From positions 128,001-192,000 of the forward strand of contig CAWCVB010000007.1 in assembly GCA_963798915.1 (NCBI GenBank): 64,000 nt of DNA, read 5' to 3'. The stretch comes from an uncultured Gemmatimonadales bacterium. GTDB taxonomy: Bacteria; Gemmatimonadota; Gemmatimonadetes; Gemmatimonadales; GWC2-71-9. The notes under the pieces are model-generated. The model saw only the letters and a program-made list of their open reading frames with translations. It ran no database searches and was not told the DNA's origin. The position numbers were made by a program, and so were the translations under genes. This document shows positions 1 to 64,000 of this stretch, piece after piece; position 1 is the stretch's first letter, and the number at the start of each line of letters is the position of its first letter.

Positions 1-524
1 AGGGCGCTGCGTTCCTGCGCGCCGCGATCTTCGTCAAGCACCCGCCCCAGCTCTTCCTGCAGGGCCGCCGGAGACTCGAGCGCGTGCGGGACCTGGCCGA
101 ACACGCCGAGCTGGATCCCGCGATACTCGCCAAACCAGCCCTCGATCCGGACGCCCAGCCGCTCGGCCAGGACGACATTGTTGCCGACCTCGGGATGCAC
201 ATCGAGCGGAATGTGCGCGGCGTAGAGGGCGATGTTGTTGTCGAGCAGCGCCCGGAGGCGCCGATAGCGCCGCCCGGTGACGGGCACGTTGCCGTCCCAC
301 AGCATGCCGTGATGCACCACCAACAGGGTGCCGCCGGCCTCGCCCGCGCCGGCCGCGCTCTCGATGCTTCGGTACGCGCCGTCCACCGCGGCCACGATCC
401 GCTCGACTGAGCCATTGTTCTCGACCTCGAGCCCGTTGACGGCATTGGGTGCGTCGGGGATCTCGCTGATGCGGAGGTACTCATTCAGGTACGCGACGAT
501 TTCCTTCAGTGGGACATTGCTCAT
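1..524 (-). CDS. Nif3-like dinuclear metal centre protein (YbgI family), runs off the left edge
   Basis: Manual translation, absent from the ORF track: MSNVPLKEIVAYLNEYLRISEIPDAPNAVNGLEVEN...AAVD...LVVHHG...LYAAHIPLDVHPEVGNN (NGL, HHG and HxxLDxH motifs). The ATG overlaps the TGA of the BMP gene. Confidence 0.9.
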   Translation of the reverse strand, partial: MSNVPLKEIVAYLNEYLRISEIPDAPNAVNGLEVENNGSVERIVAAVDGAYRSIESAAGAGEAGGTLLVVHHGMLWDGNVPVTGRRYRRLRALLDNNIALYAAHIPLDVHPEVGNNVVLAERLGVRIEGWFGEYRGIQLGVFGQVPHALESPAALQEELGRVLDEDRGAQERSA

Positions 525-1520
525 GGCTGCCGCCCCTCCGGATCAGGATCGAGTGTCCCGTTGGCAATCGAGTCCGCCGCGGCTCGGACCCGCGCCGCGA
601 GCGCCACCGGGACCAGCGAGTCGAGCGCAGCGTTGGGAACGTAACGAAGGACCTGGCTCCTGAGCCCAAACGATTCGACTGCCGGCACAAAGCTGCTGTC
701 CTGGACCGCGCGGGCCAGGAGCAGGAACGCGTGTGCCAGGTCGATGACCGCCGAGCCCACCACCCGGTCCGGAGCGAGGGCACGCTGGTCGGCATTGGCG
801 CCAAAGACGTACACGCCCGGACTTTCCTTGACCGCCTGGAACACGCCGAGGGCAGCTGCGTCGGCGTTGTGGTGCATCATGTCCACCCCGAGCCTGATCT
901 GGGCCAGGGCCGCTTCCCGGCCGGCCGCCGCGTCATCCCAGTTGTTGAGGTAGGCCACGCGGGACTGCACGTCCGGTCGTGTCGCGCGCGCGCCGTTGAG
1001 CCAGCCGCGGTAGCCGGCGGCCACGGGCGGCAGCTCGACGCCACCGATGAAGCCGATCTTGCCCGTGCGGGTTAGACCGCCGGCCACCATGCCGGCCAGG
1101 TAGGTCGCTTCCTCGATCCGGAAGACCAGCGGCACGACCCGGCCGGTGAGCCGGGCACCGCTGTTCACCGCGAACACCGGTCCCGGGTACTGCTCGGCCA
1201 CGCGTTCGGCGGGCTCCTGGAATTCGAACCCGTTGCCGATGATCAGATCGTAGCCCTGCGCGGCGTAGCTCCGGAGCGCCTCCTCCTGCGCGGCAGGCGT
1301 CCCGGCCTCGACGTGACTGACCTTGGCATCGAGCGAATCGCGAATCCGAAGGAGCCCCTGATACGCGGCAGAGTTCCAGGCGGCATCGGCGATGGAACCG
1401 GGTGTAATGAGGGCGACCCGGTACCCCTGCTCCGGAGGACGGGACGGCACAGGAAGAAAGCAACACCGTCAAGACAGCGGTGGCACAGTGACGCGTCACG
1501 TTCAAGAAAATAGGCCGCAT
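521..1520 (-). CDS. BMP-family ABC substrate-binding lipoprotein; signal peptide out of frame near 1450
   Basis: 521..1450 encodes a BMP/PnrA domain (IADAAWNSAAYQGL, GYDLIIGNGFEF). Lipoprotein signal MRPIFLNVTRHCATAVLTVLLSSC starts at 1520 in the neighbouring frame. Confidence 0.8.
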
Positions 1521-1612
1521 GTTCCGAAGCGTCACGTTCCTTTCTGGCCATTTATCACGCAAATGCAACATCTCCACAGACTTACGCACTTATCAACGGC
1601 GGGAGGCTGGGA

Positions 1613-1698
1613 GCTGAACGCTGAACGCTGAACGCTGAACGCTGAACGCTGAAGCGAAGGGTTAGCCTTCAGCCTTCAGCCTTCAGCCTTCAGCCTTT
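1613..1698. repeat. Heptamer tandem repeats, (GCTGAAC)x5-6 then (AGCCTTC)x4-5, partly complementary
   Basis: Directly visible; overlaps the bactofilin stop codon. Confidence 0.9.
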
Positions 1699-2127
1699 AG
1701 CCCCTTCCCCCTCCGCCTTCTTCTCGCCGTCCGCCGCCTCGGTCATGTTCACCTCACCCGTCACCTTCCCGCCTTCCAGGATGGCAATTCTGGGCGTGGC
1801 AATGTCGCCCCGCACCAGCGCCGTGGCCTGGAGTTCCACTCGTTCCGCGGCGTTGATGGTCCCGCGAATCTCACCCGCCACCACGGCCTCCTTGGTGTGC
1901 AGGTCGCCTTCGATGATGGCGCCTGGCGAGATGATGACCTGGGCCTCGGCCCGGATGGTTCCCTTCACCCGTCCTTCCACCTTCACCACTCCCTTGGTCT
2001 CCATGTCGCCGATGATGGTCATGTCGCGTGCAACGATCGACAGCGGAATGCCGTCGCCCTTGCGCCGGTTGAATGGCGGCTTGGGCCCTTCGGCAGAGTC
2101 GGGGGTGGGGGTCGAGAAGATGGCCAT
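1690..2127 (-). CDS. Bactofilin (polymer-forming cytoskeletal protein)
   Basis: Beta-helix pattern SIVARDMTIIGDMETKGVVKVEGRVKGTI...AIIEGDL...VAGEIRGTI...VRGDI...ILEGGKVTG. Confidence 0.93.
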   Translation of the reverse strand: MAIFSTPTPDSAEGPKPPFNRRKGDGIPLSIVARDMTIIGDMETKGVVKVEGRVKGTIRAEAQVIISPGAIIEGDLHTKEAVVAGEIRGTINAAERVELQATALVRGDIATPRIAILEGGKVTGEVNMTEAADGEKKAEGEGAKG

Positions 2128-2928
2128 TCAGCGTGCCTCCGTGATGATGCCGAGCGGATCCACGCTGTGGCCCGCCTTGCGGATTTCGAAGTGGAGATGC
2201 GGCGCGGTCGAGCGACCGCTGTTGCCTGAGAGACCAATCACCTCGCCGGCGTGGACCACGCGCCCCTTGGAGACCAGCACGCGGGAGAGGTGGCCGTACA
2301 GGGTCTGGAAATCGTCGGGGTGCTGCAGCAGCACGAACTTGCCGTAATCGGTATCCTCGCCGGTCTGCATGACGGTGGCGCCGCCGGCCGCGCGCACCGG
2401 CGTGCGCATGGCCACGGCCACGTCCACACCGGGATGCGTCTCATCCGCGCTGCTGTCCGGCACCATGCCGCGCGTGATGAAGCCGGCATCGCGGAGTGGC
2501 CACACCGCCGGCCGGGTGAGGCCGCTGGGTGGGGACGGCGAGCCGGCCAGCCGTGCCTCGACCGGTGGTGCCACAGGCAAGCTGTCGCTTGCGGCGTGCG
2601 CGAGGTCGGGCACCACATCGGCGCCCACCATGCCGCGCACCCGTTCGTACGCTTGTTGCAGACTGTCGAGCGCCTGTGCCAGTTCGCCGATGCGTGCATT
2701 GTCGGCTTCCAGGTTGCGGACCCGCCGCTCCAGCGATGGCACACGGCCGGCCGCGCGCGCCAGCGGCCCGAGGAGCACCAGCCCGGCGAGCACGGCCAGC
2801 ACGGCAAGCGCGCCACCCGCGAGCAGCGCCCTCCACGTGAAGCGCGACACGCGCCAGCTGCGGGAAGCCGGCGCTCCGTCGTGGTGCACCAGGAGGTGCA
2901 CATAGCGCCGCCGTGCCGGCGTGCTCAT
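2128..2928 (-). CDS. M23 family metallopeptidase with N-terminal TM segment and coiled coil
   Basis: HPGVD (HxxxD), YGHL and STAPHLHFE (HxH) motifs. Confidence 0.93.
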   Translation of the reverse strand: MSTPARRRYVHLLVHHDGAPASRSWRVSRFTWRALLAGGALAVLAVLAGLVLLGPLARAAGRVPSLERRVRNLEADNARIGELAQALDSLQQAYERVRGMVGADVVPDLAHAASDSLPVAPPVEARLAGSPSPPSGLTRPAVWPLRDAGFITRGMVPDSSADETHPGVDVAVAMRTPVRAAGGATVMQTGEDTDYGKFVLLQHPDDFQTLYGHLSRVLVSKGRVVHAGEVIGLSGNSGRSTAPHLHFEIRKAGHSVDPLGIITEAR

Positions 2929-3821
2929 CCCTCGAAGGGCCTGCCAAGCATGAGCTCGAGCAGCCGGGCAAGATCGTCGTTCGAGTAGTAGCTGATCGAG
3001 ACCAGGCCGCGTCCCTTGCGCTTCTGGGTGACGCGGACGTCGGTGCCGAGGTGCTTGCGCAGGGCGTCTTCGACGCGCTGCGCCTCGACGCTGGTGGCGA
3101 GCACCCGTTTCGGCCGGGGGGCACGTGAGGTGGCGGACACTCCGTCGTGGCGAACCCGCGCTTCGGTTTCGCGCACGCTCCAGGCTTGGTCCACCGCCTG
3201 CTGCGCCAGCCGGGAGATCCGGGCCGGAGATTCAAGCGAGAGCAGCGCGCGCGCGTGGCCTTCCGAAAGCGCACCCCGATGCACCATGCTGCGTACATCG
3301 TCGGGCAGCTTGAGAAGCCGGAGCAGGTTCGCGACCGTGCTCCGATGGCGTCCGACCAGCCGCGCCACTTCGGCCTGCGGCAACTTGAATTCCTCCTGCA
3401 ACCGCTGATAGCCACTGGCTTCGTCGATCGGCGACAAGTCATGGCGCTGGAGATTTTCGATCAGCGCGAGGGTGAGCAGCGTCCGGTCATCAACCTCCTT
3501 GACGACCGCCGGGATTTCCTTCCATCCCAGCTGCTGGACGGCGCGCAGCCGGCGTTCACCGGCAATCAATTCGTAGTGACCCTGGCGTTCCCGCACCAGC
3601 ACCGGCTGGAGCAATCCCGAGGCGGCAATCGAGTCCGCCAACTCGGCCAGTGTGGCGGGATCGAACTGCGTGCGGGGCTGGAAGGGATTGGGCTGCACCT
3701 CGGCGACCGGCAACTCGCGCAAGGCACCCTGGGCCTTCGCGTCCTCGCGGGATATGGGACCGAGCAGTGATTCGAGTCCCCGTCCCAGGCGGCGTCCGCC
3801 ACCCGCACCGGTTGCGCTCAT
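2925..3821 (-). CDS. parB: ParB/Spo0J chromosome partitioning protein
   Basis: LGRGL N-terminus, NPFQPR, GLLQP, IAGERRLRA, IENLQR, HTH. Confidence 0.97.
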   Translation of the reverse strand: MSATGAGGGRRLGRGLESLLGPISREDAKAQGALRELPVAEVQPNPFQPRTQFDPATLAELADSIAASGLLQPVLVRERQGHYELIAGERRLRAVQQLGWKEIPAVVKEVDDRTLLTLALIENLQRHDLSPIDEASGYQRLQEEFKLPQAEVARLVGRHRSTVANLLRLLKLPDDVRSMVHRGALSEGHARALLSLESPARISRLAQQAVDQAWSVRETEARVRHDGVSATSRAPRPKRVLATSVEAQRVEDALRKHLGTDVRVTQKRKGRGLVSISYYSNDDLARLLELMLGRPFEG

Positions 3822-4618
3822 GACACCATCTCCTGGCTCTCCGGCTGGTCGTTCTCGATCCGCTTCATCAGCTCCTGCGCCACAGCCAGATAACTCTTGG
3901 CGCCAGCTGACTGAACATCGTAGAGCAGAATGGGCTTGCCGAAACTGGGCGCCTCGGCGAGGCGCACGTTGCGCGGGATGGGTGTGCGAAAGACCTGTCC
4001 GCCAAAATATTCCTTGGCATCGTCGGCCACCTGGCGGCAGAGATTGAGCCGGGCGTCATACATCGTGAGCAGCACGCCATCGATGGCGAGGCCCGGGTTG
4101 AAGTTCTGCTGCACCAGCCGGACGGTATTGAGGAGCTGCGAGATGCCCTCGAGCGCGTAGTACTCGCACTGGATGGGAATGATCACCCCTTGCGCCGCGG
4201 CCAGCACATTCAGCGTGATGAGACCAAGCGAGGGCGGGCAATCGACCAGCACGTAGTCGTAGTGGGCCAGGATCGGGTGCAGCACGTCGCGCATCGCCGA
4301 CTCGCGGGCCTCGACGTTCACCAGCTCGAGTTCCGCGCCGACCAGGTCCTGGGTTGCCGGCAGCACATCGAGATGCGGCAGCACCGGATGCTTCATGATG
4401 GCATGATCGGCCGGCACGTGATCGATGATGGCGTCGTAGAGCGAATGCTTCACGGCCCCGCGGTCCAACCCGACACCGCTGGTGGCATTCCCCTGCGGAT
4501 CGGCATCGACCAGCAGCGTGCGTCGTTCGGCCACGGCGAGCGAGGCGGCAAGATTCACGGCGGTCGTGGTCTTGCCGACGCCGCCCTTCTGGTTTGCAAT
4601 GGCGATCAGGCGGGACAT
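3818..4618 (-). CDS. parA: ParA/Soj ATPase
   Basis: NQKGGVGKTTT deviant Walker A, DADPQGN, DCPPSLG, IPRNVRLAEAPSFG. Confidence 0.97.
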   Translation of the reverse strand: MSRLIAIANQKGGVGKTTTAVNLAASLAVAERRTLLVDADPQGNATSGVGLDRGAVKHSLYDAIIDHVPADHAIMKHPVLPHLDVLPATQDLVGAELELVNVEARESAMRDVLHPILAHYDYVLVDCPPSLGLITLNVLAAAQGVIIPIQCEYYALEGISQLLNTVRLVQQNFNPGLAIDGVLLTMYDARLNLCRQVADDAKEYFGGQVFRTPIPRNVRLAEAPSFGKPILLYDVQSAGAKSYLAVAQELMKRIENDQPESQEMVS

Positions 4619-4674
4619 GTCAGGACTCGGGACGCGAGACGCGGGACTCAGGACGCCGGTCCCTGGAAAACCTA

Positions 4675-4703
4675 CGTAATGCCTTGCAGTGCAAAAGCTT
4701 ACG
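4675..4703. promoter_or_regulatory. 29-bp imperfect palindrome upstream of parA
   Basis: CGTAA-tgcc-TTGCA-g-TGCAA-aagc-TTACG. Confidence 0.45.
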
Positions 4704-4771
4704 CTACAATATGATGGTTACTGACCGACGAGTTGCGTAAATATCGCAGCAATGCCAGCAAAATGAAAGCA

Positions 4772-4787
4772 TGTTCCACGTGAAACA
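4772..4787. promoter_or_regulatory. parS: parS site (ParB binding)
   Basis: TGTTCCACGTGAAACA matches the consensus TGTTNCACGTGAAACA, ~150 bp upstream of parA. Confidence 0.93.
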
Positions 4788-4828
4788 ATCTCACCCGCGC
4801 CAGATGCCGCCCGAGCCCCCCTGTAAGG

Positions 4829-5131
4829 GCGGCCTGCGGCCGCCCCATCGCGTCCCGATCCCTCACGTTCTCCCACGCGGCCTGCGGCCGCCCCATCGCG
4901 TCCCGATCCCTCACGTTCTCCCACGCGGCCTGCGGCCGCCCATGGCGTCCCGGTCCCTCACGTTCTCCTACGCGGCCTGCGGCCGCCCCATGGCATCCCG
5001 GTCCCTCACGTTCTCCCACGCGGCCTGCGGCCGCCCCACGGCGTCCCGATCCCTCACGTCCTCCCACGCGGCCTGCGGCCGCCCCATGGCGTCCCGGTCC
5101 CTCACGTTCTCCCACGCGGCCTGCGGCCGCC
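4829..5131. repeat. 48-bp tandem repeat: six full units (one is 47 bp) plus a 16-bp partial unit, no spacers
   Basis: Unit GCGGCCTGCGGCCGCCCCATSGCGTCCCGRTCCCTCACGTTCTCCCAC starts at 4829, 4877, 4925, 4972, 5020, 5068 and 5116 (partial). Confidence 0.95.
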
Positions 5132-5285
5132 GAGGGCAGTTGGGCAAGATCCGGAACCGAGCGAGCGGCGGCAGGTCGCAGGGGGCAGATGGCAAGATCG
5201 GATTCGAGGGGGTGGCGGCATGCCACGGAACAAAGGCTTCGGGAGATCTTAACGCGAGGCAGTCGCCAACTCGCCAACTCGCCAA

Positions 5286-7145
5286 CTAGCCATCCAGCCG
5301 CCTCTTCACCACCTCCACCACCAGCGCCTGGAGGTCGGCTGGTGAGACGCCCGGAATCCGGCGGGCCTGGCCCAGATTCTCCGGGCGAGCCCGATCCAGC
5401 TTCTGTCTGGCTTCGGTGGAGAGCGAGAACAGCTCGGGGTAACGGAGGTGCTCCGGAAGCGCAAAATCCTCCATTTCCTGAAGCTTTGCCGCGGCCTCGC
5501 GCTCGCGGGCCAGATATCCGCCATACTTGATCTCAATCTCGGCCCACCCTTCCTCCCCGCTCGCTCGGTGTCCCGCACGCTCGAGCAACGGGCCCAGTCC
5601 GACACCCGGGCGCTTGACCAGCTCGGCGATCCGCGCCGGCTCGCTGATTTCCTTGGATCCCGCCGCCGCCAGCACCGGGTTCGCCTCGAACGGCCTCACG
5701 GCTGTTTCACGTGAAACAGCGAGAAGATCTTCTTCCCGGCGAAGCCGAGCCTCCGCAGCAGCACGCTCGGGTCTGGACCAGAGGCCATACCGCTCCGCCA
5801 CAGGCAGGAGGCGGCGGAGCGCATTATCCTGGCGCAGCAGCAGCCGATATTCGCTCCGAGAGGTGAACAGGCGGTACGGCTCATCCACGCCCCGGTTCAC
5901 CAGGTCATCAATCAGGGTGCCGATGAAGGCCTCATCCCGCTGGAGCACCAGCGGCTCGCGCTCGAGCGCCATGGCCGCGGCGTTGATCCCGGCAATGGCA
6001 CCTTGGCCCGCCGCCTCCTCGTAGCCGGTCGTGCCATTGATCTGGCCGGCCAGGAAGAGTCCGGGAAGCTCCCGCAATTCAAGCGTCCGGCTCAGCTGAG
6101 TAGGCGGGAAATAGTCGTACTCGATCGCGTAGCCGGGCCGGGTCATCCGCGCCCGCTCCAATCCCGGAATCGCATGCAGCATCGCCAGTTGGACGTCAGG
6201 AGGAAGCGAAGTAGAGAGGCCGTTCACGTACATCTCGGAGGTCTCGAGCCCTTCCGGCTCCAGGAAGATCTGGTGCCGGTCGGCCTCGGGAAACTTGACG
6301 ATCTTGTCCTCCACCGACGGGCAATAGCGCGGGCCGCGTCCGCTGATCGCGCCGCCGTAGAGGGCTGACTGCTCCAGATTCTCCAGGATGATCTCGCGCA
6401 GGTCGGGCCCGGTCCAGGTGAGCCAGCACGGCAGCTGGCCTGGATGCTCCGCCCGCTCATGGGAGGAAAACCAGTAGGGATCGGGATCCCCGTCCTGCCG
6501 CGCCAGTCGGGAATAATCGACGCTCCGCCCGTCTATCCTGGGCGGCGTGCCCGTCTTGAATCGCTCAACCCTGAGTCCGCTCTGCTCCAACGCCTCGGCC
6601 AGCTCGACCGAGGGCCCGTCCCCGGCTCGGCCCGCCGGCAGCCGGACGCTGGTCCCCATATGGATCCGGCCCCGCAGGAAGGTCCCAGCTGTAACAACTG
6701 TCGTGATACTGTCGTATCTGCGTCCATCCAGTGTCGTGACACCTACTACGCTTCCGGCTGAAAGGACGAATCCAGAAACCGTACCCTGTACGATTTCGAG
6801 TCCAGTGTGCCGTTCCAGCAGTTCACGCACCGCCCGCCGGTATAGCCCACGGTCGCATTGTGCCCTGGGCGACCAGACAGCCGGACCCTTGGAGCGGTTG
6901 AGCATCCGGAACTGGATGCAGGCGCGGTCGGTCGCTCGGCCCATGATCCCACCCAAGGCGTCCACCTCACGCGCCACCGTCCCCTTGGCAATCCCGCCGA
7001 TGGCGGGATTGCACGACATCTGGCCGATGGTCTCAATGCTCTGGGTAATGAGCAGCGTCCGGGCACCCATGCGGGCCGCAAGACAAGCCGCCTCGGTGCC
7101 GGCGTGCCCGCCGCCAATGACGAGGACATGATAAGGAAGGGTCAT
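5286..7145 (-). CDS. mnmG: tRNA uridine-5-carboxymethylaminomethyl(34) synthesis enzyme MnmG (GidA)
   Basis: [69 protein letters not shown]. Confidence 0.98.
5703..5718. promoter_or_regulatory. parS: parS site inside mnmG
   Basis: Perfect TGTTTCACGTGAAACA; the palindrome extends over 5701-5720. Confidence 0.93.
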
Positions 7146-7187
7146 GCTGGGAAAATAGTCGACGGTCCAGGGCTTACGCTCGACGCT

Positions 7188-7230
7188 TGACCGTTGACCG
7201 TTGACCGTTGACTGTTGACCGTCGACCGTC
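7188..7230. repeat. Heptamer tandem repeat (TTGACCG)n
   Basis: About six degenerate units between the ABC permease and mnmG. Confidence 0.85.
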
Positions 7231-7236
7231 CCTGCT

Positions 7237-8544
7237 CTACGCCCGCAACCACTTCACTGCATCGCTCCATGTCGCCTTCTTTCCGTACTTGAGAATGCCG
7301 AAGCGATAGATGCGTCCAGCGAGCGCCGTCATGAGCACCAGCCCGGCCAGCATGGCGCCGATCGAAAGAAGCAATTCCCACCAGGCAATCGATGAGAACG
7401 AGAATCGCACCGGCGTCACGAAGGGAGCAAAGAAAGGAACGTAGCTCAGCGCCCGCGCCAGCGAACCGTTGGGGTCACTGAGCAGCGAGAACATGATGAG
7501 CAGTCCGGCAGCGACGAAGATGGTCACCGGTATCTGCGCTTGCTGGGCATCCTGGCTGGAATTGCACATCGAGCCCACGGCGGCATAGGCCGATGCATAG
7601 AACAGAAAGCCCAGGAGGAAGAAGAGCAGGAAGACAATCAGCAGGCCGGGAGAAACCGATGGAATTGAAAGTGATGCCAGCGAACTGGGCGACGCGCCGA
7701 ACAGCGCCGCGATCTGCGCCTTGAACGACGTCAGCAAGGTGGCGGTGCCCGCCCAGATGCCAAGCTGCAGGAGCCCGGCCGAGCCGACGCCGATCACCTT
7801 GCCCATCAGCAACTGGAAGGGCGAGAGACTGGAGATGAGCACTTCGATGATCCGCGACGACTTCTCCTCGATCACTGAATTCATGACCTGGATGCCGTAC
7901 AACAGCAGCGCGATGTACAGGATGAACGACATGGCGTACGCCAGCAGGAACGACGCCTCGCCGCTCTCGCTGGTGAGCTGGCCCTTGCTCACCTTGAGCG
8001 TCCGGAGATCTACCGGACGCATGACACCGAACACCACCGAGGGATCCAGACCGGAACGCTGCAGCCGTCCGCTGATCACCAGCGAACGCAGGCTGCGCTC
8101 CAGGTGGTTCATATCACTGGGGCTGCCGACATTCACGCCAAGGTAGCGCATTCTCCCCTGGCTCAGCGCCGAATCGGTAATTATCAGTATGCCGTCGAGT
8201 GAAGCCGGGCCAGCCACGCCGGTGAGCGCCACCAGGGAATCCTGTACCGAGGCGATCCGCTCTGGTGTCACCGGCACGTACCTCACTGCATACCGTGGAT
8301 TGGCTTGGCGCACGGTGTCCCGCATTTCGGCGCCGAGTCGCTCAACCACCAGCTGGCCAAAGCCATCCTGCACTGCATCGAGCACCGCCACACGCTTGGG
8401 GTGTCCACCGGCGCCGGACAACAGGATCGGCAGCGTGAACATCAGGATCATCAGCGCTGGACCCAGGACCGTGCTGATCACAAAGGCCCGGGAGCGCACC
8501 CGGGTCACGAACTCGCGACGGATGACGGCAAGAATCTTATGCAT
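7237..8544 (-). CDS. ABC-2 type transporter permease (NatB/YhaP-like)
   Basis: [12 protein letters not shown] start, [22 protein letters not shown], multiple TM helices. Confidence 0.92.
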
Positions 8545-9490
8545 CGCTGTCCTCGCCGCTCCGGAGTGCAGTCGCCGCTCCCGCGCCCACTCGTGCAATG
8601 AAGATGGATTCCAGCGAGGGATCCTGGACCGAGAATTCCGAAACGTTCACTCCCGCCTCGACCAGCGTTCGCAACAGGACCTCAGGTGGAGTCTCGGCCG
8701 TGAGCTCGGCGTCCCAGGTGCTGCCGCGATCCTGCAGTGAAGCGGCCCAGCGCCGGTCGCCCAGAATCTGCCGGGCCGCCTCTTCGCCCTCGACCACACC
8801 GATCCGGAGGTGCCGGGTTCCGGCCTCGCGTTTCACGTCGCGCACCGCGCCATCCACCACCTTCTGGCCCCGCGCGATGATCACGATATGGTCGCAAAGC
8901 TGCTCGGCCTGCTCCATGATGTGAGTGGAGAAGACCACGGTCCGGCCCTGGCGTGCAATGTCCACCACTGTGTCCTTCATCACCCGGCTGTTGACTGGAT
9001 CCAACCCGCTGAACGGCTCGTCCAGCACCAGCAGCTCCGGCTCATGCAAGAGGGTACCAATGAACTGGACTTTCTGCTGCATGCCCTTGGACAGGTCTTC
9101 AACCGGCTTGTCCACCCACTGGCCAAGACCGAGCCGCTCCAGCCATCCCAAGGCCCGGCTACGCGCATCAGCCCGAGCCATGCCCTTGATCTCGCCGAAA
9201 AAAACCAGGTGGCCCAGGACCGGCATCTTCTTGTAGAGGCCTCGCTCCTCGGGCAGGAACCCGATCCGCGAGGCGAGGTGGCGGCTGGCGGGCTGCCCCA
9301 GCACGCTGATGCGACCCTCGTCCGGCGTGATGATGTTCATCGCCATCCGGATGGTGGTGCTCTTGCCGGCCCCGTTGGGACCCAGCAGCCCGAAGATGCC
9401 GCCTTCGGGCACGCTGAAGCTCAGGTCGCGTACGGCGACGTGCCCCTCGAAGCGCTTGGTAACATGGTCGAGCTGCAGGATGGGCGGCAT
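8537..9490 (-). CDS. ABC transporter ATP-binding protein
   Basis: GPNGAGKST, LSKGMQQKV, LVLDEPFSGLDP. Confidence 0.95.
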   Translation of the reverse strand: MPPILQLDHVTKRFEGHVAVRDLSFSVPEGGIFGLLGPNGAGKSTTIRMAMNIITPDEGRISVLGQPASRHLASRIGFLPEERGLYKKMPVLGHLVFFGEIKGMARADARSRALGWLERLGLGQWVDKPVEDLSKGMQQKVQFIGTLLHEPELLVLDEPFSGLDPVNSRVMKDTVVDIARQGRTVVFSTHIMEQAEQLCDHIVIIARGQKVVDGAVRDVKREAGTRHLRIGVVEGEEAARQILGDRRWAASLQDRGSTWDAELTAETPPEVLLRTLVEAGVNVSEFSVQDPSLESIFIARVGAGAATALRSGEDSDA

Positions 9491-9555
9491 TTGAGTGGGG
9501 GTTAGGGGGTTAGGGATTAAGGTCGCGGGTCACGTGAGTCCAGCGGAGCGCAATG

Positions 9556-9642
9556 GTCATCCTGAGGGAGCGCTGCGACCGAAGGATCCACTCACCATGT
9601 TCGGAACAGGGCCAGTAGATCCTTCGCTACGCTCAGGATGAC
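9556..9642. repeat. Palindromic intergenic element GTCATCCTGAG...CTCAGGATGAC
   Basis: 11-bp terminal inverted repeats plus inner CGAAGGATC/GATCCTTCG arms. Confidence 0.85.
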
Positions 9643-9694
9643 ATGTCGCATGGGCCGTGGCTCAGGCCCTGCGATTTACGCCTACCATTCAGGC

Positions 9695-9967
9695 CTATGA
9701 CTCCAGCCGTCCCACATCCACCACTTCATCGTTCGGCACCACCAGGGCCCGTTCATCCACCCGGATGCCGAACTTCCGTTGCTTCTCGATCCACTCTTCC
9801 AATGGTACACCATCGCCCGGCTCATGCACCGCGACATCCTTGAGGACGACGCCCCGTTCGTTCCGCTCGTGATAACGGCCAAGGTACGTGCGGCCGGATG
9901 CGCCATTCACCACAACGGTGACGCCGTGAAGTTCCTGCCGGTTGGCATGAAAGACGTGTCCGCTCAT
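9695..9967 (-). CDS. Small hypothetical protein, possible Sm/LSm-like fold, last gene of the suf operon
   Basis: 90 aa, host-like codon use, starts 2 nt after the bacilliredoxin stop. Confidence 0.75.
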   Translation of the reverse strand: MSGHVFHANRQELHGVTVVVNGASGRTYLGRYHERNERGVVLKDVAVHEPGDGVPLEEWIEKQRKFGIRVDERALVVPNDEVVDVGRLES

Positions 9968-9969
9968 GG

Positions 9970-10398
9970 CTATGCCGTGGCGCCGCAGAACTTCTCGAAC
10001 GCCTGCGCCAGGTTGTCGGCGATGCTCTGCGGGCTCCGCCCCTCAATCTGATGCCGATGGACAAAATGTACCACTTCGCCATCGCGCAGCAGCGCCACCG
10101 ATGGCGACGACGGCTGATAGTCGGCAAAGTACTGGCGCGCCCGTGCCGTGGCCTCGGTGTCCTGGCCGGCAAAGACGGTGAGCACCCGGTCGGGCCGGAC
10201 GTCGTGCTTCAGCGCCAGTGAGAGTGCCGGCCGGGCATTGCCTGCCGCGCAGCCGCAGACGGAATTGACAAAGATCAGCGTGGTGCCACGCGCGTCGCCC
10301 AGCGCGGCATCCACCTCGGCCGCTGTCTTCAGTTCCTCGGCGCCCATCTGCGTCATCTCGGCACGCATCGGCGCCACCAGCTGCTCGGGGTAAGGCAT
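9970..10398 (-). CDS. BrxA/BrxB family bacilliredoxin (YphP/YqiW)
   Basis: MPYPEQLVAPMRAE, VNSVCGCAAGNARP (CGC motif), TVFAGQD, PSSPS, RHQIEG. Confidence 0.93.
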   Translation of the reverse strand: MPYPEQLVAPMRAEMTQMGAEELKTAAEVDAALGDARGTTLIFVNSVCGCAAGNARPALSLALKHDVRPDRVLTVFAGQDTEATARARQYFADYQPSSPSVALLRDGEVVHFVHRHQIEGRSPQSIADNLAQAFEKFCGATA

Positions 10399-10439
10399 TT
10401 CTGCTCCAGATCCAGGACGGTTGATCGAGGCCTCTTGCC

Positions 10440-10886
10440 TCATTCGGTCGTGACAGTCGATTCGGGCGACTCGAGCGCCGCCTTCAGGGTGTGCCAGGAA
10501 AGACTGGCGCACTTGACCCGCACCGGAAATTCGGCCACACCCTTGAACACCGCGAGCTTGCCCAGCTCAGCCGAGGTATCGGCCTTGCCGGTGACGAGCG
10601 CATGAAAACGGCTGAACAGGTCGAGCGCTTCCTGCCGGGTCCTGCCCTTGACGGCGCTGGTCATCAGTGAGGCGCTTGCCTTGCTGATGGCGCAGCCGGC
10701 GCCCTCGAACTTTACATCCTCGATCCGGTCGTCGTCGCCCAGCTTGACCCAGACGGAGAGCTCGTCGCCGCAGAGGGGATTCTGCCCCTCGGCATGGCGG
10801 TTGGCGTCGTCCAGGCGGCCAAAGTTGCGCGGCGAGCGGTTGTGGTCGAGGATGACGCTCTGGTACAGCTCGTTCATGGTGCCCAT
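10440..10886 (-). CDS. sufU: SUF system NifU-family Fe-S assembly protein SufU
   Basis: LYQSVILDH, NPLCGD, GCAISKASAS, RVKCASLSW. Confidence 0.95.
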   Translation of the reverse strand: MGTMNELYQSVILDHNRSPRNFGRLDDANRHAEGQNPLCGDELSVWVKLGDDDRIEDVKFEGAGCAISKASASLMTSAVKGRTRQEALDLFSRFHALVTGKADTSAELGKLAVFKGVAEFPVRVKCASLSWHTLKAALESPESTVTTE

Positions 10887-12127
10887 CACCCGAACACCTG
10901 TCGCGCCGAGACCAGCGCGGCGACCAGCGCCTCGGCCTCGGCCTCGGTGTTGTAGAGCGCGAAGGAGGCACGCGCCGTCGCGGGCACTCCCAGCCGCTTC
11001 ATGAGCGGCTGGGCGCAATGATGACCGGTCCGGATGCAGACACCGGCGCTGTCGAGCACGGTCCCGATGTCGTGAGGGTGAATACCGTCCATGATGAAGC
11101 TCAACACCGACGCCTTGAGCGGGGCAGTGCCGATGATCCTGAGCCCCGGGACCTCCATCACCAGCTCAGTAGCATGGGTGAGCAGCCGGTGCTCGTGCTC
11201 GGCGATCCGGTCCCGGCCGATCTGCTCGATGTATTCGACCGCGGCGCCGAAGCCGACGGCGCCGGCGATGTTGGGCGTGCCGGCCTCGAACTTGGCCGGC
11301 AGGGGCGCCCAGGTGCTGCCGGCAAAGCTCACCGTATTGATCATGTCACCGCCGCCCTGGTAGGGCGGCATGGCATCGAGCAGGGCTTCGCGACCATAGA
11401 GGGCGCCGATGCCGGTGGGGCCCAGCATCTTGTGGCTGGAAAAAGCGTAGAAGTCCGCGCCCAGCGCCTGCACGTCGAGCGGCAGGTGGGGCGCGGCCTG
11501 GGCACCGTCCACCACCAGCACGGCACCGGCAGCATGGGCCAGGTCGGCGATGCGCCGCACCGGGTTGATCGTGCCCAGCGCGTTGGACACATGCGCCACC
11601 GCCACCACCTGCGTGCGGTCGCTGATCAGCCGGGCAAGGGCCTCGAGGTCGAGTTCGCCGCTGTCGGTCACTGGCGCCGGCCGGACGGTGGCGCCAGTCT
11701 GCTCCGCCATCAATTGCCACGGCACGATGTTGGAGTGATGCTCCATCTCGGTTACGAGGATTTCGTCGCCGGGCCCGAGCCGGGGCCGAGCCCAGCTCTG
11801 CGCAATGAGGTTGATGCCCTCGGTGGTGCCGCGGGTGAAGATCACTTCGTGCGCGTGGGCCGCGCCGATGTAGCCGGCCACGGCCTCCCGTGCTGCGTCA
11901 TAGCGACGGGTGGCCTCGGCACTCAGGGCGTACACGCCGCGATGGATGTTGGCGTTGGTGGTTTCGTAGAACCCGCGCTCCGCGTCCAGCACGGCACGCG
12001 GCTTCTGGCTGGACGCCGCACTGTCGAGATAGACCAGTGGGCGCCCGTGCATGCTGGTGCCGAGAATCGGAAAGTCACGGCGCACCGCTTCGACATCGAG
12101 GCGCGGGAGGGCGGCGGTGGTGGTCAT
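10886..12127 (-). CDS. sufS: Cysteine desulfurase SufS
   Basis: YLDSAASSQKP, EHHSN, DGAQ, SSHKM (PLP Lys), RTGHHCAQP. Confidence 0.96.
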   Translation of the reverse strand: MTTTAALPRLDVEAVRRDFPILGTSMHGRPLVYLDSAASSQKPRAVLDAERGFYETTNANIHRGVYALSAEATRRYDAAREAVAGYIGAAHAHEVIFTRGTTEGINLIAQSWARPRLGPGDEILVTEMEHHSNIVPWQLMAEQTGATVRPAPVTDSGELDLEALARLISDRTQVVAVAHVSNALGTINPVRRIADLAHAAGAVLVVDGAQAAPHLPLDVQALGADFYAFSSHKMLGPTGIGALYGREALLDAMPPYQGGGDMINTVSFAGSTWAPLPAKFEAGTPNIAGAVGFGAAVEYIEQIGRDRIAEHEHRLLTHATELVMEVPGLRIIGTAPLKASVLSFIMDGIHPHDIGTVLDSAGVCIRTGHHCAQPLMKRLGVPATARASFALYNTEAEAEALVAALVSARQVFG

Positions 12128-12128
12128 G

Positions 12129-13426
12129 CTATTCCAATGATCCCAGCCGCTCGAGCAGCAGGCGGTCCAGCTCCTCGCGCACTGGCGTGAGCGCCACCTC
12201 CGAGACCACCTCGGCCGCAAAGGCGTAGGTCAGGAGTCGCATGGCCTCCACCTGGGGAATGCCCCGGCTCCGGGCGTAGAACAGCGCCACGTCATCCAGC
12301 TGGCCCACCGTGGCGCCATGGGTGCACCTGACGTCATCCGCAAAGATCTCCAGCTGCGGCTTGGTATCGACCCGAGCCGTGCGGGACAGGAGCAGGTTGC
12401 GGTTGGTCTGCTTGGCGTCGGTCTTCTGCGCCTCGGGCTTCACGAACACCTTGCCGTTGAATACCGCGCGCGACTTCCCGTCCAGGACGCCCTTGTACAC
12501 TTCCCAGCTTCGGCAATCGGGATGATCGTGGAAGATGGCGGTGTGGTTGTCCACCAGCTGCTCGCCACGGGTAAGGTAGAGGCCGTAGAGCAGCGTCTCG
12601 ACATTCGAGGCGTTGAGATGCGCATCGAGGTTGTGCCGCGCGGTGGCGCCGCCCATGGCGAGCGTGAAGGAGCGGTAGTGGCTGTCCGCGGCCTGCTCCA
12701 CATGGGTGCGGCCGATGTGATAGGCCTGCTCGCTCTCCCGCTGGATGCGGGTGTGCTCCACCCAGGAGTTGGCGCCGGTTACCACCTCGGTCACCACGTT
12801 GGTAAAGTACCGCGACCCGGGCGCCACCGTCACGTAGCTCTCGACGATCGACGCGTTCGCGCCATCCTCGATGATGAAGAGATTGCGGGGATGGGTGGCC
12901 GCCCCGGCTGCCTCGCCGGTGCTCACGAACAGGACCGTAACCGGCTGCTCCAGTGTCACGCCTCGGGGCACGTGCACAAACGCTCCGTCCTTCAGGAACG
13001 CGGTGTTGAGTGCCGTGAAGGCGCTGGTGGCGATCGGCGCGTGGCGCGCCACGTGCGCTTCCAGCGACGGGTCCGCCGTCACGGCCTCCGCCAAGCTGCC
13101 GAGGCGCACCCCTGCCGGCAGGGCAGGGATCTGGGAGAGCCCGCCATCAAAGCGGCCATTGATGAACACCAGCCGGGGCCACTCAGGATGGCCAAAGTGG
13201 AAAGGCGCAACCTCCGCCTCTGTGACCGAGGCAGCGGGCGCCGGCACGAACTCCGACGAGGTAATGGCCGCCAAGGGTGTGAAGCGCCATTCCTCATCCC
13301 GCTGCGAGGGGAAGCCGGACGCAGCGAAGCTCTCAAAGGCGGCGCGCCGCACCGGCACCAGCCATGCGGGCTCGGCGCCGCCATTCCGGCTGGCCACGTC
13401 AAACTGCTTCTGGTACGAAACTGCCG

Positions 13427-13430
<4 letters not shown>
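12129..13430 (-). CDS. sufD: Fe-S cluster assembly protein SufD
   Basis: EEWRFT, AVFNGKVFV, KTDAKQ, KPQLEIFADDVRCTHGAT; GTG start overlaps the sufC TGA. Confidence 0.95.
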
Positions 13431-14200
<770 letters not shown>

Positions 14201-14295
14201 GACTCCTGTGATGATAGGGACCGGTTTGGGGCTTAGGGCGAAGGGCTGATGCCTGTCCCTCGGCCCTGGCCCCTAACCTCCAACCCTGACTCCTC

Positions 14296-15725
<1,430 letters not shown>

Positions 15726-15729
<4 letters not shown>

Positions 15730-16421
15730 GTGTGCTCCTGATCCGTGACCGCCGCATCGGCCGGCGGCCGGAAGCGGACGGTGTATTGGCACGCGCCATC
15801 ACCGCTCAACAGGTGCTGGCGGCGCTCGATCGTGCCGCCCAGCGTCCGCTCGAGGAAGCGTTCCTCGGCAGCGCAGATCTCGGGAAACCGCTCCGACACC
15901 GCACGCAGGGCGCAATGATGCTCGGTAAGTGACCCACAGCAGAATGTCGCGGCACCTTCGGCCATGTACCCCTCAGCCGTCCGAGCCGCCGCGACGATGG
16001 CCATCCGCTCCGGCGGCCCGGCGTTCCGGAGCGCCGGCGCCAGCCGACCGGCCTGGCTCTCGAACTGCGATTCGATGAACTGCACCGCGGCAGGCCGGCC
16101 CACGGTGGCCACCAGATGCTCCAGCAGCTGGGTCAGCGTTTCCTTATAGCGCTCAGGGAAGAGCGCCTCACCCGCCGCTGTCAGGTGGTAGGCGTGACCC
16201 GGCGCTCCCACCCGGCCCGACGGGTTGCGAGCCCAATCCACTGTCCCCGCCGCCTCGAGTTCCTTGAGATGGTGGCGGATGGCATTCATGGAAAGCCCCA
16301 GCCGGCGGGCCAGTTCCTTGGCCTCCAGGCCCGGCGTACGCTTGAGCTCCACGACCACCGCTCCCCTCGGCCCCTTGAAGCCGGCGGGAAGCTGGTCGGT
16401 GAGCAGATCAGGTGAGGCCAT
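15726..16421 (-). CDS. sufR: SufR-like HTH transcriptional regulator with a C-terminal Fe-S binding Cys cluster
   Basis: HTH ([20 protein letters not shown]), FPERY, EHHCAL...PEICAAE...ACQY; first gene of the suf operon. Confidence 0.85.
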
Positions 16422-16430
16422 AGACGCGGA

Positions 16431-16459
16431 ATGGTAACTGCAAAAGTCGGGATTCGCAA
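16431..16459 (-). promoter_or_regulatory. Sigma70-like promoter of the suf operon
   Basis: TTGCGA-17 bp-TACCAT; the -10 box ends 9 nt before the sufR ATG. Confidence 0.6.
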
Positions 16460-16705
16460 GGTTCGTCGGGTGGAATTGGTGTGAATTGTAAAGTGATATG
16501 GAGAAACGGGTTAGAGGTCTTCGGTCGTCCGTCATCGGTCGTGGACGGCTCTGAGCTCAATTGCCCTGGCGGAGCAAAAGGCCCGAAACTTCGACTGAGC
16601 CATGCCCCTTCGGTCGCTGCGCTCCCGCAGGCTGACACGTTGACGACCGATGACCGATGACCGACGACCGTTGACCGTTCTCCCTCCATTCCCGATCTTC
16701 TTCCC

Positions 16706-17279
16706 ATGACCATCCACCGCATCCGCCTCCTGGGCGACCCTATCCTCCGTGCCCTCTGCGAGCCCATCGAGAAGCCCTCGTCAGCCGCCATTCGGGTAAT
16801 TCTGGACGACATGCGCGAGACCCTGCGGGATTGGCAGAGCCGCTTTGGCAGCGGCCGGGCCATCGCAGCGCCCCAGATCGGGGCGCCAGTGCGGATGGTC
16901 TACGCCGAGATGGAAAAGCCCTGGGTGCTCATCAACCCCGAGATTGTGGACATTGGCAACGAGGACTTCAGCGTCTGGGACGACTGCTTCTCGTTTCCCA
17001 ATCTGCTGGTCCGGGTCTCACGTGCCTACCGGCTCCGGGTGCGCTACCAGGACCAGAAGGGTGCGTGGCATGAGGATGACCTGGAAGGGCGACCGGGCCG
17101 AGCTGGTGCAGCACGAACTCGACCACCTGGACGGCGTCCTGACCGTGGACCGGCCGCACGGCCTGGATCCCTTCTGTCTCAGGGAGGAATGGAACCGGCT
17201 CCACGCGGCAAGCGGGCGCTATGGTCCGCCGGAACCGCGAACCGGCATCTATGCGACGCCGTTGACAGGGCTGTTGTGA
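16706..17279 (+). CDS. def: Peptide deformylase family protein, frameshifted near 17088
   Basis: LGDPILR, AIAAPQIG, INPEI and DDCFS in one frame; QHELDHLDG in the next. Removing one G from GAAGGGCGAC joins them. Confidence 0.85.
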
Positions 17280-17282
17280 GGC

Positions 17283-17325
17283 GGCTGGACGGCTAGACGG
17301 CTAGACGGCTAGACGGCTGGACGGC
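17283..17325. repeat. Octamer tandem repeat (GGCTRGAC)x5
   Basis: Directly visible after def. Confidence 0.9.
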
Positions 17326-17368
17326 AAGTTGCCCAGTTTCTGCTCCCAAACACCAGCTCGCTCGCCCA

Positions 17369-18988
17369 CTAGCTCTCTCGCCCATTCGCCGTCTCCTCCG
17401 GCATCGCCGCCTGGTTGCCATCCCTCAGCGCGTTGTAATGCGGCGACATGATCTCGACCCCCGCTTCGTTGAACTTGTCCTGGATGTTCTGGTGCAGCTC
17501 GGCATAGATCGCAGCCATCCGCGCCGGCTTGTGGGTGTAGGCGTTGATCTCGTACTGCACGTAGAAATCATCCAGCGCCGTCTGCAGCACAAACGGCTTG
17601 GGTGTGTCAACGAGGTCGGTCGTGGCCGTGGCCGCGGCACAGAGCAGCTCGTGCACCTGCCGCCAGGGCGCGTCGTAACCGATGGTCACGGTGGTGTGCA
17701 GGATCAGCCCGTCCTCGTGCGCCGCCGTGGTGTAGTTGATGATATGGCTGCCCAGCACCATGCCGTTGGGAATGGTCACTTCCACGTTCTTGATGGTCCG
17801 CACCCTCGTAACCAGCAGCGTACGTTCCAGTACGTCGCCCGTCGTATCCGAGATCCGGACCCGGTCGCCCACCTCGAATGCCCGGGCGTAGGTCAGCACT
17901 ACCCCCGACACCACATTGGCAATCGCCGAGCTCGAGCCCAGTGAAAAGAGCACGCCGAGGAAGATGGAGATGCCCTTGAATGCATCGCTGTGCGCGCCCG
18001 GCAGATAGGGGAACAGCACCACCGCCGCGAACGCCAGCATCAGGAAGCGAACGATCTTGAAGGTCGGCTCGGCCCACTCGCGGTGGAACCCCGTCAGTGT
18101 CACCGCGCCGGTCCGCAGCGCACGGAACACCAGGTGCACCACCTTGATCGCGTAGCGCAGCGCCAGGATGATGATGCCGATGTAGAACAGGTTGGGCAGG
18201 TACGTCACCAGTGCCTGCCAGAGCTGCGCCAGCGGTGCCAGCACGTACCAGGTCATGCGGGGCGCGTATTGCTGGGTCCAGGGGAAGAAGCTGAGCACCA
18301 GCGGAATGAAGAAATACAGCAGCACGACCGTGAGTACGATCCGTGCCACTCGCGCGGCGGCAATCAGCAGGTTGGTGAGCCGTGTCGACGACATCAGCAC
18401 CAGCCGCTGGACCCTGAGCGCCGGTATCCGGGTGCCGCGCCAGCTTTCCAGCGTCCGGTAGATGCGGGGAAACAGAAGCTTGAAGAGCCAGAGCAGAAGG
18501 ACCAGCAGGAGAATGGCGCCACCGGCGTAGGCCGCGTCCACCAGCAGCCCTTCGAAGCTAAACTTTTCGACCGCGCCGGCGAGCGTGCCCGAGATCCGGC
18601 TGGCGTAGCGTTGCGCCGCCTGTTCCGTCGTGAGATGAAGCGGGACAGCATCCGCGGGCATCACCGTCATGATGATGCTGTCACCCAGCGCCAATATTGA
18701 ACCGTTGGTTCCTGTCCGCACCGTCACCGAGTCGAACAGATCCCCTGTGCGTATGTAGCGATCCAGGCGGGCCGAAATGGCGGCCGCACGATCTTCCGCG
18801 CTGAATGCGCCCAGCCGCCCATAGAGCTTGAACAGGGTATCGCCCATGACGACAACGCCAGCACCCACCGGTGCCGGAGCCAGACTGTCAGCGGCGACAG
18901 AATCCTGCGCCCTGGCGGCGCCGGGAACGCCGGCGACCAAGGCGAGCCAGACCAGGATCGTGCCGGGGCGTCCGATGCGGAGGCTCAA
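17369..18988 (-). CDS. MscS-family mechanosensitive channel with N-terminal periplasmic extension
   Basis: SLGSSSAIANVVSG, FEVGDRVRI, VTIPNG, VTIGYD, FNEAGVEIMSPHY; start inferred at a TTG overlapping the upstream stop. Confidence 0.9.
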   Translation of the reverse strand: MSLRIGRPGTILVWLALVAGVPGAARAQDSVAADSLAPAPVGAGVVVMGDTLFKLYGRLGAFSAEDRAAAISARLDRYIRTGDLFDSVTVRTGTNGSILALGDSIIMTVMPADAVPLHLTTEQAAQRYASRISGTLAGAVEKFSFEGLLVDAAYAGGAILLLVLLLWLFKLLFPRIYRTLESWRGTRIPALRVQRLVLMSSTRLTNLLIAAARVARIVLTVVLLYFFIPLVLSFFPWTQQYAPRMTWYVLAPLAQLWQALVTYLPNLFYIGIIILALRYAIKVVHLVFRALRTGAVTLTGFHREWAEPTFKIVRFLMLAFAAVVLFPYLPGAHSDAFKGISIFLGVLFSLGSSSAIANVVSGVVLTYARAFEVGDRVRISDTTGDVLERTLLVTRVRTIKNVEVTIPNGMVLGSHIINYTTAAHEDGLILHTTVTIGYDAPWRQVHELLCAAATATTDLVDTPKPFVLQTALDDFYVQYEINAYTHKPARMAAIYAELHQNIQDKFNEAGVEIMSPHYNALRDGNQAAMPEETANGRES

Positions 18989-19551
18989 CCCTCCATGTCC
19001 TGCGGCAAGGGGTTGCCCGGCCGCTCGCCATCCCAGAAGACGCTGACGATCCACCATCGGTGACCGTCCCAGAAAAGCTGAATCGAATTGATGCCGCGCT
19101 GGAATGGGGTGGTCTCATCCCGGCGGAAGCTCGCATAGGAACTGAAGACGTGGGCGATGTTGCCGTAGCGCTCGACGTGGTTCACCAGCGACTGCTCGCG
19201 GAACCCGAGCGCCTGCAGCAGCGAATCAGCGGCCTGCTGATACTGCTCCGCGGTAAAGATGCGCCGGTGACAGTGGCCGGCCGAGTCGCAACCGGTCGGG
19301 ATGAACTGCACCGCGGGATCCAGCAGCGAATAGAACCGGGCCCACTGCCTGGGCTGGCCCACCGGCCCGCTGATGGTCTGATAGAGCGCGGAGACGATTG
19401 AATCGACGGTAGCGACATCGGTGGAAACCGCAGGCGGCTGGGCGGTCGTCGCGGTATCGCGCGTGACCTGGGCCTGGGCCGACGCGGTGGTTGCCAGCGT
19501 CACCACGATCGCCATCACGACGATTGCTGTTGAGCGTATCAGCGCTCTCAT
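18985..19551 (-). CDS. Secreted hypothetical protein, NTF2/SnoaL-like fold
   Basis: Signal peptide; LYQTISGP, YGNIAHVFSSY, RGINSIQL, RWWIVSVFWD. Confidence 0.8.
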   Translation of the reverse strand: MRALIRSTAIVVMAIVVTLATTASAQAQVTRDTATTAQPPAVSTDVATVDSIVSALYQTISGPVGQPRQWARFYSLLDPAVQFIPTGCDSAGHCHRRIFTAEQYQQAADSLLQALGFREQSLVNHVERYGNIAHVFSSYASFRRDETTPFQRGINSIQLFWDGHRWWIVSVFWDGERPGNPLPQDMEG

Positions 19552-19648
19552 CTCGGATAGCCTCCGCTTGCGAATCAGTATGAATGGACGGCGCGCGCCA
19601 CCGAGGAAAAGCTACGGCTGGATCCGGATCCAGACCATGCCCGTCCTG

Positions 19649-21701
19649 TCAAAACCATCGCCCCAGTCGCACGAACAGCAGTTCCCGGTCGCCGGTGAAG
19701 CCCAGCTCGACCCGCACCGGTCCCACCGGCGTGTCGGCGCCGACGCCACCCCGGATGCCGGTGTGCCAGCCGCCGCTACCGAGCAGCGCCCCGCCCGTCG
19801 CTGAGCGGCCAACCATGCCGTCCACCCGCACATGCAGCGGTCCGACCACCGGGTAGGCGAGTGCCAGGCCAGCCAGGGCTTCCCGGTCTCCTCGCAGTTC
19901 GCCGATGTGCAGCCCGGCAAAGCCGTCGTCGCCGCCCAGCACGAGGGTGTGCTGCAACGGAAGATCCTCGCCCGCGCCGAGGCGAACATGAGGATTGAGG
20001 TCCAGCGCGCCAAGGGGAATGACCGGGGACAGATCCACGCTCAGGCGCTTGAACTCCTGGTTCCAGGTGGCATTGATCGTGACGTCTCGGGTTCCGTTCC
20101 GGTTCAGATGCGTGAGTTCGAACTCGGCACCCAGCGCATCGGCCGTGCTGCGGTCATCGTTTCTCCACCAGAGCGCCGAGCCGCTCAGGGTCGTCGTCCA
20201 GCTTCGGAAGAAGGTGCGTTCAGCACCGAGCAGCGCTTCCGCCTCCCGGGTCCGGTCGATGCCGATCTGTTCGCCCATCGCATCGAAGCGGCGGATATGC
20301 TCGAAGCCTACCCTGACGGTTGCTCGGGGCACCACCAGCTGACCCAGCAGCTCGCGCTGCTTCTGCAGTCCCAGGACGAGGTCCTTCTGGAGGTTGCCGA
20401 CTTCGCCCAGGATGCTCGCCGCCGCACCGCCAGGCAGGGAACGATCCACGGCACCAGCCCAGAACCTGCCGCCCATGTCATTGTCATATGCCGCGCCCAG
20501 CGCTGCGACCCTCACGGGCCCGCGTTCAGGGACCACGTGCAGCTGGACGCTGTCGCCCTGGCCCGCTGGATGCAGCCAGAGGGCGGTAAACCGATCCGAG
20601 GCCCCCAGCTTGAGGAGACGTGAACGGAGCCGGTCGGCATCGAGGGCGTCGCTGCCGGCGAGGCCCAGCAGCGTCGCGACGTCGGTGGCCTTGTGCCGGG
20701 CGGTGTCCTCGACTGTGATGCCCGTCAGCACCGACGGTTCCGCGATGCGCGGCACCGTGCCAGTGGGCGGACAGGTCATGGCCGGCAGGACCGTGTCGGC
20801 CGCGAGCCGTCCGCGCAGGATCAATGCGTTCACCCGCCAGGGTGTGAAGTCCAGGCTGCGAAAGCCAGCCACGTTCGGGCGGACGTAGATGTCGTTCATC
20901 GCCCAGCGAATCGAGCGGCTGCTCGAAGAGGTAGCCCAGCATCCGCTCCGCCAGCGTCACCGGCGAAAAGAAATTGAGTGAATCGGGCGCCCGCTCGGTT
21001 GCATCGGCCACGATCAGCCGCTCGGCGCCCGCCGCGCGCGCGATGGCGATCGGCACGTTGGCGCTGAGGCCGCCGTCAGCCAGAAACTGTCGGCCGAACT
21101 GTTCGGGCGGAAAGATGAAGGGGATCGCTATGCTGGCGCGCACCGCCTGCGCCAGATCCCCGTGCGAAAGCACCACGGGCCGGTGGGTGCCGAGGTCGGT
21201 GGCGACGATGAGCAGCGGAATCGGGAGCCGACTGAAGTCGCCCCGCGCAATCAGGTTGCCGCGCAGCATCGCAGCGTCGAGCAGGGCGTTGGCCTCAGGC
21301 TCGTGGACGGCGGGATTCTGCAGGTTGAAGCCATGGTCACCCTGCTCCCAGACGAGCAGCGGTTGCAGCTGTCCCAACGCGCGGGGCGCCCGCGGATCGA
21401 AAGTGCCGAACAAGGTCCCGATCGGAAAGGCGCGCGCCAGCGAGTCGATGGTGGAGGCGGGATAGCCGCTGGCATACATGGCGCCGACGGCCGCACCCAT
21501 GCTGCTGCCGACGATCAGGTCGGGGCGGATGCCCAGGCTGTCCAGCGTGCGCAGCAGTCCGATATGCGTCAGCCCCTTGGCGCCGCCGCCGGACAGCACC
21601 AGTGCCGTGCGCGGGGCGGCGCACTGCTGTGCGGCCGCGGTGCGCGCAGCCGCCAGCGTAAGCAGCACAAGGGAGAGAGACCGGACCCGGAAGTTCCGCA
21701 T
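19649..21701 (-). CDS. Patatin-like phospholipase with C-terminal outer-membrane barrel (PlpD-like), frameshifted near 20900
   Basis: Signal peptide, [13 protein letters not shown] and DGG in 20900-21701; the barrel part in the adjacent frame ends GPVRVELG...LFVRLGRWF. Confidence 0.85.
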
Positions 21702-21810
21702 GGCGCCGAAAGCTAATCAGCCCCTTGCGCGGCATTGGGCACGTTGCAATTCTTGGCTCACGCGAAACGCTCGCGCCCCCTTTGTCTTCCCTGCTGGAGG
21801 TACCGCCGCA

Positions 21811-22074
21811 ATGCCGTACGTGATCACCGAGGCCTGTATTGGCGTGAAGGACCGGGCCTGTGTGGATGTCTGTCCGGTGGACTGCATCTACGAAGGGGAA
21901 GATCAGCTGTACATCCACCCCGATGAGTGCATTGATTGCGGCGCATGCGAACCGGAGTGCCCGGTGACGGCAATCTTCCCGGAGGAGGATGTGCCGCCTA
22001 CCCTCACGTCGTTCATCGAGAAGAATCGCGAGATCTTCAACAGCGACGCGCCGCCGGGGAGGCCGGAGAGGTAG
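21811..22074 (+). CDS. Dicluster (7Fe-type, FdxA-like) ferredoxin
   Basis: [18 protein letters not shown]...[20 protein letters not shown]. Confidence 0.95.
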
Positions 22075-22093
22075 GCGGACAGGCGGAGAGTGA

Positions 22094-22128
22094 GTCGACG
22101 GTCGACGGTCGACGGTCGACGGTCGACG
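22094..22128. repeat. Heptamer tandem repeat (GTCGACG)x5
   Basis: Directly visible. Confidence 0.9.
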
Positions 22129-22142
22129 AAGCTCGCTTGATC

Positions 22143-22257
22143 GTCACCCCGGTGCAAACCGGGGCCCATGAGGGACTCGGACACGGCAACTACGCACGGG
22201 TGGACCCTCATGGATTCCCCGTCATTCCCGCGAAAGCGGGAAGTTCTCGGGAATGAC
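22143..22257. repeat. Composite palindromic element of the GTCATTCCCGCGAAAGCGGGAA type
   Basis: Hairpins CCCCGGT-gcaa-ACCGGGG, CCATGAGGG...CCCTCATGG and TTCCCGC-gaaa-GCGGGAA; ends GGGAATGAC. Confidence 0.8.
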
Positions 22258-22310
22258 GGTTCGACGACAACCTGCCCGTCTCGCCCGCCCTGCCCATCTC
22301 GCCCGTCCTG

Positions 22311-23525
22311 CTAATCCCCCAACGACGGCAGACTCCGCAGAAAATCCGCCAGCAATTTCGTGGTCGCCACCGGTTGCTCCACCGAGACGATATGGCCGGC
22401 GCCGTGGATCACCTCCAGGCGGGCGCCGGCAATGGCCGCGGCCATGCGGTGCGCCGAGGCGGGTGGCGTAATGCGGTCATGCTCGCCCACCGCCACCAGC
22501 GCGGGAAGCTCGAGCGACTCCAGTAGTGCAGTGCTGTCGGCCCGGTCGCGCATCGCCGCCAGCGCACCGACGATGCCTGGCACGGGCGTGGCGAGAATGA
22601 TCCGTTCGACCTGGTGCCAGGGCTCTCCCACCTGATCGGCCGTCTCACGGGCAAAGAGTTTCGGAAGCATGGCTGCCGCCACCGCGCCTGCACCGGTGTC
22701 CCGCGCGGCCTGCGCCGCCGCATCGCGCGAGCGCCGGCCTTCGGGTGAATCGCTCTCGGCCCGCGTGTCCATCAGAATCAGGGCGCGCACCCGCCCGGGA
22801 TGACGGCGCAGGAATTCGAACGCGATGTAGCCGCCCATGGACAGCCCGCACAGCACCACTTCCTCGACGCCCAGCGAATCCAGCAGCGCCGCCAGGTCCT
22901 CGGCGTACGTGGTCATGCTGTAGCCCAGGTCGGGCGCGTCGGAGCGCCCCATGCCGCGGAGATCCGGGGCAATGCGTCGCCATCCGTCCAGATGCTCGAG
23001 CTGGTGGCGCCAGATGCTCCGGTCCAGCGGATAGCCATGGATGAACAGGATGGCCGGTCCCTCTCCCGCCACGTCCACGGCCAGACCCACGCCATTGACC
23101 GTGATCCGACGCACCGCTTCCCCATCCGGCGTCTCTTCCAGCAGGCCGGCGATCACGTCCGGCACCGGCGCTGGCCTGCCGTTGCCGCCCAGGCAGACGA
23201 AGACGAATTCGGCCGTGGCGGCAAGCGCATCGTCGCTCAGCCGGCGGGCGCTCTGGCGCAGCGTGAAGCTGGTGCGTCCCAGATGCGTCAGCGTCTGTTG
23301 GAAGCGGAGCTGGTCGCCAGGGAAGACCTGGGCGAGGTAATCCACCGAGGCATGCCGAACGGCCGGCCACACGCCCGCGCGCTGGAAGACATCCAGGCCG
23401 GGGCCCGCCAGAAACACATCCCACCGTGCGCGCTCGAACAGGACCAGAAAGGCGGCCTGGTTCAGGTGACCATACGAATCGCACTGGTCGGGATAGACGG
23501 TGACGTCGATCTCAGGAAGGGACAT
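22311..23525 (-). CDS. Fusion of acyl-CoA thioesterase (4HBT/YbgC hotdog fold) and alpha/beta hydrolase
   Basis: N-terminal CDSYGHLNQAAFL..FERAR; C-terminal IHGYP, DLRGMGRS, GLSMGG, GEHD, GAGH. Confidence 0.88.
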   Translation of the reverse strand: MSLPEIDVTVYPDQCDSYGHLNQAAFLVLFERARWDVFLAGPGLDVFQRAGVWPAVRHASVDYLAQVFPGDQLRFQQTLTHLGRTSFTLRQSARRLSDDALAATAEFVFVCLGGNGRPAPVPDVIAGLLEETPDGEAVRRITVNGVGLAVDVAGEGPAILFIHGYPLDRSIWRHQLEHLDGWRRIAPDLRGMGRSDAPDLGYSMTTYAEDLAALLDSLGVEEVVLCGLSMGGYIAFEFLRRHPGRVRALILMDTRAESDSPEGRRSRDAAAQAARDTGAGAVAAAMLPKLFARETADQVGEPWHQVERIILATPVPGIVGALAAMRDRADSTALLESLELPALVAVGEHDRITPPASAHRMAAAIAGARLEVIHGAGHIVSVEQPVATTKLLADFLRSLPSLGD

Positions 23526-23678
23526 GGATGGAGCTTACGCTCCAGGCGGCCAGGCGGCTAGACGGTTGGACGGCTGGACGGCTGGATGGTTAGGTTCCAT
23601 CATCGTGCGCACCTGGCCGCCCGAGCGTCCGGCCGTCCGACGCTCTAGCCGTCTAACCATCCAGCCATCCAGCCGCCC

Positions 23679-23852
23679 ATGCCAGACACCGACTATATCC
23701 GACACGCCGCCAAGTTGGCGCGCCAGGCGCAGATGCAGGCCGCCATGGGTGAGACGCCAACCCTGGACGCCGATTTCTTCAAGACGCTGGCCAAGGCGCT
23801 GGATGAGATGGCGCAGGGATTGGAACAGGTCGCCAGACGGGCGCGCGAGTGA
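23679..23852 (+). CDS. Small helical hypothetical protein (57 aa) coupled to rnd
   Basis: MPDTDYIRHAAKLARQAQMQAAMGETPTLDADFFKTLAKALDEMAQGLEQVARRARE; its TGA overlaps the rnd GTG; below the ORF-track cutoff. Confidence 0.65.
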   Translation: MPDTDYIRHAAKLARQAQMQAAMGETPTLDADFFKTLAKALDEMAQGLEQVARRARE

Positions 23853-25012
23853 CCGGGCGCCAGCCCCGTCCGCTCCGCGACATGACGTTCGTCCACTCCG
23901 ATGCGGGGTTGGCGGCCTGGCTGGCCGACGCCCAGGATGCCGCACTGCTGGCGCTCGACACGGAAGCCGCCAGCTTCCACCGGTACGAGGACAAGGTCTA
24001 CCTGCTCCAGCTGTCCACCCGCGAGCGCACGGCCGTGGTGGACCCTCTCGCCGTCAGCAGTCTGGACGCCATCGGCGACCTGCTGGCCGATCCGGCGGTG
24101 GAATCGGTGTTCCATGATGCCGACTATGACCTTCGGCTGCTGGCCCGCCAGTTCGGGTACAAGTGCACCAGTCTCTTTGACACGCGGGTGGCGGCCCAGC
24201 TGCTCAATGAGCCCGGGATCGGGCTGGCGGCACTGCTCGAGAAATACCTGGGCGTGAAGCTGGACAAGCGCTTCCAGCGGGCCGACTGGTCGGCTCGGCC
24301 CCTGAGCGACGACATGCTGAGATATGCCGCCTCGGACACCGATTATCTACCGGAGTTGCGAGACATACTCCGTGACGAGCTTGTGGCCCGAAAGCGCCTG
24401 CACTGGGCGGAGGAGGAGTTCGCCCTGCTGACCGAAGTGCGCTGGCCGGATGCCGAGGGCATGGAACCGGGTTGGCTGCGGATGAAGGGCGCCAAGGTGC
24501 TCAAGCCGCGCATGTTGGCCGTCCTGGCCGAACTCTGGACTTGGCGCGATGAGGAAGCCAGACGGCTGGACCGCGCGCCCTTCCGGATCATGAACAACGA
24601 GCCGATGATGACCATGGCCAAGGAGCCGCCGGCAAGCCTGGATGAGCTGGCCAAGGTCAAGGGCGTGGGGCGCGACATTGCCGCCAAGCGCGGCGCCGAG
24701 ATCATGCGAGCCATCCAGCGGGCGCTGGCCATTCCCGAGTCGCAGTTGCCGCGCCGGGAGCGCCTGCCCCGGCGCCCACCAGATCCTGAACAGGACGCCC
24801 GGCTCGAACGCCTCAAGGCGGTTCGCAACGAAGCAGCCACGACCATTGGGCTCGCGCCGGGCGTGCTCTGTCCCAACGGAATCCTGGAAGGCGTTGCACG
24901 GCTGGAGCCGGCCACCAGCGAAGAGCTGCTGGAGGTGCCCGGAATCCGGCGATGGCAGGTGGAGGAAATCGGGAAACAGCTGCTGCGGAGTGTTGCCGCT
25001 AAAACCCCATGA
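23849..25012 (+). CDS. rnd: Ribonuclease D (DEDDy exonuclease + HRDC)
   Basis: ALDTE, FHDADYD, FDTRVAA, ADWSARPL, YAASD, WRDEEAR. Confidence 0.93.
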   Translation: MTGRQPRPLRDMTFVHSDAGLAAWLADAQDAALLALDTEAASFHRYEDKVYLLQLSTRERTAVVDPLAVSSLDAIGDLLADPAVESVFHDADYDLRLLARQFGYKCTSLFDTRVAAQLLNEPGIGLAALLEKYLGVKLDKRFQRADWSARPLSDDMLRYAASDTDYLPELRDILRDELVARKRLHWAEEEFALLTEVRWPDAEGMEPGWLRMKGAKVLKPRMLAVLAELWTWRDEEARRLDRAPFRIMNNEPMMTMAKEPPASLDELAKVKGVGRDIAAKRGAEIMRAIQRALAIPESQLPRRERLPRRPPDPEQDARLERLKAVRNEAATTIGLAPGVLCPNGILEGVARLEPATSEELLEVPGIRRWQVEEIGKQLLRSVAAKTP

Positions 25013-25310
25013 AGGCCTTGACACGCGGGTCCATGCGCTCAGGCGTCCAGTAGGGTTCCCAGACCAGCTCGACCTCGACCCGATCAACCCCCTCGAGATC
25101 GTTAACCACGTTGCGCACGTCTTCCATGATCTGCCCACCGGCGGGGCAGCCGGGTGACGTCAGGGTCATCCTGACGATCACGTCGGCATCCACGCCGGCA
25201 GTCTCGTTCACGATGACATCGTAAATCAATCCGATATCCACGATGTTGAGGCCCAGCTCGGGGTCCTTCACGCCGCGGAGCGCCTTGCGGATGGTGTCAG
25301 CTTCGATCAT
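24999..25310 (-). CDS. sufT: Metal-sulfur cluster assembly factor (SufT/DUF59)
   Basis: VKDPELGLNIVDIGLIY, MTLTSPGCP, LVWEPYW. Confidence 0.9.
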   Translation of the reverse strand: MIEADTIRKALRGVKDPELGLNIVDIGLIYDVIVNETAGVDADVIVRMTLTSPGCPAGGQIMEDVRNVVNDLEGVDRVEVELVWEPYWTPERMDPRVKAFMGF

Positions 25311-25363
25311 GAATGGAATATAGCGCGGCGGATGGCCTGCGGACCGCCCGTACAGATCCTGCG

Positions 25364-26527
25364 TCACGAATCTCGGGTTACGAGTTTCGCATCCTGGGCG
25401 GGCATCGCCCGGGCCACGGCATCTGCCACAGCCGAGCGCACTTGGGCCATCGCGCGCAGCGAATGTCGGGCACGCGGGTCGAAACTCCGGTTGGCCAGGA
25501 AGATCACGAAAACATCGCGCGCCGGATCCACCCACATTTCGGTACCGGTCCAGCCGGTGTGCCCATACGCCGTCGAACTGAGCAGGCGGCCATAGACCGA
25601 CGTTCCTTCGTAGGTGGGATCGGGAGAATCCCAGCCGAGGAGCCGGGAGCCTGACACGCTGGTACCGGTCAGGAACTCGTGCACCGTGGACGCCTTGACC
25701 CACATGGTACTGTCATCCAGCGCGCCGTCCCGAAGCCAGGTCTGGGCAAACCGCGCCAGGTCGGAAGCGGTGGCAAAGAGACCTGCATGGCCCGAGACGC
25801 CCTCGAGCATCTGCGCGTTCTGGTCATTCGGCACGCCGGCGACGACTTCACCCTTGAGGAACGAGCTGGGCGCGATCCGAGCCAGCAGCGAGTGCGGTGG
25901 CCGGAACATCGTCTGTGCCATGCCCAGCGGATCGAAGACTTGCTGGCTGAGCACCGAGTCGAGCGGCATGCCCGAGGCAGATTCCAGCACCAGGCCCAGG
26001 AGAATCCCGTTCAGGTCACTGTAGACCGGGCTGGTGCCGGGAGCCTGCCGAAGGGTCGCGGCAGTGACCTGGGCCAGCGCTTCGCTCCGGCTGGTGGCCG
26101 TGCGGTAGAGCGGCAGGAACGGGGGCAGCCCACTGGTATGCAGGAGCAGCATCTTCACCGTCACCGAGTCCCGAAGCCCACCGCTGAACTCGGGCACGTA
26201 CTGCGCAACCGGCGCATTCAGATCCAGCACGCCCTGGTCCACCATGCGAAGCGCCGCGCCGGCCGCAATCACCTTGGTGAGCGAGGCGAGATCCCACAGC
26301 GTGGAGTCGGCGCGCGGGCGGGGCGACGAGCTGCTCCAGGTGTAGTGCCCGAATCGCGCCGAATGCAGAATGCGGTCATGCGTGCCGATTACCACCACAG
26401 CGCCGGGAAACACGCCGCGCTGAATGCCGAAGCGGACCGCCTTGTCCACCGCAGAAAAATCGCGCGTGGGACCGGTTGGGCCGCCGAAGCCAGTGGCGGC
26501 AGCGACGAGGAGCAGCGAGGTGATCAT
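25364..26527 (-). CDS. Serine hydrolase, beta-lactamase class C-like
   Basis: Signal peptide, ASLTK (SxxK), YSD, GHAGLF, GHTGWTG. Confidence 0.9.
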   Translation of the reverse strand: MITSLLLVAAATGFGGPTGPTRDFSAVDKAVRFGIQRGVFPGAVVVIGTHDRILHSARFGHYTWSSSSPRPRADSTLWDLASLTKVIAAGAALRMVDQGVLDLNAPVAQYVPEFSGGLRDSVTVKMLLLHTSGLPPFLPLYRTATSRSEALAQVTAATLRQAPGTSPVYSDLNGILLGLVLESASGMPLDSVLSQQVFDPLGMAQTMFRPPHSLLARIAPSSFLKGEVVAGVPNDQNAQMLEGVSGHAGLFATASDLARFAQTWLRDGALDDSTMWVKASTVHEFLTGTSVSGSRLLGWDSPDPTYEGTSVYGRLLSSTAYGHTGWTGTEMWVDPARDVFVIFLANRSFDPRARHSLRAMAQVRSAVADAVARAMPAQDAKLVTRDS

Positions 26528-27321
26528 TGGCCGCCCGCCGAATCGGAAATGGGACCGACGGGCAGGGCGTACAGCAGTTGTGCCGTGGCTCGGTCGCGAT
26601 CGGTGAGCGCACCGACTCGCGTGGCCGGGAACATCACGTCCGCCGAATCGGCCGAGTGGGGCAGGCCGATGGCGTGGCCGGTCTCATGTACCGCCACAGC
26701 AAAGAGGGAGGCGTCCGGCAACCGGACGCCCGTCTGGGTATGGATGGCCAGCGACACCGAGGCCCGGCGCACCCGCCCAACGCGATCCCACGTGAGATCG
26801 GTCTGGCCGGCACGGTCATAAGGAAAGCGGTCGATCCACCGGAAGACGATGTCGGCCATGGTGGTGTCACTGATCAGCTCGAACCGCACTCCGGAGCCGG
26901 AGGTGGACCAGAGGTCGAGGGCGCGATGCACAAAACTGGTCATGCGGGGCTTGTAGCCGGCCACGTCACCATCGACGATGGCGACCCGCAGCGGCAGGCC
27001 CGCGCGGTCGGGCCAGCGCCGGACCACCGAGTCGGTAGAAGCAAGCAGGGAGTCGAGGTAGGTGGACATCCCGGCCCGGGCGATCTGCTGGCGGGCCGCA
27101 AGCCGGGCCAGCCGATCAATCGTGGGCGTGGCCGCCGGGCCCGCGGCCGGCCGGGCGACCCGGACAGGCGCGGCAGCCGTACGGGCCCCGGACGCCCCGA
27201 CCATCGTGGCAGGCGCCACGGGCTGCGGGGTGTCGCGCGGCTCACGCAGGTGCTGCACGCGGTCCACGAGGACGATAATTGCAAGTCCCAGTGTGAGAAG
27301 CGGCAAGGCGAATCGTTTCAT
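26524..27321 (-). CDS. Matrixin-family (M10) zinc metalloprotease
   Basis: HETGHAIGLPHS plus Met-turn DVMFP; N-terminal TM. Confidence 0.9.
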   Translation of the reverse strand: MKRFALPLLTLGLAIIVLVDRVQHLREPRDTPQPVAPATMVGASGARTAAAPVRVARPAAGPAATPTIDRLARLAARQQIARAGMSTYLDSLLASTDSVVRRWPDRAGLPLRVAIVDGDVAGYKPRMTSFVHRALDLWSTSGSGVRFELISDTTMADIVFRWIDRFPYDRAGQTDLTWDRVGRVRRASVSLAIHTQTGVRLPDASLFAVAVHETGHAIGLPHSADSADVMFPATRVGALTDRDRATAQLLYALPVGPISDSAGGQ

Positions 27322-27461
27322 GGCGTCCGGGTAAAGTCTCCCGCAGGTAATGCAAGGGCCGGGCCGCTCGGGTGGCGCGCCGGGGCGACGCTGCCTAACA
27401 TTGGCCCCGGCGGTTCCACGGCGCCAGCCGCAGCCCTTTCAGCAAGGAGCAGGTTCCGATC

Positions 27462-29786
27462 GTGATGGGTTGGTTTGCGCGGGCCCTGGTCCGCTGGCGC
27501 TGGGCTGTCCTCGGCGCGTGGATCCTCATCGGCGCGGTGGCCGCGATCCGCGCCCCGGCCACCCCCAAACTGCTCAACGTGCGGGGTGGCAGCAACAAGC
27601 TGACCGAGGCGGCGCTCGCCGATCGCGCGCTGAAGACCCGTTTCGCCGAGTCGCTGAGCGACTTCTTTGCCCTCACGCTCGAAGGGCCGGCCCCGTTCGA
27701 CAGCGGCCGGCCTCGCATGGTGCTGGACAGCATCTCCAGCGCGCTGGCCCGCCAGCCGTACATCCGCAGCGTCGTCTCCTGGCCGCTGACGCACGATTCC
27801 ACGTTCATCAGCAGCGATCACCGGGCCACGTTTCTGGTGCTCGCACTCACGGTGACCGAGAGCGACACGGTCGCCAACCTGGTGACGCCGGTGCGGTCGG
27901 TGATTGCCGCGACGCTGCGCACTTTTCATGACAGCGACCAATATACGGCACACGTCACCGGCCGCTCGCCACTCGACCTCGACGTGCGCAAGGTTTCCAC
28001 CGAGGACAGCAAGACCGGCGAGGCGCGGCTGCTGCCGCTGACGCTGGTGGTGCTCATCCTCGCATTCGGCGCACTGGTGGCGGCCGGCCTGCCACTGGTG
28101 ATTGGCTTCCTGGCCATCGCTGTCTCGCTCACGATCATCGGGCTGCTCACCAGGATTACGCCCATGTCCATCTTCGTCCTCAACATGACGACGATGATCG
28201 GGCTGGGCGTGGGCATTGACTACTCGCTCCTGGTGGTGACGCGCTTCCGGGAAGAACTGCGGCGTGGCCACCGGCGTCGGGAAGCGGCGGTCAATACGGT
28301 GCGGACCGCAGGCAGCGCCGTGGTGACATCCGGCATGACCGTCGTGGTGGGGTTTGCGGCACTCCTGTTCACACCACTGATCGAGACCCGGAGCGTCGGC
28401 CTGGGCGGACTCGTGGTGGTCGCCGTTGCAGTGCTGCTGTCGATTACGCTCCTCCCTGCCCTCCTGGCCATCATGGGCCGCGACATCGATCGTCCCCGGT
28501 GGCTGGCGCGGCGACTCACGTGGTATCACTCGCCGCGCGCCTGGGAAAAGTGGGCGCGCTCGCTGGCTCGCCACCCGCTCCGCGCCCTCTCCATGGGCGG
28601 GCTCGCGATTGCGGTGCTCACCACACCACTGCTCTTCATTCGAATCGGCCTGCCGGCCCGCAACTGGTGGCCCTCGGCGACCGAAGCCGGCCGTGGGCTG
28701 GAGACGCTCACGCGCATGGGTGTGGCGGGCTACATCCAACCAGTCCGGGTGGTGGTGGAGCTGCCGCCTGGCGGGAATGCGGTGAGCGCTGCCTCGCTTC
28801 GGGGCATGATGGCGCTCCGGGATTCATTCCAGGCCGACCCCCGCGTGCGTGAGGTCCGCAGCCTGGTGAACATCGGCGGCCGTCAATCCATTCTCGAGCT
28901 GTCAGCCTTGTACAGCGAGCTGGACAGCGCGCGCGCCGAGTATGGCGAGTTTGTCAATGCGTACCTGAGCCGTGACAGCCGGGTGGCGCTGATGGATCTC
29001 ATCCCTGCCGATACCACCTCGCTCACCAGTACCCAGGAACTGGTGCGCCGGGTGCGGGACATTGTGGCCCACCCGCCGAAGCAGCTCCGCACTGCCACGA
29101 TCAGGGTGGGCGGCTACTCGGCGAGTGCGCTGGATTTTCAGGATGACCTGATGGCGCGCTTCCCGCTCATTGTCCTCCTGGTCCTCGGCGCCACCGGCGT
29201 GATGCTGGCGATTGCCTTCCGGTCGGTGCTGGTGCCGCTCAAGGCCATCATCATGAACAGTCTCTCGGTGGGCGCCACGTTCGGGCTCATCGTGCTGGTG
29301 TTCCAATACGGCCTCGGCGCCCGGATCCTGGGGCTCTCCGGCGCCACGTCGGCCATCTTCGTCGTGGTACCGGTGCTGGTCTTTGCCGTGGTCTTCGGCC
29401 TCAGCATGGATTACGAAGTGTTCCTGCTGAGCCGCATCAAGGAAGCGTTTGACCGCACCGGCCGGAACGACGAAGCAACCATGGAAGGCGTCGCCGCCAC
29501 GGCGAGCGTCATCACCTCCGCCGCGCTCATCATGATCATGGTGTTCGGGGTGTTTGCCTTTGCGCGAGTGCTGGTCATGCAGTTCCTGGGCTTTGGGCTG
29601 GCGGTGGCGGTGCTGCTGGATGCGACCATCATCCGGATGGTGCTGGTGCCGTCCTTCATGCACCTGGCCGGACGATGGAACTGGTGGCCGGGGGTGCGGA
29701 AGGCCGACAGCCGGGAAGACGGCAAAACGGGAAGACCGATTGCTCCAGATCTTCCCGCCGTCCCAACGTCCCGCCCTTCCGACTGA
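27462..29786 (+). CDS. MMPL family (RND superfamily) transporter
   Basis: GLGVGIDYSLLVVTRFREE, FGLSMDYEVFLLSRIKE, LLDATIIRMVLVP. Confidence 0.95.
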   Translation: MMGWFARALVRWRWAVLGAWILIGAVAAIRAPATPKLLNVRGGSNKLTEAALADRALKTRFAESLSDFFALTLEGPAPFDSGRPRMVLDSISSALARQPYIRSVVSWPLTHDSTFISSDHRATFLVLALTVTESDTVANLVTPVRSVIAATLRTFHDSDQYTAHVTGRSPLDLDVRKVSTEDSKTGEARLLPLTLVVLILAFGALVAAGLPLVIGFLAIAVSLTIIGLLTRITPMSIFVLNMTTMIGLGVGIDYSLLVVTRFREELRRGHRRREAAVNTVRTAGSAVVTSGMTVVVGFAALLFTPLIETRSVGLGGLVVVAVAVLLSITLLPALLAIMGRDIDRPRWLARRLTWYHSPRAWEKWARSLARHPLRALSMGGLAIAVLTTPLLFIRIGLPARNWWPSATEAGRGLETLTRMGVAGYIQPVRVVVELPPGGNAVSAASLRGMMALRDSFQADPRVREVRSLVNIGGRQSILELSALYSELDSARAEYGEFVNAYLSRDSRVALMDLIPADTTSLTSTQELVRRVRDIVAHPPKQLRTATIRVGGYSASALDFQDDLMARFPLIVLLVLGATGVMLAIAFRSVLVPLKAIIMNSLSVGATFGLIVLVFQYGLGARILGLSGATSAIFVVVPVLVFAVVFGLSMDYEVFLLSRIKEAFDRTGRNDEATMEGVAATASVITSAALIMIMVFGVFAFARVLVMQFLGFGLAVAVLLDATIIRMVLVPSFMHLAGRWNWWPGVRKADSREDGKTGRPIAPDLPAVPTSRPSD

Positions 29787-29802
29787 CTTCCGGTCTGTCC
29801 GT

Positions 29803-30267
29803 CTACCTGATCGCCCCCATGACGCCGCGGACCATCCAGATCAGCCCGACGGTCAGCAGCGTCAGCAGGACCACTACTATCACGACTTCGGCGATACCGG
29901 CCGCGCGGTACAGGCCGATCCGCTCCCGGTCGGCGCGGGCGGCCGCACGCCGGGCCTCGATTCTGGAGATGGCAGGCGACGAGACCGGTGTGCTGCCTTC
30001 GGGCGACAGGGATGGAAACCCCTCGGGCGAGCGTCGTACGCTGCCGAGAACGAGGCGATCTTCCGGAGGCCGAAAGCCCATCCGTTCGTTCCACGCTGAT
30101 ACGATGCCAGAGTGATTGCGCACCGGCTGCCACGCCTGCCTGGCGTAGTCGAACACGTAGTCGTCCACGTCCAAATGGCCCGCCTCGAGCGCATCGAGCA
30201 GCGAATCGAGCGTGAGCCAGGGGGTTTCGACGCCGGCGGAATTGCTGGTCAGGAACGGGACGGGCAC
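29803..30267 (-). CDS. Hypothetical membrane protein, possible GYF_2-like N-terminus
   Basis: LDSLLDALEAGHLDVDDYVFD...WQPV; C-terminal TM helix. Confidence 0.6.
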   Translation of the reverse strand: MPVPFLTSNSAGVETPWLTLDSLLDALEAGHLDVDDYVFDYARQAWQPVRNHSGIVSAWNERMGFRPPEDRLVLGSVRRSPEGFPSLSPEGSTPVSSPAISRIEARRAAARADRERIGLYRAAGIAEVVIVVVLLTLLTVGLIWMVRGVMGAIR

Positions 30268-30343
30268 GCCTGCCGCCTCTCAAGAGGTTGCCTGCAACAT
30301 TCATCCAATCGCCGATACCCGCAATAGCGGTGGGCAGCGGGAC

Positions 30344-31603
30344 TCAGAAGAAGTCTGCGGTGCCTGACCCGAATCGAGGATTGACCACGTTATTGAAGAT
30401 CGAGCCGAAGCTGTAGCTGAAGCCGGCCGAGAGGAAGTAGCGGTAGTCGGTGGCAAGCTCCTGCTGCTGGAGGAGAATCTCCTCGGGGGTCAGGCCCTGG
30501 GCCGGCAGGTAGAGCTGGTCCCGGACGCGCGAAATGCTGCCGTCCAGCTCCAGCGAGAGTCCCTTGAGCAATCGCACCTGGAGGTCCGTGGAGAACCGCA
30601 CCGAATTGCGAGCGAGGTCATGAAGATACTGTCTCGCTCGGAGCCGGAAGCCGGCCGATCCCCATGGCTGGGTGGCATCAAGTTCGGCCTCCAGCGAATG
30701 CTCCAGCAGCGTCTGCCGGAGCTTCTGGTAGATGGTCACTTCATCGTAGCGGAAGTAATCGGCGCCCAGCTGGTACCGGATGGTGAGAAGCCGGCCCGCC
30801 GAGGCACTGTAGGGAAACACGTCGTACTCGACACCGAGCGCACCGCGGAGGCCCAGCCGGCGGTTGCTGTAGCTGGACCGGCTGGCGGCCACGGCCGCGC
30901 CGATGCCCCAGTGCGGCCCCATAGTCCTCACGACTGATGCTTCGGCGCCGTATTCCCGCTGCGTGCTGCTGACCGTCTCGGTGCTGTCCAGGTCAAAGGA
31001 GTTCTTCTCATAACTCCCATCCAGCGACAACGAGAGCTTGAGCGCGTCGGTGTTGCGGTTGGCGGAGACACTGCCTTCGAGGTCGGTGCTCTTCTGGTGC
31101 GACTCTCCCTCGAGGCGCGTCTGCCCGTCAACGCGGAAGACCCAGAAATTCCACGGATCCTGGGCCGGCGTCGTCTCGGCGGTGCTGTCGAGCGCCGGGC
31201 CGCGATAGCTGATCACCAGGTCCCGGCCAATGGGCGACCGGGCGACGAAGCGTACCAGCCCCAGCTTGAAGGTCCGGGCCAATCCCTCCCGCACCTGATC
31301 ATCGGTCGCATCCTGGGGCGCAAACCACGAGAGCGAGTCCCGGGTGGCGGCAAAGGCATGTCGACCAATGAAGACCGCGGCATAGGCCGCGCCGCCACCG
31401 CCGGTTCGCTGGCGGGTGACCAGGATGTGCACATCGGCGTCCTGGGGCGAGCGGACATAGTCCACAAAGGTGATCTGGCGAACGAAGTAATCGTCGTCGC
31501 AGTGGAAGTGCTGGCAGTCGAGGTAGACCCGGATCGGTGAGACCTGCGCGGCCGCCGTGGCCGGCAGCAAAAGCAGCAGGAACAACAGCAGCGACCGCGC
31601 CAT
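30344..31603 (-). CDS. Outer-membrane beta-barrel hypothetical protein
   Basis: Signal peptide MARSLLLFLLLLLPATAAAQ, amphipathic strands, C-terminal YSFGSIFNNVVNPRF. Confidence 0.8.
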   Translation of the reverse strand: MARSLLLFLLLLLPATAAAQVSPIRVYLDCQHFHCDDDYFVRQITFVDYVRSPQDADVHILVTRQRTGGGGAAYAAVFIGRHAFAATRDSLSWFAPQDATDDQVREGLARTFKLGLVRFVARSPIGRDLVISYRGPALDSTAETTPAQDPWNFWVFRVDGQTRLEGESHQKSTDLEGSVSANRNTDALKLSLSLDGSYEKNSFDLDSTETVSSTQREYGAEASVVRTMGPHWGIGAAVAASRSSYSNRRLGLRGALGVEYDVFPYSASAGRLLTIRYQLGADYFRYDEVTIYQKLRQTLLEHSLEAELDATQPWGSAGFRLRARQYLHDLARNSVRFSTDLQVRLLKGLSLELDGSISRVRDQLYLPAQGLTPEEILLQQQELATDYRYFLSAGFSYSFGSIFNNVVNPRFGSGTADFF

Positions 31604-31604
31604 G

Positions 31605-34382
31605 TCAGCCCAGACCCTTGGCATCGAGCCAGTTGCTTCCCACTCCCATTTCCACCACCAGCGGAACCTCGAGCTGTGCCGCGCCCTCCATGTGCTCGCG
31701 CACGACGGCCTGGACATGGTCGAGTTCGGCCGGCGGAACCTCGAGGACGAGTTCGTCGTGCACCTGCAGCAGCAGGCGGCTTTCCAGGCGCTCGTCCCGC
31801 AGCACCCGGTGGATTTCGATCATGGCCAGCTTGATCAGGTCGGCCGCCGAGCCCTGCAGGGGGGAGTTCTGGGCAGTGCGCTCACCGTAGGAGCGAATGT
31901 TGAAGTTGCGGTCGCGCACTTCCGGGACGTAGCGCCGGCGGCCGGAGAGCGTTTCCACGTATCCCTTGTCCCGGGCCAGCTCGACCTGCCCATCGAGAAA
32001 ATCGCGGACGCCGCGGAACCTGGTGAAGTAGCTGCGGATGAACTCGCGGGCTTCCTCCTGGGTGATGCCCAGCTGGCGCGAGAGCGCAAACGGCCCCTGG
32101 CCGTAAATGGTGGCAAAGTTGATGGTCTTGGCGCGGGCCCGCATGTCGGGGGTCACCGCATCGGCCGGCACGCCGAAGATCACCGCAGCGGTCTGGCGGT
32201 GGATGTCCCCGCCCTGGCGGAACGCCTCGATGAAGGCCGGATCGCGCGAGAGGTGCGCCATGAGCCGCAACTCGATCTGCGAGTAGTCGGCCACCAGGAA
32301 CTGCCATCCTTCGCGCGGAATGAAGCCGCGCCGGATGGCGGCTCCGCGGGGTGTGCGCACCGGAATATTCTGCAGATTGGGATCGGTGGAGCTCAGGCGC
32401 CCGGTGGCCGCGCCAGTCTGGTTGAAACTGGTGTGGATGCGGCCGGTCACCGGGTTGACCGAGGTCGGCAGGGTATCCACATAGGTGCTCTTGAGCTTCT
32501 GCAGTTCCCGGTAGTCCAGGATCCGCCGCGGCAGTGCGTGGCCCATCTCGGCGAGCTGCTCGAGCACGTCGGCGTCGGTGGACGGGCCGGTGCGGGTCTT
32601 CTTGAGCACCGGCAGCTGCTCCTTTTCGAACAGCACCGCGGCGAGCTGGCGCGGCGAATTGATGTTGAGGTCCTCACCCGCGATCGCGGCGATATCGGCC
32701 TCGATGATCGCGAGTTCGGTGCTCAGCTCGGCCGAGAGCTGCTGGAAGAGTGGCACGTCGACACGAATACCTTCCCATTCCATGTCGGCCAGGACCGGCA
32801 CCAGCGGCATCTCGATCTCGTCCAGCACCTGGGTCATGCCGGTCGACTCGAGTGTGGGCGCAAAGAAGTCTCGCAGCGCCAGCACCGTGGTGCTGTCGGC
32901 GCCGCAGTAATCGGCGGCCACCTCGACCGTGACGCAGGCAAAGGGAATTTCCGACTTCCCCTTCCCCACCAGCTCCTTGTAGGTCCGCATGGTGACGCCC
33001 AGATGTTCGAGCGCCAGGTTGTCGATCCCGTGCGAGCGGCGGCCGGGATCGAGCACAAAGCTCGTCAGCATCGAGTCGTAGGTCACGCCGCGCACCGTGA
33101 TGCCGGCGCGGCGGAGCACCTCGATGTCGTACTTGGTGTTGTGGCCGGCCTTGGCCACGGCGGGGTCGGTGAGCAGCGCACGAACGCCGGCAAGTTTCGG
33201 GTCCGTGATCGGCGGCAGGTTGCAGACCGCGTCCGGCGCGGCGAGATCGCCCTCCAGCGCACGGTGCCCGAACGGCAGGTACCACGCTTCGGTCGGGCTG
33301 ATGGCAAACGAGAGGCCAATCAGTTCGGCATCGCGAGGCTGGAGCGATGAGGTCTCGGTGTCGAAGGCGATGATCGGCGCGGCACGGAGCCGCTCGACCA
33401 GGGGCGGGAGTTCGGCCGCGTCGGTCACCACGCCCACCACGCGGGTCGGCTCCGCGGCGTGCGCCACCGATGCCGGCACGGTGGCGCCCGATTCGGCCTC
33501 GGTGAAGCGCCGCACCAGTGAGTAGAACTCCAGTTCGCTGAGGAGCGGCAGCAGCGCCGCCACGTCAGGATCTTCCATCTCCATGGCGCGGAGGTCGAAC
33601 TCGACCGGCACGTCGCGCATGATGGTGACCAGCTCCTGCGACAGCCGGGCATTGTCGGCATTGGCCAGCAGCGCCTCGCGGGGCCGCTTGCCGGAGATCT
33701 CGCCGGCATGGGCCAGGATCTCTTCCAGGTTGCCGTACTGCTGCAGCAGCTTCTGCGCGGTCTTCTCGCCCACGCCCTTCACGCCCGGCACGTTGTCGCT
33801 GGTGTCGCCCACCAGCGCCAGGAAATCGATGACCTGCCCAGGCGGCACGCCCAGGCGCTCGGAGGCGTTGGACTCGTCCACCCAGGTCTCATCCACGCCG
33901 GCCGGTCCGCCCCGCCCGGGGTTCAGCAGCGCGATGCCCGGGCCGATGAGCTGGTAAAAATCCTTGTCGCCCGAGACAATGACCGCGTCCACCTGGTACT
34001 CGGGCATGGCGCGCGCAGCGAGCGTGCCGATCACGTCATCGGCTTCGTAGCCCGGCACCCCGACCAGGGGAATGCGGAACGCGGCAAGCAGCTGGGTGAT
34101 GCGGCGGAGCGCGCTATCGAAGTCGGCCTGCAGTTCGTCGTCCAGCTTGTCGCGGGTGGACTTGTACTCGGCGTACCGCTGCTCGCGGAATGAGGTCCCC
34201 ATGTCGTGGACCCAGGCGAGGTAGTCGGGCTTGTATTTCTCCCGCAGGCGGAGCAGGAAGTTCACCACACCCCAGACGGCGGACGTATTCTCGCCCCGCG
34301 CCGTGCGGAGCGGCCGCGCGATCATGGCAAAGAAGGCACGGTAGATGAGGGCGTAGCCGTCGATGAGGTAGAGGCGGGGCAT
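31605..34382 (-). CDS. polA: DNA polymerase I
   Basis: LIDG...YEADD 5'-nuclease, FDTET 3'-5' exonuclease, TGRLSS, DYSQIELR, KTINFATIYG, QVHDEL. Confidence 0.98.
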   Translation of the reverse strand: MPRLYLIDGYALIYRAFFAMIARPLRTARGENTSAVWGVVNFLLRLREKYKPDYLAWVHDMGTSFREQRYAEYKSTRDKLDDELQADFDSALRRITQLLAAFRIPLVGVPGYEADDVIGTLAARAMPEYQVDAVIVSGDKDFYQLIGPGIALLNPGRGGPAGVDETWVDESNASERLGVPPGQVIDFLALVGDTSDNVPGVKGVGEKTAQKLLQQYGNLEEILAHAGEISGKRPREALLANADNARLSQELVTIMRDVPVEFDLRAMEMEDPDVAALLPLLSELEFYSLVRRFTEAESGATVPASVAHAAEPTRVVGVVTDAAELPPLVERLRAAPIIAFDTETSSLQPRDAELIGLSFAISPTEAWYLPFGHRALEGDLAAPDAVCNLPPITDPKLAGVRALLTDPAVAKAGHNTKYDIEVLRRAGITVRGVTYDSMLTSFVLDPGRRSHGIDNLALEHLGVTMRTYKELVGKGKSEIPFACVTVEVAADYCGADSTTVLALRDFFAPTLESTGMTQVLDEIEMPLVPVLADMEWEGIRVDVPLFQQLSAELSTELAIIEADIAAIAGEDLNINSPRQLAAVLFEKEQLPVLKKTRTGPSTDADVLEQLAEMGHALPRRILDYRELQKLKSTYVDTLPTSVNPVTGRIHTSFNQTGAATGRLSSTDPNLQNIPVRTPRGAAIRRGFIPREGWQFLVADYSQIELRLMAHLSRDPAFIEAFRQGGDIHRQTAAVIFGVPADAVTPDMRARAKTINFATIYGQGPFALSRQLGITQEEAREFIRSYFTRFRGVRDFLDGQVELARDKGYVETLSGRRRYVPEVRDRNFNIRSYGERTAQNSPLQGSAADLIKLAMIEIHRVLRDERLESRLLLQVHDELVLEVPPAELDHVQAVVREHMEGAAQLEVPLVVEMGVGSNWLDAKGLG

Positions 34383-34468
34383 GGGGGAAGATAAGTCGGC
34401 GAGACGGCAAGTCGGCCAGCCGGCAAGTGCGTCGAAGGCAAGAACCAGCCGTCCAGCCGTCTCGCCGA

Positions 34469-35812
34469 CTAGTTCCCGGTCCTCCGCAGCCGCGACAGCA
34501 CCCGCTGGAAGTCGGCCCGCGAACTGGGATCGAGCCGGTAGCGGCCGAAGCCGTTCTCGTCGACGAAATAGAGCGCCAGGCGCAGGTTGGTATAGACCCA
34601 TTCGATGATCCGGCCACCGACTGCGCCCGGCTGGGTTTCATAGGTCTCGTCCGGTTCCCCGAAGGCCACGTACACTTCGCCCCGGTCGGTGCGCCATCCA
34701 TCAACGCCTTCGGAGCGGAACCGCTGGTTGGCAATGGCGATGCGCGTGAAGTAGGCGTTGATCGCCTCGTTCTCGGAGGTGTTGGGATCGGGATCGGTCT
34801 CGTGCCAGAAGTTCACCCACATGGCCGGGCGCTCGGCGGCGGGTGCCTTGCGGATGGAGTCGATGGCGGCCTGGCGGCCGAAGTAGCGCAGCAGGTCCGC
34901 CATGTTCTCGTAGTTGGCCACCACCCACGCGTGGGAGAACGCCACCAGTGCCGTCGTGGTCTTGGCGCTGTCGCCCTGGCCGACGCTCAGAGTGAGCGGA
35001 CCCAGTGCGGTGCTGTCGGGATACAGCTTGAGCACCTGGCCTTCCACCGGGCGCCCGCCCTCGAATGACACCGATCCGGAGAAGATCACGCTGTCCGCTT
35101 CGTTCCGCATGGTGACCGGCAAGGTCTCGGGTCCGGGAAAGTTGTACCCCTCGATATAGGCCAGCAGGCTGTCACCACCGAACAGCACCGAGCCGCGCGG
35201 ATTGAGCACCAGCGAGAGCGTATCCTCCAGACTTCCCCGCCCTCGCACCGCGTACACCAGCAGCGGCGCCGTGATGCTCCCTGCCCCGTAGCTCGGCACT
35301 TCCTGGGCCTGCTCCACCTTGCCGCTGTTCCCGGTGGCTGGGTCGCGGAGCGTCGCCTGCAGCGTGTACTGCCCGGGCGGCAGCAGGAAGGTTTGCTGGA
35401 ACAGCAGACTTTCATCGGAGCGCTGGGTCTCCTTGAAGGAACCGACGCGGACTGTTTCCTGCCGGTTGATGGCCACCGGCGCCGCGCCCGCACGCGTGAA
35501 GCCCAGGTCCACCTGGTACCGGGCCACGAAACCATTGGCTTCGCGCTGGAAGCCGAGGACGCTGTTCTGGAGCGAGATGCCGACCACGGCAATGGTGGAG
35601 TCGTGGGCGCCGGCGGCATAGGCCACGCTGCCGACCCACTGCAGCGGGCCGGTGGACGAGAGCCGTCCGATGCGGCGGTAGAAGGTCTGGGTATCGAGCA
35701 AGTCCGACAGCGTTTGCGAAGTGGACTTGGGCTCGGGTTCAGTGCCGACGCGCTTCCAGCTGCCACAGGCGGCGGTGGCAACGAGCACGGCAACGAGCGC
35801 GAGACGGCGCAT
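34469..35812 (-). CDS. GWxTD domain-containing lipoprotein
   Basis: Lipobox TAAC; FW..DPDPNTSENE, GWRTDRGEVYVAFGEPD. Confidence 0.9.
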   Translation of the reverse strand: MRRLALVAVLVATAACGSWKRVGTEPEPKSTSQTLSDLLDTQTFYRRIGRLSSTGPLQWVGSVAYAAGAHDSTIAVVGISLQNSVLGFQREANGFVARYQVDLGFTRAGAAPVAINRQETVRVGSFKETQRSDESLLFQQTFLLPPGQYTLQATLRDPATGNSGKVEQAQEVPSYGAGSITAPLLVYAVRGRGSLEDTLSLVLNPRGSVLFGGDSLLAYIEGYNFPGPETLPVTMRNEADSVIFSGSVSFEGGRPVEGQVLKLYPDSTALGPLTLSVGQGDSAKTTTALVAFSHAWVVANYENMADLLRYFGRQAAIDSIRKAPAAERPAMWVNFWHETDPDPNTSENEAINAYFTRIAIANQRFRSEGVDGWRTDRGEVYVAFGEPDETYETQPGAVGGRIIEWVYTNLRLALYFVDENGFGRYRLDPSSRADFQRVLSRLRRTGN

Positions 35813-35849
35813 GAGTAAGGCTCCGTTGAAGTGTCAGATCACTGCTGGC

Positions 35850-35917
35850 CGACGGTCGACAGTCGTCGGTCGTCAACTGCATCGTCAACCGTTGACCGTT
35901 GACCGTTGACCGTCGAC
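35850..35917. repeat. Inverted heptamer arrays (GACGGTC / TTGACCG) between divergent genes
   Basis: Directly visible. Confidence 0.8.
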
Positions 35918-35958
35918 TGCTTGCTGCTCCCTCTCAAAACCACTAGCTTGGCAGGCCG

Positions 35959-36849
35959 ATGCCCAGTGACAATCATCTCGGCCGCACTGTTGCGGGTTAC
36001 CGCCTCGTCAAGCACATCGGCGAGGGGGGAACCGCCACGGTCTATCGTGCCGAGCACCCGGACCGCGGGCTGGCGGCGGTGAAGGTGCTGCGGCCGCGGC
36101 TGGCCCAGGATCCGGTGGCCATCAAGCGCTTCCTCCGCGAGGCGGAATACGGGAAGCGGGTGGTCCATCCCAAGATCGTCCGAACCTTCGATTATGGCGA
36201 GGCCGACGGGATCCACTTCCTTGCGCTCGAGTGGGCGGAGGGCGAGCCGCTGGCCAACTTCGTGCAGCGGGCGGGCCATGTCGCGCCGACCGTGGCGGCC
36301 ACGATCGTCGAGCAGATCGGCGGGGCCCTGGGAGCGGCACACAAGGCCGGCATCATCCACCGGGACCTCAAGCCGGCCAACATCATGTACAACCCGGCGA
36401 CCCAGGAAGCCAAGCTCCTGGACTTTGGCATTGCCAGGGACGCCGAAGTCAGCCCTGAGGAGCGGCTCACCCGGGCGGGATTCTTTGTGGGGACGCTTCA
36501 GTACGTCGCACCAGAGACACTTTCGGGTGAACTGGTGGGCGAACAGGCCGATGTGTACAGTCTTGCAACGATCGCCTACTACCTGCTGACCGGGGCACTG
36601 CCGTTCACCGGCCGCAACCCACGTGAGTTGTTCCAGCAACTACTACAAGAAGAAGCGCTGCCACTGAACCAGGCGGTGAAGGGCATGAAGTTCAGCCCGG
36701 CCGTCGAGGCAGCGGTCATGAAGGGGCTGGCCCGGGACCGGGCCCAGCGCTACCAGACGGTGGACGCCTTCACTGTGGCCTTCTGCGCGGCGGCCCGGGA
36801 CGAGAAGAAGAAGGGCGGGTTCCTCACCTCGCTCTTCGGCCGGAGCTGA
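35959..36849 (+). CDS. Hanks-type Ser/Thr protein kinase, kinase domain only
   Basis: IGEGGTATVY, AVK, HRDLKPAN, DFG, GTLQYVAPE, DVYS. Confidence 0.95.
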   Translation: MPSDNHLGRTVAGYRLVKHIGEGGTATVYRAEHPDRGLAAVKVLRPRLAQDPVAIKRFLREAEYGKRVVHPKIVRTFDYGEADGIHFLALEWAEGEPLANFVQRAGHVAPTVAATIVEQIGGALGAAHKAGIIHRDLKPANIMYNPATQEAKLLDFGIARDAEVSPEERLTRAGFFVGTLQYVAPETLSGELVGEQADVYSLATIAYYLLTGALPFTGRNPRELFQQLLQEEALPLNQAVKGMKFSPAVEAAVMKGLARDRAQRYQTVDAFTVAFCAAARDEKKKGGFLTSLFGRS

Positions 36850-37410
36850 TGGGGCTCGAGCGGGACCGGGCCAGACTTCGGGCGCTCCTGCTGGAGCGGA
36901 GCGTCAAGCGGGGCGATTTCACCCTGGCCTCGGGCCAGCACTCCTCCTATTACATCGACTGCCGTCTCACCACCATGAGCGCCGAGGGGCAGGGGCTCAT
37001 CGGGAAGCTGGGGCTGGCGGCCATACGCGATCGCGGCTGGGTGCCGGACGCCGTTGGCGGCCTCACCATGGGCGCGGATCCGGTGGCCTACGCCATTGCG
37101 GCAGCAAGTTTTGGCAGCCCGCCGATAATTGATGCCTTCAGCGTGCGGAAAAGCGCCAAGGAGCACGGCACTGGCCGGCTGATCGAGGGGAACTTCGGCC
37201 CAGGGATCGCGGGTCGTGGTGATCGAGGACGTGATCACCTCGGGCGGCTCGGCGCTCAGGGCGATCGATGCGGTTCGGGATCAGGGCGGGGAAGTGCTGG
37301 GGCTGCTGGCGGTGGTGGACCGGGAGGGGGACGGGAGGGGGAGGGTAGAAGCGGCGAATGTGTCGGTCGTGGTGCTGGAGACGGCGAGAGGGTTGGGGAT
37401 TGGGGGTTAG
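36849..37410 (+). CDS. pyrE: Orotate phosphoribosyltransferase, frameshifted near 37205
   Basis: FTLASG..S.YYID, GGLTMGADP and VRKSAKEHG in one frame; the PRPP loop VIEDVITSGGS in the next. Removing one G from CCAGGGATC joins them. Confidence 0.9.
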
Positions 37411-37437
37411 GGGTTGGGGGTTGGGGGTTGGGGGTTG
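37390..37437 (+). repeat. G-rich heptamer array (GGGGGTT)n, potential G-quadruplex
   Basis: Seven G-runs spaced ~7 nt apart, overlapping the pyrE stop. Confidence 0.8.
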
Positions 37438-37825
37438 CGTCATTGCGAGGAGCGCCCATCGGGAGCGACGAAGCAATCGGGTCGCTTGCGGAACGGGTGC
37501 GCTTCCGAACTGCAGTCGACACTCCGCAACAGCGAATCACGAGAAACACGAAAGTCACGAAACTCACGAAAGCACGGAACTGATACGCGCAGGCAACCGC
37601 CATCCGTGACGCGGCACATTGCAGACCGGCGAAGTTGTCTATTTCGGCTGCACGTAGGACGCTATTTCCAGGATGATGCCGACCCCGATTGGCTGTCAGT
37701 GTAGCTTCGTCAGCGTACGCACTGGGCGGTTCAGGCCTTCCGAGCTTGCGTGACTCCGTGCGATATTGCCCTGTCCCGCCGATGACCAAGCGACCAGCAA
37801 TTACCTCTCGTTTGGTGGAGGTGCC

Positions 37826-38632
37826 ATGCGTGCACGTCGTGGGGTGATTCTGGCTCCAGTTGTGATCGCCGCGATGGCAGCGGCATGCGACTCCACCGCG
37901 CCCGCCAAGGGCACCCATCTTTCCGGCGTGATCACCGAACTCGGCAAGATCCCGGCTCCGCCAATGGATGTGAAAGTCCGCATCTGGCGATCCGGGAATC
38001 CATCGGCCGAGGACGCCGCAATCCTCCTGACGGACGCGAATGGCGCATTTGCCGTGGATCTGGCTGCGGTTGAACCGCCCGAGCTGGACAGCGTTCGCGT
38101 CATGGCAACGCGCTACGATTGTGAAGGAAATCGGGTGACGGGAGTCACAGTGCGTCGCGCAGACATCGCCGGAGCCAGGTCCATCACCATGCCCAGGATC
38201 AACCTGAATTTCGAGCTGGCTACGCCAGATGTGGCCAATGGGGCTGCCGTCTGTGCGGCCATTCCCCGGCGAACGGCCACGCTCGAGATCGATGACATGG
38301 CCCGTCTCGCGATCTGGATCGATGACATCAGTGATTCAGTCCGCGGCCGCTGGCGCGCAAACCACTCCGCCTCCATTGGTGATGACTTCGGCTATTTCAG
38401 CGGCTATGAAGCAGTGAATGCCGGCATTTCAGAGCTGCATCTCCATCTTCGGCCCACCGAACCGGCATCGTGCACCGGCCTCGATCTTGTCATTCCCACC
38501 GTGGCCGACGGCAGTGCCGAGATGGATGTCGCGACCCTGAGTGGAGGCGGCAGCTGTTCGCTGCCGGACGGACCCATCAGGTTCTTCAAGGGTGCGAGTC
38601 TGTCCGAGGTCCAGCCCCCGCTTCTCATGTAA
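37826..38632 (+). CDS. Hypothetical lipoprotein
   Basis: GGAGG RBS, lipobox AAAC, beta-rich mature region. Confidence 0.7.
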   Translation: MRARRGVILAPVVIAAMAAACDSTAPAKGTHLSGVITELGKIPAPPMDVKVRIWRSGNPSAEDAAILLTDANGAFAVDLAAVEPPELDSVRVMATRYDCEGNRVTGVTVRRADIAGARSITMPRINLNFELATPDVANGAAVCAAIPRRTATLEIDDMARLAIWIDDISDSVRGRWRANHSASIGDDFGYFSGYEAVNAGISELHLHLRPTEPASCTGLDLVIPTVADGSAEMDVATLSGGGSCSLPDGPIRFFKGASLSEVQPPLLM

Positions 38633-38776
38633 GCACAATCCAGTAACCAAAATCCAGGCATCGGAATCCTCCGGGCCTTCGATTTCTTGTACCTTTCGTG
38701 ATTTCGTGTGCCCTTTGTCATGACCTCGTAATACCGCTGTTCCATCCCTGCAAGCTGCATCTGCTATGCTGGGTTC

Positions 38777-39295
38777 ATGCGCCGAGCCCTGCCATTTGGT
38801 CCCCTCCAGTTTACAGCTCTCAGCGCGGGAGTGCTGACAGTAGTTCTGATTTGTGTCCTGATCACCGACGCAGGTGGCGTCTGGTGGGCGCTTCCATTTC
38901 CCCGCGAACTCGCCATGTATCGCCTGGAGCATGCGGCCAACTACTTCGCTTTTGGTGGCTGTGCGTATGCGCCAGCTCAGTCGTGGCAGCTCCTCCGCGA
39001 ACAGCCGAATGCCACCGAGCTGTTTGACAGCGTCGCCACCCACGCCGACTCGGCGGCGGGGCAGGTGATGGCGTTGGCCGGGCTGATCGTGGCCTCAGGA
39101 AGCGAGACTCAGGGCACAAGACACATGACCCGTATTGCTGATTCCGCCATACAGCTTCAAGAGATTCGGGTCATCCACGGCTACTGGCCGGATAGTCGCA
39201 CGGATACATTGTCGCTGTCACAGATGCTGGCACCATCGCTCCTGGATTCGGTCATCGCGTTGCTGATGCAACCTCCGTGGACTCCTGAATGCTAG
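38777..39295 (+). CDS. Hypothetical membrane-anchored protein
   Basis: 172-aa ORF with an N-terminal hydrophobic helix; lower GC. Confidence 0.5.
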   Translation: MRRALPFGPLQFTALSAGVLTVVLICVLITDAGGVWWALPFPRELAMYRLEHAANYFAFGGCAYAPAQSWQLLREQPNATELFDSVATHADSAAGQVMALAGLIVASGSETQGTRHMTRIADSAIQLQEIRVIHGYWPDSRTDTLSLSQMLAPSLLDSVIALLMQPPWTPEC

Positions 39296-39437
39296 GAGAT
39301 CGCAACCGGAGCACTGGACGTACTTGCCCGCGACCCGCCCTGAATCGAACCTGCTCGCACAATTTGGATCCATACACGCCGCCGCCGCATTCTAGCTTCG
39401 GACACGCGCTGGCCCGTGGAGCACGGGCCAACGACAC

Positions 39438-39467
39438 TTGACATGATGGTAACTGTAACGTTACCAT
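39438..39467 (+). promoter_or_regulatory. TA promoter with overlapping palindromic operator
   Basis: TTGACA-18 bp-TACCAT; ATGGTAAC-N6-GTTACCAT at 39446-39467. Confidence 0.8.
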
Positions 39468-39480
39468 TGCAGAGGCGGGT

Positions 39481-39846
39481 ATGGAGCTCCGGGAGTACAT
39501 CCGGCCGGATGGCTCGAACCCGTACCGGCGCTGGTTCGATAGGCTGAGCGCACCCGCCGCTGCCAAGGTCGCCATCGCGACCATGCGACTGAGCCAGGGA
39601 AATACCTCGCATGTGAAATGGTTCGATGGTATCGGCGAGTACGTGGTTGACTGGGGTCCTGGGTACCGTATCTATCTGGCGCAGGATGGCCACGATCTGA
39701 TCATCCTGTACGGCGGCGGGATCAAGAAGCGCCAGCAGCGGGACATCGCAAAGGCCAAGACTCTCCACAGCGAATACAAGGCTCGTAACGCGGCAAAGCA
39801 AGCAGGCGGACGGAAGCAGAGACGCAAGTCACCCCGACGGAGATGA
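39481..39846 (+). CDS. RelE/ParE-superfamily type II toxin (addiction module killer type)
   Basis: REYIRPDGSNPYRRWF, GN, GIGE..VDWGPGYRIY, LYGGG.K..Q..DI. Confidence 0.92.
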   Translation: MELREYIRPDGSNPYRRWFDRLSAPAAAKVAIATMRLSQGNTSHVKWFDGIGEYVVDWGPGYRIYLAQDGHDLIILYGGGIKKRQQRDIAKAKTLHSEYKARNAAKQAGGRKQRRKSPRRR

Positions 39847-39852
39847 GGCCAG

Positions 39853-40176
39853 ATGGCACTCACTCGCGACTTCAAACACACCGTCGCCTCCCGGCTCGCA
39901 AGGGATCCGGCCTTCGCCAAGGCGTTGCTCAATGAGGCCGCCACGCTCTTTCTCAACGGCGAGCCCGAGACTGCGCGGCTCACCTTGCGTGAACTGGTCA
40001 ATGCAACCCTGGGCTTCGAAGAGCTCGCGACGTTGACGGACACGCCAAGCAAGAGCCTGCACCGGATGCTGTCTGATCGGGGGAACCCGAGCATGGACAA
40101 TCTGGCGGCTATCTTCAACGCGCTCCGCCAGCAACTCAAGATCGATCTTCGCGCCAAGGCGGTTTCGGCCGCATGA
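39853..40176 (+). CDS. HTH antitoxin (addiction module antidote type)
   Basis: MALTRDFKHTV, GFEELA, KSLHRMLS..GNPSMDNL; directly after the toxin. Confidence 0.9.
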   Translation: MALTRDFKHTVASRLARDPAFAKALLNEAATLFLNGEPETARLTLRELVNATLGFEELATLTDTPSKSLHRMLSDRGNPSMDNLAAIFNALRQQLKIDLRAKAVSAA

Positions 40177-40309
40177 GTGCCGCCGACAGTCGTCACACGT
40201 CCAATCCCCTCTCCATCGCCACCCGCTTTTGTATCGGGACTGCCCGACCACTGGCCCAGCACGAGCGGGAGAATCTCGATCCGCCGGCTCCACATCTTCC
40301 GACCTGCGG

Positions 40310-40865
40310 GGGCTCGCAAACCCGACCTTTCTCGCCGAGGCGATCCTCTTTGGCCTCGATGGCGTACTCGTGGACTCCCGGCGCTGCATTGAGCAGGTCT
40401 GGCGGGATTGGGCCGGGCGGAATTCGATGGACGCCGACACCATCATCCGAGTCGCCCACGGCAGGCGCACCAGCGACACGCTGCGCGAGGTGGCGCCGGA
40501 ACTGACATTGCGGCGGAAGTTGCCGAACTGGATCGCATCGAAGCAACTGAGCGTCGCGGTGTCGAGCCGGTGCCCGGCGCCCTGAAGCTTCTCGATTCCA
40601 TTCCTTGTCGGCCGGCTATCTCGAAGCTGCCCGCCGCCTCGGGGTGGATCCTTCAAGGTGCGCAGTTGTCGAGGACGCCCCTGCCGGCATCGCTGCCGGC
40701 AATGCGGCGGGAATGTTTGTCCTTGGCATGGAGGGCACCTGCCCGACCTACACCCTGGCCAGTGCGAACTGCGTCCTCGCCATGCTGGGCAAGCTCCACT
40801 GCAGCGTCAGTGCAGCTCGATGGCTTGAGCTCGATTTTGGCCAGGAGCCGCCCCATGCAGATTGA
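40310..40865 (+). pseudogene. HAD-superfamily phosphatase (YfbT-like) remnant
   Basis: ILFGLDGVLVDS (nucleophile Asp replaced by Gly), HGRR, VPGA and VVEDAPAG lie in three frames; the motif II-III segment is missing. Confidence 0.8.
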
Positions 40866-40900
40866 GAGCCTCTCACGAAGAGCGACTGCAGGGGCAGGGC

Positions 40901-40990
40901 TCGACCCGCAACCCTCGACCCTTGACCCGCGACCCGCGACCCGCGACCCGCGACCCGCGACCCTCGACCCTCGACCCTCGACCCTCGACC
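40901..40990. repeat. Heptamer tandem repeat (CGACCCK), about 12-13 units
   Basis: Directly visible, ends 6 nt before the TfoX start. Confidence 0.9.
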
Positions 40991-40996
40991 ACCAAC

Positions 40997-41329
40997 ATGC
41001 CCGTCTCCCCGTCCTTCCGCACCTACGTCCTCGAGCAACTCTCGCGCGTGACGCCCAATGTGCGCTCCCGCAGCATGTTCGGCGGCGTCGGCATCTACGG
41101 CGGCGACCTGTTCTTTGCCCTGATCGACGACGACCTGGTCTACTTCAAGGTGGACGACACCAACCGGCCTGATTTCGAGGCTCGCGGGATGGAGCCCTTC
41201 CGGCCCGGCGGGCCCGACGGCGAGGCGATGCAGTACTACCAGCTGCCGGCGGAACTGCTGGAGGACAGCGAGGAGCTGGAGATCTGGGTGGAACGGGCAT
41301 TGGCAGTGGCTCGGCGAAAACGGAAGTGA
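40997..41329 (+). CDS. TfoX/Sxy N-terminal domain protein
   Basis: RSMFGGVGIY..FFALI..YFKVD..MQYYQLP. Confidence 0.9.
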   Translation: MPVSPSFRTYVLEQLSRVTPNVRSRSMFGGVGIYGGDLFFALIDDDLVYFKVDDTNRPDFEARGMEPFRPGGPDGEAMQYYQLPAELLEDSEELEIWVERALAVARRKRK

Positions 41330-41413
41330 TTCGGGAGCACGGAAATTCGTCGGTCGTCATGTGCTGCTGATGACTGACGACCGAAGACGGACGACGCTTT
41401 CTGACAGGACCGC

Positions 41414-43936
41414 CTACGACGCCACCGCCACCTGCTCCAGGGTCTGCCGCACGGTGGCCGCCAGTTCATTGCGATCGAAGGGTTTCTGCAGAAAGGGGTA
41501 GCGCCCGTCGCTGATGCCGCGGCGCAAGGCGTCATCGTCGGTGTAGCCCGACATGAGCACCACCTTGATGCCAGGGCGCAGCGAGGCAACCTGGCGCGCC
41601 ACCTCGCCGCCGGCCAGATTCGGCATCACGGCATCGGTCAACAGCAGGTCAATCGCGCCATCATACGTGGCCGCCACTCGGACGCCGCCCACACCATCGG
41701 ACGCTTCAAGCACGCGATAGCCATGGTGCTGCAGGATCCGCCGGGTGCCTCGCCGGACGGCGTCGTCGTCTTCCACCAGCAGAATTGTCTCGGTACCGTC
41801 AAGCCGCTCGCACTGCCCCCTGGCCAGCCTTGCACCCGTTGCCGGAGCTGACCTGACAGTAGGCAGCGTCACGATGAAGGTCGAGCCTCGACCTGGCGTC
41901 GTCTCGACCGAAAGCTCACCACCGAACTGCGCCACGATACCGTGCGCCGTCGAGAGACCAAGTCCGGTGCCCTTGCCCCGCTTCTTGGTCGTAAAGAACG
42001 GCTCGAACACCCGGGTCAGGATCTCCGGCGGAATGCCGGTCCCCGTGTCCCGCGCCGTCAAGATCACGTAGCTCTGGCCGGTCGCCTCGTTCACTCCCAG
42101 CGCCGTACTGAGCGTGAAGGTGCCGCCCGCGGGCATGGCGTCGCCGGCGTTGAGGGCCAGATTCAGCAGCACCTGCTGAAGCTGCGAGGCATCGGCGCAC
42201 ACGTAAGCCAGCTGCGGGCATAGCACGGTACGGATTTCAATGTCCTCGCGCATGACGCGCCGGATCAGCGATGCAGATTCGCGGACGGCCGCGTTCAGGT
42301 CCAGCGTCTCCGTCTGGACCACCTGTTGCCGGCTGAACGCCAGCAGCTGCGCCGTGAGTCCGGCCGCCGCCTCGCAGACCCGGCGTGTCTCGCGAACCTC
42401 CGCCATGGCCGTCGCATTCCCGGCGCACTCCTCGGCGAGGAGATCGCACGATCCGATGGCCACGGTCAGCATGTTGTTAAAGTCGTGGGCAATGCCGCCG
42501 GCCAGCATGCCGACCGCTTGCATCTTCTGCGCCTGCACCAGGCGCGCCTCCAGTTCCCGCTGCTCGGTGATGTCGGCGATGACACCAAGCGAGATGGGTG
42601 ATGCCGCGCCAGGGCGGGGCACCGAGCGGCAGGTGGCGCGGACACACCGCACCTCTCCGCCGCCCTGCTGAACGCGATACTCGAGACTGAACGCCTCCTG
42701 GTTGGTCACCAGGGCATCGAAGGCTGATTCCAGCGCCGGTCGGTCGTCCGGCAGCGCAGCGCCCAGAAGCCCACCCAGCGAAGGTTCGTGCGTATCCGGG
42801 TCGTAACCCAGAATCCGATGGAGCTCCGGGGTCCAGGTCATCCGGCCGCTGTCAGCATCCCAGGTCCAGCTCCCCATCCGTCCCAATGCCTGCGCTTCGG
42901 CCAGCAGTGCCCGCGATGCGGCGGAATCGCGCTGGCTGCGAGCCAGCATGCTACGGCGAGTGATTGCGACCAGCAGGACCAGAACCAGCCCCGCAAGCAG
43001 CGTCGCCTGAAGTTCCGAGGCCAGATGCTGGTAGTATCCGGCCAGCACTTCCGCTTCGCCGATCGAGCGCACCATCCCCCAGGAGGTGCCGGGAACATGC
43101 CTGACCGCTGCCAGCACCCGGCGGCCCTCAGCGTCTCTGAAGAGGTCGGTACTGTCCTGGCCACTGGTGGCGAGCTGGCTGGCCGGCGAGGCCGAGTCCC
43201 AGGGCTCATGCAGGCTGAACGGCGCCGCCGCCGGATAGACCGAACCGCTGATCACGACAAGTTCATCGCCGATTCGGCCGATCAGGCGGCTCTGCCCGGT
43301 CTCGCTTCCCGGCAACTCGATGGGCAGGCGCGGCAGGAGGGTGACGTTGAGATCGGTCCGCAGGATCACGGCGCCCAACGTTCTGGCCAGCGGCCCGGCG
43401 ACGGGGGCAGCGAAAGCCACCGTGGCATGGCCGTGCTCGTCGCGGAACGGTCCGACCATGACACTGGCGCCCGACTGGACGACCGTGCGGGCCGCGGTGC
43501 GCTCAGCCTCCGCTAACGACGTGCCAGCCGCGCCGGCATGCGCGACGGTCGCCCCGTTCGCGTCCACCACCCACGCGTCCTCGTAGCCATAGCGGGCCCG
43601 CACGCTCTCAAGACTGCTGGTGACACGGGCTCGAACTCTGGCTGACCCCAGCCTGTCGGGCGAGTCGGCCAGCTCCGTGACGTTGTTGCCGGCCACTGCC
43701 GCATCCGAACGGCGCTCGACCAGCCAGTACTCGACGTTGGCCGCCGCCTGGCCGGCATTGGAGGAAAGAACCTGGCGCAGGCCCCCGAAAGCGTTGCGGT
43801 AGAGATATTTCGCGCGGAAGATGCCGCCGGCCACAAGGGCCGCCACAAGGGCGGCGGCCCCAAGCCAGAAAAGCGGCCCGGAATTCCAGGCAGCTTCGGG
43901 CCGTGATCTCGTCATCTGCCAAGGTCGTGGCGACAT
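41414..43936 (-). CDS. Hybrid sensor histidine kinase / response regulator (TM, Cache-like, PAS, HisKA, HATPase, REC); start uncertain
   Basis: GIAHDFNN, NLALNAGDAM, DTGTG, FFTTK..GTGLGL, LLVEDD, LLTDAVMP, QKPF. Confidence 0.92.
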   Translation of the reverse strand: MSPRPWQMTRSRPEAAWNSGPLFWLGAAALVAALVAGGIFRAKYLYRNAFGGLRQVLSSNAGQAAANVEYWLVERRSDAAVAGNNVTELADSPDRLGSARVRARVTSSLESVRARYGYEDAWVVDANGATVAHAGAAGTSLAEAERTAARTVVQSGASVMVGPFRDEHGHATVAFAAPVAGPLARTLGAVILRTDLNVTLLPRLPIELPGSETGQSRLIGRIGDELVVISGSVYPAAAPFSLHEPWDSASPASQLATSGQDSTDLFRDAEGRRVLAAVRHVPGTSWGMVRSIGEAEVLAGYYQHLASELQATLLAGLVLVLLVAITRRSMLARSQRDSAASRALLAEAQALGRMGSWTWDADSGRMTWTPELHRILGYDPDTHEPSLGGLLGAALPDDRPALESAFDALVTNQEAFSLEYRVQQGGGEVRCVRATCRSVPRPGAASPISLGVIADITEQRELEARLVQAQKMQAVGMLAGGIAHDFNNMLTVAIGSCDLLAEECAGNATAMAEVRETRRVCEAAAGLTAQLLAFSRQQVVQTETLDLNAAVRESASLIRRVMREDIEIRTVLCPQLAYVCADASQLQQVLLNLALNAGDAMPAGGTFTLSTALGVNEATGQSYVILTARDTGTGIPPEILTRVFEPFFTTKKRGKGTGLGLSTAHGIVAQFGGELSVETTPGRGSTFIVTLPTVRSAPATGARLARGQCERLDGTETILLVEDDDAVRRGTRRILQHHGYRVLEASDGVGGVRVAATYDGAIDLLLTDAVMPNLAGGEVARQVASLRPGIKVVLMSGYTDDDALRRGISDGRYPFLQKPFDRNELAATVRQTLEQVAVAS

Positions 43937-44202
43937 GCCGGACGCAGCCCTGCCTCTGAGTGATTGTGGGGGAAGTAGAGATGCGGAAGGCAGGTCCTGT
44001 GCCAATCGGCGACTGGCAGGTCCCGCCGCGCAGGCCTTGCGGTCCGAGGGCGAGATCCGGTGCCATCGGAATTCACCGCGAAGACGCAGAGGACACGGAG
44101 ACAGACGATGGACTTTCCTCGCCCTGACGCTGCGACCTCTGCGCCTCCGCGATAGATTCCAGAAATCCGCAGCTACGCGTATCGCCATCACCAGAGGTAA
44201 TC

Positions 44203-46467
44203 ATGCACCGGTCGGCTGTAGCGTCCCTTGCCTTGGCTGCGCTCGTTTTCTTCCCCCTGCCGGCCGACCCGCCGCTCCGTGGGTTCACGGCGGCGTCATC
44301 TCGGGCCGAACGGGAACTTGAAGCCACTTTCCGTGCGATTCCCGACCCGGCCCGCCTCCGCGCCGACGACAGTCTGCTGGCCGCCTTTCCGCACCATGTG
44401 GGCACGCCACGTGACTCGGCGAACGCCGCCTGGATTGCGGAGCAGTTCAGGAGCTACGGCTGGGATGTATCCATCGAGCGGTTCGAGGTGCTCTTCCCGA
44501 CGCCACTGGAGCGCAAGGTGGAATTGGTGGCGCCGACCCGCTTCGTGGCCAAGCTCCAGGAACCGCCGGTTCCCTCTGACCCCACCAGTGCACAGCAGGA
44601 CCAGCAGCTTCCCACCTACAACGCCTATAGTGGCGACGGCGACGTCACCGCGCCGCTGGTCTATGTGAACTACGGTGTGCCCTCCGACTACGACGAACTC
44701 GCCCGGCACGGCATTGACGTGAAGGGAAAGATCGTGATTGCGCGCTACGGCGGGGCCTGGCGCGGCATCAAGCCGAAGGTGGCGGCGGAGCACGGCGCCG
44801 TCGGCTGCCTGATCTACTCCGACCCGCGGCAGGATGGCTACGGCGGGGGCGCCGTCTTTCCCGAAGGACCGATGCGCCCCGCCAACGGAGTGCAGCGGGG
44901 CAGCGTGATGGACATGCCGGTCTATCCCGGCGATCCGCTCACGCCGGGCGTGGGCGCCACCAGGAATGCCAAGCGCCTCAAGGTTTCCGAGGCCGCCACA
45001 ATCATGAAGATCCCGGTGCTGCCGCTCTCCTATGCCGATGCGCAGCCGCTGCTCGAGTCGCTCGAGGGACCGGTGGTGCCGGGCGACTGGCGCGGCGGTC
45101 TTCCCATTACCTATCGCTTCGGCGGCAGCGGACCGGCGCGGGTCCATCTGGCGGTCAAGTCGGACTGGAGTCTCCATCCGCTGTTCGACGTGATTGCCCG
45201 GCTTGCCGGCAGCAGCGAAGCCGATCAGTGGGTCGTGCGCGGCAATCATCATGATGCCTGGGTCAACGGCGCTGAAGATCCCATCTCCGGGCTGGTCACC
45301 GAACTGGAAGAAGCGCGCGCGCTGGGTCAGCTCTACAAGAACGGCTGGCGTCCGAAGCGGACCATCGTCTACGCCGCCTGGGATGGTGAGGAACCCGCGC
45401 TGCTTGGCAGCACCGAATGGGCCGAGACGCACGCCGAGGCGCTGCGGCAACATGCGGTGGCCTACATCAACACCGATGGCAACGGCCGCGGCTTCCTGGG
45501 CATGTCAGGATCGCACTCGCTGGAGCATTTCATCAACGACGTGGCGCGGGAGATCAAGGATCCGGAGACGGGCCTCAGCGTGTGGGAGCGCCGCAAGGCC
45601 CGCACCATCGAACGGGGCGATGCCGACGAGCGGAAGGCGGCCCGGAGCGGCGGCGACCTTCCCATCGGGGCCCTGGGCTCCGGCTCCGACTACACGCCCT
45701 TCCTGCAGCACCTGGGGGTTGCGTCGCTCAGTCTGGGTTACGGCGGCGAGGACGATGGCGGCATCTATCATTCGATCTACGATGATTTTTACTGGTACAG
45801 CCATTTTTCCGATACCTCGTTTGTCTATGGCAGGGCGCTCTCGCAGACGGTGGGCACGGCGGTGCTGCGGCTTGCCAATGCGGATCTGCTGCCGTTCCGT
45901 TTCGAGAACCTGGGCACGACAGTCGAGAAGTACGCCAAGGAATTGCAGGACCTGCGGGACACGCGCGCCAAGGAAATCACCGAGCGCAACACCCAGATCA
46001 GCGAGGGCATTTTCAAGGCGACCAGTGATCCGCGCGACCCTACCCTCGCGCCGGAGGCGAAGACGCCGGCGCCTCACCTCAATTTTGCGCCATTGCTGAA
46101 TGCGGTCGATTCGCTCACCGCGGCCGCCAGCCGCTATGAGACGGCCTACGACCGGTGGGCTGCCGATTCCGCATCCAGCCAGGACCTGGCCGCGATCAAC
46201 CGCCGGCTGCTGCAGACCGAACAGCTTCTTACGTCGGAGAGCGGCCTCCCCCGGCGGCCATGGTACCGTCACCTGCTCTATGCGCCAGGGTTCTATACCG
46301 GCTACGGCGTGAAGACGATGCCCGGCGTGCGGGAGGCGATCGAACAGGGCGAGTGGGATGCGATCGATGCGCAGATGCGCCGGCTGGCAGACGCGCTGAC
46401 TCGCGAGGCCGCCGCGGTGAACGAGATAACGGTCATGCTGCGCGGAAACAGCGGAACCACGCGCTGA
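44203..46467 (+). CDS. M28 peptidase, glutamate carboxypeptidase II / transferrin-receptor-like
   Basis: PA domain, GNHHDAW, GAEDP, WDGEE, GSDY, YHSIYD, RHLLYAPG. Confidence 0.93.
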   Translation: MHRSAVASLALAALVFFPLPADPPLRGFTAASSRAERELEATFRAIPDPARLRADDSLLAAFPHHVGTPRDSANAAWIAEQFRSYGWDVSIERFEVLFPTPLERKVELVAPTRFVAKLQEPPVPSDPTSAQQDQQLPTYNAYSGDGDVTAPLVYVNYGVPSDYDELARHGIDVKGKIVIARYGGAWRGIKPKVAAEHGAVGCLIYSDPRQDGYGGGAVFPEGPMRPANGVQRGSVMDMPVYPGDPLTPGVGATRNAKRLKVSEAATIMKIPVLPLSYADAQPLLESLEGPVVPGDWRGGLPITYRFGGSGPARVHLAVKSDWSLHPLFDVIARLAGSSEADQWVVRGNHHDAWVNGAEDPISGLVTELEEARALGQLYKNGWRPKRTIVYAAWDGEEPALLGSTEWAETHAEALRQHAVAYINTDGNGRGFLGMSGSHSLEHFINDVAREIKDPETGLSVWERRKARTIERGDADERKAARSGGDLPIGALGSGSDYTPFLQHLGVASLSLGYGGEDDGGIYHSIYDDFYWYSHFSDTSFVYGRALSQTVGTAVLRLANADLLPFRFENLGTTVEKYAKELQDLRDTRAKEITERNTQISEGIFKATSDPRDPTLAPEAKTPAPHLNFAPLLNAVDSLTAAASRYETAYDRWAADSASSQDLAAINRRLLQTEQLLTSESGLPRRPWYRHLLYAPGFYTGYGVKTMPGVREAIEQGEWDAIDAQMRRLADALTREAAAVNEITVMLRGNSGTTR

Positions 46468-46525
46468 GGTCTCGGCGCCGTTCCCCGTCCTGGCCGAGCG
46501 GCGCCGCGGCCCCTGCGGGAAATAG

Positions 46526-46969
46526 TTATCCGGCCACCGGCACGGCCGGGGTCAGTCCGATCCACCCCTTTGCCCTGGCCGTGCGGGCCAGCATCAGCAG
46601 CGCGATCGCGATCAGGAGGCAGAGTCCCTGCATGACCAGGTTACCGGTGCGGGCGCTCCCCGCCGCGCCGAACATGGCAACGTCCTCCACCACCAGGCCG
46701 ACAAGAGACGCGACGAAAAACGGCACTGCCCAACCCTTGCGGATGACCAGAGCCAGGCTGCCGAGTGCACCTGCCCACACGGCGACGGCCATGCCCATCA
46801 CGCCCCAGATCGGGAACCCGTTGAACATCGCCTGCTGCGCTTCAGGGAGCTGGGCAATCGCCTCGGGGCTCATGGTCACCATGGACAGATAGAAATAGCA
46901 TCCCATCAGGTTCCACAGCAGGGCAAGAACCGCAACCGGCATGTACCACTTGGGCGTGGGCGTCATCAT
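46526..46969 (-). CDS. Hypothetical four-TM membrane protein
   Basis: PKWY..VAVLALLWNLMG; four hydrophobic segments. Confidence 0.8.
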   Translation of the reverse strand: MMTPTPKWYMPVAVLALLWNLMGCYFYLSMVTMSPEAIAQLPEAQQAMFNGFPIWGVMGMAVAVWAGALGSLALVIRKGWAVPFFVASLVGLVVEDVAMFGAAGSARTGNLVMQGLCLLIAIALLMLARTARAKGWIGLTPAVPVAG

Positions 46970-47093
46970 TGCGCTCCGGTGAGGGGATGGACGGCCGGGT
47001 CAGGGCGGCACCGTGGCCGGCCACCAATGTACCTCGCGACCGGGCACTGGGTGAGAGGCGCCCCGGCAGCGACCGCCCGGCGGCCGGTCGCCG

Positions 47094-48383
47094 CTACGAG
47101 AACCGGCGGAACATGGCCTGGATACGGGCGATCAGCGCCGCATCCACGCCGGCCTCCCTTGCCTCCGGTTCCCAGCGTTCCAGCGATGCTTCCACCTCTT
47201 CGATGATGACGGCGCCGGCCTTCGGAACGTCGAACGCGCGGCCCACGGCCAGCAGGTCATCACGGGTGAAATCGTCGTCCTTGCCGCGGGCGGTCATCTG
47301 GTGGGTCATGGCCCACGCGCCGCCGTAGGCAAAGGTCATGTCAAAGGCGGGTGCCAGCCGCCACGCCCCGTCCGGTCCCATCAGGAAGGCGACGTTCTTG
47401 ACGTGGTCGTCCTGGTTGCGGGCCATGATGTTGAAGACCATCCGGCGATACGCCTGGTCTACCGACGGCTGTCCCATGCCCAGCAGGCGAATGGTGCGGA
47501 AGTAATCTTCGTAGGAGAGAACCTGCCTGACATTGTAGTCGGCGTGCTGAAGCCCACCCAGGCTGTGCATGTGAAGCCGAGTTCCCTCCTCGCGATCAAA
47601 GCGCCGGGTCATGAAATGGGCAAAGTTGCGCTCGCGGAGCAGGAAGGTGTCGGTCATCTCGATACCGGCCGCACCGGCCATCCGCGAATAGGCAAACTCG
47701 ATGCGCCCATAGGGACCGGGGTTGAATTCCCTGGCCAGCACGTGGCCTCCTGCTCCAGCGGACACGCCATCGAACTTGATGAGCCAGTGCTCATCATCTT
47801 TTCCCCTGGGCGCAAAGGCCGACTTCACTCGCTTTGCCTCGCGGTTCCACAGCACCAGCGCCTTGGCTCGCGCACCACCCGCCGAGGCGCCCAGCTGCAT
47901 CATTTCGGGCAGCGCCACGTCCGGGTCGCCCTCGATCACGCGACGCGCCTCCTCGACCAGCTTCGCAATGGCCAGCGCCTCGCCGGTATCACGATTCATC
48001 CGTCCCTCGAGCGGCGGCCGGAACTCCAGCGCACCCATGGCGCGGCTGCCGATGTAGAGCAGCTTCTGCACCGGACTCATGGCCGCGCCCGGTGTGCCAC
48101 GCTGCTCGAAGTAGCGCCGGATCACGGCATTGCCGAAGGCATCGGGAAGACTGTCGGCCAGGAGACCGGGCAGGCCGGCGAATGATTCGGTGCGCCGCAG
48201 CTCGGGAAAGGAGACGGGGCCACGACGCGACAGGGGCAGGTGGATGGGCGAGACTTCCAGTCCCGAGCGCCGGAAGTCCTCGCTATACTCGAACACGATT
48301 CCGCCCGTGGGATCCTCGGCGACCGCGCCAAGCTCCTGGCCCCAGAGCAGGATGCTGGCGACGGCAAAGGGTGACTCAGCCAT
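47094..48383 (-). CDS. hipA: HipA-family kinase toxin
   Basis: LLADSLPD, SAGGARAK, WLIKFD, RRFDR, NQDDHVKN, LAPAFD. Confidence 0.93.
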   Translation of the reverse strand: MAESPFAVASILLWGQELGAVAEDPTGGIVFEYSEDFRRSGLEVSPIHLPLSRRGPVSFPELRRTESFAGLPGLLADSLPDAFGNAVIRRYFEQRGTPGAAMSPVQKLLYIGSRAMGALEFRPPLEGRMNRDTGEALAIAKLVEEARRVIEGDPDVALPEMMQLGASAGGARAKALVLWNREAKRVKSAFAPRGKDDEHWLIKFDGVSAGAGGHVLAREFNPGPYGRIEFAYSRMAGAAGIEMTDTFLLRERNFAHFMTRRFDREEGTRLHMHSLGGLQHADYNVRQVLSYEDYFRTIRLLGMGQPSVDQAYRRMVFNIMARNQDDHVKNVAFLMGPDGAWRLAPAFDMTFAYGGAWAMTHQMTARGKDDDFTRDDLLAVGRAFDVPKAGAVIIEEVEASLERWEPEAREAGVDAALIARIQAMFRRFS

Positions 48384-48693
48384 CGGGCGACGCGCGGCGA
48401 GGCGTCCCGGCGCGCTGACGCTGGCGCCCGCGCAGCTTCACCAGCTGCATGGGAGAGACGAGCGGGGCAGGGAGGAACGCATCAAGCGCCTCCAGCCGGC
48501 CCAGGGCACGAAGAATCTGGATGACCGTGGCCAGGGTCGGATTCTCGCCGGCCTCAGCCCGGGCAAGGGTCCGGACACTGATGCCAGCGGCGGCGGCGAC
48601 GTCAGCCGCGGTACGGTTCTGCTGCAGCCGGTAGCGTTCGAGCCGGTGGCCGATCTCGGCGAGCGCTTCACTGGTGGTGGCCGTGGTGTCCAT
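48376..48693 (-). CDS. HipB-like XRE HTH antitoxin
   Basis: RLQQNRT..VAAAAGISVRTLARAEAG; overlaps the hipA start. Confidence 0.88.
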   Translation of the reverse strand: MDTTATTSEALAEIGHRLERYRLQQNRTAADVAAAAGISVRTLARAEAGENPTLATVIQILRALGRLEALDAFLPAPLVSPMQLVKLRGRQRQRAGTPRRASPDG

Positions 48694-48720
48694 CGTGCCA
48701 TCCAAGGTTCGGTGTACAAG

Positions 48721-48875
48721 AGACATATATGTCTTGTTACATGTTATTATGTAGCTACCTCGTCAGATATGTCCTATTATAGCGTCGAAAACAGATGGAA
48801 TCAAGCTAAGTAAACGTTAAGCTGCAATATATGCCCTTTTGACTGTTCTAGTAGCGTTAAGACGACATATACGTC
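48721..48875. promoter_or_regulatory. AT-rich hipBA control region with four GACATATATGTC-like sites
   Basis: Cores at 48725, 48765, 48827 and 48867; perfect palindrome AGACATATATGTCT at 48721-48734. Confidence 0.65.
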
Positions 48876-49010
48876 CAGTACCAGATACTGATGGCATCTG
48901 GCCCTGAAGCCAGCTCGAAAGCCATGTCGAGAACCGCCGGCCAGTTCCGACTTCTCATGCAGGCGTCAATCCCGCCGCCTGCTTGAGACCCGAACTCGAG
49001 GAGATCCACC

Positions 49011-49070
49011 ATGCGTTTCATGCTGATGATGAACGTGCCCAGGGGCACCGGCGACTACCAGATCGGCGGC
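49011..49070 (+). pseudogene. 5' stub resembling a YciI-family gene start
   Basis: GAGGAG RBS then MRFMLMMNVPRGTGDYQIG, which breaks into repeat-like sequence. Confidence 0.45.
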
Positions 49071-49201
49071 TCGGCAGGACGGGCAGGACGGCCGAGGCGG
49101 GCAAGATGGGCGGGCTCAACCACGCGCGTCATTGCGAGCCACCCCTTGCCAAATCTACTTTACCATGCAAAGTTAATTCCGGAACCTGGCACGAGGGGAT
49201 C

Positions 49202-49603
49202 ATGACTGCCGTCGAGAAGTATTTCTTCAGTCCTGTCTATTTCCCGCGGTCCACCTGGGACGTGGTCCGCTGGTGGGAATCCCGCCGCCTGCTGTTCAAC
49301 GCCTCGGTGGGGGGAGCGGGGCTCCTCACCATTGCCATTCTTCAGCTTTTCGCCGCGCTGCCGCCCACCTTTCCGTACTTTGGGGTGCCGTGGGGTGCGG
49401 TGGCGGTCTACGGCATTCTCGCGAACGTCTTCTACACGCTGGGCGCTCCGGCCGACCTCCTGATCCGCCATCTCTTCGGGCCGCGCGCCGCCGTGGCCGG
49501 CCCCACGCTCTTCCGCTACGGATTTGTCTTCTCCCTGGGGCTCACCCTGCTGCCGGTCTGCTTCGGGGTGATGTTCTGGCTGCTGAGGCTGGTGGCGTGG
49601 TAG
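49202..49603 (+). CDS. Hypothetical three-TM membrane protein
   Basis: GAGGGG RBS; VVRWWESRRLLFN, ANVFYTLG. Confidence 0.75.
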   Translation: MTAVEKYFFSPVYFPRSTWDVVRWWESRRLLFNASVGGAGLLTIAILQLFAALPPTFPYFGVPWGAVAVYGILANVFYTLGAPADLLIRHLFGPRAAVAGPTLFRYGFVFSLGLTLLPVCFGVMFWLLRLVAW

Positions 49604-49652
49604 GTTAGGGGACTTGGTTCTCGACCCTGCCACCCTCGACCCTCGACCCTCC

Positions 49653-50042
49653 ATGAAATACATGCTCCTGGTCTACATCGACCATGACCTCCTCGATGCC
49701 CTGCCGGCCGGCCAGTTCGACGGCATGATGCGCGACTGCCTCTCGCATGCGGACGCACTGAAGCACCGGGGGCAGCTGATCGAGTCGCAGATGCTGGAAG
49801 ACGCGCCCGGCGCGCGCGCCGTCCGGGTCCGGAACGGCAAGCTCACCACCACCGACGGCCCCTTTGCCGAGACCAAGGAAGTGCTCGGCGGGTTCAACCT
49901 GATCGAGGCCGCGGACATGGCCGAGGCGACCCGGATGGCGGTGGAGAACTTTCCGTGGGCCAGTGTCGGCTGCATTGAAGTGCGGCCGGTGCGGGACATC
50001 GGGGCGGTGGCCGAGCGGGTAGGGTGGCGGGCGACGGCCTGA
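49653..50042 (+). CDS. YciI family (DGPF) protein
   Basis: MKYMLLVY, TDGPFAETKEVLGGF, IEVRPV. Confidence 0.93.
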   Translation: MKYMLLVYIDHDLLDALPAGQFDGMMRDCLSHADALKHRGQLIESQMLEDAPGARAVRVRNGKLTTTDGPFAETKEVLGGFNLIEAADMAEATRMAVENFPWASVGCIEVRPVRDIGAVAERVGWRATA

Positions 50043-50242
50043 GTGCACTGACTATTCGATTTCACGCGCGCAGCATTTGATTGCCCCGCGAATTGTGCAA
50101 AGTCGCCGCGTTCGCTATGGAGTTCCCGGCTTCACCCACTTCGCGGGTGATTGCCAGGCCCTCAAGCGCAACCAGCGTGCTGTTTCGAAAGGGATGCCGC
50201 AGCTTCAACCAGACACCTCAACGAAGACCTCGGTGGCTATTC

Positions 50243-51048
50243 ATGACACGTTTGGGCCTTGGCCAGTTTCTGGGAGAGCGCGGCCGTTCCGCCACGGCGG
50301 GCGGATTTACTCTTGTGGAGATGCATGACACCCCGAGCGTGCCGGTACCGCGACATACCCACGAGGACCCACACTTCCTGGTCGTGCTGAGTGGCCATTA
50401 TGACACGCGGCGATGAACATCCGCGGCCGGGCTGCTTCGGGAACGGTCCTTTTCAATCCGGCGGGTACCACTCACCAGGACCATTTTGTCACCTCGGCCG
50501 GTCGTTTCCTCACCCTGTCGATCGATCCGGAGCGCGCCAGGTTCCTGCGCGAGGTAACGCGGCATTCGCTGGAAGGCGATTCCATCGCCCTGAAGCAGCC
50601 GCGGGCTCGCTGGCTCGGCCGGCGGCTCAACGAGGAGCTCGGCGTGTCCGATCTCTTCCACCCTCGTGCTCGAGGGGTTGGCGCTCGAGCTCATCGGACA
50701 GGCCACGCGCGAGACGAGTACTGGCCGTGCCCGCCCTGGTTGGCTCGTCCGGGCGGCCGAACTGTTGACCGATCGTTGCGGCGAAGCCATCACTGTCGCA
50801 GAGATTGCGGGTATCGTCGGGGTTCATCCATGGCACCTCACGCGCTGCTTCCGGGAGGCGTACGGCTGCACGCCCGGGCAGTACCAGCGCCAGTGCCGGG
50901 CCGACATGGCCTTGGCGCTTCTCAGGGATACCCGCCTCTCCCTCTCCGAAATCGCCCTCCGCTGCGGTTTCGCGGACCAGACTCAGTCACAAGGAGCTTC
51001 CGCAAGACCCTCGGCATTACGCCCGGAAGGTGCCGTTCTGCATATTGA
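50243..51048 (+). pseudogene. AraC-family regulator with three frameshifts
   Basis: Cupin PRHTHE..HF, then FNPAGTTH, then HTH VHPWHLTRCFR...GFADQ, then TRSFRK..GITPG; breaks near 50410, 50660 and 50985. Confidence 0.8.
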
Positions 51049-51147
51049 GGCTGGTTGCTGGCAAGACGAATCCCCGACGCTTTCGTAGCTTGCGTATGCG
51101 CCGAGCCATCCTGGCCAGCGCATTCTGCACTGTGGAGGGAAGGACCG

Positions 51148-52113
51148 ATGCGGAGCCGGCGCGATTTCCTGACGACCCTGGCGTGGACCACGGGCGGTCT
51201 GCTGCTGTCGAACGCGTGCCACGGAATGCCGGGAACCCAAACCGTTCCGGCCCCGGACTGGGGTCAATCGGCGGCGGACCCGGAGATCGCCCTTACGCGT
51301 GTCACATTCCCGTCCGGCAGCGACACGGTGCCGGCGTTCTTCTCCCGGCCGAAGGCTCGGGGCCGCCACCCGGCCGTCATCGTGCTGCATGCCAACTGGC
51401 TGGTTGAGCCTTACATCCCCGATACCACCGCGTTGCTGGCCCGGGCCGGATTCGTCGGCCTCGCGATTGACCTCTTCCACATGTTCCCGCCGGTGGCATC
51501 CTGGGAGGAGGCGGAGCAGGTTCCCGGAAGGGTCATGCAGGACGCTTTGGACAAGGAGTTCACCGAGCCCCGGATGATCCGGAACATCAGTTCGGGTATC
51601 GACTATCTCCGCCGCCAGCCGTTCGTAGCCGACGGAGGCGTCGCCATCCTCGGCTTCTGCGGTGGCGGCTGGAATGCACTGCTCGCCGGCGCCCAGCTCG
51701 CCGACATCGCGGCCGTGATCGCCTTCTACGCGCCGCTCACGATCAGCGATCCACAGCACCGGGCGCCGCAGGATCTGGTCGAATACATGCAGATGCCAAT
51801 TCTCTTCCATCAGGCGCTCAAGGATCCGTTCGTGAAGCCGGCCGACGTGGATCGCTTCGAGGCGATGGTCCGGAAGGACGGCACGCCGTTCACGCGGTAC
51901 CAGTATGACGCATTCCACGGCTTCTTCGCCTTCAACCGGGTACCGGAGTTCAACGCGAAGGACGCGACTCTGGCCTGGCAGCGAACGGTGCCCTTTCTGC
52001 GTCGGTACGCCGGCGCGCCGCTTAAGCACCGCGCTCTGGCACCGTCGCGCGACGCATTGGGAATGGCGGCTGACCGGTCGGAGCATACCGTGCTTCACGC
52101 CGGGCACACCTGA
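51148..52113 (+). CDS. Dienelactone hydrolase family protein with Tat signal
   Basis: SRRDFL Tat motif, GFCGG nucleophile elbow, FHGF. Confidence 0.88.
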   Translation: MRSRRDFLTTLAWTTGGLLLSNACHGMPGTQTVPAPDWGQSAADPEIALTRVTFPSGSDTVPAFFSRPKARGRHPAVIVLHANWLVEPYIPDTTALLARAGFVGLAIDLFHMFPPVASWEEAEQVPGRVMQDALDKEFTEPRMIRNISSGIDYLRRQPFVADGGVAILGFCGGGWNALLAGAQLADIAAVIAFYAPLTISDPQHRAPQDLVEYMQMPILFHQALKDPFVKPADVDRFEAMVRKDGTPFTRYQYDAFHGFFAFNRVPEFNAKDATLAWQRTVPFLRRYAGAPLKHRALAPSRDALGMAADRSEHTVLHAGHT

Positions 52114-52214
52114 GCTGTGGGCAGCGAGGCGTGGCGCGCAGCGACCGGGTGCTCGCGTGCCTCACCACCTGCCGGCGGACGGGGCGGCCGTCAGGTAGAT
52201 AGAGAGGTGAAAGC

Positions 52215-52691
52215 GTGCACGTCAGCGAGATCATGCGGCTGGAGGAGCAGCTTCGGCTCACGCTCGAGGGCGAGGCCTGGCACGGCCCTCCTGTCCTCGA
52301 AATCCTGGCAGGAGTCTCGGCGGAGCAAGCCAGCAGCCATCCCATTCCGGGTGCCCACAGCATCTGGGAGCTGGTCCTGCACATCGCCAGCGATTATGGG
52401 CTGGTGCTGCGCCGAATATCTGGAGACGGACACCCGCTCACGCCGGACGAGAGCTGGCCTCCCTGTCCGCCGGCGACAGCCGACCACTGGCAGCAGGCGG
52501 TGGAAGCGCTCCGGCAGTCCAATCAGCAGCTCCGGGATGCGGTGCGCGCCTTTCCAGCCGAGCGGCTCGACCAGCCGCTGGTGCCCGAGGTCCCGTACAC
52601 CGCGTACACGCAGTTCATCGGGGTGACCCAGCACAACCTGTATCATGCCGGCCAGATCGCGCTGCTGAAGCGAGCGCTGGCCGCCACCTGA
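52215..52691 (+). CDS. DinB family protein
   Basis: AWHGP, HSIWELVLHI, QHNLYHAGQI. Confidence 0.9.
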   Translation: MHVSEIMRLEEQLRLTLEGEAWHGPPVLEILAGVSAEQASSHPIPGAHSIWELVLHIASDYGLVLRRISGDGHPLTPDESWPPCPPATADHWQQAVEALRQSNQQLRDAVRAFPAERLDQPLVPEVPYTAYTQFIGVTQHNLYHAGQIALLKRALAAT

Positions 52692-52866
52692 ACCGCAGCA
52701 CCGTCTGCGGGAGGATTTCCTGACTCACCTCTGCGGCTCCCGCTTCCCCGCGTCCCTTGCGAGGTGCGGTTGCGACTGGTTGTCTCGAGAGAATGCAGCG
52801 TGCCCGCCCGGCGGCCCTCGGCTTCGCACCACTTCGCCGGCGGGGCGACGTCCTTGCGCTAAGTAT

Positions 52867-53334
52867 GTGACTTTCTACTTCGCTGCGGGACTTCTTGTCG
52901 CTGGGTGCTCACGGCCACCTCTGACGCTGACACCAGCTCCTTGCGGGTCAGCGGTCGTTGCGGACTCCGGATGGCCGAGCGTGCAGCTACCCGCACAAGC
53001 CGGATGGATCCGGCTTCCACCTTCGTACCGGCCGTATCCGAAGGATGACAGGACGAGTCTTGCGTGGATCGATCCGGGTCGGGGCTCCATTGTTCTTCAG
53101 CGCAGGCGTGAGCCAATGCAGCTGGGGAACGATGGCCTCATGTGCCACTTTCGCTCGGGTATGTTTGACATCCATCTCGTCACAAGTGTCTCGTACAGCG
53201 ATCCGGCCCCCGGATACGTAACCGTCGCCCAGTGGGAGCGCCGACCCGGCGAATGGCTCTCACTTCTTGGCACCGCGCAGGACAGAGTCACGCAGGCGGA
53301 GCAGGTGGCCGCCATCTATTCGTTGACTCTGTAG
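52867..53334 (+). CDS. Hypothetical lipoprotein, start uncertain
   Basis: VTFYFAAGLLVAGC lipobox within ORF 52780..53334. Confidence 0.5.
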   Translation: MTFYFAAGLLVAGCSRPPLTLTPAPCGSAVVADSGWPSVQLPAQAGWIRLPPSYRPYPKDDRTSLAWIDPGRGSIVLQRRREPMQLGNDGLMCHFRSGMFDIHLVTSVSYSDPAPGYVTVAQWERRPGEWLSLLGTAQDRVTQAEQVAAIYSLTL

Positions 53335-53451
53335 GCAGCCACTCGCGACGGACGGGCCGGATGCGCTACGTGGCCGGCATCATTAGCCGGCGACCGCAGC
53401 CGGCGACCGCGCACCGCCAGCTGAGACGCAGGTCGTACGTTAGTCCACCAA

Positions 53452-53982
53452 ATGGAGGGCGTGCCATTCGTGCGCATCCAGGTCGACTCCGAGCCGGATG
53501 AGTCCGTGCGGGGTTGCGTGGCCATCGCTCAGTCGGTCTCGCATCCGGGCCGGGGACTCCTCCTGTTCTTCGCGCTCTACGGTGCCGTGCTGCTCAGCGC
53601 CTACTCCTTGACGCCCAGGACGCCAGTCCAGACGGTGTTCATCGCCTTCGGGGCCATCTTCTCGACCTACTACATCGTTCGCCTTGAGGGCTTGTCCCGG
53701 CTGCGCCGCCTCACTCGCCGTGACCCGCACGCCAACGAGACCACCTTCATCGAGTTGACCGCTCACGGAGTACACACCTGGTGCGAGCATATTGATGCGC
53801 GCTACCCGTGGACCGATTTCGCCAGGGTCTCGGAAAACGCGGAGTTCTTCCTGTTTGCGCGCTCGTCTGGTTCGGGGACGGTCACTCCGAAGCGTGTGGT
53901 CACGGGACCGCTGGAGCTGGAGCTGCGTCAATGCGTCGCGGAATGGTGGGGCGAGATTCAGAGGCTGCCACGCTGGTGTTGA
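53452..53982 (+). CDS. YcxB-like membrane protein
   Basis: Two TM helices, then YPWTDFARVSENAEFFLF...PKR. Confidence 0.7.
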   Translation: MEGVPFVRIQVDSEPDESVRGCVAIAQSVSHPGRGLLLFFALYGAVLLSAYSLTPRTPVQTVFIAFGAIFSTYYIVRLEGLSRLRRLTRRDPHANETTFIELTAHGVHTWCEHIDARYPWTDFARVSENAEFFLFARSSGSGTVTPKRVVTGPLELELRQCVAEWWGEIQRLPRWC

Positions 53983-54141
53983 ACGTGGCGTCTCGCTTGC
54001 GGACCCGTTTTCATCGTGCTACTTGTCGTACAGGAAGACTTCCACGACCGGGGTCGACCGGTTCCAGCTGGGCTAGCATTGGCGGCAGAACGTGAAACGT
54101 CAGGCGACACTTTCGCCCTCGCGCGCATCAGGAGGAAGCGT

Positions 54142-54570
54142 ATGACGGCAGGTCCTGACCTCACTGCTCCGCCAGTTCGCATCATGTCAGCCGTCCCCAC
54201 TTTTCTGGTGCCTGATGTTGCTGCGACGGCGCGGTGGTACGCGGAGCACCTTGGCTTCCATACCGCGGGGCATTCGCCCGACCATGAACCGTATGTCCAC
54301 GCCAGCGTCCAGCGAGGCGGGGCCGAGATCATGTTCCTCGGCCTCGCAGGCTACCAGAAGCCCGATCTCGCCAAGCTGCGGCCGGCTGGTCTATGGGACG
54401 CGTACATCCGCTTGGAGGGGGTACGCACCGTGTACGAAGTGATCGCTGACCGGTCGTTCATACGGATGCCACTCACGAAGCAGTCGTATGGCGACTGGGA
54501 GTTCGAGGTCCGCGATCCCAATGGGTACATCCTCGTCTTCGGCGGCGATGCCGATGCGAGGTCCCGGTGA
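54142..54570 (+). CDS. VOC / bleomycin-resistance family protein
   Basis: AGGAGG RBS; VPDVAATARWYAEHLGF, YGDWEFEVRDPNGYILVF. Confidence 0.88.
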   Translation: MTAGPDLTAPPVRIMSAVPTFLVPDVAATARWYAEHLGFHTAGHSPDHEPYVHASVQRGGAEIMFLGLAGYQKPDLAKLRPAGLWDAYIRLEGVRTVYEVIADRSFIRMPLTKQSYGDWEFEVRDPNGYILVFGGDADARSR

Positions 54571-54691
54571 GTGCCAAGCGATTTCGTTGAGCTACCGGTC
54601 GATCGAGGAGCGGATTCCGGCGGAGCATGCCCGCTTCACGGCACTCCCGAAGCGCAATTCGTCAGCTGGACGCCAACCGACCTCTGCAGAT

Positions 54692-54730
54692 AACAAAACG
54701 CCCGGCCGGGTGCGTCAGCACCCGACCGGG
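54692..54730 (-). terminator. Intrinsic terminator after the csp gene
   Basis: 13-bp stem CCCGGTCGGGTGC/GCACCCGGCCGGG followed by CGTTTTGTT. Confidence 0.75.
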
Positions 54731-54770
54731 TCGCAATGTGAAGGTGGAACGACGACCGGGACTGCGCTGA

Positions 54771-54983
54771 TCAGGCGCTGGTCTTGGTGACGTTTTCCGC
54801 CGCGGGGCCCTTCTGGCCCTGCACCACGTCAAATTCCACCCGCTCGCCCTCGGCCAGGCTCTTGAAGCCCTCGGCCTGAATCGCCGAATGATGGACGAAG
54901 CAATCCTTCTGTCCGTCTTCGGGGGTGATGAAGCCGAAGCCCTTGGCGTCATTGAACCATTTCACTGTGCCGGTGGTACGCAT
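54771..54983 (-). CDS. Cold-shock protein (CspA family)
   Basis: [38 protein letters not shown]. Confidence 0.97.
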
Positions 54984-55095
54984 TGCATTACTCCTCATTG
55001 GTGTTGCGGCATCGGCGTGCGGCAAGGCCGGACGGACCGACGACGCGTGCTCGTGACATTGCCTCACGAAAGGCTGCGGCTGCTCAGTCAGCATG

Positions 55096-55127
55096 CAAAA
55101 AGGGCCCCGGCGTATCTCCCGGGACCC
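55096..55127 (-). terminator. Terminator-like hairpin within the predicted csp leader
   Basis: GGGTCCCGG-gagatacg-CCGGGGCCC-TTTTT. Confidence 0.65.
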
Positions 55128-55180
55128 TCGCAGCTCCTTGGATTTAGCATCGCGCCTTCGGCGCGACTGTCGCAGCCCTT

Positions 55181-55209
55181 AAGATACCCTCATGGCGAGC
55201 GTTTCACAA
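55181..55209 (-). promoter_or_regulatory. Sigma70-like promoter for csp
   Basis: TTGTGA-17 bp-TATCTT. Confidence 0.55.
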
Positions 55210-55243
55210 GGAGCGCAGCCATGGACCGGGAGAATGCGCATGC

Positions 55244-55542
55244 AACACCGGGTATCGCCTGAGTGACACCGCCGCGTCCTAGCTCAACGAGTCCGCCGTC
55301 GGCCGGGGGATCCGGCGGAGTGGCATTGCACGGGATGAGCTGTCTGTCACCACCAAGCGGTGGACCAGGGAGATGGGCTGCAGCTGGATTATGTCGACTG
55401 TTGCTGATGCTTCAGCCATTCGGCGACGTGTACGGCGAGTGGCGCGCGATGGAAGAGTTGTAGCGTGCGGGCAAGGCCAGGGCGATTGGCATCGCCAACT
55501 TTCATCCCGACCGCATCATGGACCTCATGCTGCACAATGAAC
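55244..55542 (+). pseudogene. Aldo/keto reductase remnant
   Basis: [35 protein letters not shown]...LQLDYVD...[26 protein letters not shown]; stops and deletions. Confidence 0.85.
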
Positions 55543-55673
55543 GATGTGCTTGAGTTCGGCGATCCGGACCCTCGCAAGGTTTCCGTCTTGCTCTTGACAT
55601 GCCGTGATGATACGGCAAGCTCTGGGGATTCAATACCAAGCTGCTGTTGGATGCTCCGGGATTACGCCGAAAC

Positions 55674-56036
55674 TCACGGGCGCCGGGCCGGCGTCTGCCA
55701 CAAAACCTCCCGCACCATCCAGACTTCTCCGTACTTCGCGAGCAGCAGGTAGTCCGTGCCCCATGAGGCCACGACCTTGGCGCTGGCCGTCTGATCCTGA
55801 ACGTCAAAAACGGTCACCTCGCGCGGCGCATCGGGCGGGGCGAACATCCTGCGCTCCCTCACGCTTCTGGTGTAAGCGATCGCCTCGGACCACGACATGG
55901 CCTCGCCGAGGTAGCGTGTCGAGTCGGACGACCACCAGAACCCGAATTTTTGCAGGTCGGGGCTGACGCTGCGGCGGAGCCGGTTCTCGTCGCCCTGATA
56001 GAAGCCCTCGACGTAATCCAGGACCGCCCGCCGCAT
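55674..56036 (-). CDS. NTF2-like (lumazine-binding-like) protein; 5' end uncertain or damaged
   Basis: RAVLDYVEGFYQGD..RL, ASAKV..WGTDYLLLAK..W. Confidence 0.75.
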   Translation of the reverse strand: MRRAVLDYVEGFYQGDENRLRRSVSPDLQKFGFWWSSDSTRYLGEAMSWSEAIAYTRSVRERRMFAPPDAPREVTVFDVQDQTASAKVVASWGTDYLLLAKYGEVWMVREVLWQTPARRP

Positions 56037-56214
56037 CCCGCCTCCGCATTCGTCGGGTAGATGCACCGCCCGAGACGAGCGAGCCCGACCTCGGCACCGA
56101 GCGCGTTGCGGAATCGAGCCGTCGTCACTTGCCAAGTGACGCCAGCGTGACAGCAGCGTCACGGGCGCCCGTATCCTGCGCTGGGTAGCACGCCGCCGAG
56201 GAGGTCGAAGCAAG

Positions 56215-59200
56215 GTGACCCAATTCATGCACAGCAGGGCTATCCTCGCGACCGCGCTGATGGGCGCGCTCGTCGCCGCCGAAGGCTGCAATCGCACGTC
56301 AGGCGCGTCGGCGAGCGACCGAACGGCCATGGCGCTCGAGCAATGCGATCCGGCCCGCTACATCCCCTGCATTCCGCAGGTCGCCTTTCTTTCCGTCCCC
56401 CTTCATGATGCCGGTCTCTATCTCACCTACTCGAGCCAGTGGGCGCCCGGCGTGTCGGGCCATCGTCCGTGGGACGTCGGCTCGCTGGGACTCGGTGGCT
56501 GGTCCATCAATCCCATTCAGCGCTATGACACCGCCCAACGGGTGCTCTTCAGCGGCGACGGGTCCTGGCGCATCGCGAGCAGCGTGCGACTTCCGTCGGA
56601 TGAGCGAGTCGTTCCCAGCTACGACGGAGCACTCGCCTACGTCTTCGATCCCGCTGGCCGCCATGTGCGCACCATGGACGGCCACCTCGGCACCGTGCTG
56701 CTTCACATCGAGTACGACGCTGTTGGCCGTCTGACCAGCATCGACGGATCGCTCGACGGCGCTCCGGCGCACCTGTCGGTCCAGCGCGCACCCGACGGCA
56801 CGGCGCGCGCCCTCGCGGGTACGGATGGCGGCACGACGTCGCTCACGATGGAGCCGCGTGGCCGGCTGACAGCAGTCACCAACCCCGCTGGCGCCACCAC
56901 GCGTATCGACTGGGATGAGGGCGGACACGTCGTCTCGCAGACGGATCCGCTGGGCGGGGTTGCGCACTACAGCTACGATAACTCGGGACGAGTCGTCTCT
57001 TACGTCGACGCGGACAGCGTCGCGCAACGATTCGAGCGGCACGAATCGAGCAAGAGCCTCGAGATCCGTGTATCGACCACCCTCGGCCGACACTGGACGT
57101 ATCGCGGGGAGCTTCTGGACGGCGCGATCCGCCGCACGTTCATCGATCGGGACGGTTCGATGAGCACCGAAACCGTCGACCCACGTGGCGCGCGTGTGAT
57201 CAAGCTCGCCGACGGAACGAGCTACAGCGTCGGCGCGCTGGCGCATCCAGTCTGGAGCATGTCGGCGCCGATCTTGACACCCGTGGTGCAATCCCGCCCC
57301 GACGGAGTCACAGCCCGGCGCGAGGTGAAGTACGCGCTCCAGCCGCAGCGTGGTCTTCCCTACATGCTCGCGGGATCTGTCACCACCGTTATCAACGGTC
57401 GCGCGTGGAGGCAAGACTTCGATCCTCTCAGACGCACGGTAGTGCTGGTCGGCCCCGCCGGGCGTCGCACGCTCATCACGTACGATTCCGCAGGCCGTGT
57501 GCTGAGCCACTCGGCGCCAGGCAGACCGCCGGCGGCGTATGCGTACGACGCCGCCGGGCGGATGGTGAGCGAGACCATCGGGGCGGGTCAACTCGCCCGC
57601 ACCACCCGCTACGTCTACGACGCGAACACCGGCCGGATCACTACCACCCTTCCCGACGGTGTCGTCGAGCACGCGACCGTCGACAAAGCTGGACATATGG
57701 TGCAGGCGTCCGCCGGAGACGGCTCGACGGCGATTGCAGCCTATGACGGTGGCGATCGGCTCATCCAGCTCCAACCCGCCGGAGGGGTGAGCTTCACCCT
57801 GGGCTCGAGCCCCGGCGGTCGGCCCACCGCGTTCGTGCCACCTGTCGTGCCGGGTGATTCGTCCATTGAGTCGCGCTCCTACGATCCCGATGGACAACTG
57901 ACGCGGATTGTCGGATCGGGTGGGCGCGCCGTGATGCTTTCGTACGATGACGCGGGACGGGTGAAGCGCTGGAGCTTCGATCAGGGCACGCGAACCATTT
58001 TCTACGACCCGCGAACCGGCGCGACAACTCGGGCCACGGATCCGAGCGGCGTGACCACCACCTACGGTTACGCGGGCGACCTCGCCGATCGCCTGACCTG
58101 GTCCGGGCCAATTGCTGGTTCGGTCGGCGTCACACTCGATGCGAACGGACGTCCCGCGGCCGAAGCGGTGAACGGGGCGGACACGCTGCGCTTCGCCTAC
58201 GACGGATCGGGCTTGCTCACGAGGGTCGGACCGCTGACGCTTACGCGCGACTCCGCGAGTGGGCTGGTCACGGCGACGAAGCTCGGGGTGGTCGAGACCC
58301 GGCAGACATTCGACGCGAACGGATCGCTCATGCGCGCAACGACGACCGTGCGTGGCGACGTGGTGTTCGAGCTGCGCTACACACGCGATGTGCTCGGACG
58401 AATCGCGAGCGTCAGTCAGACGACCGGCCACGGGAAGCCGTCGCGTACCGCCTACGCGTACGATGCGGCCGGTCGGTTATCTGCCGTTCGGGAGAACGGC
58501 CGACCGGCGGAGAGCGAGGGCTATGATCCGGCCGGGAATCGTGTCGCGGTGAACCGCCCGAGCGCCACCTTAAAGGCCGCCTACGACGATCGCGATCGCG
58601 CGATGACGTGGGGCTCGCGTCACTACTCATGGTCGCCCGACGGCAGCCTGACTCGGGTCATCGAGGATGCGAGCGCGACGTCGTTCACCTACGACGACTT
58701 CGGCGCGCTTCGCACGGCCACGCTTCCCGACGGGCGGGAGGTCAGCTATCTCGTTGATGCCGACGGGCGTCGTGTGGGCCGCCGGGTCGGGCGGAACATC
58801 GTCGCGGGATATCTCTATCGGCTGGATGGCTTCGTCGCCGCGGAAACAGATCCGAAAGGCAGGGTGGTCTCGCGATTCGGCTACGATGATCTGGGCCATC
58901 TCGCGCTGGTGGAGCGTGGCGGCATTGCGTACCGCGTGATAACAGATGCGGTGGGGAGCCCACTCCTGGTCATCGATTCGCGGAATGGCAACATTGCCGA
59001 GGCGATGGCGTACAGCCCGTGGGGACGCATGATGCAGGACACGGCGCCGGGGTTCACTCCGTTCGGGTTCGCGGGCGGATTGCGGGATCCGGACACCGAC
59101 CTGCTCCGCATGGGAGCACGCGACTACGAGCCAGCGACGGGGCGCTGGACGGCGGCCGATCCCCTGCGATTCGCCGGCGGCGATGCGAACTTGTACCGCT

Positions 59201-61428
59201 ATGCGGCGGGCGATCCGGTCAACCGAGTCGATCCACGCGGAATGTGTATTTCGCTGAAGGAGGTGGACATCGCCATAACTCGCGGCTTGGCGTCTCACTT
59301 ACCGGAGATGAAGGGGGAAAACGACCTGTGTCCTGACGCAGCGATCGGCACACTCACGAATCCCGCGACGCCGCAGAACAACAATCCACCTCCACCTGGC
59401 GATCCGCCGGCGGCGGGGAACCCACCAGGGAACGGCAGTCCCTTCGATTGGGGATGCAAGGGAACTATATGCGTGGGTCCGGACGGTCTGGGCTGCGAGT
59501 TCGGAAGCTGTCACAAGAACCCGTTCGGATTCACCTGCGACGCGGTGTATTGCCACGGGCCAGGCAATGAGTGGTGTTTCTACTGCTCCATGGGCGACCC
59601 TCATCTGCAAGCTGGAAACGGCGCTCGCTTCGACCTTCAGGCCGCCGGCGAATTCCTGATGGTGACCTCGCGCGATGGCGACCACGTCGTTCAGGCGCGG
59701 CAGGAGCCGTATGTCCAGGGAGCTCCGGTAACGGTCAACAGCGCCGTCGCCGCCAATCTGAGCGGCGATCACGTGGGCGTCTACGCCACCGAACCTGATT
59801 TCCTGCTGGTGAATGGCGTACCCGTCCGGCAGCTCGATATCGAGAGACGCTTGCCGCACGGCGACTCGATCGAGCGCCACGGTGGTCTTGTGATCCTCCG
59901 CTGGCGCGACGGCAGTCGACTGACCGTCAGCCGCGTCGTGAGAAGCTTGAATTACGCTTTCGTTCCCGGCCCGGGTGTCGGACCGCTGCGCGGCCTGCTT
60001 GGCGGAGCCGGCATCGACTCGCCGCACACGCTCACCAGCCGCGATGGCGCTGTCCTCCGACTCTCCGATCCCACCTTCGGGAAGAAGCTCTATCAGCAGG
60101 TCGGCAACAGCTGGCGGATCAGGCAATCCGAGTCGCTGTTCCACTACTGGCCCGGCGAAAGCACCGCGACCTTCACGAACGTGAGCTTCCCAGCCAAGCT
60201 GGTGACGGCCGCCTCGCTCTCCGCTGCGGTGCGGTCGAAGGCTGAAGCGATCTGTCGCGCCGTGGGCGTGCACACTCGGCCCGTGCTCGACGACTGCATT
60301 CTGGACGTCGGGATCACCGACCTGCCCGCCTTCGCCGCGGCATCGGTCGCCTTGGCGGCGAGCTTACCTCCGCGTCGCGCGCCGTCCGCCACCGCGTCGT
60401 CCTCGATCGCATCGCCCTCCAGCGCATTCGCCATCACGCTCGGCGATTCCGTATCTCCGAATCATCCAGCCAGGGGCGCGGGGATCATCTTGCATGCCGG
60501 GGAGAAGCAGTCGTATGCGTTTTCCGCCCCTGCGGGAACGAGCATCTTCGTCGAGGTTGGGCCGTGTCAGGGCGCGACGCCCACATTCGAGGTGCTCGCA
60601 CCGGACAGCACGCCGCTCGGCGGCACCTTCGGTTGCACCGGGTTCGGTCCGGTGCGCCTCTCCGCTGCCGGCGTTCATCGCATCGTCGTCGCCACCCTTG
60701 ACACGGGAATGGTCCGCTACCGCCTTACCCTTCGCATCGCGCCGTTCGACCAGTACGCGATCCGCATCGGTGACACGGTCTCTCCCGACCATCCCGCTCC
60801 CGGTGCAGGCATCATCACCAGCCCCGGGCAGAAACAGTCCTATGCATTCGCCGGCGTGGCGGGCCAGGCCGTGTATGTGGGAGTCGGCCCGTGCGAGGGC
60901 GCCAACCCGAGCTTCGACCTCCGCGCGCCGGACGACAAATTGCTCGGGGGCGTAATCGGCAACTGTCACGCCGATATCGGCCGGCAGGTCCTGCCCGTGA
61001 CGGGCACATACCACATCGTCGCAAGCACGGTCAACAAGACCGATGTCTCACGCTACAGCTTCTTTGTGCACACCGTTCCCGGCGATCAGCATTTCCCGGT
61101 GCGACTGCCGATCACCGTCTCTCTCGATGGTCCGGCTGCCGGATCCGGGCGCATGCGCACACAGGGGGTTCAGCAGTTCTACGACTTCAGCGCCAGCCCT
61201 GGGACGGTGGTCCATGTCGAGAGTCGCTGCAATCCGGCGTGCTCACATCTGGCGGTCCGGGTGACCCGAGCGGGCGACACTGGCGAAGGCCAGTTTCTCG
61301 ATCTGAATTATCTCAGACACGATTGGACGTTGCCGCCGGGCGGCAACTACACGATCCAAGTGCGCTCGACCGGGTTCACTGGTACATACGGCTTCACGGC
61401 GTCGCCGGCTGTGACGCGGCGTCGCTGA
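56215..61428 (+). CDS. Teneurin-like YD/Rhs repeat protein with C-terminal Cys-rich, VWD and three PPC-like domains
   Basis: GAGGAGG RBS, signal peptide, many YDxxGR repeats, Rhs core ending NLYRYAAGDPVNRVDPRG, GDPH motif, three ~105-aa repeats. Confidence 0.9.
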   Translation: MTQFMHSRAILATALMGALVAAEGCNRTSGASASDRTAMALEQCDPARYIPCIPQVAFLSVPLHDAGLYLTYSSQWAPGVSGHRPWDVGSLGLGGWSINPIQRYDTAQRVLFSGDGSWRIASSVRLPSDERVVPSYDGALAYVFDPAGRHVRTMDGHLGTVLLHIEYDAVGRLTSIDGSLDGAPAHLSVQRAPDGTARALAGTDGGTTSLTMEPRGRLTAVTNPAGATTRIDWDEGGHVVSQTDPLGGVAHYSYDNSGRVVSYVDADSVAQRFERHESSKSLEIRVSTTLGRHWTYRGELLDGAIRRTFIDRDGSMSTETVDPRGARVIKLADGTSYSVGALAHPVWSMSAPILTPVVQSRPDGVTARREVKYALQPQRGLPYMLAGSVTTVINGRAWRQDFDPLRRTVVLVGPAGRRTLITYDSAGRVLSHSAPGRPPAAYAYDAAGRMVSETIGAGQLARTTRYVYDANTGRITTTLPDGVVEHATVDKAGHMVQASAGDGSTAIAAYDGGDRLIQLQPAGGVSFTLGSSPGGRPTAFVPPVVPGDSSIESRSYDPDGQLTRIVGSGGRAVMLSYDDAGRVKRWSFDQGTRTIFYDPRTGATTRATDPSGVTTTYGYAGDLADRLTWSGPIAGSVGVTLDANGRPAAEAVNGADTLRFAYDGSGLLTRVGPLTLTRDSASGLVTATKLGVVETRQTFDANGSLMRATTTVRGDVVFELRYTRDVLGRIASVSQTTGHGKPSRTAYAYDAAGRLSAVRENGRPAESEGYDPAGNRVAVNRPSATLKAAYDDRDRAMTWGSRHYSWSPDGSLTRVIEDASATSFTYDDFGALRTATLPDGREVSYLVDADGRRVGRRVGRNIVAGYLYRLDGFVAAETDPKGRVVSRFGYDDLGHLALVERGGIAYRVITDAVGSPLLVIDSRNGNIAEAMAYSPWGRMMQDTAPGFTPFGFAGGLRDPDTDLLRMGARDYEPATGRWTAADPLRFAGGDANLYRYAAGDPVNRVDPRGMCISLKEVDIAITRGLASHLPEMKGENDLCPDAAIGTLTNPATPQNNNPPPPGDPPAAGNPPGNGSPFDWGCKGTICVGPDGLGCEFGSCHKNPFGFTCDAVYCHGPGNEWCFYCSMGDPHLQAGNGARFDLQAAGEFLMVTSRDGDHVVQARQEPYVQGAPVTVNSAVAANLSGDHVGVYATEPDFLLVNGVPVRQLDIERRLPHGDSIERHGGLVILRWRDGSRLTVSRVVRSLNYAFVPGPGVGPLRGLLGGAGIDSPHTLTSRDGAVLRLSDPTFGKKLYQQVGNSWRIRQSESLFHYWPGESTATFTNVSFPAKLVTAASLSAAVRSKAEAICRAVGVHTRPVLDDCILDVGITDLPAFAAASVALAASLPPRRAPSATASSSIASPSSAFAITLGDSVSPNHPARGAGIILHAGEKQSYAFSAPAGTSIFVEVGPCQGATPTFEVLAPDSTPLGGTFGCTGFGPVRLSAAGVHRIVVATLDTGMVRYRLTLRIAPFDQYAIRIGDTVSPDHPAPGAGIITSPGQKQSYAFAGVAGQAVYVGVGPCEGANPSFDLRAPDDKLLGGVIGNCHADIGRQVLPVTGTYHIVASTVNKTDVSRYSFFVHTVPGDQHFPVRLPITVSLDGPAAGSGRMRTQGVQQFYDFSASPGTVVHVESRCNPACSHLAVRVTRAGDTGEGQFLDLNYLRHDWTLPPGGNYTIQVRSTGFTGTYGFTASPAVTRRR

Positions 61429-61555
61429 CGCGTTCCACAGGGTTTCCCGCGCGCGCGAGCCGCAACCCGGAGTAAAACCCATGAGGTGGCCGATGCGGAC
61501 AGAGTCAATTGCACTCCAACCAGGAGTTGCGTGCGCGGACAGTGCCCTCCGATAT

Positions 61556-62629
61556 ATGCGCGGGCATCGCGGGCTGGCACTGGTGCTGCTTTGTCTCGTG
61601 GCGGCGGCATGCACGGGCAGGACACGAGACCGCGCCTCGGGGCAGGCCGTCGCGTTGCAAGGGAAAGGCGACGCGACACGTGACGACCCCTGCTCGCTGC
61701 TCGACGTGAGCGACGTTGCTGCGGCCATTGGCCCACTGGCGGGACCGCCGTATCGCGGCGACCCAAACCCCGATCCCTCGAGCGACGTGTGCCGATACGA
61801 GACAAATGATTACCGCCGCATTCAGCTCTCTGTGGATTGGACGGGCGGCGCGATGGCGATGAAGATGGTGGCCCTCGGCCGGCGCCTCGGGGACAAGGCG
61901 CTCCAGGCGGAGACACAGACTGGTATCGTTCTCAAGGCGGGCGATACGCTGCGCGGCGACTGGGATCAAATTGCCTTGTCGCCAGCCTCCTGCTGCTCAC
62001 TCGACGCGCTCCGGGGCGACGCGGACGTGCAGCTCGACTGGACGGGGACGCGCCTGACCATCGCCGCCGCGGGCGCGCTGCTCAATTCGGCCATCAGGCG
62101 GCTGAACCATCGGCTGGCGATTGACGGCACGGCCGGCGAAGCAGCGGCGAAGCAGCGTTGGGCGGCAATGGCGCAAGACAGCGCGCTCGACGCATGCGGG
62201 CTCGTCTCCCAGCAGGACGCCGAGGCGATTATCGGAACCCCGCTCTCGGTGCCGCCGGACCATGGGTCGGCGCAAGAGGGCCCGCGCCGCACGTCCTGCT
62301 ATTATCGCACGCCGATGCCGAACGCGCCGAACGCGGCATTCGTGTACGAGATCGACCTGAAGGAGTGGAGCGATGCGCACGCGAAGTTCGCGGAGGACGA
62401 GTTCGTCATCAACGGCGCCGTGGGCGGGATCCGACGTCAGTGGTCGGGCGGCGACTCCACCACGCCCGCCGAGGCCCCCGAACCGCCGGGCCCCTGGGAC
62501 GAGATCGGGTCCTCCGTGAGTGGGGGTTACCAGGCGGTCAAGGGCCCGCTGCTGCTGGCGGTGTCCACCAACGGAGATCATACCAGAGCACGGGCGCTTC
62601 TGGCCAAGGCAGTCAGCGCATTGCAATGA
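61556..62629 (+). CDS. Lipoprotein with two tandem DUF3558-like domains
   Basis: Lipobox VAAAC; DPCSLLDVSDVAAAIG...CRY and DACGLVSQQDAEAIIG...CYY. Confidence 0.7.
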   Translation: MRGHRGLALVLLCLVAAACTGRTRDRASGQAVALQGKGDATRDDPCSLLDVSDVAAAIGPLAGPPYRGDPNPDPSSDVCRYETNDYRRIQLSVDWTGGAMAMKMVALGRRLGDKALQAETQTGIVLKAGDTLRGDWDQIALSPASCCSLDALRGDADVQLDWTGTRLTIAAAGALLNSAIRRLNHRLAIDGTAGEAAAKQRWAAMAQDSALDACGLVSQQDAEAIIGTPLSVPPDHGSAQEGPRRTSCYYRTPMPNAPNAAFVYEIDLKEWSDAHAKFAEDEFVINGAVGGIRRQWSGGDSTTPAEAPEPPGPWDEIGSSVSGGYQAVKGPLLLAVSTNGDHTRARALLAKAVSALQ

Positions 62630-62640
62630 AAAGTCTCTGA

Positions 62641-64000
62641 TTAGCCGCCTGTCCTACGTGCGCGGGCCTGCTTGAGCGCTGCGACGCGACGCTGGATTGC
62701 TTCGATGCGCGGGCGGAACTCGGGATCGGCCGAGCGCCACGCGGAAAGGACGCGCTGGTAATGAACGAGCGCGCTGTCCGGCTCGGCGGCGCGCTCGAAC
62801 GCCTCGCCAAGGACGGCGTGCAGATCGGTGTAGGTGAGATAATAGTTCGACGCCTCGATCGGACCGCGCAGCGGCGCGCGGAGCACCGGAATGGCGTCAC
62901 GCGGCCTTCCCTCGGCCAGGAGTGCCTTCCCCAACTCGAGATTCACCCGGCTGTATCCCTCGATCGGCGCAACGAATGCCCGGCGGAACTCTCGCTCCGC
63001 ATCGGCTGTCCGACCCCGGGCTGCGACGAGGAGCCCGCGCACGTAGTGCTGAAGCACCTGGTCGCGGAAATACGCGCTGTGCGGAGCCCATGAGGCGAGG
63101 CTGTCGGCGAGCGCTCCCAATCGTGCCGTGTCTCCGGCCGCGGCGAGCGCTGTGGCTGCCTGTGTGGTCATCCAGATTTGATGGCGCGCGACGAGCCCCG
63201 GCGCGTCGGCGGTAAACGTCGGCGACGATCGCCATCTGTAATTGCCGATTGAGTCGAACAATGCTGCAGCTTCATGAAAGCGGCCCATCTCGAACATCAC
63301 TTGCGCCACGGCAACGGCGTCGAGCGACCTGGGGGTGTTGAAGCTGGGTAGCTCGCCTTCGGTGGTTCGTACCATGCGCTCCGCGGTCGCGAGCGCATCG
63401 CGCAGGCGCCCCTGGTTCCGCAGACTGATCACGAGCCACCACAGCGCTTCGCCGCGCTTGGCCGGGTTCCCGTTCTGTGCCCGATCCGCCAGCATCCGAT
63501 CCGCGACGGCGAACTCCCCCGAGCGGACGGCGATCAGGACGCGGGGCATCACCGCATCGTATCCGCTGGGAGCGACGCGTTCGGCGCGTTGCTCCGCGGT
63601 GAGCGCGCTATCGTACCGTTCCTCCCGCCCGAGTATCGATGTCAATGCCCACCATGCCGCCACCGCGTTGGGTTGCATGCGCGTCCAATCGCGCGCCGTT
63701 CGTTCAGCGGCTGCCACGGAATCCGCGGACAGGTACGTCGCGAGGAGCATGTACAGGGCGTCGCACGCGCGGCACCAGGGACTGCGGCCGATGAGGCTCA
63801 GCGAATCCAGGCGAACCGCACGACGGAGATGTGGCAGCGCGCCGAGAAAATCGCCGCTCCAGGATCTTGCGCGACCGAGCGCCAGTTCGCTGCCCGGCTC
63901 GTCCGGGTACCGCGTGACGAGTGATTCCGCGATGGCGAGTTGCGCCGGATCATTCGTGGTGTAAGCCCACGTCTGCCGAATGATCACGCGTTCACGATCG
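62641..64000 (-). CDS. TPR-rich C-terminal part of a large protein, 5' end outside the window
   Basis: Frame is open to the edge; Ala/Leu-rich TPR-like helices, ending ALVHYQRVLSAWRSADP. Confidence 0.75.
   Translation of the reverse strand, partial: DRERVIIRQTWAYTTNDPAQLAIAESLVTRYPDEPGSELALGRARSWSGDFLGALPHLRRAVRLDSLSLIGRSPWCRACDALYMLLATYLSADSVAAAERTARDWTRMQPNAVAAWWALTSILGREERYDSALTAEQRAERVAPSGYDAVMPRVLIAVRSGEFAVADRMLADRAQNGNPAKRGEALWWLVISLRNQGRLRDALATAERMVRTTEGELPSFNTPRSLDAVAVAQVMFEMGRFHEAAALFDSIGNYRWRSSPTFTADAPGLVARHQIWMTTQAATALAAAGDTARLGALADSLASWAPHSAYFRDQVLQHYVRGLLVAARGRTADAEREFRRAFVAPIEGYSRVNLELGKALLAEGRPRDAIPVLRAPLRGPIEASNYYLTYTDLHAVLGEAFERAAEPDSALVHYQRVLSAWRSADPEFRPRIEAIQRRVAALKQARARRTGG

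Follow-up and report, generated by a model that had tools for sequence, protein, structure and literature searches.

A probable reduced offshoot of bacterial teneurin-like proteins with a conserved VWD and PPC-like C-terminal region

The gene described here lies in a stretch of 64,000 nucleotides (the window) from contig CAWCVB010000007.1 of an uncultured Gemmatimonadales bacterium. Its product combines an N-terminal signal, a YD shell with an Rhs-associated core and a long C-terminal region (Table 1), and to judge from its sequence it would be exported by the Sec pathway and probably tethered to the membrane. The original prediction had closed the gene at position 59244, which is actually the codon end of residue 1010, the final residue of the self-cleavage motif PVNRVDPRGM; 727 codons that it left undescribed continue from there to 61428. 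The label "minimal" ignores this conserved C-terminal region, which is central to function. All strings quoted in the prediction were found in the translated ORF: LVAAEGC, whose last residue is Cys25, SVPLHDAGLYLTYSS (residues 60-74), LGGWSINPIQRYD (93-105), LFSGDGS (111-117), VPSYDGALAYVFDPAGRHVRT (133-153) and VLLHIEYD (161-168). The short distances claimed between them are also right (18 aa from LTYSS to LGGWS and 15 aa from SGDGS to VPSYDG).

Table 1. Features of the gene and its surroundings (positions are those of the window).
Feature	Residues	Positions	Strand	Evidence
Shine-Dalgarno-like GAGGAGG		56198..56204	+	Direct sequence reading; 10 nt 5' of the GTG start
Whole gene	1-1737	56215..61428	+	ORF, GTG start, 1737 aa
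Putative signal peptide ending in imperfect lipobox A-E-G-C25	1-25	56215..56289	+	Arg8 and hydrophobic core
Short variable spacer, anchor Cys to plug	26-40	56290..56334	+	Median pairwise identity 0.23 (residues 1-40)
Plug part 1 (putative)	41-84	56335..56466	+	hhalign against start of TLP FN-plug: E 9e-5, prob 59%
Plug part 2	85-126	56467..56592	+	hhalign against end of TLP FN-plug: prob 97.9%, E 5.6e-13
Three-residue junction P-S-D, site of the TLP NHL propeller	127-129	56593..56601	+	Alignment with five TLPs
YD shell	130-932	56602..59010	+	Pfam RHS_repeat, TEN_YD-shell; end-to-end alignment with BiTLP 1264-2144
Rhs-associated core	933-1010	59011..59244	+	TIGR03696 Rhs_assc_core, E 6e-21
Predicted autoproteolytic site M1010 / C1011	1010-1011	59242..59247	+	Alignment to BiTLP L2144, where density stops
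Variable Pro/Gly/Asn-rich tether	1011-1075	59245..59439	+	Median pairwise identity 0.23
Cys-rich part, 8 Cys, CxGxxC-type spacing	1076-1125	59440..59589	+	Cys positions, family consensus; median identity 0.35
VWD-like domain with C8-like start	1126-1390	59590..60384	+	Family profile against FCGBP 8rde_A
PPC-like beta-sandwich repeat 1 (R1)	1405-1513	60427..60753	+	R1 against R2
PPC-like repeat 2 (R2)	1514-1626	60754..61092	+	R1 against R2
PPC-like repeat 3 (R3) and stop codon	1627-1737	61093..61428	+	R3 against R1 and R2
Downstream ORF P0122, putative lipoprotein, no known family		61555..62629	+	ATG 61555 gives MRGHRGLALVLLCLVAAAC; listed from ATG 61481

The protein belongs to a family of 61 cluster representatives (42-62% identity across the first 400 aa), which is found at 58 loci in 56 MAG assemblies, mostly of Chloroflexota and Acidobacteriota, and is known solely from MAGs of soil bacteria. 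Among the 50 loci with at least 5 kb past the gene start, the plug was present at 50, the core at 48, the VWD-like domain at 49 and the repeats at 44. In agreement with the original prediction, DUF6531 had no match in the N-terminus of the window's protein; PF20148 occurs in none of the 61 family rows and in 51 of 58 more distant Rhs matches. Also as predicted, a Pfam scan of the window's ORFs (46 + 82, 128 in all) returned no PAAR, VgrG, Tc or T6SS family. At the 58 family loci no downstream gene is conserved, and none of the genes that flank this one in the window has a homologue there. This includes P0122, whose likelier start lies 126 nt past the stop codon on the same strand; it matches nothing in Pfam or NCBIfam and has no homologue beside any of the 58 loci, and could be a partner of the gene.

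The predicted YD repeats and Rhs core were borne out by Pfam RHS_repeat (E 1.4e-40, 8 stretches), TIGR01643 (E 4.8e-40), Pfam TEN_YD-shell (E 8e-23) and TIGR03696. The best solved relative of the shell is BiTLP (9pt5/9ifo), a bacterial teneurin-like protein (TLP), with E 5e-93 for the single sequence and 4e-161 for the family profile; metazoan teneurins come next in the profile search (1e-73 to 1e-61), then T6SS Rhs proteins at 1e-56 and weaker. Shell and core together measure 882 aa here; the range is 876-882 aa across 18 family rows and 875-921 aa across 7 TLPs, and an HMM of the shell gave one collinear match to these 875-921-aa TLP shells, with other Rhs proteins split into 8-17 pieces. 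In the core, the aspartyl-protease residues R977, D982 and D1006 align to R2111/D2116/D2140 of BiTLP, so that the triad is intact, and are followed by the motif P-V-N-R-V-D-P-R-G-M1010, of the type PxxxxDPxG. Across the 62 rows of the family alignment, R977 is kept in 58 and D982, D1006 and G1009 in all 62; at position 1010 the window's protein has Met where the family consensus is Leu. From these alignments we infer that the Rhs core would cut at M1010|C1011.

Two segments in front of the shell correspond to the plug. In teneurins the plug, which sits inside the shell, is described as consisting of a 44-aa piece inserted in FN3 and a 38-aa piece that extends it (Jackson 2018, part of the text in PMC5851990); the pieces retained here are 44 and 42 aa long. 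The second piece carries the pattern W-D-x-x-x-L-G-L-G-G-W-S-I-N-x-x-Q-R-Y-D ... S-G-D-G-S-W-R, and with a profile restricted to the plug it matched BiTLP 885-923 (i-E 0.006) and Ten-m 320-361 (i-E 0.007). All six matches of this plug-only profile in the PDB are teneurins or a TLP (Ten-m 2.2e-4, BiTLP 1e-3). In the alignment with BiTLP, the LGLGGWS..RYD..GDG motif falls at 885-924, where the FN-plug region (673-928) ends, and at three TLP loci a motif of the LGLGGWS type lies between the Pfam FN-plug and NHL matches. The first piece, with the pattern L-E-x-C44-D-P-A-G-Y-I-x-C52 ... S-I-P-I-x-D-T-G-L-x-L-T-Y-S-S-x-W, is collinear with BiTLP 719-759 and Ten-m 205-241 in two PDB matches that are both below threshold, and was also aligned with TLPs by MAFFT E-INS-i, which hints weakly at homology. 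C44 is found in 59 of 59 filled family rows and C52 in 60 of 60, and the window's protein has Arg at the family-consensus Gly48. Conservation is higher in the plug remnant (median identity 0.57) than in the shell (0.50).

When the protein was aligned with five TLPs, two clean gaps of 108-113 aa (the FN3 sandwich) and 325-360 aa (NHL) opened, with sharp deletion edges and joints of 3-10 residues. Pfam FN-plug_TEN1-4 had no match at E<=10 in residues 1-200, and TEN_NHL and NHL had none in the window's protein. The flanking motifs that had been noted as teneurin-like are true homologies, and the NHL propeller is absent as claimed. The claim that the FN-plug is lacking stands for the FN3 sandwich only, since both plug halves are retained as the flanks of the deletion. 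The sequence suggests that the plug was kept and only its FN3 scaffold lost, with the two plug halves joined directly. Measured against the three-domain TLP superfold as given in PMC13018210, the shell is present here and the FN-plug domain and NHL propeller are absent.

The shell tree, a quick search with SH-aLRT values only in which many rows deviate in composition, united all 18 family rows in a clade (SH-aLRT 100) that has 7 TLPs as its sister group (100) and lies within the TLPs. With other Rhs proteins as outgroup the topology is (long-shell TLPs,(880-aa TLPs, family)), each node having an SH-aLRT of 98-100; one TLP (P0215) fell among the other Rhs proteins. Forcing 12 TLPs, a group picked after the tree was seen, into one clade was rejected (delta lnL 124.3, p-AU 2.6e-7). 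The predicted teneurin-type shell is thus corroborated by BiTLP as best match and by the nesting of the family in the TLP radiation. Architecture and ancestry together very probably identify the family as a reduced offshoot of the bacterial TLPs. The architecture can be read as a loss of FN3 and NHL only with other Rhs proteins as the root of the tree. The reverse, in which plug and shell are primitive and FN3 and NHL were inserted later in the TLP line, draws on the uninferred root of the shell tree and on the teneurin plug being formally an FN3 insertion and extension, by which a plug older than FN3 is conceivable, but it is very unlikely given the nesting of the family under the outgroup, the sharp deletion edges with their short joints, and the rejected monophyly of the TLPs, which makes one loss more parsimonious than two gains.

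A signal peptide is suggested by the N-terminus, where a 14-residue hydrophobic stretch (AILATALMGALVAA, mean Kyte-Doolittle 2.26) follows Arg8. By the PROSITE-like rule, a lipobox reads [LVI..][ASTVI..][GAS]-C after a hydrophobic core. At the equivalent site 40 of 62 family rows conform to this rule and 5 of 62 have a TM-like N-terminal helix instead; the A-E-G-C of the window's protein breaks it through Glu at -2. The idea of a Sec-exported, possibly lipid-anchored shell in place of an injected effector is thus supported at the family level, where lipoboxes prevail, and no T6SS or Tc genes were found in the window; for this protein the lipid anchor is less certain, its lipobox being imperfect. 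In relatives, 13-51 aa separate the lipobox Cys and the conserved Cys. The mature shell fragment contains only Cys44 and Cys52 and the C-terminal region 18 Cys, a distribution that fits an extracytoplasmic protein.

The C-terminal region (727 aa, 76.2 kDa) is conserved and not polymorphic, with median identities of 0.53 for the VWD-like domain, 0.37 for the repeats and 0.23 for the tether. The first 65 residues past the cut are its least conserved part, and from the core to the G[DE][PT]H motif the family spans 65-267 aa with a P/G/N/S/T/Q content of 37-75%. In the window's protein this motif is GDPH (residues 1127-1130, nt 59593-59604). The family profile of the VWD-like region matched FCGBP 8rde_A with E 1.3e-36 in 5 VWD stretches, in an alignment that spans both GDPH and LDDCxxD. 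The window's sequence on its own had no Pfam or PDB match in this region; Pfam VWD is listed in 14 of 61 family rows and matches the relatives P0026, P0047 and P0041. The Asp position of GDPH is D in 40 and E in 16 rows and the Pro position P in 34 and T in 20, and since the motif is not universal, Asp-Pro self-cleavage cannot be general in the family.

The three terminal repeats are related to each other: R1 and R2 are identical in 53 of 112 columns (z 42 against shuffles), and R3 scores z 7.6 and 9.4 against R1 and R2 over 42-43 columns. The window's repeats had no match to PPC (PF04151) at E<=10, and repeat 2 a weak one to PliG (E 0.048). In the relative P0022, the part equivalent to repeat 2 matches Pfam PPC with 26.9 bits (cut-off 25.9), and the related non-Rhs proteins P0252 and P0257 match PPC as well. 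The same VWD and PPC-like modules are found in many large surface-type proteins that lack an Rhs part (3933 representatives at E<=1e-3); fn3, DUF11, WSC, Big or PKD domains were seen in the 12 that were sampled. The window's protein and the 10 relatives scanned showed no enzyme or toxin family. The region would occupy about 92,000 cubic angstroms (76.2 kDa at 1.21 A3/Da); the BiTLP cavity measures ~44,000 cubic angstroms and TLP cargo ~15 kDa in the available part of PMC13018210. By this arithmetic the C-terminal region appears too large for the shell, and its sequence argues for a conserved module of adhesion type and not a small variable toxin.

We compared this architecture with the known YD-shell systems. 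The TLPs, represented by BiTLP of Bacillus inaquosorum (PDB 9IFO/9PT5; Raoelijaona et al., Nat Commun 2026, excerpts of PMC13018210), share with the family the size and sequence of the shell (882 aa here against BiTLP 1264-2144), both plug halves, and the R/D/D triad with PxxxxDPxG in the Rhs core. According to the same excerpts Gram-negative TLPs have a Sec/SPII lipoprotein signal, as most of the family probably does, and neither group has a dedicated secretion machine nearby. The protein described here differs in having no FN3 sandwich, NHL, TTR, TIP or N-terminal adhesion domains and no conserved downstream immunity gene. VWD and PPC-like modules make up its conserved C-terminal region of 76 kDa, whereas that of TLPs is described in those excerpts as ~15 kDa, hypervariable and encapsulated. 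The position of the BiTLP cleavage G723|S724 reported there is G-Y/L/F in the family, with Ser, Thr or Cys in 0 of 59 rows. In 11 of the 12 supplement files of the TLP survey (PMC13018210) there is no mention of Chloroflexota, Gemmatimonadota, Terriglobales or Limnocylindrales, and as far as these files go the family occupies phyla absent from it.

Metazoan teneurins (Ten2 6FB3, Ten-m 8FIA) have in common with the family the plug and a three-turn YD shell, and, as is probable for the protein here, they are membrane-tethered at the N-terminus, as type II transmembrane proteins and not by the lipobox of most relatives (TM-like helices in 5 of 62 rows excepted). Only the shell and the plug halves could be matched; FN3, NHL, TTR, EGF repeats and the C-terminal ABD/Tox-GHH are confined to teneurins. 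In both, a conserved C-terminal part is too large to enclose, lying outside the shell in teneurins according to part of PMC5851990 and presumably so here. The same part of that source has the cleavage triad absent in teneurins, which stay uncut; it is intact in our protein.

T6SS Rhs effectors (search matches PDB 7Q97, 8H8B and 8CP6) share the Rhs cocoon, the C-terminal aspartyl autoprotease and the principle of an N-terminal plug, but PAAR, VgrG, prePAAR and DUF6531 are all absent here, and their shells gave much lower scores and only fragmentary matches. The available text of PMC8765631 puts T6SS Rhs cargo at ~15 kDa and states that the cork plug of Pseudomonas protegens RhsA is non-homologous to the FN-plug. 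TcB-TcC (TcdB2-TccC3, YenBC) likewise have a YD cocoon and an Rhs core protease (core E 2e-7 to 1e-4); the core is the only part that matches TccC or YenC, and the window holds no Tc genes. The four turns, beta-propeller closure, ~30 kDa cargo and need for TcA that characterize Tc cocoons are all absent here. Mosquito SGS1, a distant match to the family profile (E 6e-17), is described in part of PMC9935623 as an Rhs/YD shell that scaffolds surface receptor domains, the C-terminal part of the protein being only partially enclosed; unlike the protein here, it is eukaryotic, its shell is Tc-like and has propellers, and its C-terminus has helices in place of VWD/PPC.

For the C-terminal region, the closest parallel is provided by metazoan GDPH VWD assemblies (FCGBP, mucins; Yeshaya et al. 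2024, sections of PMC10880436), which share GDPH and the LDDCxxD C8 start at the E value given above, the extracellular setting and a Cys-rich module ahead of VWD. In contrast to them, the protein is bacterial and has a single VWD without full C8/TIL and a VWD body without Cys, and D-P is replaced in about a third of relatives. A 2025 paper (PMC12419801, in its available part) calls myxobacterial prok-SAA proteins the first bacterial VWD example.

Regarded as a whole, these data are best explained by a TLP offshoot that works as an adhesion scaffold, a combination we consider about an even call. The functional part, a membrane-tethered plug-and-shell scaffold displaying or releasing an adhesion module, is put forward tentatively, at somewhat less than even likelihood. 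After Sec export, the protein would be lipidated or its signal peptide cleaved at Cys25, and the shell would fold with the plug in its N-terminal mouth, which would face the membrane because the plug is only 13-51 residues from the anchor. The Rhs core would then cleave M1010|C1011. Of the C-terminal region, no more than the initial ~115 residues (12 kDa) would fit in the cavity, leaving the 64-kDa VWD-PPC arm outside, as an adhesion or binding module displayed on the anchored shell or released from it. Plug docking, any exit path of the chain and the placement of the C-terminal region outside are deduced from the sequence, from size calculations and from structures of other proteins. The protein would have lost the two outer domains of its teneurin-like relatives, and it probably binds surfaces instead of delivering poison; on this reading it would be a surface recognition or adhesion device like the metazoan teneurins and not a toxin capsule.

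Several observations speak against an adhesion scaffold. Cargo-releasing Rhs toxins are marked by just such a conserved protease triad; in the literature, as represented in part of PMC13018210, every tested TLP C-terminal domain is treated as a toxin; and the same-strand lipoprotein gene P0122 follows in the window. Against display in particular, no conserved element is known that would retain the C-terminal region on the shell after the cut at M1010. The window's protein also departs from the family consensus at three functional places, namely in the lipobox (Glu at -2), at Gly48 (Arg) and at Leu1010 (Met). The assignment of plug part 1 is weak as well (hhalign prob 59%, PDB matches below threshold).

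The anchored plug and shell may alternatively serve only as an intramolecular chaperone and self-cleaving carrier of a VWD-PPC protein that is freed after export and is itself the product, for example a matrix or biofilm component. The intact triad, the lack of a conserved retaining element and the long disordered tether agree with this, as do VWD and PPC-like modules in many Rhs-free proteins and PPC domains (Pfam PF04151) being known from secreted pre-peptidases. We nevertheless think it unlikely: an 880-aa shell with a highly conserved plug (identity 0.57) is costly as a carrier, the conservation of shell and plug suggests a function of their own, and other proteins built of these modules do without such a carrier.

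Quite unlikely, in our judgement, is a polymorphic-toxin capsule whose shell conceals a toxic C-terminal piece released to kill neighbours, with P0122 as immunity protein. The toxin would be either the variable ~115 residues past the cut or a cryptic activity of VWD/PPC. The nearest relatives, the TLPs, do have encapsulated toxins and a downstream immunity gene, the triad is conserved, and P0122 stands on the same strand 126 nt past the stop; it is, however, without a homologue at the 58 loci, where no downstream gene is conserved. The segment directly past the cut is hypervariable like toxin tips and at 11.9 kDa would fit the cavity, but it is of low complexity (Pro/Gly/Asn/Ser) and not domain-like. 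A TM-grade hydrophobic stretch in this segment of 6 of 57 relatives recalls the membrane-active C-terminal domain of BiTLP, yet in the window's protein this segment lacks hydrophobic character (maximum KD 0.73). Most of the C-terminal region, moreover, is as conserved as the shell and built of adhesion-type modules, and no toxin family was found in the protein or the 10 relatives.

Returning to the adhesion scaffold, its boldest form has bacteria independently turning a teneurin-type toxin capsule into a device for adhesion or recognition, whose conserved C-terminal domains lie outside the shell as they do in animal teneurins and in which two self-cleavages yield a non-covalent machine of three pieces. 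We regard this form as doubtful. The cuts would fall at M1010|C1011, by the Rhs Asp-protease, and at D1128|P1129 (GD|PH). The first piece would be the lipid-anchored plug and shell, the second a ~12-kDa Cys-rich, cargo-sized piece lodged in the cavity, and the third the 64-kDa VWD-PPC arm, held to the second only via the first VWD strand. If this is true, force or pH at a bound surface could detach the arm or extract the inner piece.

The gene is one long open reading frame on the + strand (56215..61428, GTG start, 1737 aa), with GAGGAGG 10 nt 5' of the start and a G+C content of 0.66-0.67, similar to the remaining window. The strings quoted in the original prediction are all present in the protein (residues 19-25, 60-74, 93-105, 111-117, 133-153 and 161-168), the motif spacings given there (18 and 15 residues) are correct, and the YD repeats and Rhs core are real: Pfam RHS_repeat matched in 8 stretches (E 1.4e-40) and TEN_YD-shell at E 8e-23, and the NCBIfam Rhs-associated core was found at residues 933-1010 (E 6e-21). 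The gene end had been misplaced at 59244, which corresponds to residue 1010, where the PVNRVDPRGM self-cleavage motif ends; the 727 codons beyond it were absent from that description. The central proposal of an exported teneurin-type shell without a propeller that is no T6SS or Tc effector is largely borne out; two of its terms, "lacking FN-plug" and "minimal", need correction.

Searching with residues 1-400 recovered 61 cluster representatives at 42-62% identity and 72-100% query coverage, mostly 1550-2000 aa long (hereafter, the family). A pattern from a trimmed 8-row family alignment, scanned against one genome per species, gave 70 loci, 58 of them with the whole N-terminal region. These 58 loci come from 56 assemblies, every one a species-representative MAG, and belong to Chloroflexota (35), Acidobacteriota (16), Dormiibacterota (3), Pseudomonadota (2), Gemmatimonadota (1) and Saccharimonadota (1). 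The family is no rarity, and its home is uncultured soil lineages invisible to a survey of isolate genomes. Its architecture is fixed: among the loci that extend 5 kb or more past the gene start (50 in all), every one has the plug region, 49 have the part homologous to von Willebrand domains (VWD), 48 the Rhs core and 44 the C-terminal repeats. A few short family proteins (1078-1261 aa), considered and rejected as bearers of alternative small toxins, have tails that look like frameshifted low-complexity read-through; these and the many genes split into pieces in long-read MAGs are read as assembly frameshifts. Two genomes carry two family genes each (loci L002 and L040 on contig JBEKMM010000014.1; L032 and L058 in one MAG), and in one of these genomes the genes lie ~10 kb apart, pointing away from each other.

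Among solved structures, a single-sequence search ranked the bacterial teneurin-like protein (TLP) of Bacillus inaquosorum (BiTLP, PDB 9IFO/9PT5) best (9pt5_A, E 5.4e-93; 9ifo_A, 1.1e-90), followed by metazoan teneurins (1e-37 and weaker) and T6SS Rhs proteins (3.6e-31 and weaker). The family profile kept this ranking, with BiTLP at 4e-161, teneurins at 1e-73 to 1e-61 and T6SS Rhs at 1e-56 and weaker. Shell plus core measured 876-882 aa across 18 family rows; the BiTLP shell region is given as 1256-2139 (PMC13018210). The family shell HMM gave a single collinear match to seven TLPs with shells of 875-921 aa, and matched other Rhs proteins in 8-17 fragments spread over 1067-1497 aa.

We then placed 51 shells in a tree, drawn from the family (18 of 62 rows), the TLPs (13) and the other Rhs proteins (20 of 58, 16 of these with DUF6531); a TLP fragment without a core (P0186) was left out. 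In this tree, a quick search supported by SH-aLRT alone, with an assumed root and many rows of deviant composition, the 18 family rows all fall into a single clade whose sister is the seven 880-aa TLPs; the sister of this pair is a group of five TLPs whose shells are ~1200 aa long, and family and TLPs are separate from other Rhs (SH-aLRT 100 at each of these four nodes). Constraining 12 TLPs to one clade, a group chosen for the AU test once the tree had been seen, cost 124.3 log-likelihood units (p-AU 2.6e-7). By both E-value order and tree position the shell is of teneurin type, with T6SS Rhs further off, and the phylogeny called for by the original prediction nests the family with TLPs. If the tree is rooted on other Rhs, one loss of FN3 and NHL is more parsimonious than two gains. 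One compared protein, P0215, has both FN-plug and NHL domains yet grouped among ordinary Rhs shells, away from TLPs. A further TLP search, using the FN-plug-to-NHL part of compared protein P0103, was dominated by multi-NHL proteins and gave 6 further TLPs. Locus L059, a candidate intermediate with NHL and without FN-plug, was rejected, its gene being split by a frameshift into overlapping ORFs (5515-9972 and 9725-14110).

The DUF6531, FN-plug and NHL models gave no match in residues 1-200 even at E<=10, and PF20148 is listed for 0/61 family rows versus 51/58 more distant matches; by both measures the DUF6531 of ordinary Rhs N-termini is lacking here. With a profile of residues 38-178, 18 of the 19 PDB matches at E<=10 were teneurins or TLP, and residues 41-126 alone gave 6 matches, all of them teneurins/TLP (Ten-m 2.2e-4, BiTLP 1e-3). 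The strongest segment, W-D-x-x-x-L-G-L-G-G-W-S...R-Y-D...G-D-G, matches BiTLP 885-923, where the FN-plug region closes directly ahead of NHL (FN-plug 673-928, NHL 929-1255 according to PMC13018210). Outside the family, LGLGGWS[IL][ND] was present solely in TLPs shown as such by Pfam (9 of 12 non-family loci scanned, TEN_NHL in 9/9), and it lies between the FN-plug and NHL matches, at aa 641 in L060, 745 in L064 and 1269 in L062. This placement is independent support, from the genome scan, for the proposed plug homology. When 57 family N-termini were compared by hhalign with the FN-plug regions of six TLPs, residues 60-124 matched the FN-plug end (probability 97.9%, E 5.6e-13) and, collinear with this match, residues 49-82 matched its start (59%, E 9e-5).

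When 14 family N-termini were aligned by E-INS-i with segments from five TLPs, two gaps appeared in every family row, one of 108-113 aa between R84 and P85 and one of 325-360 aa between L126 and E130. In teneurins, the FN-plug is described as an FN3 domain whose first two strands are separated by a 44-aa insertion and whose C-terminus is extended by 38 aa, insertion and extension together forming the plug inside the shell (PMC5851990). Read against this anatomy, the gaps argue that both plug halves were kept and joined directly while the FN3 sandwich and the propeller were lost, the plug pieces measuring 44 + 42 aa in the window protein versus 44 + 38 aa in teneurin. The propeller is absent, as had been proposed, given the 325-360-aa gap relative to the five TLPs and the missing NHL match. 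"Lacking the FN-plug" overstated the case: the plug appears to be retained and solely its FN3 scaffold to be missing. Median pairwise identity over 55 rows is higher in the plug remnant (0.57) than in the shell (0.50). C44 and G48 align to BiTLP C719 and G723, and the residue following the G48 column is Y, L or F, with Ser, Thr or Cys in 0/59 rows; the BiTLP-type G|S chain break is thus probably not kept in the family.

As a single sequence, the C-terminal region of the window protein matched nothing in Pfam, NCBIfam or the PDB, and the VWD part became visible by family profiles only: a 22-row profile of residues 1076-1400 matched FCGBP (E 1.3e-36, five VWD stretches) in an alignment that covers the GDPH motif and enters the LDDCxxD start of the C8 part. 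Of the 61 family rows, 14 have a Pfam VWD entry. Within the family the C-terminal region is conserved to the level of the shell: BLASTP recovered 55 other proteins for the VWD part (42-62% identity) and 51 for the repeats; median identities are 0.53 for VWD, 0.37 for the repeats, 0.35 for the Cys-rich part and 0.23 for the tether. Asp-Pro self-cleavage is known from animal VWD domains (PMC10880436) and is possible in the window protein. Since the GDPH column varies (G in 55/56; D 40, E 16; P 34, T 20; H 56/56), such cleavage would not be general in the family.

Three PPC-like repeats follow the VWD part, with 53 identical residues in 112 columns between R1 and R2 (z 42) and weaker similarity of R3 to R1 (z 7.6) and R2 (z 9.4). 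They were detected by pairwise alignment against shuffles, and self-BLAST of the region reported no repeats. The equivalent repeat in the relative P0022 has a Pfam PPC match barely over the cut-off, and a weak PliG match to the repeat region (E 0.048) is a lead only. Across the family, a Pro/Gly/Asn/Ser-rich stretch of 65-267 aa lies between the cut and the VWD part and mostly ends in a Cys-rich part of CxGxxC type with even Cys numbers. Searching the module against 1.84 billion representatives gave 3933 proteins at E<=1e-3, many of them non-Rhs; many of the 12 sampled have fn3, DUF11, WSC, Big, PKD or PPC domains, as found in large secreted or surface proteins. Scans of the window protein and 10 relatives found no toxin or enzyme family. 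The protein is not minimal, because a large, conserved, adhesion-type region stands where its relatives have a small toxin. A protein atlas returned a VWD + Peptidase_M91 cluster as a lead (score 0.78).

Coordinates of the C-terminal repeats (protein residues) and of the ORF directly downstream (window positions)
Feature	Coordinates	Strand	Evidence
PPC-like repeat R1	1405-1513	+	pairwise alignment vs shuffles
PPC-like repeat R2	1514-1626	+	pairwise alignment vs shuffles
PPC-like repeat R3	1627-1737	+	pairwise alignment vs shuffles
P0122, putative lipoprotein ORF	61481-62629, likelier start ATG 61555	+	lipoprotein-type signal MRGHRGLALVLLCLVAAAC

The protease of the Rhs core appears intact. Its residues R977, D982 and D1006 correspond in the alignment to R2111, D2116 and D2140, the triad of BiTLP, and M1010 to L2144, where the density of BiTLP ends; over 62 family rows, R977 is kept in 58, D982, D1006 and G1009 in all 62, and position 1010 is Leu in 53. 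A cut is expected at M1010|C1011. A hydrophobic membrane anchor directly past this site was rejected as a general trait, being found in 6/57 members and not in the window protein. The six with a TM-grade stretch in the first 70 aa after the cut (P0011, P0048, P0023, P0050, P0044 and P0026) recall the membrane-active C-terminal domain of BiTLP.

The C-terminal region amounts to 76.2 kDa, or ~92,000 cubic angstroms at 1.21 A3/Da. For comparison, the BiTLP cavity is given as ~44,000 cubic angstroms and typical TLP cargo as ~15 kDa (PMC13018210), and cargo is put at ~15 kDa in cocoons of three turns and at ~30 kDa in the four-turn cocoons of Tc toxins (PMC8765631). Since the cavity would take only the first ~115 residues (11.9 kDa), by size arithmetic the 64-kDa VWD-PPC arm must be placed outside the shell, where it would resemble the C-terminal domains of animal teneurins, which are described as lying outside (PMC13018210).

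The N-terminus of the window protein has a basic residue and a 14-residue hydrophobic core (mean KD 2.26), followed by A-E-G-C25. A PROSITE-like lipobox rule was passed by 40 of the 62 family rows; 8 rows were cut N-terminally and 5 had a TM-like helix without Cys. The window protein itself fails the rule because of Glu at -2, and V-A-A|E could instead be a signal peptidase I site. The suggestion of a Sec-exported, possibly lipid-anchored shell is supported for most of the family by its lipoboxes; in the window protein the imperfect lipobox weakens the lipid anchor. In five relatives (P0011, P0027, P0031, P0042 and P0052) an uncleaved-looking N-terminal TM helix replaces the lipobox, a type II anchor like that of animal teneurins. 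Because the lipobox Cys lies only 13-51 residues from the conserved plug Cys, we infer that the plugged mouth of the shell should face the membrane. The mature shell fragment contains 2 Cys (44, 52) and the C-terminal region 18, a distribution that fits an oxidising, extracytoplasmic location. Among the matches listed, the nearest named relatives of the window's MnmG (68-74% identity) come from Gemmatimonadales MAGs, and the host is therefore probably a diderm Gemmatimonadota bacterium. The best supported reading, a tentative one, is that a tethered plug-and-shell scaffold would display or release a binding module.

The Pfam scan of the window covered 46 likely genes and 82 further ORFs from uncovered stretches, and neither set contained PAAR, VgrG, T6SS or Tc families, in agreement with the original prediction. 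What the scan matched was housekeeping and miscellaneous (MnmG, ParA, Pol I, Suf, bactofilin, a HipA/HTH pair, a cold-shock protein), and the window gave no tRNA or Rfam matches. No homologue of the window's flanking genes adjoins any of the 58 family loci, so a conserved partner gene in common with the window was rejected. TLPs are described as having an immunity gene after almost every gene (PMC13018210), whereas no downstream gene is conserved across the 58 family loci. P0122, directly downstream in the window, consists of two similar halves, belongs to none of the Pfam or NCBIfam families and has no homologue adjoining the 58 loci; kinship with a DUF3558-like ORF common to ten loci was rejected (BLASTP E 0.068, not significant). 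A LuxR/MalT-type regulator upstream is common to 14/58 loci (Chloroflexota, Dormiibacterota and one bin labelled Saccharimonadales), and may be dedicated to the family gene. This large protein (AAA_16 + TPR_MalT + GerE), directly upstream (e.g. L040 6254-9400), is not found in the window. Eight Acidobacteriota loci have in common an upstream secreted protein of no family (e.g. L053 6767-7720), ~220 aa when mature and ending right ahead of the family gene, and a second unknown ORF (L016 5018-6781) is common to 6 loci.

Elsewhere in the window, a HipA-like kinase (HipA_C, Couple_hipA; 47094-48437, - strand) adjoins a small HTH_3 protein (48379-48762, - strand), a pair that looks like a HipBA-type toxin-antitoxin. 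Peptide deformylase matches in overlapping + strand frames (16661-17293 and 16800-17276; model positions 2-131 and 121-149) suggest a frameshift in def, real or sequencing-derived. The stretch ~37100-40800 has the lowest G+C (0.606 at 38001-40000), and 25 of its 26 scanned ORFs had no Pfam match, the exception being a HAD-hydrolase fragment (40551-40862).

The published TLP survey used isolate genomes and three HMMs with all three domains required; it describes the superfold organisation as invariant and the C-terminal domains as small polymorphic toxins (PMC13018210). As read from its sequences, the family contradicts both statements from within the same clade. It departs from three of the defining features of TLPs (FN3, NHL, and small polymorphic cargo with immunity): shell and inner plug would remain in the absence of both the FN3 sandwich and the NHL propeller, the latter being credited with stabilising the plug, and a large conserved module of extracellular-type domains occupies the toxin position. 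The main text of the TLP paper (PMC13018210) mentions neither truncated or minimal forms nor VWD, von Willebrand or PPC, and 11 of its 12 supplement files mention none of VWD, von Willebrand, Chloroflexota, Gemmatimonadota, Terriglobales or Limnocylindrales. Full-text literature searches found no description of a TLP/Rhs protein with VWD or without NHL.

A 2025 paper presents myxobacterial proteins as the first bacterial vWD example (PMC12419801), and the family contributes many further VWD domains from bacteria. If our reading is true, it would provide structural studies with the smallest plug-and-shell unit found in nature, a concrete test case for the exit of a chain from a closed YD shell, and a bacterial precedent for the toxin-to-adhesion shift behind animal teneurins.

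Follow-up and report, generated by a model that had tools for sequence, protein, structure and literature searches.

The cargos of Rhs proteins and TLPs described so far are terminal and enclosed. The bacterial TLP of B. inaquosorum (BiTLP) has a shell without an exit, with a cavity of about 44 nm3 and a chain break after L2144, and the 2026 paper describing it left release unexplained (PMC13018210); teneurins have an internal linker of 126 aa (PMC5851990). In the window analysed here, a stretch of 64,000 nucleotides from an uncultured Gemmatimonadales bacterium (contig CAWCVB010000007.1), one gene encodes an Rhs core followed by an internal segment and a VWD-PPC module, a layout for which no published description was found in the literature, in line with the initial annotation, which had taken the architecture to be undescribed. 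We give about an even chance to the reading that its product is a surface Rhs/teneurin-type capsule with a polymorphic cargo slot in mid-chain.

The gene occupies positions 56215..61428 of the forward strand, on which all features below lie, as one open frame of 1737 aa whose start may be the ATG at 56227, and it encodes a probable lipoprotein with a stripped-down teneurin-type YD shell. The domain order is plug, YD shell, Rhs core, 118-aa segment, GDPH-VWD/C8, and three PPC-fold repeats. All the motifs listed in the initial annotation were recovered at the residues given there within this single frame (GRWTAADP from residue 976, FDLQAAGEF from 1139, GNSWRI from 1297, AEAIC from 1343, and DDCILDV from 1359, with D1006PRG at 59230 and G1127DPH at 59593). 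A signal peptide extends to C25 (56215..56289) with an imperfect lipobox; the N-terminus did not match a strict lipobox pattern, a lipobox-like Cys was present in 33/46 parsed family N-termini, the host genome encodes LspA and Omp85, and a lipid anchor is probable. No VipB match was seen in the host genome (84.8% complete), and promoter and terminator scans remained at chance level.

The plug (residues 42–124; 56338..56586), recognized by profile and structure alignment, contains a C44/C52 pair and lacks the FN3 domain. Its profile aligned to BiTLP 718–759 (weakly, −2.9 bits) and 886–925, these two plug segments alone being kept, and BiTLP 760–885 had no counterpart. The YD/RHS shell (56587..59010), assigned by its BiTLP match and fold, is fused directly to the plug without an NHL propeller; the alignment jumps from BiTLP 925 to 1247, with just 124 residues before the shell. 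Pfam matched RHS_repeat (PF05593) and TEN_YD-shell (PF25023) above cut-off, NCBIfam matched TIGR03696, and BiTLP was the best PDB sequence match of the protein (E 5e-93). The shell model aligned to the BiTLP structure with a Z of 42.5 and an rmsd of 2.0 over 943 residues, residues 1–970 of the model corresponding to 9IFO 713–2144. The plug-to-core length was 957–972 aa in 51/51 proteins, and the TLP plug autocleavage Ser was kept in 0/51 family members. The Rhs-associated core (59011..59244; TIGR03696) carries R969, D982, and D1006, spaced identically to BiTLP R2103/D2116/D2140 and invariant in 70/70 aligned sequences, which agrees with the intact autoprotease first proposed; in P0143 and P0162, the catalytic motif was apparently lost. 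The initial annotation had placed the cut inside DPRG, but the register with the B. inaquosorum TLP indicates that the core very probably cuts after M1010. Alignments of the model to teneurins reach model residue 1170–1180, which may have been learned from teneurin structures and is not counted as evidence.

The tail comprises a VWD, Cys-free after GDPH, with a two-Cys helical C8-like domain (59575..60369; profile and model), and three PPC/collagen-binding-fold beta-sandwich repeats without a C-terminal anchor (60427..61425; model and repeat identity). Pfam gave neither a VWD nor a PPC match on the window protein itself, and the tail on its own gave nothing significant when searched against Pfam, NCBIfam, and PDB sequences. 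The VWD domain of the initial annotation thus had no direct Pfam match but was recovered by other routes: relatives P0033 and P0051 matched PF00094 above cut-off, a 70-sequence profile matched FCGBP, MUC2, VWF, and MUC5B, and the AlphaFold model (pLDDT 83.8) aligned to VWF with a Z of 22.9 and an rmsd of 2.8 over 233 residues, and to FCGBP D10 and RGMB from P1129 onwards, opposite their residues 4081 and 169. On these model and profile comparisons, the VWD fold and homology of the tail domain are established; of the C8-like helix, the helical domain following the VWD was found, with two Cys only. The repeats begin near residues 1406, 1515, and 1629 (with 47% identity between repeats 1 and 2) and resemble the collagenase PPC domain (5SV5; Z 12.0) and PliG (Z 12.9), the PliG and GOLD folds being tied with 5SV5; P0025 matched PPC (PF04151) above the Pfam cut-off. 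Adhesion by this tail is suggested by its modelled fold. The animal flavour attributed to the combination did not hold, since 2758 bacterial VWD modules matched the tail at E<=1e-10, many above the Pfam cut-off, and calcium-induced GD/PH cleavage is known for bacterial MIIA domains (PMC6506597).

The layout of core, segment, and VWD was parsed in 79 relatives of the window protein, many from uncultured bacteria (82 relatives minus P0006, P0162, and P0202, whose core pattern was not parsed); identity and tree work used 69 near-full-length members. A second group of 43 proteins, represented in Nitrosomonas and marine proteobacteria, has a different shell and the identical layout, which is also carried by the cultured Nostoc HK-01, Nostoc C052, Nitrosomonas marina, and Marinobacterium profundum. 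Because no second-group loci turned up in 401 genomes from a single betaproteobacterial order, searched without a positive control, the neighbourhoods of this group rest on two plasmids. Among 102 proteins found with a VWD query, all 46 that bear a core have the VWD 101–210 aa past it. A single clade for the Rhs-fused VWDs was rejected (p-AU 4.6e-5; 35 of 99 VWD rows in the test), and we tentatively suggest that internal-cargo Rhs capsules arose repeatedly, with a swappable peptide of ~130 aa between an autoprotease and a self-cleaving, Cys-free VWD, and without an immunity gene.

The variable internal segment, C1011–D1128 (59245..59598; sequence comparison and low pLDDT), is composed of 36 unique aa directly after the core, a Pro/Asn/Gly linker (59353–59448), and an 8-Cys module (59449–59595). 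Where the initial annotation had described a single cargo of ~730 aa, a hypervariable segment of toxin-tail size was found to precede the conserved VWD-PPC module. From core to GxxH, the segments measured 67–269 aa (median 131; n=79 relatives), compared with a median of 138 aa for ordinary Rhs tails (n=39; Mann-Whitney p 0.92) and 141 aa for the second group (n=43). Identities of shell, VWD, and segment were 0.89/0.70/0.21 for P0019–P0031, 0.82/0.93/0.28 for P0057–P0058, and 0.77/0.88/0.24 for P0042–P0045; likewise, close second-group pairs (37/37, from 16 proteins) showed 0.67–0.89 for the shell, 0.72–0.93 for the VWD, and 0.11–0.29 for the segment. At the sequence level, this is the pattern of a segment exchanged by recombination between conserved flanks, and a hypervariable cargo after the core, a trait of polymorphic toxins, is present, but in mid-chain.

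The Cys count was even in 77/79 segments, the G/P/N/S share was 0.50 vs. 0.29 in ordinary tails, and net charge was zero or negative in 71/79; TM-like stretches were no commoner in segments (12/79) than in ordinary tails (7/38). No Pfam toxin domains were seen on the segments. When 13 Gly-rich beta-type segments were used as a profile, ordinary tails did not score above shuffles, and a resemblance of this type to OMP-like TLP tails was left unconfirmed. Similarity of segments across groups was no better than reversed controls, phmmer matches (E 6e-4 to 3e-3) were weak and near those controls, and the best ESM Atlas matches, scoring 0.81 (a beta-type segment) and 0.79 (residues 1010–1400, hitting VWD clusters), are leads only. 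Residues 1010–1076 of the model have a pLDDT <50. The payload of the window copy has the look of a recognition peptide rich in disulfides rather than of an enzyme toxin.

The GDPH motif (59593..59604), a predicted Asp-Pro self-cleavage site assigned by motif and structural register, has Asp, Pro, and His all present within G1127–H1130, together with Q1142 at D+14; in FCGBP, cleavage is affected by D, H, and the D+14 Gln (PMC10880436). The VWD of the window copy can be expected to cut at D1128/P1129 with good probability. D-P-H was present in 34/79 window-group relatives, GEPH in 21, and DTH in 24, with about 20 changes of the GxxH motif on the 69-tip tree, the D+14 Gln in 76/79, and D-P-H in 37/43 second-group proteins. 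The two-step processing proposed initially is supported insofar as both sites carry their key residues, but it is not fixed in the family, since D-P occurs in only 34/79.

In the proposed mechanism, the protein would be exported by Sec and then probably lipid-anchored at C25, and the plug and YD repeats would fold into a closed shell like that of bacterial TLPs. A wholly enclosed terminal cargo of ~15 kDa, as in BiTLP, is absent, the tail measuring 728 aa here and 449–975 aa in the 79 relatives; with a volume of about 97 nm3 by our own arithmetic vs. a cavity of about 44 nm3 (PMC13018210), the VWD-PPC tail must leave the shell, and the earlier judgement that it is too big for encapsulation stands. 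After the core, the chain would stay inside for roughly 100–130 residues and exit by a wall opening, as in teneurins and SGS1, with VWD-C8 and the PPC repeats folding outside and the VWD probably resting on the shell. The pairing of shell (41–770) and VWD-C8 scored 0.44 against a best control of 0.00, with runs sharing at least 88% of contacts and partner pLDDT at least 83; this mark was reached by 116/157 solved and 2/215 mismatched pairs, and because both mismatches, along with 18 solved pairs, lie at 0.60 or under, the score counts as weak support. The core would very probably cut after M1010, and the VWD, with good probability, at D1128/P1129. The window protein has no Cys between 1125 and 1346, so an interfragment disulfide across GDPH is absent, and the VWD is Cys-free in 76/79 window-group and 41/43 second-group proteins; given two cuts and no disulfide between the sides, the 118-aa segment would become a separable peptide, which could slip out of the shell once the first cut has been made. 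The Cys module adjoins the VWD and, in P0045, P0080, and P0093, starts 1–7 residues past the core, an arrangement not easily squared with a module folded inside the shell and a VWD outside it; also against this reading, GDPH cleavage in FCGBP can merely stabilize the fold (PMC10880436). The VWD-PPC would sit outside as a binding module, holding the payload, aiming it, or drawing it out, and family-wide, the C-terminal adhesion/secretion modules would either be removed by cleavage or help to extract the enclosed peptide. As for function, we give slightly less than an even chance to a payload or identity element that acts, on contact, upon neighbouring cells or surfaces while VWD-PPC binds externally.

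The same features could belong to a shed or tethered adhesin, a reading that we consider rather unlikely, in which the segment acts as a weakly constrained, flexible leash or stalk, an adhesin or matrix protein made of VWD-PPC is set free or loosened by the Rhs cut, and cleavage at GD/PH serves as optional stabilization of the fold. It would account for low-complexity acidic segments without toxin domains or an immunity gene, the loss of Asp-Pro in 45/79 window-group relatives, the 2–4 PPC-fold repeats in 72/79, the shell-less occurrence of VWD-PPC behind M23 or M48 peptidases, and the teneurin-like loss of the Rhs catalytic motif in two deep members. However, a leash needs no distinct sequence classes swapped between shells 79–89% identical, a shell of 970 aa whose protease is invariant is an expensive means of release, and second-group segments are complex rather than low-complexity, that of P0257 having a homologue among the ordinary Rhs tails at the chain end (E 1e-8, against 0.005 for the best reversed control). 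With D-P in 34/79, mostly low-complexity segments, and no immunity gene, it stays a live rival to the internal slot.

Covalent stapling is improbable. The GD/PH cut would leave an Asp anhydride at the C-terminus of the segment for ligation to glycan or protein, as in ITIH heavy chains or FrpC, the VWD-PPC tail positioning the reaction and then leaving. GEPH and GDTH members would be incapable of this by the known route, and the FCGBP anhydride was simply hydrolysed (PMC8267560); the Cys-free VWD of the window protein and its relatives does recall ITIH, whose Cys-free VWD-like domains are released while the terminal Asp binds glycan (PMC11670116, PMC8267560).

More improbable still is a classical polymorphic toxin with its cognate immunity supplied by the downstream gene. 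That gene (61481..62629), encoding a two-repeat DUF3558-like lipoprotein, lies on the same strand and starts 53 nt beyond the stop, a toxin facing the periplasm would require a lipoprotein immunity protein, and the nearest shell is that of the toxic BiTLP. Nonetheless, the downstream family is conserved (104 matches), it was found in 8/100 relatives, none with a VWD-PPC tail, and no homologue lay beside the Rhs gene at 47 other loci; it is probably not a cognate immunity gene, contrary to the neutralizing role that the initial annotation had entertained. No recurring small downstream gene appeared in 48 loci, under an ORF filter trained on the large gene that may miss small atypical ones. Nostoc HK-01 has no annotated immunity gene beside its Rhs-VWD gene, and Nostoc C052 has an 86-aa ORF 205 nt after it. 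The initial annotation had named a chimeric join near 59250–59450 as a finding that would refute it. An assembly chimera or recent non-functional fusion has in its favour the GC3 dip to 0.63–0.67 across the segment (about 0.78 elsewhere), but it is refuted by recurrence of the layout in 79 + 43 parsed proteins, the near-constant plug-to-core length, and RHS repeats in 59/70 proteins retrieved by the tail, the window protein counted among them. No sequencing run was listed for the locus, which speaks neither for nor against a chimera.

The internal-slot family would extend threading of the teneurin/SGS1 type to bacteria and would place polymorphism in the middle of the chain. It makes cargo exit from a YD shell, and the role of GD/PH cleavage without a holding disulfide, testable in cultured strains. 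If the reading is true, the lineage of the window protein, which pairs a minimal shell of the teneurin kind with C-terminal domains on the outside and in which some members lose one or the other of the two cuts, would offer a living bacterial model of the passage from an enclosed toxin to an adhesion receptor of the teneurin type. A minimal shell whose slot tolerates 70–270 aa could also be useful as a protein capsule.

When compared to known systems, the VWD shares its fold and GDPH register, His, and D+14 Gln with the GDPH VWDs of FCGBP, MUC2, and RGM and with the ITIH C-terminal domain, and it shares the motif with bacterial MIIA (NopE, VIC_001052). It lacks TIL/E modules, is placed behind an Rhs core, and has no interfragment disulfide, like ITIH and unlike FCGBP and RGM. 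The closest shell is the bacterial TLP of B. inaquosorum (9IFO/9PT5, PMC13018210; Z 42.5, 943 aligned), which shares the plug, R/D/D autoprotease, signal peptide, and a post-core segment of about 15 kDa. In contrast to it, the window protein lacks the FN3, NHL, and N-terminal adhesin domains, does not keep the plug autocleavage Ser, and has no cognate immunity gene found; the BiTLP shell is closed over a terminal cargo, whereas the window chain runs about 600 aa beyond the cargo slot. Metazoan teneurins (PMC5851990) likewise have a plugged YD shell, a 126-aa internal linker, and external C-terminal domains, but their core is uncleaved, FN3 and NHL are kept, and they end in ABD/Tox-GHH instead of VWD-PPC. 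The teneurin-like threading proposed in the initial annotation holds in that the tail must leave the shell, but mosquito SGS1 (8FJP, PMC9935623) is the closer topological precedent, with an Rhs autoprotease site, an encapsulated segment, a mid-wall exit, and a second cut that removes the C-terminal domain. In SGS1, the second cut is at a putative furin site and the inner segment is conserved and TM-rich; in the window protein, the second cut is predicted to be autocatalytic, at Asp-Pro, the segment is polymorphic across the family, and the shell is smaller and bacterial.

The window gene occupies a single open frame at 56215-61428 (+) that encodes 1737 aa, and each motif quoted in the initial annotation was found in it at the position reported. 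It is flanked by genes encoding a HipA-family kinase (47094-48383, -), what we take from its sequence to be a cold-shock-like protein (54771-55094, -), and, according to Pfam, a lumazine-binding-2 protein (55674-56090, -) and a TPR protein (62641-64000, -). Pfam and NCBIfam recognised RHS repeats, the teneurin YD shell and the Rhs core, and gave no match for the last 730 aa. The VWD domain proposed in that stretch lacks a Pfam or NCBIfam match but is borne out by a family profile and an AlphaFold model. The profile, built from 70 family members, matched FCGBP, MUC2, VWF and MUC5B, while the tail model (mean pLDDT 83.8) matched VWF with Z 22.9, and its structural alignments with FCGBP D10 and RGMB begin at P1129. 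All three terminal beta-sandwich repeats adopted a PPC/collagen-binding jelly-roll fold in the model (Z 11-13); because PliG and GOLD domains score alike, the ligand is not readable from this fold.

Core and VWD occurred together in 82 of the 213 proteins collected, from several phyla, which rules out an assembly chimera; 79 were parsable and 69 near full length, with 52 left after reduction at 70% shell identity. Named carriers belong to Acidobacteriota, Chloroflexota, Dormibacteraeota and Actinomycetota, together with one gammaproteobacterium. None of 100 relatives of the host carried the tail, and the window gene is a sporadic accessory gene. The architecture, in which a Rhs/teneurin shell has its polymorphic slot inside the chain and bears a further predicted site of self-cleavage, is real, widespread and apparently undescribed. 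We found no description of a VWD after a Rhs core in the mostly open-access literature searched; supplements of Aravind-group papers might list it. A text search of 11 supplementary files of PMC13018210 (one picture PDF lay outside it) gave no VWD, Willebrand, GDPH or PF00094, the accessible part of PMC3482391 has no mention of vWD, and PMC12419801 presents a protein from a myxobacterium as the first vWD example in bacteria. At three loci (L006, L007, L009) the family gene is broken into two or three ORFs, representing assembly errors or pseudogenes. In the deep members P0143 and P0162 (also P0152) the Rhs core motif has decayed, its catalytic part apparently being lost in the first two, but GDPH is kept, with a strongly hydrophobic helix before it; this tells against the mechanism proposed below. 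Outside the family, this bacterial VWD module also lies behind M23, M48 or M91 peptidases, OmpA or NIDO, or accompanies Hint domains (P0061, P0095, P0124, P0135, P0165, P0200, P0202), and from these varied fusions we read it as a general carrier or release module.

The nearest solved protein to the window shell was the Bacillus inaquosorum teneurin-like protein, BiTLP (E 5e-93; Z 42.5, rmsd 2.0, 943 residues), whose residues 718-759 (weakly), 886-925 and 1247-2161 were matched in the profile. Unlike BiTLP, the window protein has neither the FN3 domain nor the NHL propeller, and its two kept segments fit the plug lengths defined for teneurin, a 44-aa insertion and a 38-aa extension (PMC5851990). 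Plug-to-core length was 957-972 aa in 51/51 parsed members. The Rhs autoprotease signature had been called intact, and R969, D982 and D1006 were indeed invariant in 70/70 sequences, with a spacing like that of BiTLP R2103, D2116 and D2140; since the BiTLP chain ends at L2144, the predicted cut falls after M1010. The plug-cutting serine of BiTLP was kept in none of the 51 members, and the shell should therefore stay attached to its own N-terminus. The signal peptide at this end is short and includes a lipobox-like Cys in 33/46 parsed members (the lipobox of the window protein is imperfect), and the host genome contains Omp85 and LspA. A sister clade from Acidobacteriota (L012, L028, L040, L041, L075) has proteins of ~1330 aa with a terminal tail of 112-127 aa, in which the plug joins the shell directly, leaving no room for NHL; L012 retains the plug Ser. 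This clade is likely intermediate between TLP and the window's family.

Using the VWD of P0202 as query, 105 proteins were returned and 102 analysed. The Rhs core was present in 46, and the VWD lay 101-210 aa after it in 46/46; the query selects for the presence of a VWD, wherever in the protein it lies. Of the 46, three are members of the window's group and 43 form a second group, whose shell lacks the plug and is preceded by Ig, cadherin or Calx-beta domains, with PKD or RTX repeats after. This layout also occurs in a protein from a Nostoc HK-01 plasmid, where the segment has 134 aa. A single clade for all Rhs-fused VWDs was rejected (p-AU 4.6e-5, 35 rows), which points to repeated fusion, or to fusion and later shell losses. 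RTX tails are associated with C-terminal type I secretion; by analogy, this suggests that second-group proteins with such tails use that route, which would explain the need for an internal cargo slot. In Nitrosomonas marina, a shell-less VWD giant (P0215) and a Rhs-VWD giant (P0221) are each recorded for a contig of 21,527 bases and are possibly neighbours.

The single ~730-aa cargo described earlier is instead two things, a hypervariable segment that runs from the core to the GxxH motif, and the VWD-PPC part after it. Segments measured 67-269 aa (median 131, 79 parsed members). In length they are indistinguishable from the ordinary tails on related YD shells (39 tails, median 138, p 0.92), and they come near the internal linker of teneurin, which has 126 aa (PMC5851990). 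By pairwise identity they vary far more than the shell or VWD flank, as in pairs with shell/VWD/segment values of 0.89/0.70/0.21, 0.82/0.93/0.28 and 0.77/0.88/0.24. In the second group (median 141 aa), segment identity ranged over 11-29% across the 37 close pairs compared, without exception, and one segment has a homologue in an ordinary Rhs tail at the chain's end (E 1e-8). In simple volume terms, the whole tail (97 nm3) exceeds the 44 nm3 cavity, as the initial annotation had argued, and so does segment plus VWD-C8 (51 nm3), whereas the segment alone (16 nm3) fits. Tentatively, we lean towards reading the segment as a payload or identity element that works through contact. A Cys-rich class, with recurring C-x4-C spacing after a Pro/Asn/Gly linker, comprises 41/69 segments including that of the window, and a Gly-rich beta class 11/69; in some of the other classes, a strongly hydrophobic helix comes just ahead of GDPH. 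The Cys-rich module at 59449-59595, without a family match, looks like short repeats containing C-x4-C pairs and turns of the P-x-G type, and is possibly a small disulfide solenoid; in relatives it has 6-16 Cys. The Cys module adjoins the VWD and can begin right after the core, a position difficult to reconcile with a folded module in the shell interior, and segments of the window's group are low-complexity, acidic and free of toxin-family matches in the Pfam search. These results count against the payload reading. That the segment is a leash for a shed adhesin seems to us somewhat unlikely.

At the second predicted cleavage site, the window copy has D1128, H1130 and Q1142, and matching residues affect cleavage in FCGBP (PMC10880436). 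GEPH was found in 21/79 and DTH in 24/79 members of the window's group, with ~20 changes on the tree; the second cut is therefore not essential there. D-P-H was kept in 37/43 second-group proteins versus 34/79 in the window's group (Fisher p 3e-6, overstated as the sequences are non-independent), and DPH in 81/121 shell-less bacterial VWDs, where GEPH/DTH-type variants also occur. Set beside this variation, anhydride stapling is improbable.

The gene downstream of the window gene encodes a 382-aa two-repeat lipoprotein, many of whose 104 homologues carry DUF3558; the named ones belong to Gemmatimonadaceae or Gemmatimonadales, a hint at the group of the host, and the gene was found in 8/100 host relatives, which are without the tail. 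No homologue lay beside a family gene in the 47 other loci. Across the 48 loci examined (including near-duplicates, fragments and shell-less cases, under a heuristic ORF filter that small genes may escape), a same-strand ORF lay within 200 nt downstream in 12, none recurring beyond near-duplicates. Family genes are often immediately preceded by one for a small secreted protein or lipoprotein; such a same-strand ORF was present upstream in 11/48 loci, seven with a lipobox-like motif. One upstream family without a Pfam match recurs in four loci (L006, L083, L088, L089), and the upstream genes of L008 and L011 have weak DUF3558 matches, as in the window's downstream gene. Two further Rhs loci of the host genome (G000 C6:7557-15216 and C11:84074-92505) have tails of the ordinary kind and are followed by additional core-plus-tail cassettes. 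For the window gene, a classical toxin-immunity pair is very improbable.

The best-supported picture of the window protein, within which the segment may act as a contact-dependent payload or identity element, is the topology of the mosquito Rhs-type protein SGS1 in a bacterium. SGS1 combines an autoprotease site, an enclosed segment, an exit through the wall and a second cut (PMC9935623); the window protein would follow the same order, from the Rhs autoprotease site through the enclosed segment and the shell wall to the second cut. When shell residues 41-770 and VWD-C8 were modelled as a complex, the prediction scored 0.44 against 0.00 for the best control, a level passed by 18/157 solved and 2/215 mismatched pairs; runs shared at least 88% of contacts, with partner pLDDT of at least 83, and the model weakly supports docking of VWD-C8 on the shell. 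Cys count was even in 77/79 segments and the VWD was Cys-free in 76/79, so that no covalent tie is expected across a predicted Asp-Pro cut. In FCGBP, by contrast, the fragments stay joined after the cut, while in ITIH, as predicted for the window's family, nothing covalent spans it (PMC8267560 and PMC11670116). Whereas SGS1 is cut a second time at a putative furin site, a predicted self-cleaving VWD would stand in its place in the window protein.
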